Part shown: one piece after another, positions 1 to 64,000 of the stretch | Position numbering within the stretch: the first letter of the stretch is position 1 | How the letters are laid out: each line of letters starts with the position of its first letter | Source of the DNA: an uncultured delta proteobacterium | GTDB taxonomy: Bacteria; Desulfobacterota; Desulfarculia; JACQYL01; CAWGVV01 | DNA: 64,000 nt | Assembly: GCA_963826125.1 (NCBI GenBank) | Contig: CAWGVV010000001.1 | Coordinates: forward strand, 1,232,635-1,296,634 | Reading direction: 5' to 3' | The notes under the pieces: generated by a model | The model's input: only the letters and a program-made list of their open reading frames with translations | Told to the model about the DNA's origin: nothing | The model's database searches: none | Translations under genes and position numbers: made by a program

Positions 1-837
1 AGAATCGCCAGGGAGAAGGGGTTCGACTATTCGAACGTTACGGGTACCGGCCCCGGCGCGAGGATCGTGAGGGCCGACATTGAAAAGGCCATGGCCGAAC
101 CCCCCGCACCCAAGGCCGCTCCGGCGGCGGCTCCCGGAGTTGAGGGGCCGTTGTTCGAGGAAATCGAACTGAGCAAGATGCGGAAGGTCATCGCGGACCG
201 GCTGGCAGGCAGCAAACGCACCGCGCCTCATTTCTACATCGACATGACGGCCGACGCCACCATGCTGACCCGGGCGAGAAACGATCTGGTGAAGAAGTCG
301 GAGCAGTTGGGCATAAAAATCACGTTCAACGACATCATCATCAAACTCGTCTCCAGGGCGCTACTGGACTTCCCCATGGTCAACGCCAGCTTTCTGGACA
401 CCAAGATCAGGAAGCACCACGTGGTGAACATCGGGGTTGCGGTCGGCGTGGACGAGGGACTGGTGGTGCCGGTGGTGAAAAACGTCGACCGCAAGTCCAT
501 CGCCCAGATCGCCAAGGAAGTGCGGGAGTTGGCCGCGAAAGCGCGCAACAAGAAACTGCTCCCCAGCGATTACGCCGACGGCACATTCACCATCACCAAC
601 CTCGGCATGTACGGGGTGGAAACGTTCCATGCCATCATCAACCCGCCGGAAAGCGCCATCCTGGCGGTAAGTTCCATCATCAACAAGCCGGTGGCGGTCG
701 GCGACCAGGTGGTGGTGAGACCGTGTCTGACGGTGTCGCTGTCCGCCGACCACCGGATTGTGGACGGCGTCATGGCCGCACAGTTCCTGGGCAGGGTGAG
801 GGACCTCATCGAATCGCCCTTTTTAATGGTTGCATAA
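1..837 (+). CDS. 2-oxoacid dehydrogenase complex E2 (dihydrolipoamide acyltransferase), 5'-truncated at window edge
   Basis: Frame-1 translation from nt 1 (RIAREKGFDYSNVTGTGPGARIV..., a peripheral subunit-binding domain) runs into the 67..837 ORF. E2 catalytic motif DHRIVDG lies near the C-terminus. There is no in-window start. Confidence 0.85.
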   Translation, partial: RIAREKGFDYSNVTGTGPGARIVRADIEKAMAEPPAPKAAPAAAPGVEGPLFEEIELSKMRKVIADRLAGSKRTAPHFYIDMTADATMLTRARNDLVKKSEQLGIKITFNDIIIKLVSRALLDFPMVNASFLDTKIRKHHVVNIGVAVGVDEGLVVPVVKNVDRKSIAQIAKEVRELAAKARNKKLLPSDYADGTFTITNLGMYGVETFHAIINPPESAILAVSSIINKPVAVGDQVVVRPCLTVSLSADHRIVDGVMAAQFLGRVRDLIESPFLMVA

Positions 838-2047
838 CGCTTATTCATTCAGGGATGCGGCCGCTTTCACGCGCCGCATCGGGCATGGTCCGAGAGAAAA
901 GGCCTTGGGATCGGAAAACGCCAGAGACATTCTGAAAAGAATCACGGCCGCATCTCTGAATGATGCAAAAAGACTCAGTGTTACCGCGCAGATAACCTCC
1001 CATACGTTGTTGCTCACCGGAACGTCCCCCCGGCGCTTCTTCTCCGATCCCGATGTTTTCATTACCCGTCATCTGGCGGTTTCGGAGTACTACGGCCTCG
1101 ATGCTCCGTCACTGTATTACGACATGTACAACATAGAAGCGGAGGCGCTCGGGCAAAAGCTCGTCTGGCTCGACGACATGTTTCCGGAGATCGACGGAAG
1201 CGTCCACCTGATCGACGAACCGCGCACATTGGACAGACTGCGGTCGCCCGATCCCCGGAAGGACGGCAGAATGCCCTTCATCCTGGAGGTGTACAAACGA
1301 CTGGCGGACATCGGGCTGTCGCCCAAGCCCCGATTCTGTGCGCCATTCAGCCTGGCCGCCAACCTGCGGGGGCTCAACAACCTCCTTCTGGACATCCTCA
1401 TCGACCCGGAATTCGCCCACCGGCTTCTCCGTTTCGTCACCTTGGACGTTCTCGCTCCCTGGATAACGACGCTGCGGCAGGTATGCGGCCCGAACGCGTT
1501 CGCGCTGGGCGCCGATGCGTTGGCGTCCCTGCCCATCACCAACCTGGAGGTCATCAGGGAATACGCACTTGCGTACACCCTCCGGTTGAGGGAAGCTGTG
1601 GGCAGCGTGGGAGTGGGGGCATGGTGGGGCGAACGGTTTCTCAAAGACCCGAGGGAGTTGTTTGCCATGAAGGTGCAGGCCAACCCGGGGCAACTGAAAG
1701 GGTACGACCCAGACGTCCACGCAGTGGGGCCGGAAGCGTTCGCCGCGTTTGCAAAGGAACACGGCTGCGCGATCAGCCTGGGCGTGGAGAGCCTCTTCCT
1801 GCGCAACGGGCCGGCCGAAGCCGTCGTGGACAGGGTGAGGAGTTACGTGGAGGCGATGGATTCCTTTTCCACCGCGAACCTCTTTCTCAACGAAGTAAGC
1901 AGGGAATGCCCGCCGGAACACGTTCACGCGGCGATACAAGCCGCGAAATACTTCCGGAAAGACCAGAATTCGCGGACCGGCCGTTTTGCATTCCGGCCGG
2001 TCGAACCGTTTGATCGATGGGCCGAGGCGCACGGAGTGTTTTCCTGA
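830..2047 (+). CDS. Uroporphyrinogen-decarboxylase (URO-D)-like / MtaA-CmuA-family protein; start uncertain
   Basis: 405-aa ORF with overall URO-D-fold-like composition. It overlaps the E2 stop by 8 nt. No sharper family assignment is possible by eye. Confidence 0.45.
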   Translation: MHNAYSFRDAAAFTRRIGHGPREKALGSENARDILKRITAASLNDAKRLSVTAQITSHTLLLTGTSPRRFFSDPDVFITRHLAVSEYYGLDAPSLYYDMYNIEAEALGQKLVWLDDMFPEIDGSVHLIDEPRTLDRLRSPDPRKDGRMPFILEVYKRLADIGLSPKPRFCAPFSLAANLRGLNNLLLDILIDPEFAHRLLRFVTLDVLAPWITTLRQVCGPNAFALGADALASLPITNLEVIREYALAYTLRLREAVGSVGVGAWWGERFLKDPRELFAMKVQANPGQLKGYDPDVHAVGPEAFAAFAKEHGCAISLGVESLFLRNGPAEAVVDRVRSYVEAMDSFSTANLFLNEVSRECPPEHVHAAIQAAKYFRKDQNSRTGRFAFRPVEPFDRWAEAHGVFS

Positions 2048-2117
2048 ACCGCGCGCCTCTTCCCCCTTCGATTTTTTTCATCCGGCTAACTTTTCTCGCA
2101 AGGCGGAGGGTAGGAAT

Positions 2118-3686
2118 ATGAGCGGCAAGAAGCTTTTAGCGGGTATCGATGCGGGAACGACCGGCAGTACGGTGATGATCGCCGATACCGACGGAAACGT
2201 GATCGGAACGGCCTATCGGGAGTACCCGTGCGTATTTCCCCATCCCGGATGGGTGGAGCAGGAAATGGAAATCATGTGGTCCCGCATCTGCGAGGCGAGC
2301 CGGGAAGTGATCGCCAAAACGGGGGTGGACCCGAAAGACATCGCATCGGTCGGGTTTTCCAGCCAGCGCGGGACGTTCATCTGCGTGGACAAGGACATGA
2401 AGCCGCTGGCCAATTCCATCGTGTGGTCGTGCGGGCGCGCCGGGGAGGAACTGAAGTGGATCGAGCAGAATCTGGGAGCCGACCGTTTCCACGACATCAG
2501 CGGCGTAACCCTTTCCGCCATGTGGTCCTACGCCAAGATGAAATGGCTGGTTGACAGAAGGCCCAATCTTCTCGAAAAGACCCATCTGATCCTCAATGGA
2601 CAGGAGTTCTTCCTGCACAAATTCGGCGCCGAGGACCTGGGATCGGACCCCGCATCCCTCACCCTGAACGGCATGCTCGACATCGCCAATCTCACCTGGT
2701 CGGAAGAGTTGTGCAATTTGATCAAACTCCCCTTATGCAAGCTGCCTCCGGTAAAGACGCCCGCCCGCCAGGTGGGCACGGTGTCCAAAAAAGCCGCCGA
2801 GGAGTCCGGGTTCGCCGAAGGGATGCCGATCTGCGTCGGAGCCGGCGACCAGCAGTGCGCAGCCATCGGCGCCGGCGTGATACGGGAAGGGCTGGCGGAA
2901 ATCACCATCGGCACCGCATCGGTCATGGTGGCCCACATCGATTCGCGCAAGCCCGACCCCAAGCACCTGGTCCTGATGGGTGGTTCCGGTATTCCCCATA
3001 AATGGGACATGGAAGGGCTGGCCTTCGCCACCGGCGTGTGTTTGCGCTGGTGGAGGGATACCTACGCCCAAGTCGAAGCGCAGGCCGCCAAGCAATTGGG
3101 ATTGGACACCTACGATCTCATCGGCGCCCAGGCCGCATCCGCCCCCGTGGGCTGCAAGGGATACATTTTCTTCCCCTTCTTCACCGGACAGGTGACCCCA
3201 TACTACGCGGATAACGCGCGCGGAGGCACCCTCGGCCTGTCCCTCATTCACGACCGCGGGATGATGGCGCGGTCCATCATGGAAGGCGGGGCCTACGAAT
3301 TGAGGATGATCGTGGAGGCCATGGAAGAGGTGCTGGGCAAGCCCTTCGAGAGCATCCGGCTTTCCGGCGGCGGCGCCAAGTCTCCCCTGTGGAACCAGAT
3401 TCAGGCGGACGTGTACGGCCGTCCCGTGGAACGGCTGAAGGTGTCCGAATGCACCACGCTGGGAGCGACCATATTGGGGGCCGCGGGAGCGGGTGTGTTC
3501 GGGTCGGTGGAAGAGGCCGTGCAGAGCATGGTCCACCCCATGGACTCCATCGAACCGAACATGGCGAACCACGAAATATACAACGACGTTTTCGACGTGT
3601 TCAAGTCGACGTTCCTCGCCTTGAGGGACGCCGGGGTGTACGACAAACTCGTGGCCATGCAGAACAAGCACTGGGGCGGGAAGTAA
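2118..3686 (+). CDS. FGGY-family carbohydrate kinase (xylulokinase/ribulokinase-like), 522 aa
   Basis: N-terminus MSGKKLLAGIDAGTTGSTV is an FGGY phosphate-1 motif, preceded by a GGAGGG RBS. The C-terminal FGGY_C domain is present, and the GGGAKS-like motif reads LSGGGAKSPLWNQI. Confidence 0.8.
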   Translation: MSGKKLLAGIDAGTTGSTVMIADTDGNVIGTAYREYPCVFPHPGWVEQEMEIMWSRICEASREVIAKTGVDPKDIASVGFSSQRGTFICVDKDMKPLANSIVWSCGRAGEELKWIEQNLGADRFHDISGVTLSAMWSYAKMKWLVDRRPNLLEKTHLILNGQEFFLHKFGAEDLGSDPASLTLNGMLDIANLTWSEELCNLIKLPLCKLPPVKTPARQVGTVSKKAAEESGFAEGMPICVGAGDQQCAAIGAGVIREGLAEITIGTASVMVAHIDSRKPDPKHLVLMGGSGIPHKWDMEGLAFATGVCLRWWRDTYAQVEAQAAKQLGLDTYDLIGAQAASAPVGCKGYIFFPFFTGQVTPYYADNARGGTLGLSLIHDRGMMARSIMEGGAYELRMIVEAMEEVLGKPFESIRLSGGGAKSPLWNQIQADVYGRPVERLKVSECTTLGATILGAAGAGVFGSVEEAVQSMVHPMDSIEPNMANHEIYNDVFDVFKSTFLALRDAGVYDKLVAMQNKHWGGK

Positions 3687-3707
3687 GTTCTCGTTCGTGC
3701 GGTGAGA

Positions 3708-3751
3708 CATCTTCCCTCCCCCGGCCCCTCCTCCGAGCGGGAGGGGAGATG
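3708..3751 (+). terminator. Long imperfect GC-rich palindrome downstream of the FGGY kinase (terminator- or REP-like hairpin, no U-tract)
   Basis: Left arm CATCTTCCCTCCC, 18-nt spacer, right arm GGGAGGGGAGATG, giving a 13-bp stem with one mismatch about 20 nt after the stop at 3686. Confidence 0.3.
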
Positions 3752-3939
3752 TTAATACCCATTGGAAAGAGAAGCAGTATAGATTCCTCCCCCGAAGGTG
3801 TCTAAAACTTCCTGAAGCCCCCCTTTCCAAAGGGGGACTTTATTGTCCGGTTTCATTCCACTGCCGTTACGGAGTGGGAGCGCCGGGTTTCCATGCGAGC
3901 TTTAATGCCTGCCGAGGGCGGGTCAGGGTGGGGACAACT

Positions 3940-4680
3940 ATGAAAATTGCGGCAGCTCAGATACGGCTCCGTTCCGGGGTGGAAAAAAACCTGGCGAACA
4001 TTCTCCACTGGCTGGAACGAGCGGCTTACGAAAACGTAGACATCGTAAATTTCCCGGAAACGAGCCTGAGCGGGTACGTCTACGATGCATTCCTCGGACT
4101 GAACGACGACGAGATATATCAGGCGCTGGACACCATCAAGTCACGCGTGAAGGAGTTGGGCATCAACGCCGTGGTCGGGACACCGTGGCGCATCGGGAAG
4201 GAACTGTACAACAGCGTGGCGGTGCTTCTGGCCGACGGAAACGTGTTCTTCTATCATAAACGGAACCTGGTGGAGCCGTTCGAAACGAAGTACTTCGCGC
4301 CGGGCACGGAAAGTCTGGTCTTCTCCCTGGATTCGTTCACTTTCGGCACCATCGTATGCAGGGACCAGAACTCCGCGCCGCAGATCAGCGAGATCAGGAA
4401 AAAGGGCGCGGACGTGCTCTTCATCTCCTGCGCCCATTTCTATCCTCCCAACATCGCGCGGCTGAAGGTGGAGAAAAACCGGGCGCTCCCCATTGTCCGG
4501 GCGTACGAAAACAAGATGTTCGTCTGCAAGGCGAACGCGCTCGGCACCATCCGGGGGGAAATCAACCTCGGACACAGTTTGATCGTGGCGCCGAACGGCG
4601 TGGTGATTGCGGAGGGTGACGAATCGAACGAAACACTGCTCACCTACGAGATCAACCGCCGCACCGATTGGGCGTGGTGA
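3940..4680 (+). CDS. Carbon-nitrogen hydrolase (nitrilase superfamily amidase)
   Basis: MKIAAAQIRL... N-terminus. E-K-C triad context is NFPETS, YHKRN, GTIVCRDQN. 246 aa. Confidence 0.75.
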   Translation: MKIAAAQIRLRSGVEKNLANILHWLERAAYENVDIVNFPETSLSGYVYDAFLGLNDDEIYQALDTIKSRVKELGINAVVGTPWRIGKELYNSVAVLLADGNVFFYHKRNLVEPFETKYFAPGTESLVFSLDSFTFGTIVCRDQNSAPQISEIRKKGADVLFISCAHFYPPNIARLKVEKNRALPIVRAYENKMFVCKANALGTIRGEINLGHSLIVAPNGVVIAEGDESNETLLTYEINRRTDWAW

Positions 4681-4743
4681 GACTGCATCCACAGCCGCTG
4701 TCTTCCCGAGATTTCTCCGTCGCTTCGCGCAGAAAATCCCCTC

Positions 4744-6300
4744 TCACCCCCCCTCGGCCATGTGGGCCGTCATCTCGCGCATGAGTCCGCCCAGCCGGTC
4801 GTACGTCTTTATGTACGATTCCAGGTAAAACGCATACTCCTCGTGATGCTCGCGTATGGGCTCCACTCGATCCCGGATTTTCACCATGCGTCCCGCCGCC
4901 TCCCGAACGTCGGGATACAACCCCGCGGCCACGGCTGCCAATATTGCCGACCCCAGCAGCGGCGCATCCTGCACCCGCGGGATGTGGATGGGGACGTTGC
5001 TCACGTCGGAATGCATCTGCATCCAGAGCCTGCTCCTGGTCGGGCCGCCGCAGGCGTAAATGTCCTGCACCTCGTACCCCGCGTCCCTGAACTGGCGGAA
5101 GATAAACTCGGTTCCGTAGCATATCCCTTCCAGGATGGCCCGGTACACATGCTCGGGCCGATGGTGGAGCGAAAGCCCCCACACGGCGCCGCGCAGGGTG
5201 GGGTCCACCAGCGGCGTCCGGTTCCCCTGAAACGAGTCGAGCACGATGAGCCCGGCCGATCCGATGGGCACCCCGAACGCCAGTTCCTCCATGTGCTCGT
5301 ACAGGTTTTTCTTCCTGTCCGCGGCCTCGGTGCACTGAAAACCGAGGAAATGGGTTTCGAACCATTTCACGATGGAACCGGTGGAAATCTGGCCGCCTTC
5401 CACCGTGTACAAACCGTCGACGACGGCGTTGGGATACGTGCCGAAAATGCCCTTCCGGTGAAACGGCGTGCGGGACAAGCCCAGATGGAGGTGTGACGAT
5501 CCGGTGATGAAGGCGAGCCTTCCCGGCTCCACCACGTTGAGCCCCAGCATGGCCACGAACGCGTCGGCACCGCCTTCCGCCACCACCGTGTCGGGCCTCA
5601 ACCCCAATTCCCGGGCGACTTCCGGCTTCAACGTTCCCACCGTGCTTTCCATTTTGAGGACGTCGCGGGGGAATTTGTCCAAAACGTCCGCCAGCCCGAG
5701 GGTTTCATAGAAAGAAGCCGGGAAGCCCCCTTCCCCGTCGTCGTAATACCATCTGATGGAAGCGTTGTTGATGCTGGCCGTCTTGCGGCCGGTGAGCCGG
5801 TAATTGATGAAATCGAGGTACTCGCACACCGTGGCGGCCTTGCGGTAATGCTCCGGCTCGTTGTTTTTCACCCACAGCGCCTTGCAGGGCATCCATTCGG
5901 CGGAAACGTTGCCGTAGCCATTGTACTTGAGCGACGCGTGGCCTGTGGACGCAATCAACTGCGCCTCGCGGGAAGCCCGCACGTCCATCCACAGGAGAGC
6001 GTTGCGGACCGGGTTCATGTTTTCGTCCAGAAAAACCACGGTACAACTCGTCGCGTCCAGGCACAGACCCTTGATGGCCTCAGGGGAAACCCCGGATTCG
6101 CGGACCAGGCCGGCAATCGTCTTCTTGAGGCACGCCCACCATTCCTCCGGGTCCTGCTCGGCCCAGCCCGACTTGAGGAAGTGGGTCTTGTAGGGGGTGC
6201 TGTTCACGGCGACCGGATTGCCCTCGGGGTCGAATATGCCCGCGCGGAGGGATTCGGTGCCGCCGTCGATGCCGATCACGAAGGGGCCGTCGTTCTTCAT
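4744..6300 (-). CDS. FGGY-family carbohydrate kinase (pentulose/ribulokinase-like), 518 aa
   Basis: MKNDGPFVIGIDGGTESLRAGIFD is an FGGY N-terminal motif. The start overlaps the upstream flavoprotein stop (ATGA). Confidence 0.8.
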   Translation of the reverse strand: MKNDGPFVIGIDGGTESLRAGIFDPEGNPVAVNSTPYKTHFLKSGWAEQDPEEWWACLKKTIAGLVRESGVSPEAIKGLCLDATSCTVVFLDENMNPVRNALLWMDVRASREAQLIASTGHASLKYNGYGNVSAEWMPCKALWVKNNEPEHYRKAATVCEYLDFINYRLTGRKTASINNASIRWYYDDGEGGFPASFYETLGLADVLDKFPRDVLKMESTVGTLKPEVARELGLRPDTVVAEGGADAFVAMLGLNVVEPGRLAFITGSSHLHLGLSRTPFHRKGIFGTYPNAVVDGLYTVEGGQISTGSIVKWFETHFLGFQCTEAADRKKNLYEHMEELAFGVPIGSAGLIVLDSFQGNRTPLVDPTLRGAVWGLSLHHRPEHVYRAILEGICYGTEFIFRQFRDAGYEVQDIYACGGPTRSRLWMQMHSDVSNVPIHIPRVQDAPLLGSAILAAVAAGLYPDVREAAGRMVKIRDRVEPIREHHEEYAFYLESYIKTYDRLGGLMREMTAHMAEGG

Positions 6301-6887
6301 CGGGGCTCTCCCGAGGGTCGGAGGTTTTTCATAACGCGCGCCATATTGTCCGCAAAACGGCGTATGGTGGCAATCCCTTCGGCGTCCTCCTCCACATCCT
6401 TTTTCCCGCCGGAGCCGCCGAACCCTATGTTCCAGTACGTGGAGCCCACCACGATCATGTCGTTGATGCAGTACCAGAGGAGGAGTTGGGCCAGAGTGAA
6501 ATTGTGCCCCGCCCTGCGCGCGACCACGATGGGCGCTCCGACTTTTCCCGAAAAATACTGCTTGGTCTGCCGCTGGACGTACGCGGCCCGGTCGAGGAGG
6601 CTCATAATTTGCGGCGTGGCGCTGCCGAAATAGACGGGGGAACCGACGATGATCCCTTCGGCCGCCTTCATTTTGGCGAAGACGGGTTCGAAATCGTCAT
6701 CCTTGATGGCGCATTCCAACTCTTTTTTACAGCGAAGGCATCCGTTGCAGGGCTGGATGTTCAATGCGGAGAGATGAATCAGCTCGGTTTCGATGCCTTC
6801 TTCCCGAAGGACTTCCAATGCCTGATTCACCAGGAACGTGGTGTTGCCGTTCTTGCGGGGAGAGCCGACGATACCGATCGCTTTCAT
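6297..6887 (-). CDS. Flavodoxin-like fold NAD(P)H-dependent FMN reductase / iron-sulfur flavoprotein
   Basis: MKAIGIVGSPRKNGNTTFLV... matches the NADPH-dependent FMN reductase signature. A CxxC...C cluster (CNGCLRCKKELEC) is present. 196 aa. Confidence 0.75.
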   Translation of the reverse strand: MKAIGIVGSPRKNGNTTFLVNQALEVLREEGIETELIHLSALNIQPCNGCLRCKKELECAIKDDDFEPVFAKMKAAEGIIVGSPVYFGSATPQIMSLLDRAAYVQRQTKQYFSGKVGAPIVVARRAGHNFTLAQLLLWYCINDMIVVGSTYWNIGFGGSGGKKDVEEDAEGIATIRRFADNMARVMKNLRPSGEPR

Positions 6888-6951
6888 CCCTTTCCTCCCG
6901 ACGGGTGAGACGACGAACGCTTAACGGCACAGGACTGTTTTCAGGACGCGG

Positions 6952-7398
6952 TCACTTGACCGTGATGCACGTACACTCGGCGATGTGGCACACCTTATTG
7001 GACACACTCCCCATGAGGAGCCCCTTGAGGTCCCCGAGGCCGCGGCTGCCGATGATGATGGAGTCCACATTGTTGTTTTTGGCGTATTCGACGATTTTGT
7101 TCGCCGGCTCGCCCGTCTCGATTACTTTGTATACCTTGCACACGCCATTTTCCCGGGCGACGGCTTCCGCCTTGTCGAGAATTTTTTCGCCGATCCGGTT
7201 CAGGATGACGTATTCGGCGGGTTCCTCGATCTTCTCCGACTCCATGTATTGCTTCAGCTCGTTGGAAACATCCACCTTTTGCACGATATGCAAAAGGTAT
7301 ATTTCGCACCCGTGTTTGGACGCCAGTTCCGCTGCGTATTCCACCGCCTTGAGGGAGTGCTCCGAACCGTCCACCGCGACAAGAATCTTTTGTAACAT
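6952..7398 (-). CDS. Universal stress protein (UspA family)
   Basis: MLQKILVAVDGSEHSLKAV... with the C-terminal GSRGLGDLKGLLMGSVSNKV ATP-binding motif. 148 aa. Confidence 0.85.
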   Translation of the reverse strand: MLQKILVAVDGSEHSLKAVEYAAELASKHGCEIYLLHIVQKVDVSNELKQYMESEKIEEPAEYVILNRIGEKILDKAEAVARENGVCKVYKVIETGEPANKIVEYAKNNNVDSIIIGSRGLGDLKGLLMGSVSNKVCHIAECTCITVK

Positions 7399-7451
7399 AG
7401 CATTCTCCTTTGAGCACCATGGGGCACGTCGGCGCGTGCCTGCTCGGAGCT

Positions 7452-7498
7452 AAAAAAAACGTATCCCGGGATAAGTGCGGGGGAATTTCTTCCCCCGC
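7452..7498 (-). terminator. Putative intrinsic terminator after the transaldolase gene
   Basis: On the minus strand there is a 9-bp GC stem GCGGGGGAA/TTCCCCCGC with a 4-nt loop, then the palindrome TATCCCGGGATA, then TTTTTTTT. Confidence 0.4.
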
Positions 7499-7683
7499 GT
7501 CCCCTGCGTGAGATTTCTCGCTGCGCTCGAGATGATAAGCACTTGCATACCAGTATTATTATACCAATAACTTAACATTTTTGAGGGAGGGCATGGGAGG
7601 GAACTTTTTTTAAAAAGATCCCCCCCAACAAGCTACTCCGGCTTTCGCCGGGGTGACGGTTCGGGTCGTTGCTCCGGCTTGCC

Positions 7684-8880
7684 CTACCCGCAATAGGCGG
7701 CGACGCGTTTTGCCACGAAGTCGACGAAGTTCTGGGTAGCCCCGCTGAACTGTTTTGCCGTTTCCACCAGCGCCGGATGGGTGTTGAACTCCTCCGGGGT
7801 GTAGCCGTCTTCGGCCATGCCGCGTTCGAAGTACGGCAACCGCATGAGTTTGTCCATCACCTCGGTCGGAATCGGGTCGTGCACCTGGTTGCTGAAGGTG
7901 AGGTGGTTGCCGTCCTTTAACAGACCTTCGATATACGGCGGCGGGCAGGTGTACACGATGTCCGCGCCGGCAACCTTCTCCACGTGCCAGCTTCTCAGCT
8001 CCCCGTTCACCGTCGGGCTCATGCGCATTGAGCAAAGCAGCATCTTGCCCTGATAATCGTCGTTCTGTTCCACCAGCAGGCAGGCCTTCTTAAATATGGC
8101 GATCTCGGCCCAGCGCACGTCCGCTTCCGACAGCTCGATATCCTTGGCCTGGGCTTCTTTCTTCAGATCGCCCAGCGTCCCGTACCGCGCGCTCATGGCA
8201 GTGATCACCGACCGCCACTTGGACAAGTCCACGCCGTTCCTGCGGGCTTCTTTCAGTCCCTCGGTTACCGCGTTCATGCAGGCCACGAACTGCGGGATGA
8301 TAAAACTGAGCGTGTTGTTGGTGGGGATTCCCTTGGCCGTCAGCCGCCTGATGACTTCGTATCCTTCGGCCGTGCCCGGCACTTTCACCATCACGTTGGG
8401 GGAAATGGAATGGATTTCCACCCCCTGCGCTTCCATCTGGTCCACGTCGTGCCGCACCCGCGGGTCCGTCTGGCCCGAGATATAGCCGAACTGATACTTG
8501 GATGCATTGAACACCGGCAGGTAGGTCTCGGCGCCGCGCTTGACGATCTCTTTGTACGTCTGCCAGAACACCATCTCGACGTCCGTGCAACGGTCCTTCT
8601 TGATCGAAGCGTCGATCCACTTTGCCCAGTATTCCGGATTGTCCTTGATGGCCGCGTACGACAGCGGCGGGTTGGTGGTCACGCCCCGGAAGAGGTTCTC
8701 AGTCGGTGCGTTCTTTTCGCTGTACATGCGATCGAGCCACCCTTCCATCTCGGTCTTGTCCTTGGCGTCCTTCATCATCTGCGCCCGCCAGTTCGGGAAG
8801 ACCAGAGGTGACGAATCCCACCATATTTCCGCCTTCGGGTTCACTTCCCAGAGTCGTTCCACTACACTCTTGCTCGCCAT
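7684..8880 (-). CDS. Transaldolase-family protein (long form, 398 aa)
   Basis: Central block MVKVPGTAEGYEVIRRLTAKGIPTNNTLSFIIPQFVACMNA matches the transaldolase active-site region (KIPxT...GI.xN.TLxFS..Q). Confidence 0.7.
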   Translation of the reverse strand: MASKSVVERLWEVNPKAEIWWDSSPLVFPNWRAQMMKDAKDKTEMEGWLDRMYSEKNAPTENLFRGVTTNPPLSYAAIKDNPEYWAKWIDASIKKDRCTDVEMVFWQTYKEIVKRGAETYLPVFNASKYQFGYISGQTDPRVRHDVDQMEAQGVEIHSISPNVMVKVPGTAEGYEVIRRLTAKGIPTNNTLSFIIPQFVACMNAVTEGLKEARRNGVDLSKWRSVITAMSARYGTLGDLKKEAQAKDIELSEADVRWAEIAIFKKACLLVEQNDDYQGKMLLCSMRMSPTVNGELRSWHVEKVAGADIVYTCPPPYIEGLLKDGNHLTFSNQVHDPIPTEVMDKLMRLPYFERGMAEDGYTPEEFNTHPALVETAKQFSGATQNFVDFVAKRVAAYCG

Positions 8881-8907
8881 TCCGTAGTTCCTCCGCTCGC
8901 TGAAATG

Positions 8908-10272
8908 CTATCGTCTCGGCAGGTAAAGCGCCCAGTCAAGGGCCGCTCGCGCCGCATCCACCACCGGTTCCGAGAACGTCGGGTGCACCCGTATCGATCG
9001 TGCGAGTTCGGTCAGTGTCGCTTCCATCTGCATGGCCGTCACCGCCTCCCCGATGATCTCCGTGGCGTGCGCGCCCACGATGTGCACGCCGAGTATCTCG
9101 TCGTATTTGGCGTCCGCCACGATCTTCACCGCTCCGTCCACCTGGCCCCGCAGCATGGCCATGCCGTTGATGGAGTAGGGAAAATCGCCGATCTTCACTT
9201 CGTATCCCTTGGCTTCCGCCTCTTCCTCGGTGAGCCCCACCGCACCCACTTCGGGATTGGTCCAGACCCCCCGCGGTATCAGGTGGAAGGGGAACACCTG
9301 GTCCGCACCCATGGCGTTTTCCGCCGCGAACACCGCCATGGACGACGAGGCGTGGCTCAACATCCACCCACCGGTCACGTCACCGATGGCATACGCGGAC
9401 CCGCAGGAGGTTTCCAGCTTCTCGTTCACCACAATAAAACCGTTTTCGTCCAGGTCCACCCCGGCGCTTTCGAGCCCCAGGTTGTCCGTGTTGGGCCGTC
9501 GACTGCATACTACCACTTTGTCGACCATGGCCGCCTTGTCCCCCGAGAGGGTAACCGCGTGCCGCGCCCCGGCTGCCTGCACCGATACCACGCTGGTCCT
9601 CGTAATGAGTTCCACGCCCTGTTCCCGGATGGCTGCCCCGATGCGCTGCCCGACGTCGTGGTCTTCCCTGTCCAGCACACGTGCCGATTCCGTGACCAAG
9701 GTCACCTCGCAGCCGAGCGCCTTGAGCATCACCGCGGCTTCCACTTCCATGGGACCGCCGCCCATCACCAGCACCGCAGTGGGGAGTTCCGTCAGATCGA
9801 ACATCTCGTCCGGCGTCAGGGCCGCATCTTTCAACCCCGGTATGTCCGGCACGCTCACCCTGCTCCCGGTGGCGACGATAATGCTTTTCCCTTCGAGTGT
9901 TCTCCCCCCCGCTTCCACTGTTCCGGGGTTCTTCACCATGCCCCGGCCTCTCACCGTTTCCACGCCGTTGTTCTTGAGCAGCGCCTCCATCCCCATGCGG
10001 ATGTCGCCGCTGATGGCCTTCTTGCGCTGCACCAGCTTGGAAAGGTCCATCCCTTCCACCGAAACCTTCACTCCGAAGTCGCCCGACATGCGCGCCAACT
10101 GCAGCAGCTCGGCTCCCCGCAGCCACACTTTGCTGGGTATGCATCCCGCGTTCACGCAGGTGCCGCCCAACTGGCCCGCTTCAACCAGGGCTACGGCGCC
10201 GCCCAACTGGCTCGCCCGAATGGCCGCCGCATAGCCGCCCGGGCCTCCGCCTATCACGATGACGTCAAACAT
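8908..10272 (-). CDS. lpdA: Dihydrolipoyl dehydrogenase (E3)
   Basis: MFDVIVIGGGPGGYAAAIRASQLG...GGTCVNAGCIPSK redox-active disulfide motif and the C-terminal HAHPTFSE-like dimerisation motif (IRVHPTFSE). 454 aa. Confidence 0.9.
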   Translation of the reverse strand: MFDVIVIGGGPGGYAAAIRASQLGGAVALVEAGQLGGTCVNAGCIPSKVWLRGAELLQLARMSGDFGVKVSVEGMDLSKLVQRKKAISGDIRMGMEALLKNNGVETVRGRGMVKNPGTVEAGGRTLEGKSIIVATGSRVSVPDIPGLKDAALTPDEMFDLTELPTAVLVMGGGPMEVEAAVMLKALGCEVTLVTESARVLDREDHDVGQRIGAAIREQGVELITRTSVVSVQAAGARHAVTLSGDKAAMVDKVVVCSRRPNTDNLGLESAGVDLDENGFIVVNEKLETSCGSAYAIGDVTGGWMLSHASSSMAVFAAENAMGADQVFPFHLIPRGVWTNPEVGAVGLTEEEAEAKGYEVKIGDFPYSINGMAMLRGQVDGAVKIVADAKYDEILGVHIVGAHATEIIGEAVTAMQMEATLTELARSIRVHPTFSEPVVDAARAALDWALYLPRR

Positions 10273-10567
10273 GCATAGCTCCTTTCACCGCCCGTCCCGG
10301 CGACGTGGAAGAATGAAGCAACCGTGTTTACCCAGAGGACACAGGAGAGAATAAGATAACAATAATGTAATAATGCTAGTGAAAAAAATCCGGATTGTAA
10401 AGGACAAAAAACGGAGCATGCGGATGATGGGCGGTAGCGCGGAAGAAAAGCCTCTTGTCCTTCGGACCCGCACAACAAGTTGTCCGGGCCACCCGAAAAG
10501 CAATTTCGTGGCTATAAACGGCTCATTGCTCGGATGCACGTTGCTTTTGCTGAGAATGGAGCGGGTA

Positions 10568-10617
10568 GGCGGTCTTTCACCCTCTCCCTCTGGGAGAGGG
10601 CGGGGTGAGGGTCAAAG
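10568..10617. repeat. GC-rich palindromic REP/MITE-like element, copy A
   Basis: GGCGGTCTTTCACCCTCTCCCTCTGGGAGAGGGCGGGGTGAGGGTCAAAG contains the hairpin CCCTCTCCC-tct-GGGAGAGGG. Confidence 0.7.
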
Positions 10618-10856
10618 GGAGCGTGGGGTGAAAGAAACGGAAAAAGAAGATATAAATGGTTTATTAAAAATATACAATGCAGAACAACTTTGCTAAAACA
10701 TATATTATCGAATTAATCTTTGCCGTATCCCTATCACCTGCGAGTTTGATGTTCTTTTGACTCTTCACTGGAGGTACCGCCATGGCCAATCAGGAACAGC
10801 TCGCAATACTTCAAAAAGGCGTGAAAGTGATACGCCGATACTCTTATGCCTTCGTA

Positions 10857-10903
10857 CCCTCACCCCGGCCCTCTCCCAGAGGGAGAGGGGGGAAAGACCG
10901 CCT
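10857..10903. repeat. GC-rich palindromic REP/MITE-like element, copy B (inverted relative to A, about 94% identical)
   Basis: CCCTCACCCCGGCCCTCTCCCAGAGGGAGAGGGGGGAAAGACCGCC is the reverse complement of copy A with 2-3 differences. Confidence 0.7.
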
Positions 10904-11295
10904 CCTTTTTGCCGATGGTCAATCGGAAACAATGCATGCTTGGTCATTCGCCCTTCTTTGCATGAGGGGCAAACGGATCGTATCGAGATCGATGGAAAGA
11001 AGCCGTACGTGCTGAGCGAAGTACGCCACGCCCTTGGCGGTGCAAAGCGTGAAGAGGAAACAGTTGGCCATGCATCCAGGATGTGACATTCCGAGCAATA
11101 GCGGAAAATTGCACAGCTGGGGGCGGCTGTGCTCCACAAACGGATCGTTTTAATTAAAGCCATTTCCGTGGAGCACAGGCGCCTCGCCTGTGCAACAAAA
11201 TCGCTGTTGGTTGAGAGGCTATCGAAGCACGAAGGAAAATCGCCCGTTTTTCCTTCGACAGGATCCGGCCAAGCTGAAAAGTTTTCCCGGAGGGG

Positions 11296-11334
11296 CGTGG
11301 GGAACCGCCTTTTTCCGAAAGGGGGTCCCCCACG
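11296..11334 (-). terminator. Imperfect hairpin downstream of the biotin carboxylase gene (possible terminator)
   Basis: CGTGGGGAACC ... GGGTCCCCCACG arms immediately 3' of the stop at 11361 on the minus strand. There is no clean U-tract. Confidence 0.3.
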
Positions 11335-11360
11335 GTTATGTCGATGAACTCGACACCTTT

Positions 11361-12719
11361 CTAGACGTGCGGGGACTGGTACTCATGGAACACGGTATTG
11401 ATAAAGTCCGTGTTGAAGTTCCCGGTTCGGTAGGGTTCACTGCGGAGAATCCTGATATTGGCGGGAAGGGTGGTTTTCACTCCCTCGATCCTGAGAGCGG
11501 AGCAGGCCGATTCCAGCAGGTCCATGGCTTCCGCACGGGATTCGCCCCAGGCGATCACCTTGGCCAGCATGGGATCGTAAAACGGCGGAACAGCTCCCCC
11601 CTTCAGCAGGGCGTGGTCGATGCGGACATTCGCGTTGCCGTTAGGGATAAAGAGGTCCGTTATGGTGCCGGGAGCGGGGTGGAAGGTATCGGGGTCTTCG
11701 GCGTATACCCGCGCCTCGATGGCGTGGCCCTTCAGTTGCACCTCGTCCTGGGTGAACGGCAACGGTTCGCCTTGGGCGATGCGGAGCTGCTGTTCCACGA
11801 TGTCGATGCCGGTGATCAACTCGCTGACCGGATGTTCCACCTGCAAGCGGGCGTTGATTTCCATGAAATAGTAGCGCCCTTCACGGGAGCGCAGGAATTC
11901 CATCGTGCCCGCCCCGTAATAGCCCATGGCCTTGGCGAGCCGCAGGGTGTAGTCGACCAGCAGGGCGCGTTCATCCGCCGTAACGACCGGCGAGGGCGAT
12001 TCTTCGATGATCTTCTGGTGGCGGCGCTGGATGGAGCATTCCCGTTCGCCCAGACAGACGTAGTTGCCTTGGGTGTCGCCCAGAAACTGCATTTCGATGT
12101 GCCGCGGACTCAGCAGCACCTTTTCGATGTAGCAGTCCGAGGAGTGAAACGCCACCTTGCCCACGCGCCGGATTCGTTCGAGCACCTCGGATGCCTGTTC
12201 CGGCCCGCTGACCATTTCGATCCCCTTGCCGCCGCCGCCCTTGTCCAGCTTCAGGAACACGGGATAGCCGTGCTGTTCGGCAAAGGCCACGATTTCTTCC
12301 GGCCCGCTGATGGGATCGAGGGTGCCGGGGTTGACCGGCACGCCCGCCTTGGCGGCCACGTGTCGGCAGTAGCATTTGGATTCGACGGCCACGAGCATTT
12401 CCGGGGAAGGCCCGATCCAGGTGACGCCGCTCTCCATGCAGGCCTTGGCGAACTCCGCGTTTTCAGACAGAAAGCCGTAACCGGGATGCACCGCGTCCGC
12501 ACCGGTTTTGCGCACCGCGTCCATGATGGCGTCGATGTTCAGATAGCTCTTCATGGGATTGGAAGGGCCGATGTGGCATGCTTCGTCCGCCTGCGCCACG
12601 TAGGGGGCCCCCGCGTCCGCGTCGGAATAGACCGCCACGGTCTTCAGTCCCATTTTGGCGCAAGTGCGCATGATGCGGGGAACGATTTCACCCCGGTTGG
12701 CGATAAGTACTTTTTTCAT
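11361..12719 (-). CDS. Biotin carboxylase (AccC-type ATP-grasp biotin carboxylase subunit)
   Basis: MKKVLIANRGEIVPRIMRTC... with ATP-grasp motifs and the biotin carboxylase C-terminal domain. 452 aa. Confidence 0.9.
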   Translation of the reverse strand: MKKVLIANRGEIVPRIMRTCAKMGLKTVAVYSDADAGAPYVAQADEACHIGPSNPMKSYLNIDAIMDAVRKTGADAVHPGYGFLSENAEFAKACMESGVTWIGPSPEMLVAVESKCYCRHVAAKAGVPVNPGTLDPISGPEEIVAFAEQHGYPVFLKLDKGGGGKGIEMVSGPEQASEVLERIRRVGKVAFHSSDCYIEKVLLSPRHIEMQFLGDTQGNYVCLGERECSIQRRHQKIIEESPSPVVTADERALLVDYTLRLAKAMGYYGAGTMEFLRSREGRYYFMEINARLQVEHPVSELITGIDIVEQQLRIAQGEPLPFTQDEVQLKGHAIEARVYAEDPDTFHPAPGTITDLFIPNGNANVRIDHALLKGGAVPPFYDPMLAKVIAWGESRAEAMDLLESACSALRIEGVKTTLPANIRILRSEPYRTGNFNTDFINTVFHEYQSPHV

Positions 12720-12740
12720 AGCTTCTCTTCCCCGCCCGGG

Positions 12741-12962
12741 TCACTCCACTTCGAGGACAACCATGGGCGTGTTGACTTCCATCTCATCCCATTCCTTCAC
12801 CAGGATGGACTTCACGGTGCCGTCGTACTCGGAGACGACGGACAGTTCGTTCTTCATGCAGTTGATTACCGCCACTTCCTGGCCTTTTTTCACGCTGTCG
12901 CCCTCATTCACCACGACGCGGGCCACGAGTCCCGGCATATGGGCGTTTACGTTTGCTTCCAT
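12741..12962 (-). CDS. Minimal biotinyl-carrier domain protein (73 aa; BCCP-like, no linker or N-domain)
   Basis: Biotin/lipoyl attachment fold with a Met-Lys hot spot (VINCMKNE). A GGAGG RBS lies 8 nt upstream of the MEANV start. The longer MKEV start in the track would overlap the RBS. Confidence 0.7.
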   Translation of the reverse strand: MEANVNAHMPGLVARVVVNEGDSVKKGQEVAVINCMKNELSVVSEYDGTVKSILVKEWDEMEVNTPMVVLEVE

Positions 12963-13024
12963 GGTAGAAACCTCCTTCAAAACGAACGATGCGTTGGAAT
13001 AGTCGTTTTCCGGTCAACCGATGT

Positions 13025-14008
13025 TCAGGCCAGCGAATCGGGAGTCAACAACGCTTTCTGTTCCTTGCGCGCCGCGACCGCTTCTTCCTGCGAGCTGAGC
13101 GTGAACTTGATGAAATCCCGCGACGGGATACCCTGGCCGATTTTCCACAGGTCGGCGTTGATGACGTTCAGCGCGCACATGTAGCCGCCGAGCGTCGGGC
13201 CGTCCGCGATGAGCAGGATCGGCGTGTTGCCGCAGATGTTGAGCGCACCTCGGATGGCGTATCCGTGGTCGATGATGTTCGAGGGATGGCTCCCCCCTAC
13301 CCCGCCGTCTGTCCGGGAAAAGAAGAAGTCGGGCAGAGCGTCCAGCCGATAGGCGGAACGATTGGAGGTATGCTGAACCTTGAAGGAATTGGTGAACAGA
13401 TAGTTCATTCCCTCTTCGGTGGCGTAGTCCGGGGAGCAGTTGGGGCCAATTATGGCCCGCAGCGTCCATTCCTTGGCATAGGAAGGCACCACGCCCGGTT
13501 TGACCTTCCGGCCGGCAAGGGACGAAAGCGACGCGGAAGGGGCGCCGAACGGAACGACGTCGTCCTTCATGAGCTTTCGCCCTTCAAACCCGCCGTAGCT
13601 GCCGAAGATGCAGGTGGACTTGCTGTGCAGATAGGGGGGCACGTCGATTCCCCCGGCCACGCCGAGATAGCTCCGGAAACCGTTGGGGCCGATGTGGGAA
13701 AACTTGATCACGTCGCCCTTGGAGGCCTTTACCGATTCCCACAGGGGCATGGATTGCCCGTTCAGGGCCGGTTTCATGTCCGTACCGGTAACGGCGATGA
13801 CGCAATCGACGCCGAACTCCGCCTCGAAAAAGCCGCCGGTGATCTCCAGTCCGGCTTCGCCCGGGGCATTGCCCACCAGGAGGTTGGCGAACCCCAGGGC
13901 CACGTTGTCGAACGCTCCGGAAGGTCCCATGCCTTTGCCCAGGTATCCGAGCCTGCCGGGCCAATCCTCCACCAGCGTTTCAATCCCTCCGTTTATCACC
14001 CGTAACAT
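13025..14008 (-). CDS. pxpC: KipA / PxpC-like (allophanate-hydrolase subunit 2 family, carboxyltransferase-like)
   Basis: Start MLRVINGGIETLVEDWPGRLGY... after trimming 60 aa of the track's N-terminal extension. This is the AHS2 / CT_C_D family. 327 aa. Confidence 0.85.
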   Translation of the reverse strand: MLRVINGGIETLVEDWPGRLGYLGKGMGPSGAFDNVALGFANLLVGNAPGEAGLEITGGFFEAEFGVDCVIAVTGTDMKPALNGQSMPLWESVKASKGDVIKFSHIGPNGFRSYLGVAGGIDVPPYLHSKSTCIFGSYGGFEGRKLMKDDVVPFGAPSASLSSLAGRKVKPGVVPSYAKEWTLRAIIGPNCSPDYATEEGMNYLFTNSFKVQHTSNRSAYRLDALPDFFFSRTDGGVGGSHPSNIIDHGYAIRGALNICGNTPILLIADGPTLGGYMCALNVINADLWKIGQGIPSRDFIKFTLSSQEEAVAARKEQKALLTPDSLA

Positions 14009-14030
14009 GGTGTCCCGTCCTTTCTTCGGC

Positions 14031-15017
14031 CTACAGCCGAGGCGCCTTTTTGGTGCCTTCCGCCTGTTTTCTCTTGAGTTCCCGCACTTCGCCCTGCACC
14101 TGTTCCGAATTGAGCCATGCGAGGTAGTCCTTGACCACGATCTTTCCCGTCTCGATCCGGTATTCGTAGTCCGTTTCCTTGTGCACATGGTCGTAGATGT
14201 CGAGGACCTCCGCTTCGGTGACTTCGTGGAACTTCACGCGGTCCGCCGGACGGTAGAGGAAGGGTTCCTCCCGGAACATGGGGTGCTTCTGGCTGAACTG
14301 AAACGTGGGGATGGTACGGCCGAACAACTGATACCCGCCGCCCGTGGGCGTAGTGTAGGTGAACACGCAGGGGCCGCCGATTCCTGCCGCGCCTTCGGGC
14401 GTCCAGGTGCGCGGCGGATTGTATTTGGGAACCACGATGGCGCAGCGAGGGTCGACCGGCCACAGAAACGCGCCGCCCGGCCAGAATCCGCCGCCGCTGT
14501 TGAACCATTCCGTGCCCAGGAACATGTCTTTCACCTGCCGGACGGTGACGCCGTTGCACATGGCGATGTACTCGATGTTATACCCGTCGATGACGTTGGG
14601 CGCGTCCGGCCTCACTTCCTTCACGTATTTCGCCACCGCCTTCTTCGTCTCGGAGTCTTCGAAGGCCAAAGGCAGGTGGATGGTGCGCGATTCCAGCACC
14701 ACGTCGTCCACGGTGGGCATGGAGTCTTCCGCGTCCTTTATTTCCGCGATGAGGGTGGAAACGGTCAGCACTTCCGGGTCGAAATGGAACAGGTTGGTGC
14801 GCAGCCCCGGAACCGTTTCGATGAGGCCCTTGATCTTCTTGGCGTGGATGATGTCGTTGACGGCCAGCATCCGGAAGGAATCTTCAAGATGCGCCCGCTG
14901 TTCCCGGCCGTACTCCACCTGCAGGAAGCCGTCGCCCGCCTGCCGGAAGAGCACTTCGAGCCGGGATTCCGTTTCCGGCATGGTGTCCAGTATCACTTGG
15001 TATTTTGTGTCGTTCAT
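14031..15017 (-). CDS. pxpB: KipI / PxpB-like (allophanate-hydrolase subunit 1 family)
   Basis: 328 aa. Cyclophilin-like AHS1 fold features (…IHLPLAFEDSETKKAVAKYV…). Confidence 0.85.
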   Translation of the reverse strand: MNDTKYQVILDTMPETESRLEVLFRQAGDGFLQVEYGREQRAHLEDSFRMLAVNDIIHAKKIKGLIETVPGLRTNLFHFDPEVLTVSTLIAEIKDAEDSMPTVDDVVLESRTIHLPLAFEDSETKKAVAKYVKEVRPDAPNVIDGYNIEYIAMCNGVTVRQVKDMFLGTEWFNSGGGFWPGGAFLWPVDPRCAIVVPKYNPPRTWTPEGAAGIGGPCVFTYTTPTGGGYQLFGRTIPTFQFSQKHPMFREEPFLYRPADRVKFHEVTEAEVLDIYDHVHKETDYEYRIETGKIVVKDYLAWLNSEQVQGEVRELKRKQAEGTKKAPRL

Positions 15018-15086
15018 GGTCGCGTCTCCCGTGTGTCCAAGAGATTGTAGGTCATCGGCCGCTCGACGTCGGAACGTCGATTAAGG

Positions 15087-15839
15087 TCAAAGCGCCGGAG
15101 AACAGAGGGTAATTCCGGCGCCCTCGAGAGTCTCCCTCACGGTGCGGGCGATTACGTCCGACCCCGGAGTGTCCGAATGGAGACTGACCGAATTTCCTTC
15201 GATATCGATGTCGTTGCCTTCCGTGGTGGCCACCTTGTTTTCCTTCACCATGCGCAGCACGCGCCGGCCTACCTGCGCGGGATCGTGCTTTTCATGATGA
15301 CGGGTGATGACCAGTTTTCCCTCTCCGTCGTAGCCGAGGTCCGCATAGACTTCATGGACCGTGCGAATGCCCATGGATTCGGCGATGGGGGCGATGACGC
15401 CCGCCTTCATCACGTAGAGGTACGGCATCGGTTTGATGTCCTTGACCGCTTCGCAGATGGCGCGGGCCACGTCTTCCCGACGGTGAGCCATTCCATAGAG
15501 CGAACCGTGGGGCTTCACGTGATGCAGCTGCATGCCGACCGCCTCCAGGAATGCCTTGAGGGCGCCCGACTGGTAGAGGGTGATGTCGTAAATTTCATCC
15601 ATGGAGAGGTTCATTTCCCGTCGGCCGAACCCCTGCAGATCGGGCAGACCGGGATGGGAACCCACCTGTACGTTGTGTTCCTTGGCCAGCATGACCGTCC
15701 GCTTCATGACGGACGGGTCACCGGCGTGAAATCCGCAGGCCACGTTGGCGCTGGTGATGTATCGCATGAAGGCGGCATCGTCGCCCATGGTGTACATTCC
15801 GAAGCTTTCGCCCATGTCTGCGTTGAGATCGAGTTGCAT
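15087..15839 (-). CDS. pxpA: LamB/YcsF family lactam-utilisation protein (PxpA-like)
   Basis: MQLDLNADMGESFG...ACGFHAGDP...GSHPGLPD are LamB/YcsF motifs. 250 aa. Confidence 0.85.
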   Translation of the reverse strand: MQLDLNADMGESFGMYTMGDDAAFMRYITSANVACGFHAGDPSVMKRTVMLAKEHNVQVGSHPGLPDLQGFGRREMNLSMDEIYDITLYQSGALKAFLEAVGMQLHHVKPHGSLYGMAHRREDVARAICEAVKDIKPMPYLYVMKAGVIAPIAESMGIRTVHEVYADLGYDGEGKLVITRHHEKHDPAQVGRRVLRMVKENKVATTEGNDIDIEGNSVSLHSDTPGSDVIARTVRETLEGAGITLCSPAL

Positions 15840-15853
15840 GGCTGAGTTCCTCC

Positions 15854-16891
15854 CTAGCGGCCCTTCATGGAGAGCCTGAAACGATCCATGACCACCGCGA
15901 AAATGAGCAGGGCGCCCATGACCACCATCTGCAGGTAACTGCTGATGTTCATGAGGTCCATACCGTTACGGATAAGAACGATAAGAATAGCACCAAATAC
16001 CGCGCCCAGCACGCCGCCTTCGCCGCCCCGCAGGGACACGCCGCCGATCACCGCCGCGGCGATGGATTCCAGGGGGAGCGTCGCGCCCAGGTTGGGTTCG
16101 CCCGAGGCCACGCGGGCGGTGAGCATGGCGCCGGTGATTCCGGCCAGCGTGCCGCACAGCACGTAGGCCAGACATTTGTACTTTCTGACGGCAATCCCCG
16201 AAAGGCGCGCCGCTTCCTCGTTGCCGCCGATGGCGTAGAAGTACCTGCCGATGCGGGTGCGATTGAGCATGATGGAGACGATGATCACCAGCACAAGCGC
16301 GACCAGCACCGGGACCGGAATCCCCCACACCTTGCCGATCCCCAGCATCTTATTGAGGCTCTCCGGCAGATTGAAGATGGGAACGCCTCCCGACAGCAGG
16401 AGCGCGCCTCCGTGCACCACGGACATCATGCCCATGGTAACCACGAACGGAGACACGTGGAAAATGGCGATGGTGACGCCGTTGGCTAGTCCCACGAGCG
16501 TGGAGATGGCGATACCTACGAGGATCCCCGCCATGATGGCCAGAAAGGGATCGTGGATGGAAACCATCGCCTGTGCGGACGCGATGCTGGTGAGCGCCAC
16601 GGCCGAACCGACGGACAGGTCGAATCCCGCGCAGAGGATGGTGAGCATCTGGCCCGTTGTGATCATGATCAGGTAGGTTGCCTGACGCCCGACGGTCATC
16701 ATGTTCGACAGGGTGAGGAACCGTTCTTCGGCGACGCTGAACAGAATCATCAGCGCCGCGAGCAGGAAAGGCAGCACCCCCGCCCGTACGAAGGCCCGTT
16801 TCAGCAGGTTGCCAGGGCCCTGAGGTTTCATTGGTTCGCGGGCCGCAACGGGCTTAAAGCTCCCCGTCTGCGGCATGGCCGATTCGCCCAT
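15854..16891 (-). CDS. CUT2-family (ribose/monosaccharide-type) ABC transporter permease
   Basis: Polytopic and RbsC-like. It overlaps the ATPase gene by 38 nt. The true start may be an internal Met (the track N-terminus is 345 aa). Confidence 0.8.
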   Translation of the reverse strand: MGESAMPQTGSFKPVAAREPMKPQGPGNLLKRAFVRAGVLPFLLAALMILFSVAEERFLTLSNMMTVGRQATYLIMITTGQMLTILCAGFDLSVGSAVALTSIASAQAMVSIHDPFLAIMAGILVGIAISTLVGLANGVTIAIFHVSPFVVTMGMMSVVHGGALLLSGGVPIFNLPESLNKMLGIGKVWGIPVPVLVALVLVIIVSIMLNRTRIGRYFYAIGGNEEAARLSGIAVRKYKCLAYVLCGTLAGITGAMLTARVASGEPNLGATLPLESIAAAVIGGVSLRGGEGGVLGAVFGAILIVLIRNGMDLMNISSYLQMVVMGALLIFAVVMDRFRLSMKGR

Positions 16892-18392
16892 TTTTCAACT
16901 CCATATAATCGTAACCGAAACAACCGCTCAGAATCTTTTCCTCGGTGGCTTCGGAGCCCAGCATGGTGCTGCAGATGGTTCCACCATGCATGACCAGAAT
17001 CGTGTGACACAAGTGGAGAATTTCGGTGAGTTCCGACGAGATAAAGATCACCGCGGCGCCCTGCTCGGCCCGTTCCTTGAGGAACAGATAGACTTCCCGT
17101 TTGGCGCCGATGTCGATACCGCAACTCGCCTCGTCGAATACGTATACTTTAAAGTCCCTGGTGAGGCCGCGGGAAAGCATCACTTTCTGCTGGTTCCCTC
17201 CGCTCAGATACTGCACGACCTTGTCGATGCGTCCGGGACGGATGTTCATTTTTTCCACGAGCTTTTTTGCAAAGGAGATTTCACGGTTGCCATCGATGAA
17301 CCCGTATTTCTCGAACAGGGGCACCGAAGCAAGGGTTTGATTTTCCCTGACCGGACGGCACAGAACGAGGCCCTCCTTGTGGCGGTCGGGGGGGAAATAG
17401 AGGATTCCCCTCTGGATGGAATCGGCGGGCTGGATTTTGGTCAATTCGGTTCCTTCGAGCATCACTCGGCCGCCCGTGATGGGTTCCAGGCCGAAAATGG
17501 CCCTGCCCACACGAGATTTGCCGGCACCTACCAGCCCCGCGATGCCAAGGATTTCACCCCGCCTCACGGAAAAACTGACGTCGCGCAATCCGGTTACTGT
17601 GGACAGGTCTTCCACGGAAACGACGACGTCGCCCAAACCGTGATTGATGGCGGGGTAAATGTCTTCGTACTGCCGGCCCGTCATCAGGGTGATAAGGGTC
17701 TGTTCGTCGGCGTCGTGCATGTCCAGGGTCTTCACGTATCTGCCGTCCCTGAGCACGGTGATCCGATCGCCGATCTTTCTGAGTTCGTCGATGCGATGCG
17801 AAATATAGATGATGCCCACGCCTTCCCGCTTCAGTCTGCCAATGACGTCGAACAGGCAGTTCACTTCGCGATCGGTGAGGGAGGCGGTCGGCTCATCCAG
17901 GATGAGGACCGACATCTTCTGCTGGATCGCCTTGGCGATCTCGGTCATCTGCCGTTCGGACCGCTGCAGGTCGGACACCCTCCTGGTGGGATCGAGATCG
18001 AACCCGAGGTCCTGCAACGACTTCCGGGCGGCCTTCATCATGGTCCCGAGGTCCAGGAACCCGCTCTTCATGACTTCCTGCCCCAGAAAGAGGTTTTCCG
18101 CCACGGTGAGCTGGGGAACCAGACTGAACTCCTGATACACGGCGGAGATACCCTGCATGCGTGCATCGAACGGAGAACGGAAGGCGACCGGACGTCCCTT
18201 CAGTGTGAGGGTGCCTTCATCCGGGAGACAGGACCCGGCGAGCACTTTTGTCAGCGTGGATTTCCCCGCGCCGTTCTCTCCGAACAGCACGTGAACTTCC
18301 CCGGAGCGCAATTCGAAGCATACTCGATCCAGCGCCAGAACGCCAGGGTACCGCTTGGTGATATTTTCCGCTTTGAGGAGGACTTCCGGCAT
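16854..18392 (-). CDS. CUT2-family sugar ABC transporter ATP-binding protein (two fused ABC domains)
   Basis: Duplicated Walker A (GENGAGKST and a second domain). Signatures are LSGGNQQKVMLSRGL and LSDLQRSERQMTEIAKAI. 512 aa. Confidence 0.9.
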   Translation of the reverse strand: MPEVLLKAENITKRYPGVLALDRVCFELRSGEVHVLFGENGAGKSTLTKVLAGSCLPDEGTLTLKGRPVAFRSPFDARMQGISAVYQEFSLVPQLTVAENLFLGQEVMKSGFLDLGTMMKAARKSLQDLGFDLDPTRRVSDLQRSERQMTEIAKAIQQKMSVLILDEPTASLTDREVNCLFDVIGRLKREGVGIIYISHRIDELRKIGDRITVLRDGRYVKTLDMHDADEQTLITLMTGRQYEDIYPAINHGLGDVVVSVEDLSTVTGLRDVSFSVRRGEILGIAGLVGAGKSRVGRAIFGLEPITGGRVMLEGTELTKIQPADSIQRGILYFPPDRHKEGLVLCRPVRENQTLASVPLFEKYGFIDGNREISFAKKLVEKMNIRPGRIDKVVQYLSGGNQQKVMLSRGLTRDFKVYVFDEASCGIDIGAKREVYLFLKERAEQGAAVIFISSELTEILHLCHTILVMHGGTICSTMLGSEATEEKILSGCFGYDYMELKNGRIGHAADGEL

Positions 18393-18487
18393 TTTTATCG
18401 CTCCTTCGCCGGGTATTCCCCGGTGACCCGGAACGATTTGCTTCGTTCCGGGTCCTTAAGGCTGGTCAAACATCTTGCAGTGGCTGG

Positions 18488-19636
18488 TTACTTCTTGGGT
18501 TTTACGGAGAACTGAGGCCTGAAATCCTTGGGCCCGAACAGCATTTCATAGGGATACTTGTCGATGTTGGCCTTGGTGATGGTGGGGATGATGGGGCCGG
18601 CCCGGAAGGGGAAGTCCTTGCCCGGAACTTCGCCGTTCAGGATACGGACCATCGCGTCCACCGCCATCTGGCCCTGCGTAACGGTCAGATCGGAAGGAGC
18701 CGCGGCTACGGACCCGTCTTTGATCTTCTCGTACAGAGGCGGAATGATATAGGTGGAAACAACCTTGACTTCCTTGCGGCCCTGTTCGGCGATCGGACCC
18801 ACGGCGGCGTCGGCGGCCACGGCGTTCCCCACAATATAGTCAACCTTGGGGAAGGTCTTGAGCGCGTTTTCGATCAGTTCGAGCTGGACGTTCTTGCCGG
18901 TGTCGCCCCATTTGACGGCGAGGATGTTGATCTTTCCCGAGAACTTGGAAGTGGCATCCTTGAAGCCGTCAAGGGTGTCCGGCGCCCATCCGGAACCGGC
19001 CGGACCGGGCAGAAAAATCACGTTGACTTCCTTCTTGTCCTTGGCATCCTGCATGACGAATTCGCCGGCGTGGTAGCCCATGTCGAAAAAGGAAACCAGG
19101 GCCTTGGCCTTGATGGAGGGGGCCTGGATGTCGTTGATCACTTCAACGACCGGAGTGCCCTTCTTGACGATCTCCCCGACCACCGGGTCGAGAGCGGTAT
19201 AGGAGATGGCGCCCAGGATGATGCCGTTCACTCCCTGCTGGGACAGGTTTTCAATCTGGTCAACCTGCTTGGACAGCTCGGTATATCCGCCCGCCGCAAC
19301 GAGCTGTATGCCTACGCCCAGCCGTTCGGCTTCGGAAATGATGCCGTAGTTGACCGCCAGCCAGTAGGGGTCTTTGAGGTGGGGGAAAGAGACCCCGATG
19401 GTGTAGGGCTTATTGGCTTTTGCCGGGGGAGTCCAGTCTTCCAGTTTGGGGCCCTGCAGACTTTTTGAGGGGCGGCCGGGCTGTTTCTCCTTCACGTCGT
19501 ACTTGCCATAGTAGCTGTTGACCTTCACCGGCCACCACTTATCGGCGGCGAAACTCAAGCCGGCGCACAGGACAAATGCGATACTGGTGAGAAAGAGAAC
19601 ACTTCTCATTGCTTTCGGGGAACGCCACTTACTCAT
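18488..19636 (-). CDS. Periplasmic sugar-binding protein (RbsB-like, type I PBP) with signal peptide
   Basis: N-terminal signal MRSVLFLTSIAFVLCAGLSFA, then a PBP fold. 382 aa. Confidence 0.85.
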   Translation of the reverse strand: MSKWRSPKAMRSVLFLTSIAFVLCAGLSFAADKWWPVKVNSYYGKYDVKEKQPGRPSKSLQGPKLEDWTPPAKANKPYTIGVSFPHLKDPYWLAVNYGIISEAERLGVGIQLVAAGGYTELSKQVDQIENLSQQGVNGIILGAISYTALDPVVGEIVKKGTPVVEVINDIQAPSIKAKALVSFFDMGYHAGEFVMQDAKDKKEVNVIFLPGPAGSGWAPDTLDGFKDATSKFSGKINILAVKWGDTGKNVQLELIENALKTFPKVDYIVGNAVAADAAVGPIAEQGRKEVKVVSTYIIPPLYEKIKDGSVAAAPSDLTVTQGQMAVDAMVRILNGEVPGKDFPFRAGPIIPTITKANIDKYPYEMLFGPKDFRPQFSVKPKK

Positions 19637-19724
19637 ACCATCGCTCCTTTCGGTGTAACGGGTGGTTCGATACGGGAATCGTATCGATGGATCCTGCAGT
19701 TCCGCGTTACGGCGCCACGGACTT

Positions 19725-20060
19725 TCACGCCGTCTCTCTCACCGTCGACGCGTTTACCCCCTGAATGTTGCTTCCAACCCCCCTCTCGATGAATTCCAGA
19801 ACCAGCCTGTTGACTTTCGGCGTCGGCACCGACAGGACCAACCATTCGCGCCCCTGTTTGTCGCGAAGGATGGTTTCCCGTTCGACGGCGATGCCTTCGT
19901 CGGCCAGCAGCTTTCGTGGATCGATCACCGGACGTCTTTCCTGTATCTCAATGAGGATATGGGAAAGCTTCGGTGAAAGCGTCCTTGCGATGTGCTCCTG
20001 TAAGACCGTTTCCACGAACCATCGACCTCCCGCGGAAACATATCTCAAGAAGCATGCCAT
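19725..20060 (-). CDS. Hypothetical small protein (111 aa) leading the ABC/carboxylase array
   Basis: The track ORF begins at a TTG inside the operator region. The internal Met (MACFLRYVSAGGRWFVETVLQEH...) gives a compact, charged 111-aa product. Confidence 0.4.
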   Translation of the reverse strand: MACFLRYVSAGGRWFVETVLQEHIARTLSPKLSHILIEIQERRPVIDPRKLLADEGIAVERETILRDKQGREWLVLSVPTPKVNRLVLEFIERGVGSNIQGVNASTVRETA

Positions 20061-20254
20061 CGGCACTAATGGGGCTGCCACAGGCGAGGTACATATTTTT
20101 ATCTTACTGAAATATTTTCTCTTTAATCCATACAAGCGATATTTTGTGGGCCATATGGCAACCGACTTCAATTCCCTCCTACATGTGTACTTTTTATGCA
20201 TTTCTGCATCAAAAAAAGTCGAAACCGGGTGGAAAGCCCATGGCCAGCGGCTCA

Positions 20255-20288
20255 ATGCGTTAACGCATCATAATATGCGCTAACGCAT
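20255..20288. promoter_or_regulatory. Two tandem 14-bp palindromes (ATGCGTTAACGCAT and ATGCGCTAACGCAT, centres 20 bp apart), a candidate operator or UAS
   Basis: Read directly from the sequence between the σ54-activator stop (20332) and the first gene of the ABC/carboxylase array, in an AT-rich stretch. Confidence 0.55.
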
Positions 20289-20331
20289 CATAATGAACGG
20301 GCGTATGAAGGAAAAATTGAAACTGACAGGA

Positions 20332-22101
20332 TCAGACCGGAGCGTCCGGCAGGGCGACCCGATATTTACGCAACTTGCGGCTCACGGTCGACTGGTTCAC
20401 CCCCAGACGGCGCGCCGCTTCCCGCTGGGAACCGTACTTCCGCATGGCCTCGATGATGTGCTCCACTTCCACTTGTTCCACGATTTCGGGCAGAGGCTGC
20501 GGCTCCCCGCTCCCCCGCACGGCGGGGTCGAAGGAGACCGTCACTTCCGCCGGGAGATCGCCCGGCACAACGGTGTCCGAGGAACCCATGACCAACATGG
20601 ATTCCACGATGTTCTGCAGCTCCCGGACGTTGCCCGGATAGGAATAGTGCAGCAGGTATTCGAGCGCGTCACGGTCGATACGCTTGTGCAGTTGATGCTT
20701 TTCACCGATCTCCTTCATGAGGAAGGTGATCAGATCGAAGATGTCCTGGGTGCGTTCCCGCAGAGGAGGAATGTGCAGGGGAACCACGTTCAGGCGGTAG
20801 AAGAGGTCCTTGCGGAACATGCCGTTCCGTACCTGTTCCGCGAGGTCCCTGTTGGTGGCGGCGATGACCCGCGTATCCACCTGCCGGACTTCGGAGCCGC
20901 CCACGCGGACAAGCTTCTTTTCATCGAGAAACCGCAGCAGTTTCACCTGCTGGCTGAGCGGCACTTCGGCGATTTCATCCAGAAAAAGCGTGCCTCCGTC
21001 GGCCATTTCGACCAGCCCCACTTTTCCTTTTGGCCCCGCCCCGGTAAACGCGCCCCTTTCGTAGCCGAAAAGTTCCGATTCGAAGAGGGTTTCCACGATG
21101 GCCGCGCAGTCCACCCGGATGAACGGCCCAGCCGTCCGGTCGGATCGGCCGTGGATGAGCTTGGCCAACATGCCCTTGCCCACGCCCGACTCACCCGTCA
21201 GCAGCACCGTCGAATCGAACCGCGCCACCCGCATGGCCTTTTCGTAGACGGTTTCCATCACCTTGCTGCGGGAAATGAAATGGCTCGCCTCCTTTTCCCG
21301 GAGTTTCAGTCCGGAAAGCTCGTACCGGTAGAGGTCCACCAGGGCCTTGCTCTCTTCCAGTTCCGTCCGCATCCTGTCGAGTTCGGTGATGTCGCGGTCG
21401 TTGATGATGATGACGTCGATCTCGCCCTTGGGATTGAAGATGGGGCTGCCTGTGGCCAGTATCTTCTTGTTGGCCTTGGTGGTCTGCACCATCGTGACAG
21501 TGGTTTTCAGCTTCAACACTTCCAGGCTCACTGAGTTGCTGAAATATTTCTCCGCCACCAGATCGGCAACGTTCCGTCCGATGACCTCTTCGGCCACGCA
21601 CCCCGTAATGCGTTCGGCCGCCTTGTTCAACTTCACCACGTTTCCGTGCCGGTCGGTGATCCACAATCCGTCGTAGGAGGACTCCATGATCGCTTCGAGC
21701 AGATCGGCCATCTGCTTGTAGGAGTCCAGTTCCAGCGCCACTTTATCGTAGGAAAACACGCCCTGGAAAAAGGAAACCACCGCAGCCACGGTGCCTTCTA
21801 TTCGCACGGGCAGCCGGCTGGCGATGTAGAGCTTGTTCCGGATGACCGTACGGGCGCCGATCTGGGGAACCCCGTCCTCGAAGACCCTGGTCACGTCCGC
21901 CCATCCCGCTTCGTCAATGACTTCGGCGTGCCGGCCTTCAAGGTCGGTCAGGGGAATATTCAAAAGCCTTGCCGCCGAAGCATTCGCATACGCCACCTGT
22001 CCGGACGGGATGATCAGGGTAACGCCGTCGGGGAGAATGTCCAGGAGGTTACGAGCGGCCGCAAGAAATGTCGATACGCTGGGTGGAAGGGATATGTTCA
22101 T
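20332..22101 (-). CDS. σ54-dependent transcriptional activator (PAS-PAS-AAA+-HTH, NtrC family)
   Basis: GESGVGKGMLA Walker A, the GAFTGA motif (ERGAFTGAGPKG), a C-terminal Fis-type HTH (QREAARRLGVNQSTVSRKLRKY), and two N-terminal PAS domains. The start MNISLPP was chosen after removing a 97-aa low-complexity extension. Confidence 0.85.
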   Translation of the reverse strand: MNISLPPSVSTFLAAARNLLDILPDGVTLIIPSGQVAYANASAARLLNIPLTDLEGRHAEVIDEAGWADVTRVFEDGVPQIGARTVIRNKLYIASRLPVRIEGTVAAVVSFFQGVFSYDKVALELDSYKQMADLLEAIMESSYDGLWITDRHGNVVKLNKAAERITGCVAEEVIGRNVADLVAEKYFSNSVSLEVLKLKTTVTMVQTTKANKKILATGSPIFNPKGEIDVIIINDRDITELDRMRTELEESKALVDLYRYELSGLKLREKEASHFISRSKVMETVYEKAMRVARFDSTVLLTGESGVGKGMLAKLIHGRSDRTAGPFIRVDCAAIVETLFESELFGYERGAFTGAGPKGKVGLVEMADGGTLFLDEIAEVPLSQQVKLLRFLDEKKLVRVGGSEVRQVDTRVIAATNRDLAEQVRNGMFRKDLFYRLNVVPLHIPPLRERTQDIFDLITFLMKEIGEKHQLHKRIDRDALEYLLHYSYPGNVRELQNIVESMLVMGSSDTVVPGDLPAEVTVSFDPAVRGSGEPQPLPEIVEQVEVEHIIEAMRKYGSQREAARRLGVNQSTVSRKLRKYRVALPDAPV

Positions 22102-22313
22102 TGTTTCCGGGATCGGTGAGCGATTGCATCGTGTTGTTTCGTTGGAGGGAACATACCACAGCGGTGCGCGGAACGCAAAAGCTCGTGGAGGGGCTCCTTC
22201 CCTTCCGGGTTTCTTCTTTCCCGGAACGAACGGACGCCCGAGGGGGCGTCGGGGAGTTCTTCTCCGCCCTACCCGCCGCAGGCAGAGGAACAGCGTTCCC
22301 GAAGCGTTCCCCG

Positions 22314-22664
22314 CTAGGAGGTTTCGGTCATCCGGACGTCCTCCACCCTGAAAGGAGTACAGCTCACGCCGATGCTCTTTTTCTTCACCCATATCCTGGC
22401 CATGGTCACCGTATGGCCGTCATGATTGACCAGGCTGGGGAGCTTTTCCACGTAGCTGATGTCTTTGGCCAGGAATTCGAAGTACGGCGTGCCGGCGCTG
22501 AATGGATCGATGACCAGGATCACCTTCCGCGGATCATGTGGGTGTTTGTGCGGAGACCCGGTGTAGGCGACGTGCGTTTTCCCGATGGTGGCGAAATCCG
22601 TCGGGGCCTCGTACGATTGAATTTCGAATTTCTTCGCTGTCTGCGGAAATTCCTCCCCACTCAT
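22314..22664 (-). CDS. Hypothetical protein (116 aa)
   Basis: MSGEEFPQTAKKFEIQSYEAPTDFATIGKTHVAYTGSPHKHPHDPRKVILVIDPF... GGGAGGA RBS about 8 nt upstream. No recognisable family. Confidence 0.5.
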   Translation of the reverse strand: MSGEEFPQTAKKFEIQSYEAPTDFATIGKTHVAYTGSPHKHPHDPRKVILVIDPFSAGTPYFEFLAKDISYVEKLPSLVNHDGHTVTMARIWVKKKSIGVSCTPFRVEDVRMTETS

Positions 22665-23041
22665 ACCAAATCCTCCCGAAATGGAACTCTCGTATCCCCT
22701 CCGCGCGACTACCGATTCCGGCTTCGAGAACCGTCCCTCATCCGCGGATTCCGATTCCCATCCATCATACGTTCCAATTCCTCCTCGCACAACCGTTGTG
22801 TCGGCGACAGGTGTCCGGGGGTCCTTCCGGTTTTCTACAAAGAGGCCGACTTTGGTGATTTCCCTGATCAAAATACCGTGAAGTCCTGATAGCGGAAAAA
22901 CGGACGTTTCTTGTATTCATAGAACTGCCTCTGAGGTTTATCGTGCATCTGTCGAGTGGCTGTCCCAAACACCAACGTTGAGCACGCCGCCGCCATAACG
23001 GAGTCCTTGGAGGCATCCTTACTTTTCAGGAGTGATCGGTT

Positions 23042-23296
23042 ATGAACCCCGAATGGCTGAACGAGAAAATAAGTCTGGAAGAAGCTGAACAGGATCTCCA
23101 CGCACTTGACTACATACCGGATGAGAGCTGGAGTGAATTCGTCGCCCAAATGCAGGACGACGATCAACTCTGGTGGTTCACCAACACGCAGGTGTTCGGC
23201 GATCCTTCGACTGATGCGGCGGGCTACGCCATCGTGAGAAACGGAAAAATCGTCCGGAGCTGGCGTTTGGTCCTGCAATGGGAAACACTACAGTAG
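23042..23296 (+). CDS. Hypothetical small protein (84 aa)
   Basis: AGGAGTGA RBS, acidic N-half and Trp-rich (…DQLWWFTNTQVF…). No family recognised. Confidence 0.4.
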   Translation: MNPEWLNEKISLEEAEQDLHALDYIPDESWSEFVAQMQDDDQLWWFTNTQVFGDPSTDAAGYAIVRNGKIVRSWRLVLQWETLQ

Positions 23297-23632
23297 CGGC
23301 ACGACGCGCATTCCCGCACCTTTCTCCCACCTTCCCGCTCTCGGTTATACCCCTGCGCGGAGTACGTTCCCCCGCACCGAGAGCGTATCACCTGCTTCCC
23401 TGGCGTGAAACCGCCGACGGGTTGCTCTTTTTGACCCTCCGCCGGTCGCCGAAAACCCCTTCTATGGGGCCGCATCATCGTCTTGATTTCAGGTTTCCGT
23501 CTTGTGTTTGATTCCCATTGATCCTATGATGTATGACGTGCGTCCGGCCTCTTCGCGAAAGAGAAATTTTTCTTTTTAAAAGGGGCGATTTTTCCCTTGC
23601 TTTTGCGCCAAAAAACTGGATGATACGCGCCG

Positions 23633-23836
23633 ATGGAACCGATAGAAGAACCGAGACGCAATCCATTTTGCCGACATTACGACGACTGCCTCACGAAAGC
23701 CGCCATCAAGGGGGCCCGCGAACTGCCGTGCCACGGATGCGAGTTCGAGCACGATCAGTTCGGTAGACCGGACATCGAGGCCATCGAGCGTGATGAAGCC
23801 AATTGGGACGTACTATTCCACATCGACGGCGACTGA
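23633..23836 (+). CDS. Hypothetical small Cys-containing protein (67 aa; CxxxxC...CxxC)
   Basis: CRHYDDC...CHGC spacing suggests a zinc ribbon. Weak RBS. Confidence 0.3.
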   Translation: MEPIEEPRRNPFCRHYDDCLTKAAIKGARELPCHGCEFEHDQFGRPDIEAIERDEANWDVLFHIDGD

Positions 23837-24288
23837 TCTCCGCTCAAGCCGTCCGCTGCGGCGTACGGGGAACGGCCGACGGAGATGGGACCTGCGCCGT
23901 ACTTCGCTCTTTGCAGCGAGGCGAGGAGCTTCTTTTTTCCACACTCCGGGCGGCCGAACCGCCGGTTTTGTGGAGCAGGTAGGAAATGCCGCTTTTCATT
24001 CTAGCGCTCACGGATGCACGACTGAAAATAAAGAAGATCGGTTTCGACCGCCGGAGCGATGCGAAAAGAGAAGCGCGGAAAGCGGTGCAGGACGGGGTCG
24101 CCATTACCGCCACGGTTTTCGAGGATTTCGGTTTTCTGGGCCCCCCGATACCGGTTTATCGCATTTCCAAAGGAAAAAAACAGGGAAAAAAGCCGGTGGC
24201 GAATCGGTGATTCAACTGCTTCAGCCAATCATCCTCGGCATTAAACGCCGTACTTCTCACTTTCCATCCCTTCCCTTTCCGACCGGGC

Positions 24289-24459
24289 TCATTCCCACAA
24301 TGTTCTGAGTTTTTCCATGGTCTCCCGTGCGCGCTTTTCGCTTCCACAGTGAACGGTAAACCCCCGTCCCACCACGTACCACTGATCGTTCAATCGAATG
24401 ATCCGAAACGGACCGTCGACGGTGGCGTCGACACCTTCAGAGAGCTTGGTTTTATCCAT
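24289..24459 (-). CDS. Unlisted 56-aa ORF (MDKTKLSEGVDATVDGPFRIIRLNDQWYVVGRGFTVHCGSEKRARETMEKLRTLWE)
   Basis: Found by reading the minus strand; it is below the track's length cutoff. GGGGGAA RBS about 9 nt upstream and protein-like composition. Coordinates ±2 nt. Confidence 0.3.
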   Translation of the reverse strand: MDKTKLSEGVDATVDGPFRIIRLNDQWYVVGRGFTVHCGSEKRARETMEKLRTLWE

Positions 24460-24785
24460 AGAAAACCATTCCCCCGCCCAAGCGTTTCACTTTCCCGCAA
24501 ATCCCTGCTCGCCCATACGGTTCATCGCCGAAGCGCTGTTTCCCTTCCAAAAACCATGCCCGCCTTCGCACGGAAAATCAAGGCGAATTATAGGATTCTC
24601 GAAAATTGCCATGTATGATGGTGTATTCGCACCGTCCCTTATCCGTAGCGTCCGGGTTATTCCGGGGCGAGTGAATATCTCATGGACTCACTCTCATTTT
24701 GGGCCCTTCATTACCGTCACAGAAAAAAAGGGCGCATGCCCAAGGCAGCGCCCTACAATTTTTCCCGTGGGTTTCCGCCGCGGCG

Positions 24786-25100
24786 CTATCCGCAGGAACA
24801 GCTCCCGCATCCGCCGGACGAGGCAACGGGGTTTTCGGAGGTAATGGAAAAGCCGTTGCCCCGATCATTGCTCACGAAGTCGACGGTAATGGAATCCGCC
24901 AGCTTAATGAGATTCTTGTCCACGACAAAGGTATATGCTCCCTGAAGGAAAAGATCGTCCGTATCTTTTTGATCGTCCAGGAACAACCCGAAAGACCCAC
25001 CGCCGCAGCTCTGGGTCAGCGTAATTCTGATAGGAGTGATTTCCTTGTCCTTGAAATACTCACCAAGTGCAACACCGGCACCTTCCGTCATTTTTACCAT
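24786..25100 (-). CDS. HesB/IscA-like (A-type Fe-S carrier-like) small protein with atypical C-terminal GGCGSCSCG
   Basis: IRITLTQSCGGGSFGLFLDD...FVVDKNLIKLADSITVDFV...GFSITSENP resembles the IscA fold. AGGAGA RBS before MVKMTEG. Confidence 0.5.
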   Translation of the reverse strand: MVKMTEGAGVALGEYFKDKEITPIRITLTQSCGGGSFGLFLDDQKDTDDLFLQGAYTFVVDKNLIKLADSITVDFVSNDRGNGFSITSENPVASSGGCGSCSCG

Positions 25101-25182
25101 AGGACCGAATCTCCTCTTAAAGGTTATTGGCATTTTTTATAGTCACTATAGGTAGCATGTCAAGGTTTCGTGTCCCGTCTTT

Positions 25183-26397
25183 TCACCCCTCCCGCATCCA
25201 CAGCCACAGCCCCCCGATGGAGAGGGTGAGCAGGGTGACGGGGACGCCGGTCCTGGCGTGTTCCTTCCAGGACACCACCACACCGAACCGCAAGGCACGG
25301 TCGACCACGATGATGTTGGCAATAGAGCCGACGATGAAAAGGTTTCCCGCCAGCGTCGAAGAAAGAGCCAGTACCGGACCGGCCAGCCGATGGACGGCCG
25401 AAGGCAGGAGCAGCATCACCGCGGGTACATTGGAAACCAGATTGGAGAGAAGAACGCCGGCACAGTACAGCCATGCCGGATGTTGCAGGTCAACTCCCGC
25501 CGCAGCCGCCTTTTCCGTAATGATGTCCAGATTGCCCGTTGTTTGCATGGCGTGATTCACCACGAAGAGGGCAATAAACAGTATCAGCAGGTGCCAATCG
25601 ATGAGGCCCAGGATCTCCCTTGATTTCATGCGGCGGGAACACAGGAGAACGCCCGCGGCCGCCAGAGCCACCACTTCGCGCGGCCAGGGAGCGAACAGAA
25701 AACATCCGGCCACTCCCAGAACGACTACTCCCCCCTTGATCGTTTGCCACAGATCGAACGGAGGTGCGGGAATGTTCCGAACCGCTGCGGCCGTCCGCCA
25801 TCGGCTCCGGTATATGACGCAGATCACCGCCCAGACAACGACGAGGCCGAACAATGCGGGAGGACCGGCGTCCAGAAGGTAGGACGCGAAGTCCATCTGC
25901 AATACCTGACCGATGAGCATGTTCTGCGGATTGCCGATGAGTGTCGCCGCCGAGCCCACATTGGATGCGCACGCCAGGGCCAGGAGAAAGGGAACGGCGT
26001 TGAGATTGCGGAAACCGCTCGCTTCGATCAGAACCGGGGCCATGGCGAGACAGACGATGTCGTTGGCAAGAAGGGCGGACAACCCCCCCGCCGTGGCCGT
26101 CACAAGCGCCAGAAGCGATTGCGGTGAAATTTCCAACCGGGACATGCGACGAACGAGACGAAAGTAAAAGCCGCTGAGCTGAAATTGGACTGACACCACC
26201 ATGAGGCCGAAAAGCAGCGCGATCGTGGGGACGTTCACCGCCTCCCACATCTGCTCCACGTTCAGGACACCCAGGGCCGAAACGCAGATTGCCCCGAGCA
26301 GGGCGACTCCGGTCCTGTCGAGCGCAAGTCCCGGGATCCTTCCCAGCACCATTCCAGCGTACACAAAAGCAAACACGACGAACACCATGGTGTCCAC
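25183..26397 (-). CDS. ArsB/NhaD-superfamily anion permease (P-protein/CitMHS-like)
   Basis: 404 aa, about 10-12 TM, internal two-fold repeat typical of ArsB/NhaD. Confidence 0.75.
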   Translation of the reverse strand: MDTMVFVVFAFVYAGMVLGRIPGLALDRTGVALLGAICVSALGVLNVEQMWEAVNVPTIALLFGLMVVSVQFQLSGFYFRLVRRMSRLEISPQSLLALVTATAGGLSALLANDIVCLAMAPVLIEASGFRNLNAVPFLLALACASNVGSAATLIGNPQNMLIGQVLQMDFASYLLDAGPPALFGLVVVWAVICVIYRSRWRTAAAVRNIPAPPFDLWQTIKGGVVVLGVAGCFLFAPWPREVVALAAAGVLLCSRRMKSREILGLIDWHLLILFIALFVVNHAMQTTGNLDIITEKAAAAGVDLQHPAWLYCAGVLLSNLVSNVPAVMLLLPSAVHRLAGPVLALSSTLAGNLFIVGSIANIIVVDRALRFGVVVSWKEHARTGVPVTLLTLSIGGLWLWMREG

Positions 26398-26541
26398 AAC
26401 GGTATCCTCAGCCGATGAGAGAAAACCGGAACTGTCTATGCCCGGTTTGCAGTGGTGTCAAGACCGTGGAGTACATTCCCCGAGGGGCGTTTCGGGCGGA
26501 GGAGTGCCGGATTCGTGGGGCGTGTCGATTCCGGGGTTCGA

Positions 26542-27963
26542 TTATCCCCCGGTCCCGAGGTTCAAGCGGCCCTTGCGTTCCTTTTTCCTGATGCGGATGG
26601 TGAAGGTCGTTCCCCCTACGCGATTCACGTCGATAGTCCCCCCCAGCTGCCCCTCCGCGAGGCCGGTGACCAGCTGGAGGCCCAACGTCCTGGTATGACG
26701 AAAATCGATAGATACCGGAAGGCCCACCCCGTTATCGCTCACCACCAGTTCCATGTCTTTGTTGGTGAGGCGGCGGGCGCGAATGGATATCTCCCCTTTT
26801 CTCCCGCAGGGAAAGGCATGTTTGAGGGAGTTGGAGATGAGTTCGTTGAAGATCAGGCCACACGGGATGAGGGAATCGATGTCCATGGTGACGTCCTCGG
26901 CTTCCACCACCAGGTGGACGGCCTTGGGGTCTTTCCGCGCCGCCTCGAAGAGCATGCCGGCCAGTCGTGAAATGTATTGATTCATGTTCACTTCGGCCAT
27001 GTCCTCGGATTGGTAGAGCGCCTCATGGACAAGGGCCATGGCAGCCACTCGGCCCCTGGCCTCCTCGAACACCTCAAGCAGTTTTGTGTCCCTGATCCCC
27101 TGGGCCTGGAGGGTCAGCAGGCTTGAAATGACCTGCATGTTGTTCTTGACGCGATGATGCACCTCTCGAAGAAGCACCTCTTTTTCGTAGAGGGAAGCCT
27201 TGATCTTTTCCTCGGTTCGTCTGCGATGGGTTACGTCGTGGACCGTACCGAGTATTTGTCGGGCGGTGCCGTTTTCACGGCTGGAAAAAACGACGTCCGT
27301 CGTCAGAAACCAGCGGTATTCCCCTTTGTTGCACCGGTATCGATATTCGCATTCGAGTATCTCTCCCTTGCGCGCCCCCGCGCAGAGGGTATTGTGCAGA
27401 GTCACCGTGGCCATGTCGTCCGGGTGAATTCGCGCAGCGTGGATGTTCGGCCCCTTGCCGAGGAGTTCTTCCCGCGAACTTCCGGTTACTGTCTGATACG
27501 AATGATTGACGAAGTCGTAGCGATTGGTGTCGAGGTCCAGAATGTACAGTGCATAGGGAGCGGCATCGGCGAAGCGCTCCACGAAAATCCTGCTGTCCCG
27601 CAGCGCCGATCGGGTCTGTTCCAGTTCTCCGATATCCGTGAGAAAAATCAGGGATGTCGAAGATTTTCGTCGTTCATCGAAAAATGGCGCGACCGACACC
27701 CTGACCCATAGGGCGGTTCCATCCTTCAGGGTGATTTTCATTTCCCGGGATGGATGGTTCCCTTCCCTGACCATTGCGGCGAACGATTTTTCATCCTCTT
27801 CACCGAGCAGGTCCGTTAACGGCTTTCCCGGAGCGCTTTCCGGGGGGAACCCGAACATGGCACCCGCCTTCGGGTTAATGAAAACGACGACCAATTCTTC
27901 GTCTACCGCGAGAAAGCCTTCCGCAGCGTTTTCCATGAAGTGTTGAAAGATTTCTTTTTTCAT
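26542..27963 (-). CDS. PAS-domain sensor histidine kinase (HisKA_2/HWE-type H-box)
   Basis: H-box EVHHRVKNNMQVISSLL, PAS repeats, C-terminal HATPase (ISIRARRL...VSDNGVGLP). The start MKKEIFQ was chosen. Confidence 0.8.
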   Translation of the reverse strand: MKKEIFQHFMENAAEGFLAVDEELVVVFINPKAGAMFGFPPESAPGKPLTDLLGEEDEKSFAAMVREGNHPSREMKITLKDGTALWVRVSVAPFFDERRKSSTSLIFLTDIGELEQTRSALRDSRIFVERFADAAPYALYILDLDTNRYDFVNHSYQTVTGSSREELLGKGPNIHAARIHPDDMATVTLHNTLCAGARKGEILECEYRYRCNKGEYRWFLTTDVVFSSRENGTARQILGTVHDVTHRRRTEEKIKASLYEKEVLLREVHHRVKNNMQVISSLLTLQAQGIRDTKLLEVFEEARGRVAAMALVHEALYQSEDMAEVNMNQYISRLAGMLFEAARKDPKAVHLVVEAEDVTMDIDSLIPCGLIFNELISNSLKHAFPCGRKGEISIRARRLTNKDMELVVSDNGVGLPVSIDFRHTRTLGLQLVTGLAEGQLGGTIDVNRVGGTTFTIRIRKKERKGRLNLGTGG

Positions 27964-28219
27964 CCACTTGCCCCGGCTCAGTTCAAGGTTCGAAGCGGTT
28001 GTTCGCTGCACGCCGGAGGGATTTTCCACGAGACCTGCCGCGTTCGCGGAAATCGGTCCGCCAGTATGTACGTATTCTCGGTGTTCGTCTCCCTTTCGGT
28101 GCGAAGGGCGCCGTCCTGGACTTTCGACGCCCGCGCCGACTATAGTGGAATGAAATCCGTCGTGCAATAAATAGCATCAATGGGAATTCAAAATAATCGG
28201 AGAAAGGAGAGGGCTTCAG

Positions 28220-29290
28220 GTGGATAGCTTGTTGGAAGGGGGGAGATCGCTCCTCACAACCTTGATACTCCTCGGAGGAACGGCTCTCGTCGGGCTTCTG
28301 ATCCATACCGTTTTCATACGGATAGCGCCGAGGTTCACGCAGAAGCTCTTCAATCATTTTAGTACCCTCATGCTCAAGTACACGGCCTCCCCTCTGCGTA
28401 TTATCTTTCCAGTGGCGGCGGTACTGACCGTGCTGCCTTTCAGCGGCCTTACGGCTCCAAGGGAAGCCACGCTGCGTCAACTGCTGGCGCTGACGCTCAT
28501 CGGATGCATCGGATGGCTCATGGTGCGTTTCCTGGCAGTTCTGGAGGAACTGTCGCTGGGACGTTATCGACTGGACGTTCAAGACAATCTGGAAGCTAGG
28601 CGGGCGTATACCCAGATTCGCATGCTCCGCCGGGTTGCGGTAGCCATGGTATTCACGCTCACCATAGCTTCGATGCTTATGACGTTCGACCGGGTGAGGC
28701 AGCTGGGCGCGAGTATCCTGGCTTCGGCGGGCATTGCGGGGATCATTCTGGGATTTGCCGCACAGAAAAGTCTTTCCGCTCTCGTGGCCGGTCTTCAGGT
28801 GGCCATCAGCCAGCCCATCCGGATCGACGACGTGGTGATCGTGGAGAACGAATGGGGGAGAATCGAGGAGATCACCATGACGTACGTGGTGGTGAGGATC
28901 TGGGACCAGCGCCGACTCATCGTACCGACCAACTATTTCATCGAAAAGCCGTTCCAGAACTGGACCAGGGTTTCAACCGACTTGCTGGGAACGGTTTTCC
29001 TCTATGTCGATTACACGGTCCCCATTGGGGAGGTCCGCAACGAACTTCATTCGATTCTCGATAAATCCCCCATCTGGGACCGGCGCGTATGGAATCTGCA
29101 GGTCACGAATACCACTGACAAGACCATGGAACTTCGTGCGCTGATGAGCGCGGGCGATGCTTCGAAAGCCTGGGACCTGCGTTGCGAGGTACGGGAAAAG
29201 CTTATCTCGTTCATCCGGGAAAAGTATCCGCAGAGCCTGCCGAAACAGCGCGCCGAAATCACCGGGAAGATGGCGGCGCCTCAGGAGTGA
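28220..29290 (+). CDS. Mechanosensitive ion channel (MscS family)
   Basis: TM3 and beta-domain signature AGIAGIILGFAAQKSLSALVAGLQVAISQPIRIDDVVIVENEWGRIEEITMTYVVVR. 356 aa. Confidence 0.85.
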   Translation: MDSLLEGGRSLLTTLILLGGTALVGLLIHTVFIRIAPRFTQKLFNHFSTLMLKYTASPLRIIFPVAAVLTVLPFSGLTAPREATLRQLLALTLIGCIGWLMVRFLAVLEELSLGRYRLDVQDNLEARRAYTQIRMLRRVAVAMVFTLTIASMLMTFDRVRQLGASILASAGIAGIILGFAAQKSLSALVAGLQVAISQPIRIDDVVIVENEWGRIEEITMTYVVVRIWDQRRLIVPTNYFIEKPFQNWTRVSTDLLGTVFLYVDYTVPIGEVRNELHSILDKSPIWDRRVWNLQVTNTTDKTMELRALMSAGDASKAWDLRCEVREKLISFIREKYPQSLPKQRAEITGKMAAPQE

Positions 29291-29461
29291 TGCGGAAGAA
29301 CAAACAACGGCAGGATATTTCAGCCCCCCCTTCCCCTCGGGAAAATCGTTATTAGTGTTGAGTATAGAAAGGCGCCCCGCGGCATTGAGCGCGAAGTTTC
29401 ATCGGCACACGAGGCGCCCGTAAATTTTCAGCAACCACCTTTATGAAAGGGGGAGCTAGAT

Positions 29462-30040
29462 ATGTACAAGACACTTGCGATATTTTCCATTCTCGCGTTA
29501 TTTCTCCTCTTCGCCGCCCAGCCGGTTTTGGCGGAAGAGGGAGGGACCGGGACTGCGTCGCATCACTACTTCTATAATGGAAGCACTCAAATGTACAAAG
29601 AGGGACCGTCCAGCGGTTCGTCATATCACTATTACTACAACGGCACCGAACCGTACGTGAAGAGCGACCGTGGCAGCGGAGAGTGGGGGCATCATTATTT
29701 CTATCCCGGTAATGATCAGAATACCCAGGGATCAATGAGTCAGGGCAAGATGAGTGAAGGCATGGAGACTGCCATCACCAATGAAGACGGGAGCGTTGCC
29801 AGGGACAATGCCGCCATGACCGGCGGTAGCATGGCCATGGAATCGGATAGCAGCCGACTGCATCACAACTATTACTATCGCGGCGGTGAGTACGAATACG
29901 TATCGCCAATCGCTCCGACCCATGAATTGAAGGAAGGAAACTGGCATTACTTCTACACCGGAGCCGAACCGTTTGCTTCCTCGAAAGAAATGATGGAAGG
30001 TTCCGGGCACTGGGGCCATAACTATTACTTCCCGTGGTAG
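29462..30040 (+). CDS. Secreted His/Tyr-rich repeat protein (6x H-x-Y-[FY]-Y motif)
   Basis: Signal peptide MYKTLAIFSILALFLLFAAQPVLA. Repeats HHYFYNGS, YHYYYNGT, HHYFYPGN, HNYYYRGG, WHYFYTGA, HNYYFPW. GGGGGAG RBS. Confidence 0.7.
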   Translation: MYKTLAIFSILALFLLFAAQPVLAEEGGTGTASHHYFYNGSTQMYKEGPSSGSSYHYYYNGTEPYVKSDRGSGEWGHHYFYPGNDQNTQGSMSQGKMSEGMETAITNEDGSVARDNAAMTGGSMAMESDSSRLHHNYYYRGGEYEYVSPIAPTHELKEGNWHYFYTGAEPFASSKEMMEGSGHWGHNYYFPW

Positions 30041-30183
30041 CCATAACAGTGGTAGGCATAACAAAGGAGCCATTCCGGAAAACCGGGATGGCTTCGTTTT
30101 TTCCCTTGAAATATCTTCCCGCCTTCTAAAAACTTTGAAGAATTGTTCGCGTAAGGCGCGGAGCGGAACACGGTTTTCGAAGT

Positions 30184-31287
30184 CTAGGGAAGTTCCTTCC
30201 GGGGCCATACCGCCTTTATGATGGTTCCCGTTTCCTTCGAAGATGAAATCGAAAAAATCCCTCCGGAAAACTCGACTCTTTCCCGCATGCTGACCAGTCC
30301 TATCCCGCCGCTGTTGGAGTCTTTCTTGCCGGACTGCCGGGAAACAATTCCCTTTCCGTTGTCCCGGACCGACAGTTCAATGCCTGAACCGTTTTTATTC
30401 AACGACACCGATGCCCGATTCGCCTGGCTGTGCTTGGCGATGTTGTTCAGACATTCCTGAAGCACTCGGTAAATCGTCAGCTTTATCGATTCGGGCACCT
30501 CGCGCTCCGAGATGTTGACTTCTTCCTCCAGCTCGATCTCGCGATAGGTGGTATGGAACTGCCGACAGACCCACGATACCGCTGCCGCGATACCAAGGTT
30601 GTCCAGTACGGAGGGTCGCAGGTCGGAGATGATGCCCCGTATTTCGTTCAACGTATAGACGCTCATTTCGCTCAACTTCGCGAGTGATCGATGGGCGGGA
30701 GAATCCGCTTCCACCAGGTCCCAGGTGTTTTCGATAATGATTTTCATCGCGGCGATGGACTGGCAGATGCTGTCGTGGAGTTCCATGGCGATACGCTTCC
30801 GCTCGTCTTCCTGGGCGGTAAGCAGCCGGGAGGAGAGGAATCTCAGTTCCTGCTCCGATCGTTGCAGTCGTTCTTCCGCATTCCATCGGTCAAGTGCATA
30901 GCGGATGGACCGTTCGAGCACCAGCGGGTTCAACGTTTCCTTTTCCAGATAATCGTAGGCGCCTCGCTTCATAGCCTCGATATCCGTCTCGTACCCGCCC
31001 TGCCCCGTCAGGAAAATGAAGGGAATCCTGTAGCCCCTCCTCCTGGCTTCTTCCAGCAGTTCGAGGCCCGTGTAGTCTCCGAGTCGGTAGTCCAGAAGAT
31101 AGAGATCGTGCTCACGACGTTCGATGTATTCCAAAGCTTCGCCGTAGGTGCGCACCCATTCAATCTCGTAAAGATTGGGTTGGATGCCGGTGAGCACCTC
31201 GCGAACGATGATGTAATCGTCTTCGTCGTCTTCGATCAGCAGTATTTTGATTGGTTCTTCCATAGGTTCAATTGGAGGAAGCGACAT
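30184..31287 (-). CDS. Hybrid sensor kinase: N-terminal receiver + HisKA_3 + HATPase_c
   Basis: KILLIEDDEDDYIIVREVL...LDYRLGDYTG receiver domain. H-box MELHDSICQSIAAMK is NarX/DesK-type. C-terminal ATPase (VRDNGKGI...GGIGLVSMRERV). Confidence 0.8.
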   Translation of the reverse strand: MSLPPIEPMEEPIKILLIEDDEDDYIIVREVLTGIQPNLYEIEWVRTYGEALEYIERREHDLYLLDYRLGDYTGLELLEEARRRGYRIPFIFLTGQGGYETDIEAMKRGAYDYLEKETLNPLVLERSIRYALDRWNAEERLQRSEQELRFLSSRLLTAQEDERKRIAMELHDSICQSIAAMKIIIENTWDLVEADSPAHRSLAKLSEMSVYTLNEIRGIISDLRPSVLDNLGIAAAVSWVCRQFHTTYREIELEEEVNISEREVPESIKLTIYRVLQECLNNIAKHSQANRASVSLNKNGSGIELSVRDNGKGIVSRQSGKKDSNSGGIGLVSMRERVEFSGGIFSISSSKETGTIIKAVWPRKELP

Positions 31288-31732
31288 CCGGAAGCTCCAC
31301 GGTGTGCAGCCAATACTGATTGAGGGTCTTTACGACTTCCTTCAGATCCTGATAGGAAACCGGCTTGACGATGAAGGAACTGGCTCCCAGATCGTAACTC
31401 CTGTTGATGTCCTCTCGCTCCCGGGAAGTGGTGAAAATCACCACGGGGATTCGTTTCAGTTGGGGATCCGCCTTGATTTCCCTCAGTACGGTACGACCGT
31501 CTTTCCTCGGCATGTTGAGATCCAGGATGATGAGGTCCGGCGGGGGAAACCGTTTTCGGTCTCCATAGGGTCCCTGGAGCCTGAGGTATTCCAGGAGCTC
31601 TTCGCCGTCTTCAACGACCCTCAGACAATCGGTGAGGCTCTGTTCTTCGAAAGCGTCCTTCATGAGGAGGCAATCATCGGGATCGTCATCCGCCATGATG
31701 ATGGTGACCTGTTTGTACTTTGCTTCAACCAT
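31268..31732 (-). CDS. Single-domain response regulator (CheY-like)
   Basis: VTIIMADDDPDDCLLMKDAF...LIILDLNMPRKDG...FTTS...VKP. It overlaps the downstream hybrid kinase by 20 nt. Confidence 0.75.
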   Translation of the reverse strand: MVEAKYKQVTIIMADDDPDDCLLMKDAFEEQSLTDCLRVVEDGEELLEYLRLQGPYGDRKRFPPPDLIILDLNMPRKDGRTVLREIKADPQLKRIPVVIFTTSREREDINRSYDLGASSFIVKPVSYQDLKEVVKTLNQYWLHTVELPDVASSN

Positions 31733-32581
31733 CGGTGTATGTATGTGGAGTTTGGCGTGCATCCTCAACGATCTCCTCACGCGCCGAAATTCCTTGAATT
31801 CCGGGTCTGCGGCATTTGGCATTCCCTTCGCAACCTCTCATCGGAAACCGAGCCCGAGATGTTCGAGCCCGCCCCCTCGCTTCGCCTGCCTTGGCTGTAA
31901 TTGACGATCCTCTCCCGCCGCAACACTTCCCGCATCTCACTGCCGCCGAAAATTAAGAACGATTATCCCCAAAGTGTCAATGGTTTTATGAAATCGATCC
32001 CCACATTTCCGCTGCTTCGTTCACAACGAAACATCTGCAAGCCGCAGCCTCCTGCGCGAACATGACTACATGCCCCGGAGCTGTCGGAATCATCTTCCCG
32101 GACGCAAGCCACGGATCGCACTCACAAAACTTCTCTGCAACAATGGCCATGGCTCTCCGACTGTCAAGACTGCCAAACAACTATTCCAGTTGGTGCTCGA
32201 ATGTAAGTTTGCTGCACTCAGAAGATGCCGGGTGAGATGGGATCATGAGCAACATGCATACAACATATAGCAGGATTTCATTTTTTAGGCAATCATGTTT
32301 ACCTTCACCTTGCCCATACGGCCGAGGGATAAAAAGAAAATCGTTTCTCCGGAATAATCCGATAAATGTTCGTTTTCCGGTTTTCTCCCCGAATGTTTCC
32401 CCGGAGAAATATGGTAATACGATACCGGACGCTGCCGGTAAGGCAGCCCGGCAGATCGTTCCCCCGCACGGCGCGTCCCCGCCTCCGACCTTACGGCTTG
32501 GCTTTTCCGGCTGCCTCCTGTACATTGGTTCCGTTCCTCGGGTGCCGAGAAAGAAGAGAACAACGGGAGGCAACCCAGACC

Positions 32582-33757
32582 GTGCGCAACGGAGAAAATC
32601 TGTCCGCCGTCATTCTCGCCGCCGGCTTTTCTTCCCGCATGAAGGAGTTCAAACCGCTCCTCATGCTGGGGGGAATGACCCTGCTTGAAAGGACGGTCGG
32701 CCTGTTCCGCGACCATGGGACGACCGACGTCCTGGTGGTCGCCGGACATCGGGCTCACGATGTTTCCGCCGAGGCGAGGAGACTGGGCGCCCGGTGCATC
32801 GTCAACGAGCAGTACGAACGGGGAATGTTCACGTCGGTAAGGACCGCGGTAAAAAATCTGCCTCCGGACGCCCCCGCGTTTTTTCTTCTTCCCGTGGACA
32901 TTCCGTTGGTGAGGCCGCACACGGTCCGTCGTCTCGTCGAGGTGTGGCGGGAAGGTTCTCACGGTATCCTCTATCCTTCATTTCTGGGCCAAAGAGGCCA
33001 CCCTCCCCTGATTTCCCGCCGCTACATTGAGGACATCATCGATTGGAATGGCGCCGGGGGGTTACGGCCCGTTCTCGAAAAACGTGAGGACGATGCGCGG
33101 GACGTAGAAGTGGCCGATCGTTTTATCCTCGAAGACATGGACACTCCGGATGATTTCGCGGCCATGCGGGTGTGGCAGGCACGTGCCGGTGTGCCCGACG
33201 TCGACGAATGCCGATCGCTGCTGACGCGGGTTTATCGTCGGGAAGACTCGCTGGTGTCCCATTGTCGAAGCGTGGCGCGGGTGGCCCTTCGGCTGGGCCG
33301 AAGACTATCCTCCAGGGGATGCGGACTGAACCTCGACCTGCTTCTGGCGGCAGCCCTGCTGCACGACATCGCCAAGGGACAGCCGGACCACGCGGCAGCC
33401 GGCGCCCGCATGCTCTCCAATCTGGATTTCCCGTCCGTGGCGGAGGTGATTGCCTGCCACATGGATCTGGTTCCTCCATCGCAGGGCGCGCCCGACGAAC
33501 GGGAGCTTCTCTACTTGGCGGACAAAATGGTGAAGGGAAGTCGGCTGGTGCACCCTGAAAAGCGGTTTGCCGAAGCGATCGAACGATATGCGGACGATGC
33601 ATCGACCGTGGTGTCGATCGAACGGAGAAGGCGTACGGTGGAAATTATCGAAAACCGGATCGGAACGATACTGGGTCGATCGGGATTCGACCTCGTCTCC
33701 GACGGAGAGGAGGGAAGCGATGAACAAGGGACGCATTTATCTGATGAGGCATGGTGA
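32582..33757 (+). CDS. MobA-like nucleotidyltransferase fused to an HD phosphohydrolase domain
   Basis: GTG start 11 nt after GGGAGG. N-terminus LSAVILAAGFSSRMKEFKPLLMLGGMTLLERTV is the MobA/MocA/CobY NTP-transferase motif. The C-terminal half carries HDIAK and D...H of an HD domain. Confidence 0.7.
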   Translation: MRNGENLSAVILAAGFSSRMKEFKPLLMLGGMTLLERTVGLFRDHGTTDVLVVAGHRAHDVSAEARRLGARCIVNEQYERGMFTSVRTAVKNLPPDAPAFFLLPVDIPLVRPHTVRRLVEVWREGSHGILYPSFLGQRGHPPLISRRYIEDIIDWNGAGGLRPVLEKREDDARDVEVADRFILEDMDTPDDFAAMRVWQARAGVPDVDECRSLLTRVYRREDSLVSHCRSVARVALRLGRRLSSRGCGLNLDLLLAAALLHDIAKGQPDHAAAGARMLSNLDFPSVAEVIACHMDLVPPSQGAPDERELLYLADKMVKGSRLVHPEKRFAEAIERYADDASTVVSIERRRRTVEIIENRIGTILGRSGFDLVSDGEEGSDEQGTHLSDEAW

Positions 33758-34328
33758 AATCCCCCTGTCCGGAGAAACGCGTTACATAGGACAACTGGAC
33801 CTGCCGCTCACCGCGCGCGGGGTCGATCAGGTCCGGCAGTGGCGGGAGCCTCTTTCGGCGGTCCGTTTCAGCCGCGTGTATTGCAGCGATTTGCTGCGCT
33901 GCCGCCACACTGTCCGACTCGTTCTGGGAGATGACAGGGACGACGTGCTTTTTGAACCCATGCTTCGCGAAATATGTCTCGGAACGTGGGAGGGGCTGCC
34001 CGTCGGCGAGGTGAAGGAACGTTTTCCCGAGGGATGGAAACGTAGAGGGGAAGACCTGGCGGGGTATCGTCCGGAAGGGGGAGAAAGCTTCGCGGACCTC
34101 GCCGCCCGGGTGGTGCCGTTTTTCAGAACGATCGCGGAATCAATGGAAGGCGACGTGCTTGTCGTGGCCCATGCGGGCGTCAACCGAACGATTCTCAGCC
34201 ACGTGCTGGGTATGCCCCTGAACAACGTCCTGCGAATCGGACAGGATTATGCGTGTCTGAATCTCCTGGATTGCTCCACGGACCCCTACCGTGTCCTGGC
34301 AACGAACCTGAAGCCGACGTTTCCCTGA
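33720..34328 (+). CDS. Histidine phosphatase (phosphoglycerate-mutase family; CobC/alpha-ribazole-phosphatase-like)
   Basis: IYLMRHGE catalytic RHG motif and ...VVAHAG... second His. It overlaps the upstream gene by 38 nt. Confidence 0.8.
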   Translation: MNKGRIYLMRHGEIPLSGETRYIGQLDLPLTARGVDQVRQWREPLSAVRFSRVYCSDLLRCRHTVRLVLGDDRDDVLFEPMLREICLGTWEGLPVGEVKERFPEGWKRRGEDLAGYRPEGGESFADLAARVVPFFRTIAESMEGDVLVVAHAGVNRTILSHVLGMPLNNVLRIGQDYACLNLLDCSTDPYRVLATNLKPTFP

Positions 34329-34344
34329 CGAAGGCGGCCCGAAC

Positions 34345-35592
34345 TCAAGCATCAGCGGCAAAAGCGGACCGTTCGGACGAACGGTCCTCGGCCTCCGTTT
34401 TCCCGCTGATCTCCACCCGGTTCCGGCCCAGGCGCTTCGCGCGGTACAAAGCCTCGTCCGCCGCCATGATTACCGCTTCCACCCCGGTTCCCGAAGAAGG
34501 AAAAGCGCAGGCCACCCCAAGGCTAATGGTGACTTTGCCCACCGGCGTTCCCGGATTGGACAGGTTCAGCAACTCCACCGAGCCGCGCATCTTTTCCGCC
34601 ACCATGACGGCTCCGGCCAGATCGGTGTCGGGCAGAATGACCGCGAACTCCTCCCCACCGTAACGGGCCACCATGTCGCCTTCCCGGAACAGGGTATGAC
34701 CCAGCACGCGCGCCACCGTCTTCAGACAATCGTCTCCCATGCGATGGCCGAGCGTATCGTTCAGATTCTTGAAATAATCGAGGTCCACCATGATGAAGGC
34801 AAGGAACTTTCCGTCCCGCGCCGCCCTGCGCCATTCCTTGATCAGCGACTGATTGAAAAGCCTCCGGTTGGGCACTTCGGTCAGATCGTCCATGGTGCAC
34901 AGCCGCCGGAGACGCGCGTTCATGGTTTCCAGCTCGGCTTTCTGTTTCCCGATAAGCCGCTGGGCCAGAAAGTCCTTCACTTCCTTGGCATACAACACCT
35001 GCGCGGTGATCAGCGCCAGTGCGCTGAAAATGACGACGTTGGTGCAAAGCGCCGCGGAGCGGCCGAACCCCTCTGCCCGGGTCAGTATCATGATCAACAT
35101 GACGATTCCGTTCACGCCGAATACGAGCACGTTTTTTTTCGTATCCAGCCTCACCAACGCCACCGTGGCGAAGACGACCATGATGAAAGGGGAAAGGGAC
35201 TCCCGGAACACCAGAAACAACCCGTTGAAAACGGAAACGAGCGAAGAGACGGCCAGAAGATAGGCAAGTTCCGCAACCATATGTACGGGCCGCAGTTTTC
35301 CGGGAGAAGGGATGGGGAGCGAAAAGAGTATAAAGGCGAGGGACCCAGCCACAATGAAAATCCTGCCGCCGAGAAGCCATGGGAACAGCGAGAGGAAGGC
35401 CCGATCTCCCGAACCCGCCAGCACACTATAATCAAGGGGAATCAGCGCCAGAAAGAAAACGGCCGCTGCATAGGCGGCGAGCCGCAACCGTTGTAGGTTA
35501 TGATGGACGAGGTACTGCTCTATCTCCCCCCTCTCCTTTTCCGAGAGGACCGGGAAGAGCGAGTCAGCTTTCTGACCGACGATTCTCACCAT
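34345..35592 (-). CDS. Membrane-anchored diguanylate cyclase (GGDEF)
   Basis: About 6 TM N-terminus, then RYGGEEFAVILPDT (GGEEF active site). The start MVRIVGQ avoids a 205-aa overlap with the thioesterase gene. Confidence 0.8.
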   Translation of the reverse strand: MVRIVGQKADSLFPVLSEKERGEIEQYLVHHNLQRLRLAAYAAAVFFLALIPLDYSVLAGSGDRAFLSLFPWLLGGRIFIVAGSLAFILFSLPIPSPGKLRPVHMVAELAYLLAVSSLVSVFNGLFLVFRESLSPFIMVVFATVALVRLDTKKNVLVFGVNGIVMLIMILTRAEGFGRSAALCTNVVIFSALALITAQVLYAKEVKDFLAQRLIGKQKAELETMNARLRRLCTMDDLTEVPNRRLFNQSLIKEWRRAARDGKFLAFIMVDLDYFKNLNDTLGHRMGDDCLKTVARVLGHTLFREGDMVARYGGEEFAVILPDTDLAGAVMVAEKMRGSVELLNLSNPGTPVGKVTISLGVACAFPSSGTGVEAVIMAADEALYRAKRLGRNRVEISGKTEAEDRSSERSAFAADA

Positions 35593-35841
35593 ATAATAAA
35601 TTTCGGCATGCAGCCTTAACCACTGGAGAAAAAAAGATACACGGCGCCATAAAAATGCAATGAATTCACTATCACTTGTTCCGTGGAAAGGAAAGGCGAA
35701 ACCGTCCGTTTCCCACGTTCGGCTACGGGCGCCGATTTCCGATACGTCATGACAAGCGTATTCATCAGTGTTATGTATTATGCGTGTTGCGGGGGATGAG
35801 GCCGCTCCCTCGTTCCGGCAATTTCGCAGAAGGAGGGCAAC

Positions 35842-36273
35842 GTGAAAGAGAGCCTCAAGCCCGGTCTTCCGGTGCAATTTTCCTTCGTCGTTCCGGAAAA
35901 CAAGACGGTGCCCCATATCCTGCCCGAGTCGCCGGAAATGCAACACATGCCGCACGTTCTGGCATCGGGGTTCATGGTGGCGATCATCGAATGGGCATGC
36001 ATCCGGGCGCTCATGCCGCATCTCGACTGGCCGGAGGAAATGACCCTCGGAACGGGCTTCGAACTCACCCATTCGGCGCCGACGCCTCCCGGCATGACGG
36101 TCACGGTGAGCGGCAAGCTTGAAAGCATGGAGGGGCGAAAACTCGTTTTCGCCATCTCGGTGCATGACGGCCTGGACGAAGTCTCCCGGGGGACCCATGA
36201 ACGGCACGTGGTGAACAGTTCGATATTCATGGCCCGAGCGGCCGCGAAAGCCGCCGAAGCGAGTGCCCGGTAA
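35842..36273 (+). CDS. Hotdog-fold thioesterase (FlK/PaaI-like)
   Basis: GTG start 4 nt after AGGAGGG. 143 aa. Core …MVAIIEWACIRAL…GTGFELTHSAPTPPGMTVTVSGKLES…. Confidence 0.65.
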   Translation: MKESLKPGLPVQFSFVVPENKTVPHILPESPEMQHMPHVLASGFMVAIIEWACIRALMPHLDWPEEMTLGTGFELTHSAPTPPGMTVTVSGKLESMEGRKLVFAISVHDGLDEVSRGTHERHVVNSSIFMARAAAKAAEASAR

Positions 36274-36406
36274 GAGGATTCGCGCGGCGGAAAGAAGCCG
36301 CCGCGGAAGATGAGAATGATTTTCTTCCTTTAAAGCAAACCCTTACTCTGATAGACTGCATTTCGATGTAAGTTTTTCCGATCCCGATTCCGTGAGGTAA
36401 TTAGGT

Positions 36407-37066
36407 ATGTCCAGGCACCTGCAGAGAGAAATCGATCAGATAAAAAGGACCATACTCGGTTTGTGCGCCGTGGTGGAAGACCGGGTAAGCATGGCCATCA
36501 AGGCAGTTCATGATCGGGACGCCGACATGGCGAATCAGGTGATCGAACTGGACCGGGAGATCGACGAGAAAGAGGTTGAAATTGAGGAAGAGTGCCTGAA
36601 GATCATGGCACTGCACCAGCCGGTGGCCATTGACCTGCGTTTCCTCGTGACGGTGATCAAGATCAACAGCGAACTCGAACGAATCGGAGATCAGGCCGTC
36701 AACGTATCCGAGCGGGTCGTCGTGCTCGCCCGTCGCGACCCCGTGGAAGTCAATTTCGATTACGCGGAAATGTGTGAGAAAACGCAGAAGATGCTGCACA
36801 TGAGTATCGATTCCCTGGTGCGGACCGACCTGGACGAGGCAGTCAGGGTAGTGCTCATGGACGACGACGTCGACAATCTGAAAAGAGAGATTTACGACAA
36901 GGTCAAGGACCTCATCCGATCGCACCCCGACCGGGTCGGGTATCTCATCAACCTCTTCCTGATTTCGCGCCATCTGGAACGAATCGCCGACCACGCCACC
37001 AACATCGCCCAGGAAGTGGTCTACCTCATCGAAGGAAAAATACACCGGCACACCGGCGACTGGTAG
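36407..37066 (+). CDS. phoU: Phosphate signalling complex protein PhoU
   Basis: Two PhoU repeats (…ELERIGDQAVNVSERV… and …HLERIADHATNIAQEV…). 219 aa. Confidence 0.9.
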   Translation: MSRHLQREIDQIKRTILGLCAVVEDRVSMAIKAVHDRDADMANQVIELDREIDEKEVEIEEECLKIMALHQPVAIDLRFLVTVIKINSELERIGDQAVNVSERVVVLARRDPVEVNFDYAEMCEKTQKMLHMSIDSLVRTDLDEAVRVVLMDDDVDNLKREIYDKVKDLIRSHPDRVGYLINLFLISRHLERIADHATNIAQEVVYLIEGKIHRHTGDW

Positions 37067-37132
37067 GACGCGGCATTTTGAGGTTCCGCCGGGCGACGGT
37101 GTCGGGCGGGCCCCACACCGTTTCGCTGGCTT

Positions 37133-37822
37133 TCACTCCTCCTTCAGCCGGTATCCCACGCCCGGAACCGTTTTGATGTACGCACCGCAGGGGCCGAGCT
37201 TGCGTCGCAACCCCACGATCTGCACGTCCACCGCCCGTTCTTCTACCGCGTAGTCGAGCCCGTGCACCGCATCCAATATCTGGCCGCGGGTGAATACCCA
37301 GCCCGGACGGCGTGCCAGAATGAGCAGAATCTGGTACTGCGTCGCCGTGAGGCTCACCTTTTCGTTCCGGACCGTCACTTCGTGCTGATTGAGGTCGAGG
37401 GCCAGGTCGTTGATCCGGATGACTGAGCCTTCGTCCCCTTCCGCGTAATACCGGCGGCGCAGAACGGCTTTCACGCGTGCCGTGAGAATACGCGGGCTGA
37501 AGGGCTTGACGATGTAATCGTCCGCCCCCAGTTCCAGCCCCGCCACCACATCGGCTTCCTCGCCCCGCGCGGAAAGCATGATGATGGGAATGCCCCCGGT
37601 GGAGGCGTCTTTCTTCAGCACCTTGGTGATCTCGAGACCGTTCACGTCCGGAAGCATGATGTCGAGAACGATCAGATCGGGCTTGTCCTTCTTTACGGTC
37701 TTGAGCGCTTCTTCGCCCGAGGCCACGCACGTCACGTGATATCCTTCCCGTTCCAGGTTGTACCGGACGAGTTCGAGGATATCCTCTTCATCATCGATTA
37801 CAAGTATTCTATCGGCAGGCAT
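37133..37822 (-). CDS. OmpR/PhoB-family response regulator
   Basis: Receiver (ILVIDDEEDILELV…DLIVLDIMLPDVNG…KPF) and winged-helix domain (…LTATQYQILLILARRPGWVFTRGQIL…GYRL). Confidence 0.85.
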   Translation of the reverse strand: MPADRILVIDDEEDILELVRYNLEREGYHVTCVASGEEALKTVKKDKPDLIVLDIMLPDVNGLEITKVLKKDASTGGIPIIMLSARGEEADVVAGLELGADDYIVKPFSPRILTARVKAVLRRRYYAEGDEGSVIRINDLALDLNQHEVTVRNEKVSLTATQYQILLILARRPGWVFTRGQILDAVHGLDYAVEERAVDVQIVGLRRKLGPCGAYIKTVPGVGYRLKEE

Positions 37823-38085
37823 AGGAGTGGATTCGAGAAACTTCTCCTCCGTTGAATAGTATGTGTGGATATTTTCCCACCGTAATATTTCCCCGTTCCG
37901 CATTCAAGTCGATTCTTCATCCCCACTCCATCCTACCGGATACCCGAACCCGTTACAACCGTCCGACTCGTTCGGCGCTTTCCTCCGCCATTGGACATCC
38001 GGTCGGTGACGTGCTAGGTTTTCCGTTCCTGAAAAGGCGCACAAAAAGCGCGCCCCGGCGGCCTAACCCGGACGAAAGGAACACG

Positions 38086-38802
38086 GTGCCCGAACGGATT
38101 CGGAAACAACCCGCTATAAGCGGCAGAGCAAAACGGTTGGGCATCCTCTGCCTGATGGTGCTTCCGGCGGCGCTGCTTCTGACGGCGGTCCAGGTGGCGG
38201 CCCTCAGATTTGTCGACCCGCCCTTCACTGCTCCCATGGTGTGGCATCGGCTTTCGACGCTCGTTTCCGGTGCCCCCTACCAGCGTCCCCTGTACGTCTG
38301 GAGAGACCTCGAAGCCATCTCGCCTTCCCTGAGAAAAGCGGTACAAGCCGCCGAAGACCAGCGGTTCCTGGATCACTTCGGCTTCGATTTCGTGGAAATG
38401 GCCAAGTCTCTGGAAGATTACGCGGAAGGAGAACGCCTCCGGGGGGCCAGCACCATTACCATGCAGACCGCCCGTTCCGTGTTCCTGTGGAACGGCAGGA
38501 GCTATGTCAGGAAAGCGTTGGAGGGTTGGTACACGCTTCTGCTTGAGCTGATGCTGAGCAAGCGGCGGATACTGGAAGTCTATCTCAACACGGTGGACTG
38601 GGGAGACGACGTTTACGGCGCCCAGGGTGCGGCCCGGACCTATTTCCACACCGACGCCGACAACCTTTCCGCATACCGCGCGGCCCTGCTGGCCGCCGTG
38701 CTCCCCAACCCGCACAAGTGGTCCCCCGCCCGCCCTACACGTTACCTGCGCGGCAGGCTGCAGAGGATACTGCGCGACATGCCGTCCATGCCCGCGTTCT
38801 GA
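38086..38802 (+). CDS. mtgA: Monofunctional biosynthetic peptidoglycan transglycosylase
   Basis: GT51 motifs EDQRFLDHFGFD, GASTITMQ, RRILEVYLNTVDWG. The start (GTG after AAAGGA) is uncertain; the TM segment is LGILCLMVLPAALLLTAV. Confidence 0.75.
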   Translation: MPERIRKQPAISGRAKRLGILCLMVLPAALLLTAVQVAALRFVDPPFTAPMVWHRLSTLVSGAPYQRPLYVWRDLEAISPSLRKAVQAAEDQRFLDHFGFDFVEMAKSLEDYAEGERLRGASTITMQTARSVFLWNGRSYVRKALEGWYTLLLELMLSKRRILEVYLNTVDWGDDVYGAQGAARTYFHTDADNLSAYRAALLAAVLPNPHKWSPARPTRYLRGRLQRILRDMPSMPAF

Positions 38803-38886
38803 TTTTCCCCCTCTCCGATCCGTATTGATAGTGGGGAGGTTTTCTCCTACAGTCACTCCGCGAACCCACGTGAAAGGAGCCTTTTC

Positions 38887-40167
38887 GTGGCAAAGGATTC
38901 AGCGGGAAAAGAAGCTCTTCAGTACCGGTACATCATCTGCCTCCTCATTTTCCTCAGCTACATAATGGTCTTCTTTCACCGGCTGTGTCCGGCGGTCATC
39001 GCCCTGGACGTTCAGCAGACGTTTCAGTTGAGCGGTCCGCTCCTGGGGGCGCTCGGGTCGGCCTATTTCTACCCGTACGCGATCATGCAGATTCCCGTGG
39101 GACTCCTTTGCGATTCCTGGGGGCCGCGAAAAGCGGTTTCCGCGTTTCTCCTGCTGGCCGCGGGTGGGTCGGTGCTCATGGGGCTGGCCCCCACCGTGGA
39201 GTGGGCCATCGTCGGCCGCATCCTGGTGGGTTTCGGGGTTTCAACCATCTTCGTGGCGAATTTCAAGGTGCTCGCCGAATGGTTCAAGCCGCGCGAATTC
39301 GTCGTGATGGGGGGGATATTCATGGCCATGGGCGGGCTCGGCGCGCTGACGGCCAGCACCCCCATGGCATGGCTCAGCGTATCCCTGGGGTGGCGCATGA
39401 CGTTGGTGACCATCGGCGCGGCCACCCTGGTGCTGGCGGTGCTGGATTATCTGTTCATCCGGGACAGCCCCCGCGACATGGGGCTTCCGCCGTTGATCCA
39501 CATCACCGACGGCCGGCGCGAACCGGAATATACGTTGTGGGAGGGGATAAAGCTGGTCGTCACGTCCGGAAGATCGTGGCCCCTTTCCATCTGGGCCTTT
39601 TTCTGCACCGGCATCTCGTTCGCCCTGGGAGGCTTGTGGGGCGGCCCCTACCTCATGGAAGTCTACGGCATGACCAAGCCGCAGGCCGGAAACGTCCTTT
39701 CCATGTTCGCTCTGGCCCTCATTTTCGGGGCCCCGTTCCTCGGGTGGGCCGTCAACCGTTGGGGAAGGAAACCCATTTTCATTGCCTGCAGCATCACGCT
39801 CATTGCGGTCTTCCTGGTCTTCACGCTCTTCACCGCACAGCTGCCCACGTACCTGCTCTACGTGCTCTGGTTCACTCTCAGCCTGGCAGGTGCGGCCATG
39901 GGGCCCATCACGGCCACGGTTTCCAAGGAACTTTTCCCCGTCACCATTGCCGGCACCTCGGTGGGCACCGTGAATATGTTCCCCTTCATCGGTGCGGCGC
40001 TGTTCCAGATCGCCACCGGCTCCCTCCTGGCGGGAGACGGCACGTCCGCGGCCTACTCCGTTGCGGGTTTCCAGAACATGTTTCTCATGTTCCTCGTCGG
40101 AGCGGTGATTTCGCTGGGGGCCGCTTTTCTCCTCAGGGAAACGCTGGATTCGGCCCGACGTTCATGA
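38887..40167 (+). CDS. MFS transporter
   Basis: 12-TM profile, GTG start after AAAGGAG. 426 aa. Confidence 0.8.
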   Translation: MAKDSAGKEALQYRYIICLLIFLSYIMVFFHRLCPAVIALDVQQTFQLSGPLLGALGSAYFYPYAIMQIPVGLLCDSWGPRKAVSAFLLLAAGGSVLMGLAPTVEWAIVGRILVGFGVSTIFVANFKVLAEWFKPREFVVMGGIFMAMGGLGALTASTPMAWLSVSLGWRMTLVTIGAATLVLAVLDYLFIRDSPRDMGLPPLIHITDGRREPEYTLWEGIKLVVTSGRSWPLSIWAFFCTGISFALGGLWGGPYLMEVYGMTKPQAGNVLSMFALALIFGAPFLGWAVNRWGRKPIFIACSITLIAVFLVFTLFTAQLPTYLLYVLWFTLSLAGAAMGPITATVSKELFPVTIAGTSVGTVNMFPFIGAALFQIATGSLLAGDGTSAAYSVAGFQNMFLMFLVGAVISLGAAFLLRETLDSARRS

Positions 40168-40199
40168 AAAAATGACCTGCAATCCCCCCACCTTCGGCA

Positions 40200-40217
40200 C
40201 CCCCTCAATCGAGGGGG
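40200..40217. terminator. GC hairpin CCCCCTC-aatc-GAGGGGG between convergent MFS and SDR genes
   Basis: 7-bp perfect stem read from the sequence. No U-tract. Confidence 0.3.
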
Positions 40218-40304
40218 CAGGGGGAGCTTTGCAGGGGCACGACACGAGAAATCCTTATAACCACATGCGAGAAAAAGGTTTCCGTCCGTGAGGCCGGTGA
40301 TAGT

Positions 40305-41243
40305 TCACGGCTTTTTCTTCCGTTCCTTTTCGGCCAGGGAAAACGCCTGAAACATGGGGAGGTATGCCGCCGTGGCGCTGGGAAACTCACGGGCGCCCTC
40401 CAGTGAAGCGATACAGGCCATTTGGGCCGCGACTTCCTCGGCCGAGGGAATCTCCTCTTTTCCGATGACGGCGATCTCCCTGCCCGTAACGATGGCGGCA
40501 CGATTGTAAACTCCCGGACCGGCGTTGAAGATCATCCCGTTCTCGGCGCATGCGGAGGAACAAAGATACGCCACCAGCGGTGCCGCATATTCCGGTTTCA
40601 GCTTGTCCATCAACTGGGAAGGCAAAATCCCCTCCGTCATGCGGGTGGCCGCGATGGGTGCGACGCAGTTGAATTTAATGTTGTACTTGTCGTTTTCCAA
40701 CCGCAGGGAGTTCATGAGCCCCACGAGTCCCAGCTTGGCCGCGGAATAGTTGGTCTGGCCGAAGTTGCCGTACAGCCCGGCCGCCGATGTCGCGAACACG
40801 ACCCTGCCGTACCCGGCCGCCCTCATGGCTACCACTGCGGGACGGGTGACGTTATAGGCCCCGTTCAGGTGCACGTCCACCACCGCCGTCCAGCCGTCGG
40901 GTTCCATTTTGGCGAAGCTTTTGTCGCGAAGAATTCCGGCGTTGTTGATGAGAATGTCCACCCTGCCGAACCGGGAAAGGGCGGTATCGATGATGGCCTT
41001 TCCGCCTCCGGGGGTGGTCACGGAATCATAACTGGCCGACGCCTCTCCCCCCAGTCCTCGGATTTCCTCCACCACCGCATCCGCCGCAAAGGAACCGGAG
41101 CCCGATCCGTCCCTTGCTCCGCCCAGGTCGTTTACCACCACCCCGGCCCCTCTTCCGGCCAGTTCGAGAGCGTACACTCTGCCCAGCCCGCCCCCGGCTC
41201 CGGTCACCACCGCCACCTGTCCGTCAAAACGTATCGGCGTCAT
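40305..41243 (-). CDS. Short-chain dehydrogenase/reductase (SDR; multifunctional-enzyme-2 dehydrogenase-like)
   Basis: VAVVTGAGGGLGRVYAL (TGxxxGxG), NNAG, Y…K (YSAAK). GGGAGG RBS. 312 aa. Confidence 0.85.
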   Translation of the reverse strand: MTPIRFDGQVAVVTGAGGGLGRVYALELAGRGAGVVVNDLGGARDGSGSGSFAADAVVEEIRGLGGEASASYDSVTTPGGGKAIIDTALSRFGRVDILINNAGILRDKSFAKMEPDGWTAVVDVHLNGAYNVTRPAVVAMRAAGYGRVVFATSAAGLYGNFGQTNYSAAKLGLVGLMNSLRLENDKYNIKFNCVAPIAATRMTEGILPSQLMDKLKPEYAAPLVAYLCSSACAENGMIFNAGPGVYNRAAIVTGREIAVIGKEEIPSAEEVAAQMACIASLEGAREFPSATAAYLPMFQAFSLAEKERKKKP

Positions 41244-41752
41244 CGCTTTGCCTCCCGTCAGGTTCGCTTCCGTCCTGTCCCATACCGGACGCGTGCTGCC
41301 GCCGCCCGTGTCCGGCGTTCGCCTCGAAAAGCCCGCCGTGCGCACGCTCCGCACCTGCGGAACCGTTCTGTCTGCGCGAATGGGTACACGACGATACGTT
41401 CACTATTCTCAACGGGAAGCTGTGCGTCAACGAAAATATTCGGGGTCGATACATGATGAAGGTTTGTCGCAAGGAAGACGTTCCGCGCGCGGGCGCCCCT
41501 CGCGGAATAGTAGGGAGGGATCGCGGAAACCGTCTCCGTACCAACGTTCGGGTATTGACAATGTGTTCGTTACGCGGAACTATGTATACTCACAATATCC
41601 GTTTATCCCGGATAAGAAATGAAGATTTTTTTCTCGCGCGGAAGCGATCCCCGTCACCGGATCGGGGGTGACCGGCAGACACTGCCGCTGACTGAAATTC
41701 CTTGACAGCAGTCGTATCCTGTGCAAGAAACATTTTTCACAAGGGGGAACAT

Positions 41753-42625
41753 ATGAGCTTCCAGAAGCGTTTGGCATCAGGAGAATTCGTTGTCCTCGCC
41801 GAGATGGACGTCCCCAAGGGAGTCGACATCTCTACCCTTGTATCCAATGTACGAAAGGTCAAAGGCCGCGTCGATGCCGTGGTGATTCCCGACATGAGCA
41901 ACGGCGTCATGAAAATGAGCGGTCTGGGAGCCAGTGTGCTGATGCAGCAGCAGGGTGTGGAAGCGGTCATGCAGATGTGCTGCAGGGACCGAAACCGCAT
42001 TGCGCTGCAGGGCGATCTGCTCTCCGCTCACGTTCTCGGTGTTCAGAACATCATTGCGGTGAAGGGCGACGATCTTTCCCAGGGAGATCAGATAGACGCC
42101 AAGCCCGTTGAGGATATCGACGAACTCGGACTCCTGGAAGCCATCCGGTCCATGCAGTCCGGCAAGGATCTCGCCGGTATCGAATTGAGCGGCAGCCCCT
42201 CCTTCACCGTGGGGTGCGTAATGCCTCCGGTCGCGGACGACGCGGCCCTGACGACGGAATTGGACCGCGCAAAAATGAAGATCGACGCGGGAGCGTCTTT
42301 CGTGATCGCTCCCCCGGTGTTCGACGCCGGAGACTTCGACGCTTTCCTCGCCAAGGCGAAGGGGCTCGGCGTACCGGTGATTCCCACCGTCTACCTTTTA
42401 AAGTCCGTGGGCATGGCCCGCTACATGAACACCAATATCCCCGGCATGCACGTGTCTGAAAATATTATTAAACGAATCCGTCAATCTTCGGATCGAGTAC
42501 ATGAGTGTGTGGTGATTGCCGGAGAGACGACAAAGGCGTTGAAAAAACACGCCCAGGGTGTGTATATCGTTACTCTCGGATGGGAATTCCGACTTCCCGC
42601 CATTCTGGACATCGCAGGAATCTGA
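41753..42625 (+). CDS. Methylenetetrahydrofolate reductase-like (MetF paralogue 1)
   Basis: MTHFR TIM-barrel family. AAGGGGGAAC RBS. 290 aa. Confidence 0.75.
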   Translation: MSFQKRLASGEFVVLAEMDVPKGVDISTLVSNVRKVKGRVDAVVIPDMSNGVMKMSGLGASVLMQQQGVEAVMQMCCRDRNRIALQGDLLSAHVLGVQNIIAVKGDDLSQGDQIDAKPVEDIDELGLLEAIRSMQSGKDLAGIELSGSPSFTVGCVMPPVADDAALTTELDRAKMKIDAGASFVIAPPVFDAGDFDAFLAKAKGLGVPVIPTVYLLKSVGMARYMNTNIPGMHVSENIIKRIRQSSDRVHECVVIAGETTKALKKHAQGVYIVTLGWEFRLPAILDIAGI

Positions 42626-42950
42626 ACGGACGTCGCACCATGCGGAACGCGGGGTTTCCCCCCCACGCCGGTGGTGCGGTCGCGTGCCGTCACGGGCATC
42701 GCCGGCGAATCCCTGAACAGCTTTTCCTCCGGTCTGTCTATAGTAAGGATGCGGCTGTTTTTTGTTTGCCTCCCTGCGGAAATGACGAGAGTAACTACGG
42801 CAAAAGCAGTTTGAAGCACGAATACATTCCGTACAATGTGGCGCTTATCGGGAACTGTTGACAAGGACCCTTTCCGGCCGCGTAGCATGGGAAATCCGGA
42901 AAATCCGCCGTCGGTTCCCCCCAACGAAAAGAACAATCAGGTAACTATCC

Positions 42951-45900
42951 ATGGATTTTGAAGAACATTCAGGCAAAGGCAATACGGTTCTGGTTATCGG
43001 AGGCGGCGTCGCCGGCATCAAGGCGTCGCTGGACCTCGCCGAAATGGGCAGAAACGTGGTACTCGTGGACAAGGCTCCGGCCATCGGGGGGCTGATGACC
43101 CTTTTGGACAGGACCTTCCCCACCAACAACTGCGACATGTGCACCATTTCTCCACATCTGGCTGCGAGCAACCGGGAGCTGCAAATCGACCTGCAGACCC
43201 TTTCCCAGGTGGAAAAGGTGGACGGAGAGGCGGGGAACTTCACCGTTACGGTGAAGACCAGTCCGCGCTACATCGATCTCGAAACGTGTACCGCTTGCGG
43301 CGACTGCCATAAACAGTTTCCCGAATGCGTGAGTTTCACTCCGGGGCTGGACGCCCGCGCTCCCACCTGCATGCGGTATCCGCAGGCTACCCCCTATGCC
43401 TTTTCCATCGACAAGGAGAAAGTGACCGATCCCGAGGCCCTCACCAAGGTGTGCCCGTTCGGTGCCATCAATCTCGAACAGGTCGAAACGGTGCGGGACA
43501 TCGAAGTCGGTTCCGTGATCGTGGCCGGGGGCGCTACGCTCTTCGATGCGGACCGGTTGCACAATTACGGCCATGCCGAGTATCCGAACGTCGTGACCGG
43601 GCTCGAGTACGAACGGATCATGTCCGCGTCCGGCCCCACGGGGGGATCGCTGGTCCGTCCGTCCGACAACAAACAACCGCAGAAGATCGCCTGGATCCAG
43701 TGCGCCGGTTCCCGCAACACCGGGAAGGACACCCTGCCCTACTGTTCGAGCGCGTGCTGCATGTACGCCCTCAAGGAAGCCATGGTCACCAAGGAGCGCT
43801 TCCAGAACGACATCGAAACCGTGATCTTCTACATGGATATGAGGACCTTCGGCAAGGATTACGAACTCTACCTGCAACGGGCCAAGGACGATTTCCACGT
43901 CCGGTTGGTGCGCAGTCGTCCCCATACGGTCGAACAGCACGCCGACAGCGGCGATCTTACCATCGCGTACACGCTGGACGGGTCCAGCAAGCCGGTGGTG
44001 GAGACGTTCGACATGGTGGTACTCTCCACCGGGTTTTGTACCACGCCCGAATTTGTCGACCTTTCCAAAAAGCTGGGGATCGAACTCAATAAATACAACT
44101 TCGTGCAGACCACGAGCTTTGAGCCCGTGGCGTCCTCCAAGAAGGGCGTCTACGTCTGCGGCCTGGTGGAAGCTCCCAAGGACATCCCGGAAACCATTGT
44201 CCAAGCCAGCGCTGCCGCGGCCAAGGCGGTCGGCCATCTAGCCGGCATCGGGGAAAAAGTGCAGCCGAGGGAAGAATTCCCGCCGGAACGCGACGTCACC
44301 GGCGAGGACCCGCGCATCGGCGTATTCCTCTGCGATTGTGGTTACAACATCGGCGGCGTCATCGACGTGAACGCGGTCAACGAGTACGCCGGTATTCTGC
44401 CCAATGTTGCGGTGGCCGAAATGGTGGGACACGGGTGCAGCATCGACGCCATGGAGCACATCCAGCAGACCATCCTGGACAAGAAACTCAACCGGGTGGT
44501 CATGGCGGCCTGTTCCCCGCGCACCCACGAGATGAAGTTTCAGGACATGATCCGCAATGTTGGGCTCAATAAATATCTGGTCGAAATGGCCAACCTGCGC
44601 GACCAGGACACCTGGGTGCATCAGAACGATCCCAAGGCAGCCACGGACAAAGCCAAGGACCTCGTCCGCATGGCGGTTGCCGGTTCCATGATGGCCCATC
44701 CGCTGCCGGACAACACGCTGCCCATGAACAAGAACATCCTGGTGGTCGGCGGCGGCGTCGCGGGCATGAACGCGGCCCTCAGCCTGGGCGACCGGGGGTA
44801 CAAGGTGCACTTGGTGGAACGGTCCAGGGAACTGGGCGGCTTGGCCAGGCTCATCCACAAGACCATCCAGGGCGAAAACGTTCCGGAATACGTATCCGCA
44901 CTCGTTGAACGGGTGAAGTCCAACGAGAACATAGAAGTCGTCACCAACGCGGTGGTGGTGGATCACACGGGTATCCCCGGCCGGTTCAGGACGGGCCTCC
45001 AGATCGGCCCCCAGATGTACTACCGGCAGATCGATCACGGCGTAACCATTCTGGCCACGGGCGCCATGCCCAACAGGCCGTCGGAATACCTCCTGGGACA
45101 GCACGGCGCGGTCATGAACCAGCTCGACCTCGACGGACTGCTCGAAGACGATGCGGAGAAGATCAAAAGCTGGCAGAACGTCGTCATGGTCCAGTGCGTG
45201 GGTTCCCGTGTACCGGAAAACCCCAATTGTTCGCGCATCTGCTGCCAGTCGGCAGTCAAGAATGCTTTGCGCATCAAGGCGCTCAATCCCGACGCCCAGA
45301 TTTTCATCCTCTATCGCGACATGCGTACCTACGGTTTCCTGGAGGATTACTACCGGGAAGCGCGGGAAAAGGGCGTCGTGTTCGTGCGCTACAGCACGGA
45401 CGCCAAACCGACGGTTGAACCCGACGGCAACGGGTTGTCGGTGATGTTCCGCGAACCCCTGCTGGACCGCGACATTCAGGTTGCCGCGGACGCTTTGGTG
45501 CTAAGCACCGGATTCGTGGCCGACGATGAAATGACCGAAGACCTGGCGGCGATTTTCCGCCTGCCCCGCACCCTGGACGGCTACTTCCTGGAAGACCACG
45601 TGAAGCTGCGTCCGGTTGACGTTTCCGTTCCCGGCTTCTTCATCGCCGGTACGGCTCACGCTCCCAAGTCCATCCGGGAGAGCATCTCCCAGGGACTGGC
45701 TACCGCGGCCCGAGCCCAGACCCTGCTCAACAAGGACGTCATCAATCTCGGCTCCGTGGTGGCGCGGGTGGACGGCAACAAGTGCGCGGCGTGCCTGATA
45801 TGCGTAAGGGCCTGTCCATTCGACGTACCCTTCATCAACGCGGACGGCTATTCGGAAATCGACCCGTCGGAATGTCGGGGCTGCGGCATCTGCGCGGCGG

Positions 45901-45989
45901 AGTGTCCGGCCAAGGCCATTCAGCTCCTGCAGTTTGAAGACGACAAAATCATGGCCAAACTCGAAGGACTTCTGGAAGGAATACTCTGA
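42951..45989 (+). CDS. hdrA: HdrA-like flavoprotein (heterodisulfide-reductase subunit A family), unusually long at 1012 aa with two FAD/NAD Rossmann motifs and C-terminal 2x[4Fe-4S] ferredoxin
   Basis: VLVIGGGVAGIKASLDLAEMG at the N-terminus and ILVVGGGVAGMNAALSLGDRG near residue 590. Cys clusters CxGCGxC…; C-terminal CAACLICVRACP…CRGCGICAAECP. Confidence 0.85.
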   Translation: MDFEEHSGKGNTVLVIGGGVAGIKASLDLAEMGRNVVLVDKAPAIGGLMTLLDRTFPTNNCDMCTISPHLAASNRELQIDLQTLSQVEKVDGEAGNFTVTVKTSPRYIDLETCTACGDCHKQFPECVSFTPGLDARAPTCMRYPQATPYAFSIDKEKVTDPEALTKVCPFGAINLEQVETVRDIEVGSVIVAGGATLFDADRLHNYGHAEYPNVVTGLEYERIMSASGPTGGSLVRPSDNKQPQKIAWIQCAGSRNTGKDTLPYCSSACCMYALKEAMVTKERFQNDIETVIFYMDMRTFGKDYELYLQRAKDDFHVRLVRSRPHTVEQHADSGDLTIAYTLDGSSKPVVETFDMVVLSTGFCTTPEFVDLSKKLGIELNKYNFVQTTSFEPVASSKKGVYVCGLVEAPKDIPETIVQASAAAAKAVGHLAGIGEKVQPREEFPPERDVTGEDPRIGVFLCDCGYNIGGVIDVNAVNEYAGILPNVAVAEMVGHGCSIDAMEHIQQTILDKKLNRVVMAACSPRTHEMKFQDMIRNVGLNKYLVEMANLRDQDTWVHQNDPKAATDKAKDLVRMAVAGSMMAHPLPDNTLPMNKNILVVGGGVAGMNAALSLGDRGYKVHLVERSRELGGLARLIHKTIQGENVPEYVSALVERVKSNENIEVVTNAVVVDHTGIPGRFRTGLQIGPQMYYRQIDHGVTILATGAMPNRPSEYLLGQHGAVMNQLDLDGLLEDDAEKIKSWQNVVMVQCVGSRVPENPNCSRICCQSAVKNALRIKALNPDAQIFILYRDMRTYGFLEDYYREAREKGVVFVRYSTDAKPTVEPDGNGLSVMFREPLLDRDIQVAADALVLSTGFVADDEMTEDLAAIFRLPRTLDGYFLEDHVKLRPVDVSVPGFFIAGTAHAPKSIRESISQGLATAARAQTLLNKDVINLGSVVARVDGNKCAACLICVRACPFDVPFINADGYSEIDPSECRGCGICAAECPAKAIQLLQFEDDKIMAKLEGLLEGIL

Positions 45990-46432
45990 TGGAACCATTT
46001 GAACCGGTAATCGTGGCCTTTTGCTGCCATTACTGCGCCTATACGGCGGCGGATATGGCGGGCAGTATGAGGCTGTGTTACCCGCCCAACGTCAAGATCA
46101 TCCGTGTGCCCTGCACGGGCAAGGTGGACGCCATCCATATCCTGCGGGCCCTGCAAAAAGGCGCCGACGGCGTTTACGTAGCGGGATGCCTGGAAGGCGA
46201 CTGCCATTTCAAGGACGGCAACCTGCGCGCAAAACGGCGGGTTGAGTATGTCCAAAAAATACTGGACGATATCGGCATCGGAAGCGAGCGTGTGGAGATG
46301 ATCACCATGTCGGCGGGAATGGGACAGCTCTTCGCCGACAGCGCCACCCGTTTTACGGAGAAAATCCGTTTGCTCGGGCCGAATCCGGTCAAGAACTATA
46401 CGGCCCGGCAGGCCACGGTAGCGGTCGGCTAA
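45989..46432 (+). CDS. mvhD: MvhD (F420-non-reducing hydrogenase delta subunit-like [2Fe-2S] electron-transfer protein)
   Basis: VIVAFCCHYCAYTAADMAG…RVPCTGKVD…AGCLEGDCHF. ATGA overlap with the hdrA stop. Confidence 0.85.
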   Translation: MEPFEPVIVAFCCHYCAYTAADMAGSMRLCYPPNVKIIRVPCTGKVDAIHILRALQKGADGVYVAGCLEGDCHFKDGNLRAKRRVEYVQKILDDIGIGSERVEMITMSAGMGQLFADSATRFTEKIRLLGPNPVKNYTARQATVAVG

Positions 46433-46453
46433 CAAGGCGATAAGGAGTCAGCT

Positions 46454-47122
46454 ATGATTACGGCTGTACGAAAACCCATGGAAGAAATCATTGCATACGT
46501 GAAGCCCTACCAGAGGATTCTGCTGGTGGGCTGCAACGAATGCGTAACGGTCTGCGCGGCCGGCGGCAGGAAGGAAGTCGGAATCCTCTCCTCTGCCCTG
46601 CAGATGGCGTTCCTCAAGGAAGGCAAGCGGCTGGAGGTCACGGAACACACGTTGGAACGGCAGTGCGATCCCGAATATGTGGAAGAACTGGTTTCCATGA
46701 TCGATCGCGCGGACGCGGTGGTGTCGATCGCCTGCGGGTGCGGCGTGCAGGAAGTGGCGCGAAGATTCAAGGAGAAGCCGGTGTTCCCCGGAGTCAACAC
46801 GACCTTCATGGGCGCGTCCGAGCGTCAGGGCGTGTGGGCCGAAAGGTGCCAGGGATGCGGAAACTGTCTTCTGGGCGTTACGGGCGGCGTCTGTCCCGTG
46901 GCTCGGTGTTCCAAGCGCATCTTCAACGGCCCCTGCGGAGGCTCCACCAAGGGCAAGTGTGAGGTAAGCCCGGACATCGACTGCGCATGGCAGCTGATCT
47001 GGGACCGGATGGTAGCCCTGAACATGGTGGACACGTACGAAAACATCGTCGAAGCCAGAGACTGGAGAACCAGTCGTGACGGCGGACCGAGAAAAATCAT
47101 CAGAGAGGACTTAGCACAGTGA
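46454..47122 (+). CDS. metV: MetV (Cys-rich small subunit of MetVF methylene-THF reductase)
   Basis: Cys-rich (CNEC…C, CGCG, CQGCGNC, CPVARC, CGGSTKGKC). AAGGAG RBS. 222 aa. Confidence 0.75.
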   Translation: MITAVRKPMEEIIAYVKPYQRILLVGCNECVTVCAAGGRKEVGILSSALQMAFLKEGKRLEVTEHTLERQCDPEYVEELVSMIDRADAVVSIACGCGVQEVARRFKEKPVFPGVNTTFMGASERQGVWAERCQGCGNCLLGVTGGVCPVARCSKRIFNGPCGGSTKGKCEVSPDIDCAWQLIWDRMVALNMVDTYENIVEARDWRTSRDGGPRKIIREDLAQ

Positions 47123-48042
47123 AAACGGATAGCATTCTCGAAAAAGTGTTGGAGTCGGGTCAACTCGCGGTGACATCTGAGTGCGGGCCTCCACGGGGAT
47201 GCGACCCGGAGAAGGTGAAGAAAAAGGCCGAGATGCTCCGTGGAGTCGTGGACGCCGTCAACGTCACGGACAACCAGACCGCGGTGGTGCGTATGTCGAG
47301 CGTGTCGGCATGCATCATCCTGCAGCAGATGGGGTTGCACCCGGTGCTGCAGATGGTGACCCGTGACCGGAACAGAATCGCCATGCAGAGCGACATCCTG
47401 GGCGCCTACTCCTTCGGAGTGAATACCATGCTCTGCCTGTCCGGCGACCACCCCACCTTCGGCGACCATCCCAGCGCGGCCAACGTGCACGACCTGGATT
47501 CCATCCAGTTTGTGCAGATGGTGCGCAAGATGAGGGACGAGGGGAAGTTCCAGGGCGGCGACGACATTCTGAATCCCCCGAAGATGTTTATCGGGGCGGC
47601 GGCCAACCCCTTTGCGGACCCGTTCGAACTGCGGGTGGCCCGGCTGGCCAAGAAGATAAAGGCCGGCGCGGACTTCATCCAGACTCAGTGCATTTATAAC
47701 GTTGAAAAGTTCGAAAAATGGATGCAAGGTGTGGAAGATAGGGGTCTTCACGAAAAAGTGCATATTTTCGCCGGTATTACTCCCATGAAATCGGTGGGCA
47801 TGGGGCGGTATATGAAAAACAAGGTACCCGGCATGGACGTCCCCGATGAATTGATCAAACGCATGGCGGGCGTGCCCAAGGAAAAGCAGGCGGCCGAAGG
47901 CATCACCATCGCCGTGGAAACCATCCAGCGCATCAAGGAAATCAAGGGCGTGCACGGGTTCCACATCATGGCGATCGAATGGGAAGAGAAAGTGCCTGAA
48001 ATATTGGAACGTGCGGGCCTGTTGCCCCGGCCGGTTTTCTAG
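47119..48042 (+). CDS. metF: Methylenetetrahydrofolate reductase (MetF paralogue 2)
   Basis: GTG start overlapping the metV stop (GTGA). MTHFR family. 307 aa. Confidence 0.85.
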   Translation: MKTDSILEKVLESGQLAVTSECGPPRGCDPEKVKKKAEMLRGVVDAVNVTDNQTAVVRMSSVSACIILQQMGLHPVLQMVTRDRNRIAMQSDILGAYSFGVNTMLCLSGDHPTFGDHPSAANVHDLDSIQFVQMVRKMRDEGKFQGGDDILNPPKMFIGAAANPFADPFELRVARLAKKIKAGADFIQTQCIYNVEKFEKWMQGVEDRGLHEKVHIFAGITPMKSVGMGRYMKNKVPGMDVPDELIKRMAGVPKEKQAAEGITIAVETIQRIKEIKGVHGFHIMAIEWEEKVPEILERAGLLPRPVF

Positions 48043-48249
48043 GCTTCGACATCTCTGCACGAGAGGATGGGACGCTTTCCGAAGAGTGGAGTGAAAGCTG
48101 TCCCGCCCCTTTTGTTCCGGCATACGTTATCACGTATTGACGGGCGAAGGCACGATCGGATACGGTTGATAGGTCGAACCGAGCGAATGTTTCCCGGAAT
48201 TAAGTCTGATTGTTTCCCAACGGGTTCATGAGGGAAAGGAGACCAACCA

Positions 48250-48636
48250 ATGGCCGATAAGAAGCTTGTTCTGGTGGTGGACGACGATCCGGATGTTGTG
48301 GAAGCGGTGAGCATGAAGCTGGAAAGCCGGAACTTCAGGGTTGCCAAGGCGTACGACGGGGTCGAAGCCTGGGACCGAATCCGCCAGGAGAAACCCGACC
48401 TGATCGTCCTCGACGTCATGATGCCGCGCAAGAACGGTTATCAGGTGTGTGATGAAGTGAAGAAGGACTCCGCTTACCAGGACGTGCAGGTGATTCTTCT
48501 CACTGCGGTGGGGTCCGCCGTTGGAACCACGAGCTACACCCACGAAGGCGGCATGACCACCGAAGCCGACGAATACATCGCCAAACCGGTTGATCTCGAC
48601 AAACTCGTCAATGCGGTGTCGGACCTTCTGGGGTAA
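48250..48636 (+). CDS. Single-domain response regulator (CheY-like)
   Basis: LVLVVDDDPDVVEAV…DLIVLDVMMPRKNG…AKP. 128 aa. Confidence 0.8.
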   Translation: MADKKLVLVVDDDPDVVEAVSMKLESRNFRVAKAYDGVEAWDRIRQEKPDLIVLDVMMPRKNGYQVCDEVKKDSAYQDVQVILLTAVGSAVGTTSYTHEGGMTTEADEYIAKPVDLDKLVNAVSDLLG

Positions 48637-48740
48637 TAACGACAAACATTCCGCGAGAGGAAACGGGCCGCTTCCCGGTGGCCCGTTCCTCCCGTTGAAG
48701 TGAACCTGTTGCCCTAACGAAGCGCGTCCGGACTTCCAAC

Positions 48741-49265
48741 ATGGAGAAATTGTCCATCGGCGGCATCAAGGTAAGTAACGAAGTCGTCCAGATAAACCTC
48801 CTCCTCCCCGACACGGACCGATCGCCTCTTTCCACCATCTGTCGTGTATTGTCCCGGCATACCGTGAACGTGCCGTTTCTCACGTGGCGCCGCAGCCGCG
48901 AACGGGGATTCGCCGTTTCCCTCTGCGTCTCGACCGAAGACGGCCCCGCGGCCATCGCGGCCCTCTCCTCCCTTGATGTTTTCCGGGACTGCCTGTCCGT
49001 GATCGATTCGGCGGCTATCATAACGGTCTTCCCCCGCCGGGAGGGGTTCGAGCTGCTGGGCATCGTTCTGAAAGCGTGGGCGGATGCCGGAATACCGCTT
49101 CACGGCCTCGCCACGTCGCTGTCGGCCGTGAGCTGCACCACCGATTTTGCCTGTGTGGAAAAAGCCGTGGCGGCGCTGGCCGACGCTCTCGACCTGCCGT
49201 GCGACCACGCCCCTTTCTCCTCCCCCCTGAAGGTAACGCAGAGCCCCCTTGTGAAAGGCACGTGA
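48741..49265 (+). CDS. ACT-domain-like small protein (174 aa)
   Basis: LSIGGIKVSNEVVQINLL… resembles the aspartokinase regulatory ACT fold. The antisense ORFs are R/G-rich junk. Confidence 0.45.
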   Translation: MEKLSIGGIKVSNEVVQINLLLPDTDRSPLSTICRVLSRHTVNVPFLTWRRSRERGFAVSLCVSTEDGPAAIAALSSLDVFRDCLSVIDSAAIITVFPRREGFELLGIVLKAWADAGIPLHGLATSLSAVSCTTDFACVEKAVAALADALDLPCDHAPFSSPLKVTQSPLVKGT

Positions 49266-49284
49266 CGAGGTGGAGGGAACGGGT

Positions 49285-49806
49285 ATGTCCATGGAGGTCA
49301 TCGCCGTCTACCGTGAATCGGTCATCAAGACGTACGGGTTTCATATCGTTCCCGACCTCGGCCTGGTCATTCTCTCCTTTCCGCGCAACCGGCTGACCGA
49401 TCGGGGAGAACTCCTCCAAGGCATGGGCTGCAAGGAGGGACTGCATTTCGCCACCCTGCAGATCGAGGAAAACGATACCTTCGTGCTTTCCGTGTGCGCC
49501 CACCTGGAAACGGTGGAACGCCTTGCGGCTCTTGCCGCACGGGACGGCGGGGAACAGTCGATCGACGTGCAGCCGCGGGTGGACCTGCTTTTCTTTCACG
49601 GACCTCATTTTGGAGATCGATACGGCATCGCCGATGCCGCATTCGGCATTCTGGACCGGGAGAATGTCCCGTTGCTGGCGGCGGGATGTTCCGTTTCTTC
49701 CCTCTACATGGTTTTCCCGCACGGACAGGCGCAACGTGCGGCCTCGCTTCTGATGGAGCCATTCTGTGCGCCCGGATCGGATCAAACGGGAACGACCGGC
49801 GGATAG
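49285..49806 (+). CDS. ACT-domain-like small protein (about 173 aa)
   Basis: …LLFFHGPHFGDRYGIADAAFGILDRENVPLLAAGCSVSSLYMVFP… is ACT-like. The start (MSMEV or MEVIAV) is ambiguous. Confidence 0.45.
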   Translation: MSMEVIAVYRESVIKTYGFHIVPDLGLVILSFPRNRLTDRGELLQGMGCKEGLHFATLQIEENDTFVLSVCAHLETVERLAALAARDGGEQSIDVQPRVDLLFFHGPHFGDRYGIADAAFGILDRENVPLLAAGCSVSSLYMVFPHGQAQRAASLLMEPFCAPGSDQTGTTGG

Positions 49807-49819
49807 ACGGAGGAAGAAT

Positions 49820-51337
49820 ATGGCCACAGCGGAAACTGACGCCACGAGCAGCAACACCGATTGGAAAGACAAGGTATTCGACTCGCTTTCCTTCCCCACC
49901 CTTATCCTGCGACCGGACATGAGCATTGTGGCGGCCAACGAGGTGTTCCTGAAAAAATACGACGTCCGCCGGGAAGAGGTGATCGGTAAGAAGTGCCACG
50001 AAATTTTTTACCGGACCTCCCGATCCTGCTCGCCCACCGTCTGCCCCCTGTCCCGTGTGCGATCGACGCGCAAGGGCCACTCCATTCTGAAAAGGCTCGT
50101 GGGGCCGGACAATCAGGAACGGTGGGAGGACAGAGTTTTTTCGCCCATCCTCGACGATGATGGCAATCTGGCGTATATTCTTGAGAGCGTACGGGACATT
50201 ACCCGGCTCAAAACCATGGAAAAGGAGATCGAGGTCACCCGCGGGTTCCTGGAGAAAGTCATTCAGAGTTCCGCCAGTGCCATCATCGCCGCCGACGTCA
50301 AAGGGAAGGTCCTCCTCATGAACCCCGCCGCAGAGGAGCTATTCGGATATTCGGCGGACGAAGCCGTGGGGCGAAACATTGTCGAGTATTTCTACTCGCC
50401 CGGAACGGCCAGAGACATCATGCGAAAAATGAGAAGCGAAGACGGCGGCAAGGGAAAACTTCCCATTACCAAGATGGTGATCATCAACGGGCGCGGAGAA
50501 CACATCCCCGTGGAAATGACCGGTTCCATCATTTACGACGGAGACCGGGAAGTGGCCACCATGGGCATCTACAACGATCTCCGCGAAAAAAATGCGGTGG
50601 AACTCAAGCTGGAAGAAGCCCGCGCCCGCCTCGTGCAATCGGAGAAAATGGCTTCCCTCGGACAGCTCGCCGCCGGGGTGGCCCACGAAATCAACAACCC
50701 CCTGGCGGGCATCGTGCTGTACGCCAACCTCGCCATGGAACAGATGGGCAAGGAGAAGCCACTCTACGAGTACCTGCAATACGTAATCGAGGATGCCAAC
50801 CGCTGCCGTGACATCGTGAAAAACCTCCTGGCATACAGCCGCCAGACCAATCCCGACAAAACCATCATTCACCTCAACGCGCTGCTGGAACAATCCCTGG
50901 CGCTCATTCGCGACCAAGCGCTGCTGCAGAACATCAGGGTCGAAAAATTTCTGGCGGAAGGCATGATGCTGGTAAAGGTGGACACCAACCAGATGGGCCA
51001 AGTGATCATCAATCTGGTGATGAACGCCGTGGACGCAATGAACGGCAGGGGCGTCCTCACCTTCCGGACGTACAGGAACAAGCTCGACCTGCAGGTGTAT
51101 CTCGAAGTAGAAGATACCGGCGGCGGGATACCCCAGGAAAACCTGGTCAAAATTTTCGATCCGTTCTTCACCACCAAGGAGCCCGGCAAAGGCACGGGCC
51201 TGGGCCTCAGCACCTCCTACGGTATCGTGGAGGAAAACGGCGGCCGCATCACGGTGAAGAGCACCGGGCCCGAAGGAACCACTTTTCTCATTACCCTCCC
51301 GCTCTACCAGGTATCCAGCGAACTACCGATCGGGTAG
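49820..51337 (+). CDS. PAS-domain sensor histidine kinase (HisKA + HATPase_c)
   Basis: H-box [17 protein letters not shown]1, G2 boxes (…NAVDAM…DTGGGI…GTGLGLS). GGAGGAAG RBS. 505 aa. Confidence 0.85.
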
Positions 51338-51364
51338 GGGGTATTACGGCTTAAGGATTCGACA

Positions 51365-52837
51365 ATGGTTGAAAGAACGTCTGGTTCTACCCTGTTCACG
51401 CCCAGAATTCTCGTTGTGGATGACGAAAAACGCATCCGGGACGGCTGTACCGCCGTACTGGCCGCCGAGGGATACGAAGTAAACGTGGCGGAAAACGGTT
51501 CCCAGGGGCTGGAGATGCTCCTGCGCGAACATTACGACGTGGTGCTCCTGGACCTCATGATGCCCGGCATATCCGGCATGGAGGTGCTGGCCCGGGTCAA
51601 GACGTCGCATCCCGACACCGCCGTCATCGTCATCACCGGTTATGCCACCGTGGAGCATTCCATCGAAGCCATGAAGAAGGGAGCGCTCGACTTCATACCC
51701 AAACCCTTCACCCCGGACCAGCTCAGGGTGGTGGTGGCCAAGGCCATCGAGTACACCCGCACCCTCCAGGACATCGCCACGGAAAAATCCCGATTGCGGG
51801 TGCTGGTGAACCATCTCGCCGACGGAGTCTTGGCGACGGACGCCGAAAAGAACGTCATTCTGGCCAACCCGGCGTTCGTGAAAATGGTGGGCCAGGAGAA
51901 GGAACGCATCATCGGGCATCCGGTGGGAGAGCTGACGGACAACGGAACCGTAATAGCCATGCTGGACGAAGTGCTCCGAATGGACCAAAACGAATTCGTG
52001 ATGCTGAACAGGGAAATCGCTTCCGATGTCGGTGGACCGGAGGAACGGTACCTGAGCGCCCAGTGCCTTCCTTTCCGGGACCGGCAGCAACGGACGCTGG
52101 GCACGGTGACCCTCCTGCACGACATCACGACGCTCAAGCACATGGACCGGCTCAAAAGCGATTTCGTTTCCATGGTGTCGCACGAAATCCGCAGCCCCCT
52201 CAACTCGGTCCTTATGCAATTCAAGGTCGTCCTGGACGGGCTGGCAGGAGAACTGACGGAGAAGCAGAAGGAAATCCTGTCGAGGGTGTCGGATCGCCTT
52301 CAGGGGTTGGTAAACCTGTCCACCGAACTGCTGGACCTGGCCAGGATCGAATCCGGACTCATCACTTCGGAAAAGGAACTCGTCGACCTCGCGGCCATCG
52401 TCCGCGATCAGGCGGACCTGCACCGCGCCGCCGCCGAACAGAAGAACATCACCATCCATGTGCAGGATTTCGGCCCCCTCCCCCCCGTGTTGGCGAATCG
52501 ACAGAACATGGAGGAGGTCTTTTCCAACCTCATCAGCAACGCGGTGAAGTACTCTCCCGAAGGAGCGGGCGTGACCCTGTCGGCCGAACGCAACGAGGAT
52601 TATCTGTGCATCCGCGTCCGGGACACGGGGTTCGGCATCCCCCGGGAAGAACTCCCGCGCGTCTTCGAACGATTCTACCGGGTAAAGAACGAAAAAACGC
52701 GGCACATCGTGGGAACGGGGCTGGGGCTTTCCATCGTCAAGTCCATCCTGGACGCACACAACGGCAGGATAAAGGCGGAAAGCGAAGAAGGCGGCGGGAC
52801 GATTTTTTCGGTGTATCTCCCCGTTGCCGCCCATTGA
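51365..52837 (+). CDS. Hybrid receiver-PAS-histidine kinase
   Basis: RILVVDDEKRIRDG…VVLLDLMMPGISG receiver. H-box VSHEIRSPLNSV. HATPase (…NAVKYSPEG…DTGFGIP…GTGLGLSIV). Confidence 0.85.
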   Translation: MVERTSGSTLFTPRILVVDDEKRIRDGCTAVLAAEGYEVNVAENGSQGLEMLLREHYDVVLLDLMMPGISGMEVLARVKTSHPDTAVIVITGYATVEHSIEAMKKGALDFIPKPFTPDQLRVVVAKAIEYTRTLQDIATEKSRLRVLVNHLADGVLATDAEKNVILANPAFVKMVGQEKERIIGHPVGELTDNGTVIAMLDEVLRMDQNEFVMLNREIASDVGGPEERYLSAQCLPFRDRQQRTLGTVTLLHDITTLKHMDRLKSDFVSMVSHEIRSPLNSVLMQFKVVLDGLAGELTEKQKEILSRVSDRLQGLVNLSTELLDLARIESGLITSEKELVDLAAIVRDQADLHRAAAEQKNITIHVQDFGPLPPVLANRQNMEEVFSNLISNAVKYSPEGAGVTLSAERNEDYLCIRVRDTGFGIPREELPRVFERFYRVKNEKTRHIVGTGLGLSIVKSILDAHNGRIKAESEEGGGTIFSVYLPVAAH

Positions 52838-54970
<2,133 letters not shown>

Positions 54971-55109
54971 CTACCCGAAAGGATTGGCACGAGGAAACGT
55001 CGACACCAGCTCTTCTGCATACAATTCGGAATGTATGAACTTCTGCACTTGGAGAGAATGCCCCCGGCAAATCCCAGGGCATGCCAACTGATTTGCCAGG
55101 GAGAAACCT

Positions 55110-55526
55110 CTACACCGTCAATGCTTTCCCGGCCACGTCTTCGTTGGGCGTTCCCATGGAGGAATGGACCTGCACGATTTTCCACCCCTCCGGTTCTTTT
55201 CGGAACACCACGGTAATCCGGAAGGTGACTTCCGTTCCGTCGGGCAGGGTGCACAGGGGTCGATCGGACACCCAACCGACGTCGCCTTGGCTCCAGGCGG
55301 AGAGCGTGGTCGGCTTGAGGGTCGACGCACCGCCCAATTCCTCGAACTGCGCCTTCCACACACTCAAAACCTTGTCGCGGTCCTCCCACCATTCCTGAGG
55401 ATCGCTGCCGATCCACAGGATTCCCGGTTGGCGAGAAAGGATGTGGTCCACGACGCTCAGGTCGCCCTTTGAGACGGCTTCATAATAATGCAGCATGACC
55501 TGTCTCAGTTCCGGTGATTGCTCCAT
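55110..55526 (-). CDS. SnoaL/NTF2-like domain protein
   Basis: 138 aa, DUF4440/SnoaL-like pattern (…YYEAVSKGDL…WIGSDPQEWW…). Confidence 0.55.
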   Translation of the reverse strand: MEQSPELRQVMLHYYEAVSKGDLSVVDHILSRQPGILWIGSDPQEWWEDRDKVLSVWKAQFEELGGASTLKPTTLSAWSQGDVGWVSDRPLCTLPDGTEVTFRITVVFRKEPEGWKIVQVHSSMGTPNEDVAGKALTV

Positions 55527-55535
55527 CTCTTCTCC

Positions 55536-57086
55536 TTACCCCCATGATTCCTGTTTTCGGTCCGTGATATCCACCAGCGTGGCGAGCAAACACGGTTCGT
55601 TGCGTACGTTTATCCGTGAAAGGGAAAAAAGCACGCGTCGCACATCACCCTTCCCATTTCGGAAGCTGAGTTCCTGGTTGTGCAGAGTCCCCTGTTTTCT
55701 CACCTCCGCAAGAAAGCGCTCCCTTTGTTCCGGTGAGAGAATCCCCAACTCCACTGTCGTTCTGCCCAGGAGTTCCTCCCGGTCGTATCCGACGATGGCG
55801 CTGTAACCGGCGTTGGCTCTCAGAATCACACCGTCCGCTTCACGGCTGATCGTCATGCCGACACAAACGGCGTCGAAAGCCTTTTTCCATATCTCCCTCG
55901 CCTCGCGTAACTCGTTTTCGATTTTCTTTTGCTTGGTCACGTCGTTTGTTACCGCCAGAGTTTGAATAACGTTCTCCGCCTCGTCTTTCTCCAACGTGGC
56001 GGAAAGCAGAACGTCGACAACCTCCCCCTCCTTCGTCACCATCTGGTAGGGGATGTCCCGTGAACACCCGCGGAGGAACAATTCCGGCAGGACCTCTCGG
56101 AGGGCGACTTCCCGTGAGGCTGGGGTAAGAAAGTCGACCGATTTCCTTCCGATCACTTCTTTTCTTTTGTACCCGAGCCTTTCTAGCCAGAAGTTGCTCA
56201 CGTTCAACAGCCGACCCTCGGCATCGATGGAATGGAGCATGGCGGGCGTTCGGTTGTACAGGGTCCGGTACCGTTCCTCGCTTTTTCTGAGGGCTCTTTC
56301 CGCATGCACTCTTTTGGTTACATCGGTTCCGATGGAGAGCAATCCGGTCACTTCTCCCGCCTCAGTGCACAGAGGCTTGTTTCTCCAATTGACCCAGACC
56401 CTCTCTCCGTTCTTCCGCATGTTTTCGTTTTCGAACTCCTCGAAGTACTGAGGGTTCCTTACCACTTCCTGCACGATCCGGGAGATGTCCCGCCCGCTGG
56501 ATTCCCGTAGAGGTACAACGCTGCCGATAACGCTCCTCCCCAGTATTTCCTTTTCGCTGAACCCGAAGAACTTCTGGGCGAATTCATTGAAGAACACGAT
56601 CGTACCGTCTCTTGCCACTTTCATGATGATCGTGTTCGCGTTTTCCACCAATTCCCGATACCTGCGTTCGCTTTCCCGCAGTGCTTCTTCCGTCTTCTTC
56701 CTCTCCGCCTGAATCTTGGCGGTGTAGAGCGCCATCTCCATCGTTACCTGAAGGTTCCGCTCGTTGTAGGGTTTTATCAGATACCCGAACGGAAGAACGA
56801 ACTTCACCTTGTTCAAACGTTCCCTGTCGGCGTATGCCGTGGTGAAGATAATGGGAATGTCGTAGTCCGACCGCATTTTCTCCGCGCACTCGATGCCGTC
56901 CATGGAGCCCTTCAGAACAATATCCATCAGAACGATATCGGGGGATTCCTCCTTTACCAGAGAAAGGGCTGCCTCGCCCGAAGCGACCAGGGAAGGGACT
57001 TCATAGCCGAAGGACTCGAGCTGCATCTTCAGGTCCATTCCGATAATGACTTCGTCCTCCACGATCATGACCCGGGCCTTCGGCAT
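55536..57086 (-). CDS. Response regulator with receiver + three PAS/PAC domains and no enzymatic output domain
   Basis: Receiver VMIVEDEVIIGMDL…DIVLMDIVL…KP, then three PAS repeats each following a coiled-coil linker (…ERRYRELVENA…, …EERYRTLYNRT…, …IWKKAFDAV…). Confidence 0.8.
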   Translation of the reverse strand: MPKARVMIVEDEVIIGMDLKMQLESFGYEVPSLVASGEAALSLVKEESPDIVLMDIVLKGSMDGIECAEKMRSDYDIPIIFTTAYADRERLNKVKFVLPFGYLIKPYNERNLQVTMEMALYTAKIQAERKKTEEALRESERRYRELVENANTIIMKVARDGTIVFFNEFAQKFFGFSEKEILGRSVIGSVVPLRESSGRDISRIVQEVVRNPQYFEEFENENMRKNGERVWVNWRNKPLCTEAGEVTGLLSIGTDVTKRVHAERALRKSEERYRTLYNRTPAMLHSIDAEGRLLNVSNFWLERLGYKRKEVIGRKSVDFLTPASREVALREVLPELFLRGCSRDIPYQMVTKEGEVVDVLLSATLEKDEAENVIQTLAVTNDVTKQKKIENELREAREIWKKAFDAVCVGMTISREADGVILRANAGYSAIVGYDREELLGRTTVELGILSPEQRERFLAEVRKQGTLHNQELSFRNGKGDVRRVLFSLSRINVRNEPCLLATLVDITDRKQESWG

Positions 57087-57345
57087 GGGGCATCCCTTCT
57101 TTTTTCCGCTATGGTGCGGTGGGAATGAAAAACGGCGAATTACCTTTTTATCCTATCTGCCCCGTCAAGTCCAAAGAAGCCGAAGTGTTGGCGGGACGGT
57201 CGGGGAATCATCGAGGCAAGATGGGACGCATGCCGACAATTGTGCATACCGCCTGTTCTCATCGGCGCCCGAAGAAGCTACAATATGACATCGGAAGGAA
57301 GCGCTCATTCCCTTACCCTGAAAATGAAAATCCCGGAGGATCGTA

Positions 57346-58974
57346 ATGACAAGAAAGGCCGTTTTATCGACGGTGCTCGTCCTGGCCGTTTTCTTCTTTG
57401 CTTCATCCGTCCCGGCACAGGACCGCGCACCGGAATCGGCGGCTCCCGCGCCGAAGAAAGCACAGCTCAAACAGCTGAAAGAACCCAAAGCCCAGGGGTC
57501 GAAAGAAACCGTGCCCCAGCCGCCGAAGGACGAGACGGTAAAAACCGAGCATGAACTCACGGTGGGAGGGGAGCACATCCGCTATACGGCCACGGCGGGA
57601 CGTATTACCGTGGAGGATGCAAACGGCAAAAAAGCCGCGATCTTCTTTACCGCGTACGAACTCCGGAACACCGATTCCACGCCCCGTCCGGTAACCTTTG
57701 CCCTGAACGGCGGTCCGGGAGCCGCATCGGTGTGGCTCCACCTGGGAGCCCTGGGCCCGAGAAGGGTGGTTCTGAACAGCGACGGGACTCCTCCCCCCTC
57801 CCCTGCCCGATTGATCGATAACGATTGCAGCTGGCTGCCGTTCACGGACCTCGTTTTCATCGATCCCGTGGGCACGGGGTATAGCCGGTCGGTGCCCGAG
57901 GATGAAAAGGAGCGAAAACAGTTCTACGCAGTCAGGGAAGACATTGCTTCCCTCGGCGAATTTATACGGCTCTACCTTACAGGAAACCGGAGATGGCTCT
58001 CCCCCAAGTTTTTAATCGGAGAAAGTTACGGCGGCACCCGCGCCGCAGGTCTGTCGTGGTATCTCTACCGCACCTTCGGCATTTCCCTGAACGGGATGAT
58101 TCTCGTGTCCCCGGCATTGGATTTTGCCACCATCCTGCCCGGCTCGTCCAACGATCTGCCCTATGTTCTCAGCTTCCCCTCCTATGCCGCATCCGCCTGG
58201 TTTCATCACCGGCTGAGTCCTCAGTGGCAGGGAAAGGAACTCAAGGAGGTACTTGCCGAAGCCGAAAGGTTCGCTCTGAACGATTATGTCACCGGCCTGG
58301 CGGCGGGAGACCGTCTCCCGGACGAAGCGAAGAAAACGCTGGATGAGCGAATCGCCGCTTACTGCGGCCTTACGGAAGACTTTGTCGATCGAGCCGACGA
58401 GCGGATATCCGTTTTTCAGTTCTCGAAAATGCTTCTGTACGGTCAAAAGAAGATCACCGGCATCATGGACACCACGATCGCCGCGCCCGATCCCCGGCCG
58501 GACTCCGCCACGGCTTCCTACGATCCGTCCTTCGAGTGGCTGTATCCGGTTTTTTCCGAGGCGGTAAACGGTTACCTGCGGCAGGAGCTGAAATTCGAAA
58601 GCGACCTGCCCTATGAATTTCTCAACATGAAGGTGAGCCGTGAATGGGACTGGAGTTCGTCGCTCGATCAGGGCCAGGGATACGTCGATCTCTCGGAATC
58701 GCTCCGTAATGCCATGATGAGAAGCAGGGACATGAAGGTACTCATCGCGGGCGGCTATTATGATCTGTCCGTCCCCTATTTCACCGTTCCATACACCATC
58801 GCCCACCTGAACCTGGACGAGGGATTGAAGAACAACGTCACGCTCGTCCACTACCGTGCCGGCCACATGATCTACACCCACGCGGACGCGCGGGAACAGT
58901 TTACGAAGGATGCACAACGCTTCTACCGTTCTGCGGTGAGAAACGACCATGCGTCCGAAACGGCCGGGAAATAG
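57346..58974 (+). CDS. Secreted peptidase S10 (serine carboxypeptidase family)
   Basis: Signal peptide. Catalytic Ser motif GESYGG (LIGESYGGTRAAG). 542 aa. Confidence 0.8.
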   Translation: MTRKAVLSTVLVLAVFFFASSVPAQDRAPESAAPAPKKAQLKQLKEPKAQGSKETVPQPPKDETVKTEHELTVGGEHIRYTATAGRITVEDANGKKAAIFFTAYELRNTDSTPRPVTFALNGGPGAASVWLHLGALGPRRVVLNSDGTPPPSPARLIDNDCSWLPFTDLVFIDPVGTGYSRSVPEDEKERKQFYAVREDIASLGEFIRLYLTGNRRWLSPKFLIGESYGGTRAAGLSWYLYRTFGISLNGMILVSPALDFATILPGSSNDLPYVLSFPSYAASAWFHHRLSPQWQGKELKEVLAEAERFALNDYVTGLAAGDRLPDEAKKTLDERIAAYCGLTEDFVDRADERISVFQFSKMLLYGQKKITGIMDTTIAAPDPRPDSATASYDPSFEWLYPVFSEAVNGYLRQELKFESDLPYEFLNMKVSREWDWSSSLDQGQGYVDLSESLRNAMMRSRDMKVLIAGGYYDLSVPYFTVPYTIAHLNLDEGLKNNVTLVHYRAGHMIYTHADAREQFTKDAQRFYRSAVRNDHASETAGK

Positions 58975-59050
58975 GCTGGAAGGGACGCCCGGAACCGTTC
59001 CGGGCGTCCCCGTTGAAAGACACCGGTGTCGATCGTTCCCGCCGCCCGAA

Positions 59051-59386
59051 TCACCAGGAGCGTTCGACCTTGCAGTTCTTCATGATGGCCTTGCCATCCT
59101 TCTCAAGGAACGATCCCTCTTTTCCCGTGAGGTGGAACGTCAGTTCACCGTTACCGTACGACCGGTCGGCGGAAGACTTGATACGCTGCAAGGTCACGGT
59201 CTTGCTCCCATAGTTGACCACGGCGACTTCTCCTCCCTGCACGATCTCAACGTCGAACCCGTACCCGCCCTCACACAGGTAAAACACCCTGGATTCATCG
59301 GAAAGCCTGTTCGAAGCGCAGGAGGCAAGCGCGATCGCTCCGAGCAGCACCATTACCACCACCACCGACAATTTCCACTTTCTCAT
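59051..59386 (-). CDS. MliC-like lipoprotein (membrane-bound lysozyme inhibitor of C-type lysozyme family), 111 aa
   Basis: Lipobox LASC after MRKWKLSVVVVMVLLGAIA. YLCEGG…, SSADRSY, and a C-terminal …GKAIMKNCK pattern typical of MliC. Start trimmed from the track ORF. Confidence 0.55.
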   Translation of the reverse strand: MRKWKLSVVVVMVLLGAIALASCASNRLSDESRVFYLCEGGYGFDVEIVQGGEVAVVNYGSKTVTLQRIKSSADRSYGNGELTFHLTGKEGSFLEKDGKAIMKNCKVERSW

Positions 59387-59744
59387 TCCGAATCTCCTTT
59401 GGCTCGCCGTAATTCCCGTCCGGAGCCGACACCGCATTCCGGCCGCGTCCCCTCGTCCTTTCAGGGACCGCAACCCCTCGAAGCGGGCGTCTCGACCGGC
59501 CGTGAAACGGCGATCTTGCGTGCCAGCATGCGTGTCTCCGTCCGGTATGTCAATACACCGCCTCTACGGCGGGACGGGTTATCGGCGTCGACACGGTTTC
59601 TTTTTCGCGGACGTATGTCCTTGCGCAAACCTTGCAGCTTTTCTACTATGTGCCCATACGTGCAGGCTCTTTCTTTCATTTCTCCCAACGAGGACGGCGG
59701 GACCGGCACTCGGCTCCCGGCTTTCCGAGCTATGAGGGCGCGCA

Positions 59745-60995
59745 ATGGAAAAGGGATTCAATGCCTTTGCGGCGGCGCAAAGGCGCCTCGACGAAACGGC
59801 CGAACAACTGGGATTGGACAATGCAACACATGAACTCCTCCGGCGGCCCATGCTTGAAATCAGCTGCCTTCTCCCCGTCAGGATGGACGACGGCTCCACC
59901 AGGATTTTTCAGGCTTTCCGCGTGCAGTACAACACCGCGCGAGGGCCAGCCAAGGGCGGGCTGCGCTGGCATCCCGACGAAACCCTGGACACCGTGCGCG
60001 CGCTGGCGGCCTGGATGACCTGGAAAACTGCGGTGGTCGACATTCCCCTGGGAGGCGGCAAGGGAGGTGTGGTGTGCAACCCCAAGGAAATGTCCGAAAT
60101 GGAGAAAGAACGGCTGGCCAGGGCGTACGTCCGCGGCTTTGCCCGTTTTCTGGGAGTCACCCGGGACGTTCCCGCACCCGACGTGTACACGACGCCCCAG
60201 ATCATGGGCTGGATGATGGACGAATTCGAGACGATCCTGGGGGAGAAGCATCCGGGGGTCATCACCGGTAAGCCCCTGCCGCTGGGCGGCTCGGAAGGCC
60301 GGGGCGACGCAACCGCGCGCGGCGGAGTGTACGTGATGCTGGAAGCGGCCAGGGCATACAACATTCAGCTCGCCGGGGGAACCATGGCCGTGCAGGGATT
60401 CGGCAATGCCGGACAACATGCCGCCCTGCTGGGCGAGGAACTGGCGAAGCTCCGGCTGGTGGCGGCATCCGATTCTTCCGGCGGCGTGTATAATCCGGGG
60501 GGTATCGATCCGAAAGCGCTTATCGACCATAAACGTCGAACGGGAAAGGTCATCGATTTTCCGGAAGCGGACAACATCAGCAATGCGGAACTGCTTGAAC
60601 TGGAGGTAACCGTCCTGATCCCGGCCGCGCTGGAGAACGTCATCACCGCGAAGAACGCACCGAATCTGAAGTGCAAACTGATCTGCGAACTTGCCAACGG
60701 ACCCACGGCCCCCGATGCCGACGAGGTCGTTTTCGACAAAAGCATCGTGGTGCTCCCCGATTTTCTCGCCAATGCCGGGGGAGTAACCGTGTCGTACTTC
60801 GAACAGGTACAGAACAGCTATAATTACTACTGGCCCCGGGCCGAAGTGCATAGCAGACTTTCGGAAAAAATGAGCCGCGGCTTCCAGGGAGTCTACGATA
60901 TGGGCCAAAGGCAGAAGGTCCACCTGCGTCAGGCGGCCTATCTGGTATCCGTGGCCAGGGTGGCCGAAGCCTGCAAGCTGAGAGGCTGGGTCTAG
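59745..60995 (+). CDS. gdhA: NAD(P)-dependent glutamate dehydrogenase (Glu/Leu/Phe/Val dehydrogenase family)
   Basis: Catalytic K region GPAKGGLRWHP, VVDIPLGGGKGG, and a dinucleotide-binding GFGNAGQ. 416 aa. Confidence 0.9.
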   Translation: MEKGFNAFAAAQRRLDETAEQLGLDNATHELLRRPMLEISCLLPVRMDDGSTRIFQAFRVQYNTARGPAKGGLRWHPDETLDTVRALAAWMTWKTAVVDIPLGGGKGGVVCNPKEMSEMEKERLARAYVRGFARFLGVTRDVPAPDVYTTPQIMGWMMDEFETILGEKHPGVITGKPLPLGGSEGRGDATARGGVYVMLEAARAYNIQLAGGTMAVQGFGNAGQHAALLGEELAKLRLVAASDSSGGVYNPGGIDPKALIDHKRRTGKVIDFPEADNISNAELLELEVTVLIPAALENVITAKNAPNLKCKLICELANGPTAPDADEVVFDKSIVVLPDFLANAGGVTVSYFEQVQNSYNYYWPRAEVHSRLSEKMSRGFQGVYDMGQRQKVHLRQAAYLVSVARVAEACKLRGWV

Positions 60996-61076
60996 CGAAG
61001 AGGGAAGCCGGCTCCGGGGGAAATGTGCCCGAAGCCGGGCATGAAAACGGACTTCAGCCGCATCACCGGATGGAGA

Positions 61077-63389
61077 ATGAATCGAATATCGGAACAGGAT
61101 ATCGTTCGTACCTACCGGATGTATCAACGAATGATGGATCATCCGCGTCTCATCGGGGAGATGCGCCAAATCTTCCTGGATGCCCTGCAGGGACGAGGGA
61201 TCGTCGACAAAGAAGCCGTTGAACGCGGTGCGCTGGAAATCGCACAGCGAACCGGCGATCCGGAAACCGGCGAATGGACGGCCGGGAACCTTGCCGACAT
61301 TCTGGTCGATCTGGCTTTTGCCTCGCATTTCAGCGACGAGGAGATCGACGAGCACCTCAATTATGCCCGCAAGCTGGATCTTTTCAGGACCCTGGTGCGC
61401 ATACTGACCATGGAAGACGCTTCCCATGAAACGATCAAGGAAGCCTTGCGGAACTTCTGCGAAGTGCCGCAGGGCAGCATCCTCATCGATCCCGCCGAAT
61501 CCGAAGGCACGCGCGTGGCCCTCATCGACAGGTTCGTCTCCAACCAGCTTCCGTTCATCGGCGTGGCCAAGCATTACATCACCCTGCGCGACGTCGACGA
61601 AATCCTCACCCGGACATACTGGAACCCACGCCGCCACGGGCTCATCGGGGGTAAGGCTGCGGGGATGAGCCTGGCCCGGCGCATCCTGCTGCCCAAACTC
61701 GAGGAACAGGACCCTGAACTGGCCCGCTACGTGGACATTCCCGACTCGTATTTTCTCAGCTCGGGAGTGCTGGCCGATTTCATGGACCACAACGGTTTGG
61801 AGCAATTCCACCTCCACAAGTACGCTCTTGCGGAAAAAATCGAGGAGCATTACCGCGCGGCGATGAAGTCCCTGGAGTCGGCCCGGTTTCCGGACGACCA
61901 GCGGGAGCAGTTCCGGCATCTCCTTTCCCTGGCGGGCGAACAGCCGCTGATCGTGCGATCCTCCTCCCTGCTCGAAGACAATTTCGGCCATGCCTTTTCC
62001 GGCAAGTACGACTCCGTGTTTCTCGCCAACCAGGGCGACGCGGAGTCCCGGCTGGCGGCTTTTGAAAAGGCGCTGAAGCAGGTGCTGGGCAGCGCGCTCG
62101 CCCCGGCCCCCATCCTCTACCGGCGGGACCACAACCTGCTGGACTTCGACGAGCAAATGGGAATCCTGGTCCAGAAGGTGGTGGGACGTCGTTTCGGCGA
62201 CTACTATTTCCCCGCGGCCGCGGGGGTGGCATTTTCGTACAATGCGTACAACTGGACCCCCAGGATCAGGCGCGAAGACGGATTGGTGCGAATGGTGTTC
62301 GGGCTGGGCACGCACGCCATCGACCGGGTGGCGCACGATTACCCCCGCATGGTGCCGCTCAGCTACCCGCTTCTGCGGCCGGAAATCGAACCGTCCCGGA
62401 TACGCCGCTATTCCCAGAAGCAGTTCGATGCGCTTAATCTGCGCGACGGAAGGGTTGAAACGATTCCCCTGCTCGATTTTCTGCGTTCGGTCGACTATCC
62501 GGAAGCATTCGCCATGGTTTCGCTCCAGGAGGGCGATGAGCTGAAAGCGCCTCTGTTCAGGCACACGGACATCGAACCGGAGAAGGCCGTCATAACGTTC
62601 GAGAATTTTCTGACCAAGAGCCCCTTCGTGTCGCTCATGAGGAAAATACTGGTCCGTTTGGCAGCCGCCTACGGCCGACCGGTGGACATGGAATTCGCCT
62701 GGGACGAGAGCAAGCTCTACATCCTTCAGTGCCGGCCGCTGCTGGTGACGGAGAACGCGGGGAAAATCATCGTGCCCGACGTGGCCGGGGAGGGCGTACT
62801 CTTCACCACTGACCACTTCGTGTCCAACGATGCGGTTCTGGACATCGAATACATCGTTTATGTCGATCCTAAGGCATATGCACGGTTGGACACCGCCGGG
62901 GAAAAGCTGGAGATCGGCAGGGTGGTCAACCGACTGAACAGGATATTGGGGACGAAACGGTACGGACTCTTTGGGCCGGGCAGATGGGGGAGCAACGACA
63001 TCAACCTGGGAGTACGGGTGGGGTATCAGGACATCAACAAAACGCTGGTGCTCGGCGAAGTGGCTTTCGAGGAGGAAGGGGGAGCGCCGGAAGTTTCGTA
63101 CGGCACCCATTTTTTCATCGATCTGGTGGAGGCCTCCATCATTTCCGTGGCTATCTTTCCCGATAAGCACGGCACCATTTTCAACGAAGATTTTTTTATG
63201 AATACGCTCAACACTCTTTCCGACCTTGCTCCCGACGTAGCCGCTTTTTCCCGGGTAGTGCACGTTATACACGTACCGTCGGTTGCGGACGGACGCTACG
63301 TCCAGATTTACCAGGACGCGTCTTCGCAACGGGGCGTCGGATTTCTGGCCGTGCCGGGCGAATATGCCGCAGACGGAAAGAAACGGTGA
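61077..63389 (+). CDS. PEP-synthase/PPDK N-terminal (ATP-grasp nucleotide-binding) domain protein lacking swivel-His and PEP-utilising domains
   Basis: GLIGGKAAGMSLARR and LIVRSSSLLEDNFGHAFSGKYDSV match the PPDK_N family. No GGxTSHAAI phospho-histidine motif anywhere. The start (MNRISEQ, or the earlier MKTDF) is uncertain. Confidence 0.7.
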   Translation: MNRISEQDIVRTYRMYQRMMDHPRLIGEMRQIFLDALQGRGIVDKEAVERGALEIAQRTGDPETGEWTAGNLADILVDLAFASHFSDEEIDEHLNYARKLDLFRTLVRILTMEDASHETIKEALRNFCEVPQGSILIDPAESEGTRVALIDRFVSNQLPFIGVAKHYITLRDVDEILTRTYWNPRRHGLIGGKAAGMSLARRILLPKLEEQDPELARYVDIPDSYFLSSGVLADFMDHNGLEQFHLHKYALAEKIEEHYRAAMKSLESARFPDDQREQFRHLLSLAGEQPLIVRSSSLLEDNFGHAFSGKYDSVFLANQGDAESRLAAFEKALKQVLGSALAPAPILYRRDHNLLDFDEQMGILVQKVVGRRFGDYYFPAAAGVAFSYNAYNWTPRIRREDGLVRMVFGLGTHAIDRVAHDYPRMVPLSYPLLRPEIEPSRIRRYSQKQFDALNLRDGRVETIPLLDFLRSVDYPEAFAMVSLQEGDELKAPLFRHTDIEPEKAVITFENFLTKSPFVSLMRKILVRLAAAYGRPVDMEFAWDESKLYILQCRPLLVTENAGKIIVPDVAGEGVLFTTDHFVSNDAVLDIEYIVYVDPKAYARLDTAGEKLEIGRVVNRLNRILGTKRYGLFGPGRWGSNDINLGVRVGYQDINKTLVLGEVAFEEEGGAPEVSYGTHFFIDLVEASIISVAIFPDKHGTIFNEDFFMNTLNTLSDLAPDVAAFSRVVHVIHVPSVADGRYVQIYQDASSQRGVGFLAVPGEYAADGKKR

Positions 63390-63565
63390 TCTCCCGACAA
63401 TGTTCCCTCCGGGCGACGATGGAGTATGATCGGATCCGGTGAAGGAATGGACCTTCGCATTTTCGATACGTATCGTGTGCCCCGCAGCCCTTTGGGACGT
63501 GACAACGAAAGGTGTCTGCTGGTATAAACGGAAGGGAGAACATACTACGGAAAAAGGAGGAGTAC

Positions 63566-63733
63566 ATGGAGATCGATCATAAAAAGCCCAAGAAATTCGT
63601 TTGGGTTACGGATAATGCGGGCAACAAGTTCATCTGTCCTCTGGACGCACTCAAAGACCCCGACCAGGCCAGTGACGAAGAATTGCGGGAATGCGTGAAC
63701 GACGCCTTGGTGGGCGAGGACATCGGCGATTGA
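63566..63733 (+). CDS. Hypothetical small acidic protein (55 aa)
   Basis: AAAAGGAGGAG RBS 6 nt before MEIDHKKPKKFVWVTDNAGNKFICPLDAL…. Confidence 0.35.
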   Translation: MEIDHKKPKKFVWVTDNAGNKFICPLDALKDPDQASDEELRECVNDALVGEDIGD

Positions 63734-64000
63734 TTTTCCTCGATAGAGGGAAGAAACATACCATCGCTCCCCAAGAGGGAGCGTTTTCTTTACGACAACA
63801 AATTACCCACCATTTGTCGTCGGGTTTTCTCACCGGTTCAACAGCCGCGCGACCGGGCTCCCCTTTCAGCCGCTTTTCCCGGACAGAAGCATGATAAAAA
63901 TAAAAAGATCCCGCTTCCTGTTCTTTTTTTCTTTATGTGATGTGCGCTTTTTCCGATGTACAGATAAACCAATAAACCATTCTCCCAACTGTTTCCCGAA

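What the first reader, a model, noticed from the sequence alone, without database searches (positions are those of the whole stretch)
11361..20331. Split urea-carboxylase-like enzyme (BC + minimal BCCP + KipA + KipI + LamB) wired directly to its own CUT2 ABC importer
What the sequence shows: ten minus-strand genes run head to tail with tiny gaps or overlaps. Their order is a small hypothetical gene, the SBP, the tandem ATPase, the permease, LamB/YcsF, KipI, KipA, the 73-aa biotinyl protein and the biotin carboxylase. The array is preceded by a palindromic operator pair and a divergently placed PAS-σ54 activator. Established: PxpABC (LamB+KipI+KipA) is the biotin-independent ATP-dependent 5-oxoprolinase. 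Urea carboxylase is the characterised enzyme in which a biotin carboxylase and BCCP are fused to a KipA/KipI-type carboxyltransferase. Inference: a stand-alone BC plus a linker-less 73-aa BCCP immediately downstream of KipI/KipA/LamB predicts a multi-subunit, biotin-dependent carboxylase (or carboxylation-driven lactam/ureide-opening enzyme). Its substrate would be an amide, lactam or ureido compound delivered by the adjacent sugar-type importer, rather than acetyl-CoA carboxylase or plain 5-oxoprolinase. As far as I know the substrate and physiological role of this arrangement are uncharacterised.
Basis: partly seen in the sequence, partly recalled or inferred. Interest (0 to 1): 0.78.

Follow-up and report, generated by a model that had tools for sequence, protein, structure and literature searches.

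The report
Biotin-driven lactam-opening enzyme operon
An anaerobic bacterium carries an operon for a five-protein, biotin-dependent enzyme related to urea carboxylase, and gene neighbours in about 80 other anaerobes suggest it spends ATP to open stable ring amides such as 2-pyrrolidinone into GABA, a reaction for which no efficient enzyme has been described.

Summary
The gene array is real. On the minus strand lie LamB/PxpA, a 328-aa CT_C_D (KipI-like) protein, a 327-aa CT_A_B (KipA-like) protein, a 73-aa biotinyl protein and a biotin carboxylase. They follow a CUT2 ABC importer and a small ACT-like gene. Two details in the finding are wrong. The PAS-sigma54 activator is co-directional, not divergent. 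The real small gene is 19725-20015, not the 70-aa ORF.

The two carboxyltransferase subunits resemble urea carboxylase far more than PxpB/PxpC, but the position of a urea carboxylase Asp is an invariant Gly. The same five-gene core recurs in 80 species of strict anaerobes in two phyla. In relatives a GABA transaminase (36/80), an aldehyde:ferredoxin oxidoreductase (23/80), an OYE reductase and sometimes BirA/BioY sit inside or beside the core.

Best reading: a dedicated split carboxylase that N-carboxylates a gamma- or delta-lactam, after which LamB opens the ring to an omega-amino acid. It would be a bacterial multi-subunit analogue of the fungal lamA/lamB lactam-utilisation genes.

The substrate is inferred, not shown. 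This window has no transaminase. Novelty: a new variant of a known kind. No biochemical characterisation turned up in the searchable literature.

The parts
11361..12719 (-). Biotin carboxylase subunit (452 aa), last gene of the operon
   Evidence: Biotin_carb_N, CPSase_L_D2 and Biotin_carb_C are all present. It scores 450 bits to the solved BC 8hz4. The K116/K159/H209/K238/E276/E288/R292/R338-equivalent motifs are visible in that alignment; the E. coli numbering is from my memory. TIGR00514 accC scores 526.8, below its cut-off of 626.5.
12741..12962 (-). Minimal 73-aa biotin carboxyl carrier protein: the biotinyl domain only
   Evidence: Biotin_lipoyl, E 2.7e-14. Lys37, in the motif VINCMKNE, aligns to the biotinyl-Lys of solved carriers. 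The motif VINCMK(N/T)E plus KEWDE is conserved in about 60 loci. TIGR00531 BCCP scores 28.4, below its cut-off of 115.2.
13025..14008 (-). Carboxyltransferase subunit, subdomains A+B (KipA/PxpC-like, 327 aa)
   Evidence: CT_A_B 254.7 bits. It scores 191.6 bits to K. lactis urea carboxylase 3va7 residues 480-785 but 111.9 bits to YbgK. The PxpC equivalog scores 166.9, below its cut-off of 500.
14031..15017 (-). Carboxyltransferase subunit, subdomains C+D (long KipI-like, 328 aa)
   Evidence: CT_C_D 136.4 bits. It covers urea carboxylase TIGR02712 positions 785-1097 at 229.8 bits, against 45.5 bits for PxpB (cut-off 145.55). It scores 129 bits to 3va7 and 45.6 to YbgJ. The family is at least 64% identical across 80 species. 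Gly177 replaces the urea carboxylase Asp; Lys198 and Tyr221 are kept.
15087..15839 (-). LamB/YcsF (PxpA-type) subunit, presumed metal-dependent ring-opening hydrolase
   Evidence: LamB_YcsF 301.9 bits. PxpA subfamily NF003814 scores 305.7, above its cut-off of 226. It scores 234.6 bits to PH0986 (1v6t).
15854..16891 (-). CUT2 ABC permease
   Evidence: BPD_transp_2. The best NCBIfam hits are ribose/allose/arabinose-type permeases, all below their cut-offs.
16854..18392 (-). Tandem ABC ATPase
   Evidence: Two ABC_tran domains. AraG/XylG/RbsA-like, below their cut-offs.
18488..19636 (-). Periplasmic substrate-binding protein with signal peptide (TorT-like CUT2 type)
   Evidence: Peripla_BP_4. NF008185 TorT scores 309.5, above its cut-off of 200. 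The closest solved structure is the CUT2 binding protein 4yhs (269.6 bits), then TorT 3o1h (144.7 bits). The signal peptide is visible in the sequence.
19725..20015 (-). Small conserved protein (96 aa, GTG start), first gene after the promoter; predicted ACT-like fold
   Evidence: 38-46% identical homologs sit at the same position in 7 related loci. No Pfam or NCBIfam hit. Single-sequence AF2 gives pLDDT 72 and a beta-alpha-beta-beta-alpha-beta fold. Top Foldseek matches are ACT domains of aspartate kinase, E 1.5e-3, TMq 0.58.
20044..20059 (-). Candidate sigma54 -24/-12 promoter, TGGCATGCTTCTTGAG
   Evidence: Found in the window. Similar elements sit in the same intergenic region of relatives: L002 TGGCACGCTTCTTGTC, L004 TGGCCCGGTTCTTGAT, L012 TGGCCCACTTTTTGAT and L013 TGGCATAATTCTTGTT. 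The -12 element reads TTGA, not the consensus TTGC.
20254..20293 (-). Two tandem 20-bp repeats, each with an ATGC-N6-GCAT palindrome; presumed activator binding sites (UAS)
   Evidence: Sequence. ATGC-N6-GCAT palindromes also occur upstream in L004 and L012. They lie about 200-230 bp upstream of the -24/-12 element.
20332..22101 (-). PAS-PAS-AAA+-HTH sigma54 enhancer-binding protein, co-directional with the operon
   Evidence: Sigma54_activat 221.8 bits, PAS and HTH_8/HTH_50. GAFTGA at residue 447. The ORF extends to 22392, but its first 97 residues are Arg/Pro-rich and the homologs are about 583 aa, so M98 (22101) is the probable start. Homologs are present in 36/80 loci.

Best explanation
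This is a sigma54-controlled catabolic operon for a dedicated five-subunit, biotin-dependent enzyme that opens a stable cyclic amide, together with an uptake system for that compound. The substrate is most probably 2-pyrrolidinone (gamma-butyrolactam), or possibly delta-valerolactam.

Proposed mechanism; all chemical steps are inferred.
1. The TorT-like binding protein and the ABC transporter import the lactam.
2. The biotin carboxylase uses ATP and bicarbonate to carboxylate biotin on the 73-aa carrier.
3. The KipA-like/KipI-like heterodimer is a urea-carboxylase-type carboxyltransferase. It passes the carboxyl group to the lactam nitrogen, as urea carboxylase does with urea. That converts the unreactive amide into an imide-like N-carboxy-lactam.
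4. LamB, the PxpA-type metal hydrolase, opens the ring.
5. The resulting N-carboxy-amino acid loses CO2 spontaneously.

The net reaction is lactam + ATP + H2O -> omega-amino acid (GABA or 5-aminovalerate) + ADP + Pi.

In relatives the product is then handled by an operon-encoded GABA transaminase and an aldehyde:ferredoxin oxidoreductase, giving succinate or glutarate. In this genome those genes must lie elsewhere. The PAS-sigma54 activator binds the two ATGC-N6-GCAT sites and drives the -24/-12 promoter upstream of the small ACT-like gene.
For: Shown by computation.

- Domain identities of all the genes.
- KipI-like and KipA-like are closest to the urea carboxylase CT domain: 129 and 192 bits to 3va7, against 46 and 112 bits to YbgJ/YbgK.
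- The position of urea carboxylase Asp991 in 3va7 (recalled, not checked, as Asp1584, a catalytically important residue) is an invariant Gly-Phe here, while the KYNP Lys and the Tyr are kept. That argues for a non-urea acceptor.
- The same Gly-Phe/Lys/Tyr pattern marks the fungal ~1240-aa 'putative urea carboxylase' family. Two members of that family carry a LamB domain in the same gene model.
- The LamB-KipI-KipA-BCCP-BC core is conserved in 80 species of Thermodesulfobacteriota and Bacillota, in two gene orders.
- The carrier protein has a family-specific CMK(N/T)E motif.
- An aminotransferase scoring above the TIGR00700 GABA-transaminase cut-off (572-577 against 506.65) is present in 36/80 loci. 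It often sits between LamB and KipI, and it occurs in 28/52 loci that have at least 5 kb on both flanks.
- Aldehyde:ferredoxin oxidoreductase occurs in 23 loci, an OYE reductase in 15, BirA-like genes beside 4 distinct loci and BioY-ECF beside one.

From the literature.

- Lactam hydrolysis is endergonic: caprolactam +23 kJ/mol. The unrelated caprolactamase needs ATP and bicarbonate. PxpA is described as the probable metal lactamase (PMC8453981).
- KipA/KipI homologs physically bind the biotin of a BCCP domain (PMC13012033).
- A. nidulans lamA and lamB are lactam-catabolism genes co-regulated with the GABA transaminase gatA (PMC8016842).
Against: - No experiment supports this. Substrate, intermediate and stoichiometry are all inferred.
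- The window has no transaminase, AOR or OYE gene within 64 kb, so the GABA link rests on relatives.
- GabT-type enzymes also take 5-aminovalerate and beta-alanine, so ring size is not fixed by this evidence.
- The frequent OYE/enoate-reductase neighbour is not explained by a saturated lactam substrate.
- LamB passes the NCBIfam PxpA (5-oxoprolinase) subfamily cut-off.
- In a rough NJ tree the family is not sister to the fungal LamA-type clade. The analogy is therefore functional, not orthology.
- The importer type varies between loci.
- The -12 element is TTGA rather than TTGC.
Confidence: 0.6

Rival explanations
1. It is a biotin-dependent version of 5-oxoprolinase. The substrate would be 5-oxoproline (pyroglutamate), opened to glutamate for detoxification or as a carbon and nitrogen source.
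For: LamB passes the PxpA subfamily cut-off, 305.7 against 226. PxpABC is the characterised LamB+KipI+KipA enzyme. 5-oxoproline is itself a gamma-lactam and is ubiquitous. S. aureus has a pxpB-pxpC-accB-accC-pxpA operon annotated this way (PMC11315280).
Against: KipI-like and KipA-like fail the PxpB and PxpC equivalog cut-offs by a wide margin and are urea-carboxylase-like instead. Glutamate needs no class-III omega-transaminase or aldehyde oxidoreductase, yet a GabT-equivalog or AOR accompanies the core in 44/80 loci. An inducible importer and a sigma54 activator fit catabolism of an external compound.
Confidence: 0.15
2. The chemistry is the same but the ring is different: delta-valerolactam, caprolactam, an unsaturated lactam or pyridone first reduced by the OYE enzyme, or a cyclic imide or ureide.
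For: GabT-type enzymes accept 5-aminovalerate (my knowledge). OYE or large enoate-reductase genes are directly downstream or upstream in at least 15 loci, which suggests a C=C reduction step before ring opening. Transporter types vary between loci.
Against: The transaminase passes the 4-aminobutyrate equivalog model specifically. The fungal precedent is 2-pyrrolidinone to GABA (my memory of Katz & Hynes 1989; regulon in PMC8016842). No glutarate or adipate pathway genes were seen among conserved neighbours.
Confidence: 0.25
3. It is a split urea or guanidine carboxylase that assimilates nitrogen.
For: The best database matches of KipI-like and KipA-like are to urea carboxylase. JGI names some homologs 'urea carboxylase'.
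Against: The residue aligned to the urea carboxylase Asp (LGDVYLG motif) is an invariant Gly, whereas D-type proteins form a separate clade. No allophanate hydrolase/amidase, carboxyguanidine deiminase or urea transporter appears among conserved neighbours. LamB is not part of urea or guanidine pathways.
Confidence: 0.04
4. It is a housekeeping acetyl-CoA carboxylase accB/accC pair that merely sits next to a PxpABC-type operon.
For: NCBIfam's top names for the two proteins are ACC subunits.
Against: Both score below the AccC and AccB equivalog cut-offs. The carrier lacks the N-terminal domain and linker and has a non-canonical CMKN motif. The pair is syntenic with KipI/KipA/LamB in at least 55 species across two phyla, with gaps of about 10-30 nt. 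No accA or accD appeared among the conserved neighbour clusters that were annotated or among the Pfam-annotated genes of three loci; the window was not scanned for them.
Confidence: 0.02
5. It has a regulatory role. The KipI/KipA pair would sequester a biotinyl carrier or inhibit a kinase, as with B. subtilis KipI/KipA or the mycobacterial MSMEG_0435-0436 on the LCC complex, rather than catalyse a reaction.
For: MSMEG_0435-0436 binds BCCP biotin and had no detectable urea carboxylase activity (PMC13012033).
Against: The protein family is highly conserved (at least 64% identity across phyla). It has its own BC and BCCP. It is embedded with transporters, a transaminase and an aldehyde oxidoreductase under an inducible promoter. 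All of this fits an enzyme.
Confidence: 0.03

Closest known systems
Aspergillus nidulans lamA/lamB lactam-utilisation genes (LamA = ~1240-aa 'putative urea carboxylase'; LamB = founding LamB/YcsF protein)
   Same: Both pair a urea-carboxylase-type BC + CT(A-D) + BCCP machinery with a LamB protein. In both, the residue aligned to the urea carboxylase Asp is replaced by Gly-Phe while the KYNP Lys and the Tyr are kept. Both are linked to GABA catabolism: the fungal AmdR regulon includes gatA (PMC8016842), and bacterial relatives carry gabT in the operon.
   Different: Here the enzyme is split into four polypeptides plus LamB. It occurs in strict anaerobes, under sigma54 control, with a dedicated importer. 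In a rough tree it falls in a separate clade of stand-alone CT_C_D proteins, not with the fungal fused clade. That the fungal family hit here includes A. nidulans LamA is inferred from names and the LamB fusions, not verified. I found no biochemistry for LamA/LamB either.
Urea carboxylase / urea amidolyase (K. lactis, PDB 3va7 and 5i8i; TIGR02712)
   Same: It is the closest solved and modelled relative of both CT subunits. Both have the BC, four-subdomain CT and BCCP parts, and both presumably N-carboxylate an amide nitrogen from carboxybiotin.
   Different: Urea carboxylase is a single polypeptide; this enzyme is split. The Asp in the LGDVYLG motif is Gly here. No allophanate hydrolase partner is present; the partner is LamB instead.
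PxpABC 5-oxoprolinase (B. subtilis, E. coli YbgJKL; Niehaus et al. 2017)
   Same: Both have the LamB + KipI + KipA trio, open a gamma-lactam and depend on ATP. LamB here passes a PxpA subfamily model.
   Different: PxpB is about 200-240 aa; KipI-like here is 328 aa with the extra urea-carboxylase-type region. The PxpB and PxpC equivalog scores are far below their cut-offs. This system has its own BC and BCCP. The neighbours point to an omega-amino acid rather than glutamate.
ATP-dependent lactamases of the hydantoinase/oxoprolinase family (CapAB caprolactamase, OplAB valerolactamase)
   Same: Both face the same thermodynamic problem and use ATP-driven activation of a stable lactam, followed in the pathway by an omega-transaminase. 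CapAB even requires bicarbonate (PMC8453981).
   Different: The protein families are unrelated, and those enzymes use no biotin. OplAB has only trace activity on gamma-butyrolactam (PMC11033972).
S. aureus pxpB-pxpC-accB-accC-pxpA operon and mycobacterial MSMEG_0435-0436
   Same: KipI/KipA-type proteins are genetically or physically coupled to BC/BCCP (PMC11315280; PMC13012033).
   Different: I expect the S. aureus and mycobacterial proteins to be of the short PxpB/PxpC type, but this was not compared directly here. Their substrates are also unknown. No GabT or AOR context is reported for them.

Membership tests
Biotin-dependent carboxylase (generic BC + BCCP + CT) | ATP-grasp biotin carboxylase with intact catalytic motifs | tested here: met
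   Three BC Pfam domains. 450 bits to the solved BC, with the KxGGGG, RRHQK, EINARLQVEHPV and R338-equivalent motifs visible. Residue roles are from my memory.
Biotin-dependent carboxylase (generic BC + BCCP + CT) | Carrier domain with a biotinyl-lysine in an M-K motif | tested here: met
   Lys37 in CMKN aligns with the AMKM Lys of solved carriers. The motif is conserved as CMK(N/T)E in the family. Actual biotinylation is not testable here.
Biotin-dependent carboxylase (generic BC + BCCP + CT) | A carboxyltransferase component | tested here: met
   CT_A_B and CT_C_D proteins homologous to the urea carboxylase CT domain.
Urea carboxylase (EC 6.3.4.6, TIGR02712) | Single BC-CT-BCCP polypeptide scoring above the equivalog cut-off | tested here: not met
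   Four separate genes. Per-subunit scores are 474, 279, 230 and 35 bits against a cut-off of 1303.85.
Urea carboxylase (EC 6.3.4.6, TIGR02712) | Active-site Asp in the LGDVYLG motif (Asp1584 in amidolyase numbering, from my memory of Fan et al. 2012) | tested here: not met
   It aligns to an invariant Gly177 in NSGGGFWPGG. D-type and G-F-type homologs separate cleanly.
Urea carboxylase (EC 6.3.4.6, TIGR02712) | Partner allophanate hydrolase (amidase signature) fused or adjacent | tested here: not met
   None appears among the neighbour clusters present in at least 5 of 80 loci or in three Pfam-annotated loci. Rare occurrences were not excluded.
PxpABC 5-oxoprolinase | PxpA (LamB/YcsF) above family cut-off | tested here: met
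   NF003814 scores 305.7, above 226. The equivalog models NF003813 and NF003815 score below their cut-offs.
PxpABC 5-oxoprolinase | PxpB and PxpC above equivalog cut-offs | tested here: not met
   TIGR00370 scores 45.5, below 145.55. NF045499 scores 166.9, below 500.
PxpABC 5-oxoprolinase | Activity on 5-oxoproline without biotin | not testable with these tools
   Needs an enzyme assay. The conserved BC/BCCP synteny argues against biotin independence.
Acetyl-CoA carboxylase AccB/AccC | AccC and AccB equivalog scores; full-length AccB with N-terminal domain and linker | tested here: not met
   TIGR00514 scores 526.8, below 626.5. TIGR00531 scores 28.4, below 115.2. The carrier is 73 aa, the biotinyl domain only.
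Acetyl-CoA carboxylase AccB/AccC | Works with AccA/AccD; a housekeeping single copy in the genome | tested here: inconclusive
   No second BC or BCCP lies within the 64-kb window. No accA or accD appeared among the conserved neighbour clusters that were annotated or the Pfam-annotated genes of three loci; the window was not scanned for them. The rest of the genome could not be searched.
Fungal LamA/LamB lactam utilisation | Urea-carboxylase-like carboxylase lacking the urea carboxylase Asp, paired with LamB | tested here: met
   G-F at the Asp site in both families. LamB is adjacent here and is fused or merged in two fungal gene models.
Fungal LamA/LamB lactam utilisation | Orthology (same clade) with the fungal fused proteins | tested here: not met
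   In a rough NJ tree the window family sits in a stand-alone clade apart from the fungal G-F clade. Identity to P0211 is about 30%, against 35-36% to the best-scoring fused D-type (urea-carboxylase-like) proteins.
Fungal LamA/LamB lactam utilisation | Required for growth on 2-pyrrolidinone; product GABA | not testable with these tools
   Indirect support only: a GabT equivalog in 36/80 related loci, none in this window.
Sigma54-dependent operon | bEBP with a GAFTGA AAA+ domain, upstream binding sites and a -24/-12 promoter | tested here: met
   Sigma54_activat 221.8 bits and GAFTGA at residue 447. Tandem palindromes at 20254-20293. TGGCAT-N5-TTGAG at 20044-20059, with counterparts in relatives. 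The -12 GC is imperfect, and the transcription start is not testable here.
CUT2 ABC importer | Peripla_BP_4 binding protein + tandem ATPase + BPD_transp_2 permease | tested here: met
   The ligand is unknown. The binding protein also exceeds the NCBIfam TorT cut-off although it sits in a transporter operon.

The most novel reading that the evidence does not exclude
This is the natural gamma-butyrolactam (2-pyrrolidinone) hydrolase of anaerobes. It would work by a previously undemonstrated principle: transient N-carboxylation of an amide by carboxybiotin to make hydrolysis of a resonance-stabilised lactam exergonic, followed by spontaneous loss of the CO2. If so, it would explain the biochemistry of the fungal lamA/lamB genes. 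It would also hint that other KipI/KipA-LamB systems, including some annotated as PxpABC and the mycobacterial Rv0263c/Rv0264c pair, use borrowed biotin carriers.
Probability: 0.4. Interest if true: 0.75.

Novelty: new variant of a known kind. Interest (0 to 1): 0.62.

Why it matters
Five- and six-membered lactams are kinetically and thermodynamically resistant to hydrolysis. A 2023 study states that no enzyme efficiently opens gamma-butyrolactam, and the ATP-dependent OplAB enzyme shows only trace activity (PMC11033972).

A conserved enzyme that couples biotin carboxylation to lactam opening would matter in four ways.
- It would add a new reaction type to the biotin-dependent carboxylases.
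- It would give a biochemical meaning to the long-known fungal lamA/lamB genes, and to thousands of genes annotated 'urea carboxylase', 'allophanate hydrolase subunit' or 'acetyl-CoA carboxylase' in anaerobes.
- It would suggest how sulfate reducers and syntrophs use polyamine- or GABA-derived lactams.
- It would offer a candidate biocatalyst for nylon-4 and nylon-5 monomer recycling.

It also corrects likely annotation errors here: ACC subunits, 5-oxoprolinase and TorT.

Tried and rejected
- Literature searches found no characterisation. Terms covered LamB/KipI/KipA with biotin carboxylase, pxpABC with biotin, lactam or pyrrolidone carboxylase, and allophanate hydrolase subunit with aminobutyrate. 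They returned only context papers. Niehaus 2017, Fan 2012 and Katz & Hynes 1989 are not held in the library, so statements from them rest on memory.
- Strict regex searches for the sigma54 promoter and UAS in relatives found nothing. A relaxed scoring did.
- An Rfam scan of the whole window gave no riboswitch or RNA family.
- The promoter/terminator scan gave nothing above the shuffled expectation.
Taxonomy is inferred from the nearest loci only.
- A search of the window for GabT, AOR, OYE, DUF1097 or a second BC/BCCP was negative.
- The 70-aa ORF 19633-19845 was rejected as a gene because it has no homolog.
- The ORF 10765-11163 downstream of the BC gene has no family hit and was left out.
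- Apparent clusters 'unk253', 'unk315' and 'unk123' were rejected as antisense or overlapping-frame artefacts of GabT, AOR and unk201.
- The housekeeping ACC, split urea carboxylase and purely regulatory readings were considered and given low weight (see rivals).

Full report
**Observation**

ORF listing and profile searches confirm a head-to-tail minus-strand array:
- biotin carboxylase, 11361-12719
- a 73-aa biotinyl protein, 12741-12962
- a CT_A_B (KipA/PxpC-like) protein, 13025-14008
- a CT_C_D (KipI/PxpB-like) protein, 14031-15017
- LamB/YcsF, 15087-15839
- a CUT2-type ABC permease, a tandem ATPase and a periplasmic binding protein, 15854-19636

A 100%-identical public contig carries the same gene calls. 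Most genes are preceded by an RBS-like purine run, weak before the biotin carboxylase and the permease. No minus-strand terminator-like site lies between the KipA-like and biotinyl genes, and such sites are no more frequent than in shuffled sequence.

Three details in the finding are wrong.
- The PAS-sigma54 activator is on the same strand immediately upstream, so it is co-directional, not divergent. Its ORF runs 20332-22392 and it carries GAFTGA at residue 447. Its first 97 codons look untranslated, so the likely start is 22101.
- The list names nine genes, not ten.
- The 70-aa ATG ORF at 19633-19845 has no homolog. The frame 19725-20015 (GTG start, GGGAGG RBS) encodes a 96-aa protein conserved at the same position in 7 related loci.

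The intergenic region holds two tandem 20-mers with ATGC-N6-GCAT palindromes (20254-20293). It also holds a -24/-12-like element, TGGCATGCTTCTTGAG (20044-20059), about 30 nt upstream of the GTG. Comparable elements occur in the same intergenic region of relatives.

**What the enzyme subunits are**

The two carboxyltransferase proteins are not ordinary PxpB/PxpC.
- The 328-aa protein covers urea carboxylase model positions 785-1097 at 230 bits, against 45.5 bits for PxpB (cut-off 145.55).
- The 327-aa protein scores 279 bits to urea carboxylase, against 167 bits for PxpC (cut-off 500).
- Against solved structures they score 129 and 192 bits to the K. lactis urea carboxylase CT domain, but only 46 and 112 bits to E. 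coli YbgJ/YbgK.

In the alignment, urea carboxylase Asp991 of 3va7 aligns to Gly177. From memory of Fan et al. 2012 this is Asp1584 in amidolyase numbering and catalytically important. Gly177 is invariant in the motif NSGGGFWPGG. The KYNP lysine and the following tyrosine are conserved.

An exhaustive search of 1.84 billion representatives shows two classes of urea-carboxylase-type CT_C_D homologs. One class has LGDVYLG (Asp); these are mostly ~1200-aa fused urea carboxylases. The other classes have Gly-Phe at that position. In a rough neighbour-joining tree the window family lies in a clade of stand-alone ~330-aa proteins, separate from the fused clades.

The biotin carboxylase has all three BC domains and the expected catalytic motifs, but it scores below every AccC equivalog cut-off. 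The carrier is only the biotinyl domain. Lys37 aligns with the biotinyl lysine. The motif is a family-specific VINCMK(N/T)E followed by KEWDE. LamB passes one PxpA subfamily model and is closest to PH0986.

**Comparative genomics**

A scan of one genome per species with an alignment of the KipI-like protein returned 80 loci. All come from strict anaerobes. Among Thermodesulfobacteriota they include Desulfomonilaceae, Desulfarculaceae, Syntrophobacteraceae, Desulfobacterales, Desulfoferrobacter and Desulfosoma. Among Bacillota they include Pelotomaculum, Desulfotruncus, Desulfocucumis, Anaerovorax and Clostridium. The nearest locus is an uncultured deltaproteobacterial MAG at 86% identity.

tblastn maps show that LamB, KipI, KipA, BCCP and BC stay together, in two gene orders. 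The exceptions are truncated contigs and about 9 Bacillota loci that keep a canonical AMKM carrier but no adjacent BC.

Clustering all flanking ORFs and annotating the recurrent clusters gave these neighbours:
- A class-III aminotransferase that exceeds the TIGR00700 4-aminobutyrate transaminase cut-off (572-577 against 506.65). It occurs in 36/80 loci and in 28/52 loci with at least 5 kb on both flanks. It often lies between LamB and KipI, for example L002 8623-9927.
- An aldehyde:ferredoxin oxidoreductase in 23 loci.
- An OYE flavin reductase in 15 loci.
- DUF1097 in 17 loci.
- An unknown 201-aa protein in 16 loci.
- The sigma54 activator in 36 loci.
- The CUT2 importer in about 20 loci.

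Pfam-annotated contigs add alternative transporters (SSF, MFS). In one Desulfobulbaceae locus, BirA plus BioY-ECF lie directly downstream. BirA-like genes flank 4 distinct loci.

The window itself has no transaminase, AOR, OYE or second BC/BCCP.

**Mechanism**

What is shown: the parts list, the relation to urea carboxylase, the substitution at the position of the urea carboxylase Asp, and the synteny with a GABA-type transaminase and an aldehyde oxidoreductase.

What is inferred: ATP and bicarbonate carboxylate biotin on the 73-aa carrier. The KipA/KipI heterodimer transfers the carboxyl group to the ring nitrogen of a lactam, as urea carboxylase does with urea. LamB hydrolyses the activated N-carboxy-lactam. 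The carbamate product decarboxylates to the omega-amino acid.

This fits the published thermodynamics and context.
- Caprolactam hydrolysis is +23 kJ/mol, and the unrelated caprolactamase requires ATP and bicarbonate. PxpA is regarded as the metal lactamase component (PMC8453981).
- KipA/KipI homologs have been seen gripping the biotin of a BCCP domain (PMC13012033).

The downstream logic in relatives is a complete anaerobic route: omega-amino acid, then semialdehyde, then dicarboxylate, via GabT and AOR. The most likely substrate is 2-pyrrolidinone giving GABA. Delta-valerolactam giving 5-aminovalerate, or an unsaturated precursor reduced by the OYE enzyme, cannot be excluded.

**Comparison with known systems**

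The closest functional precedent is the A. nidulans lam locus. lamA and lamB are lactam-catabolism genes in the AmdR regulon together with the GABA transaminase gatA (PMC8016842). From memory, LamA is a ~1240-aa 'putative urea carboxylase' required with LamB for converting 2-pyrrolidinone to GABA.

A fungal ~1240-aa family found here carries BC, CT_A_B, CT_C_D and biotinyl domains but no allophanate hydrolase. It shares the Gly-Phe/Lys/Tyr pattern. In two gene models it is merged with a LamB domain. The bacterial system is not its ortholog but looks like a split analogue.

- It is not a urea carboxylase. It is split, the position of the urea carboxylase Asp is a Gly, and no allophanate hydrolase is present.
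- It is not canonical PxpABC, because the PxpB and PxpC models fail.
- It is not ACC, because the AccB and AccC models fail and it has a different conserved context.

S. aureus has a pxpB-pxpC-accB-accC-pxpA operon (PMC11315280). Coupling of KipI/KipA to BC/BCCP is therefore already visible in annotated genomes, but I found no functional study of it.

**Novelty and verdict**

No biochemical characterisation of this five-gene module turned up in seven full-text searches. A 2023 paper states that no enzyme efficiently opens gamma-butyrolactam (PMC11033972).

I rate this a new variant of a known kind: a biotin-dependent carboxylase with a urea-carboxylase-type CT, coupled to LamB.

I put confidence at about 0.75-0.8 that it is a dedicated biotin-dependent enzyme opening a cyclic amide to an omega-amino acid, and at about 0.4-0.45 that the substrate is specifically 2-pyrrolidinone. 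The 0.6 given for the best explanation covers the gamma- or delta-lactam reading as a whole. Interest is 0.62.

Noticed in passing
window 19725-20015 (-): A conserved 96-aa protein with no family assignment is the first gene after the sigma54 promoter. Single-sequence AF2 (pLDDT 72) gives a beta-alpha-beta-beta-alpha-beta fold. Its best, weak, structural matches are ACT regulatory domains. It may be a small-molecule-binding regulator or accessory protein.
   Followed up: partly
window 18488-19636 (-): The ABC-operon binding protein exceeds the NCBIfam cut-off for 'TMAO reductase system periplasmic protein TorT' (309.5 against 200), although it sits with a permease and an ATPase. Annotation pipelines would probably misname it. 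The closest structure is the CUT2 binding protein 4yhs.
   Followed up: partly
window 22102-22392 (-): The activator ORF extends 97 codons upstream of the likely start. That stretch is Arg/Pro-rich with low complexity, and homologs are about 583 aa. The long ORF is probably an over-extension.
   Followed up: partly
window 12741-12962 and loci L002-L081: The carrier proteins of this system have a non-canonical biotinylation motif, VINCMK(N/T)E, and a conserved KEWDE. About 9 Bacillota loci have a canonical EAMKME carrier instead and no adjacent biotin carboxylase. In several of them (for example L047, L053, L055, L056, L061) the carrier is followed by DUF1097 and an unknown 282-aa protein.
   Followed up: partly
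L037 12404-13009 and 15 other loci: An unknown 201-aa protein with no Pfam or NCBIfam hit is inserted between BCCP and BC, or sits just after BC, in 16 loci. It may be an extra subunit. It is absent from the window.
   Followed up: no
L083/L084 (= L025) 15020-18134: A biotin ligase (BirA) and a BioY-ECF biotin transporter lie directly downstream of the carboxylase core in a Desulfobulbaceae MAG. The locus is flanked by two class-III aminotransferases, an SSF transporter and an 869-aa OYE-FeS enoate-reductase-type protein.
   Followed up: partly
proteins P0352 and P0387 (fungal): Two fungal 'urea amidolyase/carboxylase' gene models contain a LamB_YcsF domain in the same polypeptide as BC-CT-BCCP. 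They are either real fusions or merged neighbouring lamA/lamB genes.
   Followed up: no
window 10300-11360: About 1 kb downstream of the operon has no convincing gene. The 132-aa ORF 10765-11163 has no family hit. The stretch contains several hairpins, including a terminator-like palindrome at 11283-11304.
   Followed up: no
window 830-10272: Downstream neighbours look like unrelated metabolism: a URO-D-like protein, two FGGY sugar kinases, a CN-hydrolase, an FMN reductase, a transaldolase-family protein and a pyridine-nucleotide disulfide oxidoreductase (8908-10272).
   Followed up: no
window 42951-45989 (+): A 1012-aa protein carries FAD/NAD-binding and 4Fe-4S domains. It looks HdrA-like, which fits an anaerobic sulfate-reducer or syntroph genome.
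   Followed up: no

Follow-up and report, generated by a model that had tools for sequence, protein, structure and literature searches.

A genuine five-gene cluster, metF1-hdrA-mvhD-metV-metF2, lies in the 64-kb stretch of DNA analysed here (the window). It is a little-studied form of a known enzyme type, in which methylene-THF reductase is connected to a flavoprotein made of two fused HdrA units, and it is very common among sulfate-reducer-type bacteria. The cluster is probably the core of an Hdr-type methylene-THF reductase, as the Desulfobacterota form of the class found in Moorella thermoacetica and Sporomusa ovata. It is the compact form of this class, without HdrBC in cis, and an extra, divergent MetF copy occupies the position where the HdrBC genes usually sit. 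In the bioenergetics of the Wood-Ljungdahl pathway, a gap has long existed at the electron partner of methylene-THF reductase, and energy conservation at the same step is the second side of that question.

Table 1. Features of the cluster and its downstream region (positions are those of the window; res, residues of HdrA-long).
Feature	Position	Strand	Remarks
metF1	41753..42625	+	290 aa, divergent MetF paralogue, TIM-barrel MTHFR family; Pfam PF02219 1e-28, full length
metF1-hdrA spacer	42626..42950	+	325 nt
hdrA-long	42951..45989	+	1012 aa, fused double HdrA
HdrA half 1	42984..44240	+	res 12-430; TrxR-like FAD domain 1 and inserted ferredoxin-like domain; aligns to 5odc 144-510
Inserted ferredoxin-like domain	43263..43505	+	res 105-185; single complete cluster motif
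HdrA N-terminal-type (MvhD-like) domain, internal here	44286..44720	+	res 446-590; aligns to 5odc 2-135, 8rvu 4-182
HdrA half 2	44733..45740	+	res 595-930; TrxR-like FAD domain 2; inserted ferredoxin domain and Cys197 motif absent
C-terminal 2x[4Fe-4S] ferredoxin domain	45762..45974	+	res 938-1008; Pfam Fer4, Fer4_10, Fer4_21
mvhD	45989..46432	+	[2Fe-2S] electron-transfer subunit; Pfam FlpD 4.8e-51
metV	46454..47122	+	FeS subunit of MetVF; Pfam DUF5981 / MTHFR C-terminal (MTHFR_C) 3.8e-36
metF2	47119..48042	+	canonical MetVF-type catalytic subunit; Pfam MTHFR 2.1e-42
Stand-alone receiver protein	48250..48636	+	128 aa; Pfam Response_reg 1.3e-25
Two small soluble ACT-like ORFs	48741..49806	+	174 and 178 aa; ACT, ACT_7, ACT_9 E ~1e-3
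PAS histidine kinase and hybrid receiver-PAS histidine kinase	49766..52837	+	Pfam PAS, HisKA, HATPase_c, Response_reg

The five open reading frames were found, all in the same orientation, at the coordinates given for them in a preliminary description, and the Pfam assignments agree with the gene content listed there (Table 1). Of the two stop/start overlaps in that description, GTGA at metV/metF2 is confirmed by reading of the junction, whereas hdrA/mvhD is TGATG, a 1-nt overlap in which the mvhD start lies on the hdrA stop, and not ATGA; the inference of translational coupling is unaffected. The metF1-hdrA spacer gave no Rfam match and no significant structure (fold z-score +1.18), and promoter- and terminator-like sites are no commoner in it than expected by chance. 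Of the 40 related orthogroup loci that have sufficient upstream sequence, drawn from genomes and metagenomes, 38 keep the gene order, with metF1 directly upstream of hdrA. The mvhD product is 68-82% identical in 43 related loci and the metV product 72-84% identical in relatives. With more than 7700 relatives of HdrA (E<=1e-50) and more than 4300 of MetF1 (E<=1e-10), the cluster is extremely abundant in environmental Desulfobacterota. No other Wood-Ljungdahl genes are present among the ~45 predicted proteins scanned in the window.

As judged from its sequence, HdrA-long is a predicted single-chain pseudo-heterodimer of two HdrA units. A tandem duplication and an inserted domain had been considered for its length; domain parsing of the 1012-aa protein gave two HdrA units that are 33% identical, an internal duplication, with the inserted domain present only in half 1. 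The PDB HdrA chains 8rvu and 5odc match the protein in three pieces and NCBIfam HdrA2/HdrA in three stretches (636-850 bits, below the equivalog cut-offs of 1100-1400), and all elements of methanogen HdrA were found, but divided over the two fused units and with a single complete cluster motif in the inserted domain. The two GxGxxG motifs noticed earlier both read GGGVAG and occur at residue 17 and at residue 600; the C-terminal 2x[4Fe-4S] ferredoxin noticed with them aligns to the corresponding HdrA domain of 8rvu/5odc. Half 1 contains FPTNNCDMC (C61, C64), a Cys197-type ligand motif, a 4-Cys cluster (C251/C265/C269/C270), and E221 and K275, the equivalents of the E356/K409 bifurcating signature. 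Half 2 has a 4-Cys cluster (C749/C760/C764/C765), an ~80-aa gap opposite the inserted domain of half 1, and Asp in place of the signature Glu, with K770 kept. Of the two halves, the first alone has the Glu/Lys pair that marks a bifurcating flavin, and the difference between E221/K275 and Asp/K770 matches the pattern in S. ovata, where E160/K216 is confined to the N-terminal TrxR (PMC9430772).

Sets of cysteines for six clusters are present, and all 29 of the cofactor-type cysteines are conserved without exception across 18 orthologues. These include C461, C463, C496 and C521 of the internal N-terminal-type domain and the eight Cys at 945-985 that make up two CxxCxxCxxxC motifs at the C-terminus. 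In the inserted domain, the CxxCxxC motif (C113, C116, C119) and C168-Pro are invariant in the same orthologues, as is C140, and C126 is found in 15/18; methanogen HdrA has a second CxxCxxC, which is lacking here. The predicted cofactors are 2 FAD and 6 [4Fe-4S]. No recognisable NAD(P)H site is present in HdrA-long apart from the two FAD motifs, which leaves the operon without one of the three partners that bifurcation needs. An assembly error or a frameshift that joined two neighbouring hdrA genes into the 1012-aa protein, as had been feared and as its two HdrA-like units might suggest, has practically no chance of being the explanation. It is refuted by the best 120 database relatives (all ~995-1040 aa, 63-74% identity, from many independent assemblies), by the same continuous ORF in 48 orthogroup loci, and by the literature on S. 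ovata and Moorella, where the same fused architecture is found.

The additional length of HdrA is in fact not new. Fused double HdrA proteins of 942 aa in S. ovata and 1487 aa in Moorella have already been described for Hdr-type methylene-THF reductases, in the order extra TrxR-like domain, MvhD-like domain, TrxR without inserted ferredoxin, and C-terminal ferredoxin (PMC9430772). In such fused HdrA, including the MetFV-associated one of Moorella, Cys197 is in one half and the N-terminal domain in the other (PMC9012536). Compared by its published description (PMC9430772), S. ovata HdrCBA-MvhD-MetVF (type IV) shares with our cluster the MetV-MetF core, MvhD, an HdrA of ~1000 aa with the same domain order, and a Glu/Lys signature in the N-terminal TrxR domain only. 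Unlike S. ovata, the cluster has neither hdrC nor hdrB and carries an extra MetF paralogue upstream, and its first TrxR keeps a one-cluster inserted ferredoxin-like domain, such that six rather than five clusters are predicted. The M. thermoacetica system (6S-type) likewise has MetFV and MvhD beside a fused double HdrA in which one half carries Cys197 and the other the N-terminal domain, but differs in having hdrBC in the operon, no second MetF, and a GltD-type NAD(P)H/FAD/FeS insertion in HdrA that is missing here. A GltD-fused HdrA form is seen in the related Desulfobacterota loci L025, L028 and L052. All four HdrA domain types of methanogen HdrABC-MvhAGD (5ODC, 8RVU) are recognisable and MvhD is present, and the electron-path logic of that complex should be transferable by homology. 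The cluster differs from it in having one fused chain instead of a homodimer, a single bifurcation-type flavin, and no HdrBC, hydrogenase or heterodisulfide chemistry. Outside acetogens, MetF(V) is joined with HdrA and MvhD also in the MetFV-HdrA-MvhD clusters of ‘Ca. Syntrophoarchaeum’, for which an hdrBC-less cluster has been noted, and in the metF-HdrABC of Seep-SRB1g (PMC9012536, PMC10553843); by these published descriptions, the second divergent MetF upstream of hdrA and the conserved regulatory set distinguish the present cluster. The variant is missing from the published MTHFR subunit classifications consulted (PMC8515935).

The two MetF paralogues of the preliminary description are 34% identical and differ markedly in conserved residues. 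In MetF2, the motifs TDNQTA, SGDHP and ANPFADP are kept and the equivalents of Glu28, Asp120 and Gln183 (E. coli MetF numbering) are invariant, both in 18/18. MetF1 lacks the three motifs and departs from this conserved set of MTHFR catalytic/substrate residues. Pro stands at the Gln183 position in 18/18 syntenic orthologues and in 119/120 of a wider family sample. At the Glu28 position, the window copy has Glu and a subclade has Gln (6/18 orthologues), and at Asp120 the window copy has Asp and most others Glu. MetF1 matches Pfam MTHFR PF02219 over residues 3-286 with 100.9 bits (cut-off 24), but scores only 48-51 bits against the NCBIfam MTHFR equivalogs, far under their cut-offs of ~294-310. 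An alternative upstream start, TTG at 41702, is possible for metF1, but in 17 syntenic loci the orthologues have a length of exactly 290 aa. By these residues, MetF1 appears as a conserved accessory paralogue that has lost the canonical folate-site residues, and the distinct or assembly role suggested for it earlier is thus supported in spirit. MetF1 is most likely a structural or asymmetric partner or an additional flavin site, rather than a second ordinary reductase. MetV carries the NGPCGG motif defined in PMC8515935, and MetV-MetF2 is the catalytic pair predicted to interconvert methylene-THF and methyl-THF.

If the methanogen structure is taken as a guide, half 1 would provide the Cys197-type ligand, the one-cluster inserted domain and the sole flavin that bears the Glu/Lys signature, and the two HdrA halves together would make up one complete bifurcation unit around FAD1. 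The N-domain cluster and the inserted domain may then form the low-potential branch to ferredoxin, and the TrxR-domain cluster the higher-potential branch, which would lead here through MetV to MetF2 in place of HdrC and HdrB. The reaction could be reversible, serving methyl-THF oxidation in acetyl-CoA-oxidising sulfate reducers and syntrophs or methylene-THF reduction in autotrophy. No third redox partner (mid-potential donor or acceptor) was identified in cis. In Moorella, NADH-dependent bifurcating methylene-THF reduction by MetFV-HdrABC-MvhD was proposed by Mock et al. 2014 (as summarised in PMC5861303, PMC8515935 and PMC9430772), with the second acceptor still to be identified (PMC5861303). 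For the S. ovata enzyme, HdrCBA-MvhD failed to co-purify with MetVF, and bifurcation could be detected neither to ferredoxin nor to NAD(P)+ (PMC9430772).

The preliminary description further proposed a self-contained complex that bifurcates without an HdrBC partner. The lack of hdrB and hdrC beside the cluster extends to the whole window, in which the ~45 predicted proteins scanned include no CCG-domain (HdrB), HdrC or Flx protein and tblastn with HdrB-like and QmoC-like queries gave no match; hdrB and hdrC are absent from most related loci also. Nevertheless, the self-contained reading is plausible but unproven, because a QmoC-like/HdrB-like pair occurs in metF1-less operons and near six metF1-type loci. 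One possibility, which we take seriously but do not favour, is that such proteins are encoded elsewhere in the genome and dock onto HdrA-long, thereby linking methyl-/methylene-THF redox either with the menaquinone pool or with a thiol/disulfide carrier (DsrC, for instance). The pair recalls QmoABC/DsrMK-type modules and consists of a membrane protein, a NarI-type cytochrome b fused to 2x[4Fe-4S] (Fer4), and an HdrB-like CCG protein. In related loci it accompanies orthologous HdrA: it is found within the operon of both metF1-less orthogroup loci (upstream of hdrA in L016, directly after metF2 in L024) and in the fetched flanks of six metF1-type clusters (L008, L018, L022, L054, L082, L098). 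The HdrA of L016 and L024 are true orthologues (59-62% identity, as against 42-45% to the paralogous HdrAL2 group) and keep 322/323 residues that are invariant among metF1-type proteins, so that a partner encoded elsewhere in the genome is possible. Docking would also resemble the situation in S. ovata, where HdrCBA-MvhD-MetVF is membrane-associated and quinone-linked (PMC9430772), and hdrABC genes are often apart from those for MetF, MetV and MvhD (Poudel et al., PMC6085437). Against it, neither the 41 kb upstream nor the 16 kb downstream of the cluster here contained such a pair, nor did the fetched flanks of most metF1-type loci, including the closest relative (L075; 74% identity, 10-kb flanks). 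Moreover, in L008 a paralogous HdrA (45% identity) follows the pair, which may instead be part of the system of this paralogue. That the pair forms part of the complex is something we infer from gene neighbourhood only, and MetF1 operons and QmoC/HdrB operons offer a natural comparison.

Alternatively, the HdrBC (or QmoC/HdrB) arm may have been functionally replaced, with MetV-MetF2 as the high-potential arm of the fused HdrA. A catalytically remodelled MetF1 would then serve as the third site, at which hydride of the NAD(P)H type enters or leaves, or else as an asymmetric partner. The five subunits would make up a soluble enzyme, complete in itself, in which methyl-/methylene-THF, ferredoxin and pyridine nucleotide are reversibly coupled. 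We consider this unlikely on present evidence; if true, it would represent the long-sought energy-coupling step in the Wood-Ljungdahl pathway's methyl branch in sulfate reducers and syntrophs. A self-contained cluster would also be the simplest system for testing flavin-based bifurcation at the methylene-THF step.

A specific role for MetF1 as the hydride entry/exit module, in which the flavin and the pyridine-nucleotide half-reaction are kept and the folate chemistry is lost, would render the five proteins self-contained, reversible, and NAD(P)H- and ferredoxin-coupled. Work on E. coli MetF from the Matthews laboratory reportedly showed that Glu28Gln abolishes folate reduction and leaves NADH oxidation intact, and the Glu28 equivalent of MetF1 is Gln in L003, L004, L006, L007, L008, L009 and L052; Glu versus Gln at this catalytic position provides a second natural comparison. 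MetF1 is also the only other flavoprotein-type gene product of the operon, HdrA-long being without the GltD-type NADH domain of Moorella HdrA, and the average of the methylene-THF (-200 mV) and ferredoxin potentials is roughly that of NADH (-320 mV; PMC5861303). However, in L028 and L052 a MetF1-like gene precedes an HdrA of ~1390 aa with a GltD-like NAD(P)H module of its own, and the MTHFR fold offers no sequence-definable NAD(P)H-binding motif. In E. coli MetF, Gln183 contacts NADH too, and its equivalent is Pro throughout. This role for MetF1 appears quite improbable.

MetF1 is very unlikely to be a housekeeping (anabolic) methylene-THF reductase that works independently and simply has its gene beside the hdrA operon. 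The spacer in this genome, the Pfam score above threshold and the Glu28 and Asp120 equivalents retained in the window copy are compatible with such an enzyme, but its near-constant place directly upstream of hdrA, the Pro at Gln183 in all members, the Gln at Glu28 in a subclade and the low NCBIfam scores argue against it. The metF1-hdrA gap in relatives is 45-367 nt (approximate, hit-to-hit) and near 10 nt from ORF to ORF in L011 and L014; the smallest of these gaps also argue against mere neighbourhood.

Downstream, MetF1-type clusters are usually followed by a set of receiver, ACT-like and two kinase genes. The receiver gene is directly 3´ of metF2 in 31/37 loci with the full hdrA-mvhD-metV-metF2 set (62-72% identity), and the two-kinase pair is found in 28-29 related loci (52-65% identity). 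The ACT-like ORFs have no Pfam match above threshold, and weak ACT-family matches recur across their orthologues. They are syntenic in 23-24 loci, and the pair is one read-through ORF in L004, L015, L019 and L020.

The five-gene cluster metF1-hdrA-mvhD-metV-metF2 is a compact gene set whose order recurs in related loci. Gene calling by codon usage across the entire window, with Pfam scans of about 45 proteins, recovered all five reported open reading frames on the plus strand. The metV/metF2 junction is a GTGA overlap, as the preliminary description had it; the hdrA/mvhD junction, given there as ATGA, is instead TGATG, an overlap of one base. The cluster is preceded by a divergent short-chain dehydrogenase gene and followed by a receiver gene, two small ORFs without a family, a pair of PAS histidine kinases, and ligA. 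No other Wood-Ljungdahl genes were found in the 64-kb window by the gene call and Pfam scans of the about 45 proteins. An Rfam search of the 40-50 kb part of the window returned zero matches, promoter and terminator scans gave counts no higher than shuffle expectation, and folding of the 325-nt metF1-hdrA spacer gave structure not above that of shuffles (z = +1.18).

Coordinates of features in the window and in related loci (L-numbers) compared with it
Feature	Locus	Position	Strand	Length	Pfam match
metF1	window	41753..42625	+	290 aa	MTHFR, 1e-28
hdrA	window	42951..45989	+	1012 aa	FAD/pyridine-nucleotide-disulfide oxidoreductase, 4Fe-4S dicluster domains
mvhD	window	45989..46432	+		FlpD, 5e-51
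metV	window	46454..47122	+		MTHFR C-terminal domain, 4e-36
metF2	window	47119..48042	+		MTHFR, 2e-42
receiver to kinases	window	48250-52837
ACT-like ORF, first	window	48741-49265			none above threshold
ACT-like ORF, second	window	49270-49806			none above threshold
shadow ORFs	window	42969-44237, 44238-45104, 46825-48123 and elsewhere	-	288-432 aa
biotin carboxylase cluster	window	11361-15839	-
URO-D family gene	window	830-2047			URO-D, 5e-13
QmoC-like/HdrB-like pair	L016	5190-7769
QmoC-like/HdrB-like pair	L024	11042-13666
QmoC-like/HdrB-like pair	L018	16963-19037
QmoC-like/HdrB-like pair	L098	13086-15646
second operon	L008	556-6356	-
receiver-embedded HdrA	L042	7998-11447		about 1149 aa	Response_reg, 5e-28
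HdrA with GltD/NfnB-like module	L025	9-3635		about 1200-1395 aa
HdrA with GltD/NfnB-like module	L028	8256-12425		about 1200-1395 aa
HdrA with GltD/NfnB-like module	L052	7918-12105		about 1200-1395 aa

Window proteins were mapped by tblastn onto related loci, in a comparison set of 54 loci from species-representative genomes, 47 metagenome loci and one annotated 4.8-Mb contig. Orthologous HdrA (at least 57% identity) occurs in 48 loci and the full hdrA-mvhD-metV-metF2 set in 37, and a metF1 gene lies immediately 5´ of hdrA in 38 of the 40 orthogroup loci with enough upstream sequence. In the 17 genome loci with strict synteny, every MetF1 has a length of exactly 290 aa. The receiver gene comes next after the cluster in 31 of the 37 complete loci, and the two kinases are present in 28-29 of them. 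The hosts are named as Desulfobacteraceae, Desulfococcaceae, Desulfobulbaceae, Syntrophobacteraceae, and “Deltaproteobacteria” or Thermodesulfobacteriota MAGs. Median identity to the window proteins is 80% for MetF2, 77.5% for MetV, 77% for MvhD, 67% for the receiver, 65% for HdrA and 58.5% for MetF1.

The length of HdrA, which had been remarked upon as unusual, is real but typical of its enzyme class rather than an anomaly, since the architecture matches that of fused HdrA of the S. ovata and Moorella type. A frameshift artefact can be dismissed, as the 120 best among the more than 7700 HdrA relatives (63-74% identity) are all about 995-1040 aa long. NCBIfam places the protein nearest HdrA2/HdrA, in three separate stretches and below equivalog cut-offs. 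Alignment to methanogen HdrA structures (8RVU, 5ODC) likewise breaks into three pieces: residues 11-377 correspond to the TrxR domain including the inserted ferredoxin domain, residues 446-624 to the N-terminal domain and the beginning of the TrxR domain, and residues 829-1008 to the end of the TrxR domain together with the ferredoxin domain at the C-terminus. Because of this three-piece alignment, the predicted order is TrxR1 with an inserted ferredoxin-like domain (half 1), followed by N-domain, TrxR2 and C-terminal ferredoxin domain (half 2). The two halves are 33% identical across the C-terminal TrxR-fold part and the FAD motif, and their features were compared in 18 orthologues, in all of which the tabulated cysteines of both halves are invariant.

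Features of the two halves of the fused HdrA (residue numbers of the window protein)
Element	Half 1	Half 2
Cys197-type motif	FPTNNCDMC (C61, C64)	none
bifurcation-signature residues	E221, K275	Asp, K770
TrxR four-cysteine cluster	C251, C265, C269, C270	C749, C760, C764, C765
inserted ferredoxin domain	one complete motif (C113, C116, C119, C168)	none
N-terminal cluster domain	none	C461, C463, C496, C521
C-terminal ferredoxin domain	none	eight cysteines, 945-985

This is the architecture published for the 942-aa S. ovata HdrA, in which only the N-terminal TrxR-like domain has the Glu/Lys pair, and an inserted ferredoxin domain is missing from the second TrxR (PMC9430772). Where Cys197 and the N-terminal domain are split between halves, Chadwick et al. 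regard the fused HdrA as its own partner in a heterodimer and expressly count the Moorella MetFV-associated HdrA among such proteins (PMC9012536); the window HdrA similarly carries the two elements on different halves. By homology with the methanogen complex, the fused protein would contain just one complete bifurcation unit, centred on FAD1. The low-potential branch would pass through the cluster of the N-domain, which C61 or C64 completes, and the inserted domain to ferredoxin, and the higher-potential branch would exit from the TrxR cluster. We propose that MetVF stands in for HdrCB on this second branch, because MetV-MetF2 is the only FeS/flavin pair in the operon that could serve it. A third, mid-potential partner would be required, the candidates being FAD2 in the second half, MetF1, and a module of QmoC/HdrB type with its genes elsewhere. 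The scheme is offered as a hypothesis, because published attempts detected no bifurcation with the S. ovata enzyme (PMC9430772).

The enzyme class would be immediately recognisable to a specialist. Subunit classes comprise the E. coli type, 2S (MetFV), 3S (with RnfC2), 6S (MetFV-HdrABC-MvhD) and the X type with NuoEFG homologues (PMC8515935). The window cluster differs from the 6S type by the absence of hdrBC and shares all other tested features. MetFV-HdrA-MvhD without HdrBC has already been noted in “Ca. Syntrophoarchaeum” (PMC9012536), as has metF-HdrABC in Seep-SRB1g (PMC10553843). Our literature search, of incomplete coverage, found no description of the metF1-hdrA-mvhD-metV-metF2 order or of the divergent MetF1, either of which may nevertheless have been described. 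An abundant compact form without hdrBC in cis, with a remodelled MetF1 and an apparent alternation of metF1 with QmoC/HdrB genes, makes a useful, testable system, and clusters of this type bear on an open bioenergetic question.

The reported lack of hdrBC is borne out in cis, the 64-kb window being without CCG-domain (HdrB), HdrC-type or Flx proteins. The preliminary interpretation is borne out in part. A self-contained complex, as first proposed, agrees with this gene content, but a partner may exist elsewhere, and the source genome may encode a QmoC/HdrB-type module outside the cluster. Among the 40 informative orthogroup loci, metF1 is absent only from L016 and L024, and exactly there a QmoC-like/HdrB-like pair sits within the operon. 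In L016, a 564-aa QmoC-like protein (NarI-type membrane domain and two 4Fe-4S dicluster domains) and a 284-aa HdrB-like protein with two CCG domains are encoded upstream of the orthologous hdrA; in L024 the pair is immediately 3´ of metF2. The metF1 and QmoC/HdrB genes thus apparently alternate in the operon. The pair also accompanies 6 or 7 of about 40 metF1-type loci, against both of the two without metF1; it lies after the kinases on the same strand (L018, L098), convergent (L022), or upstream and divergent (L008, L054, L082). In most metF1-type loci the retrieved flanks are free of such genes, as are the 10-kb flanks of L075, the closest relative (74% identity). The HdrA proteins of L016 and L024 are true orthologues of the window protein and keep 322 of the 323 residues invariant among metF1-type HdrA; as a proxy for a docking surface, the single differing position of these 323 gives no signal separating the two operon types. 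Because the pair adjoins clusters with true orthologues, the same HdrA can evidently, to judge from gene order, work with a membrane-bound QmoC/HdrB-type module.

MetF1 and MetF2 are only 34% identical. Alignment columns are named here after E. coli MetF Glu28, Asp120 and Gln183, which serve as labels only. MetF2 keeps all three equivalents, and the motifs TDNQTA, SGDHP and ANPFADP, in 18 of 18 sequences, whereas MetF1 is without these motifs. At the Gln183 column all syntenic MetF1 members have Pro. At the Asp120 column most have Glu; a small and a larger alignment placed this column differently, and the motif sequences themselves were relied on instead. The window copy has Glu at the Glu28 column, where L003, L004, L006, L007, L008, L009 and also L052 have Gln (LAQMNTPKG). 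Across 120 relatives, 71 positions are at least 98% conserved, which points to clear constraint; this and the fixed 290-aa length dispose of a decaying pseudogene. MetF1-like genes (41-52% identity) also lie beside other Hdr clusters (L035, L042, L053) and 5´ of a GltD-fused HdrA of roughly 1390 aa (L028, L052). Given this constraint and these neighbourhoods, MetF1 is best read as a conserved, remodelled paralogue linked to HdrA systems and no ordinary second reductase.

After metF2 come a stand-alone receiver, a pair of small ACT-like ORFs and a pair of PAS histidine kinases, of which one is a hybrid, in an order repeated in L001-L015, L056-L075 and others (about 30 related loci). Since none has a DNA-binding output domain and the receiver's conservation (62-72% identity) is close to that of HdrA, the set suggests that the enzyme is controlled at the protein level and not by ordinary transcriptional regulation. 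Weak ACT, ACT_7 and ACT_9 matches (E about 1e-3) of the small ORFs recur across orthologues. Their C-terminal motif is FHGPHFGDRxGIA, and in L004, L015, L019 and L020 the two are read through as one ORF about 330-360 aa long.

Other Hdr systems were seen among the relatives. A different Desulfobacterales HdrA, found in L042 and also in L031, L032, L040, L043, L044, L049, L051 and L055, is 32-36% identical to that of the window and has an embedded receiver domain (residues 192-299), so that an Hdr flavoprotein here incorporates a phospho-receiver; it lies in the context hdrL-mvhD-frhB-like-hdrA-hdrC-hdrB. The second operon of L008, divergent from metF1, encodes QmoC-like and HdrB-like proteins as well as a fused HdrA that is a paralogue of the window protein (45% identity) and belongs to a group, HdrAL2, also found in L021, L023, L026 and L030. 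The longer HdrA of L025, L028 and L052 carry an N-terminal Fer4, Fer4_20 and Pyr_redox_2 (GltD/NfnB-like NAD(P)H) module, shared with Moorella HdrA, and L052 has a second metV-metF pair beside QmoA/QmoB-like genes.

Within the window, the minus-strand shadow ORFs that overlap hdrA and metV/metF2 have the codon-position GC of non-coding frames (position 1 high, position 3 lower) and were rejected as genes, being artefacts of the 59% GC content. The URO-D family, which includes corrinoid methyltransferases, is represented about 40 kb away from the metF cluster. A further cluster, of biotin carboxylase, biotin carrier (79 aa), CT_C_D carboxyltransferase-type and LamB/YcsF proteins, adjoins an ABC transporter of sugar type and, at 20332-22392, a sigma-54 PAS activator; it resembles an ATP-dependent system of the 5-oxoprolinase or allophanate-hydrolase-like kind.
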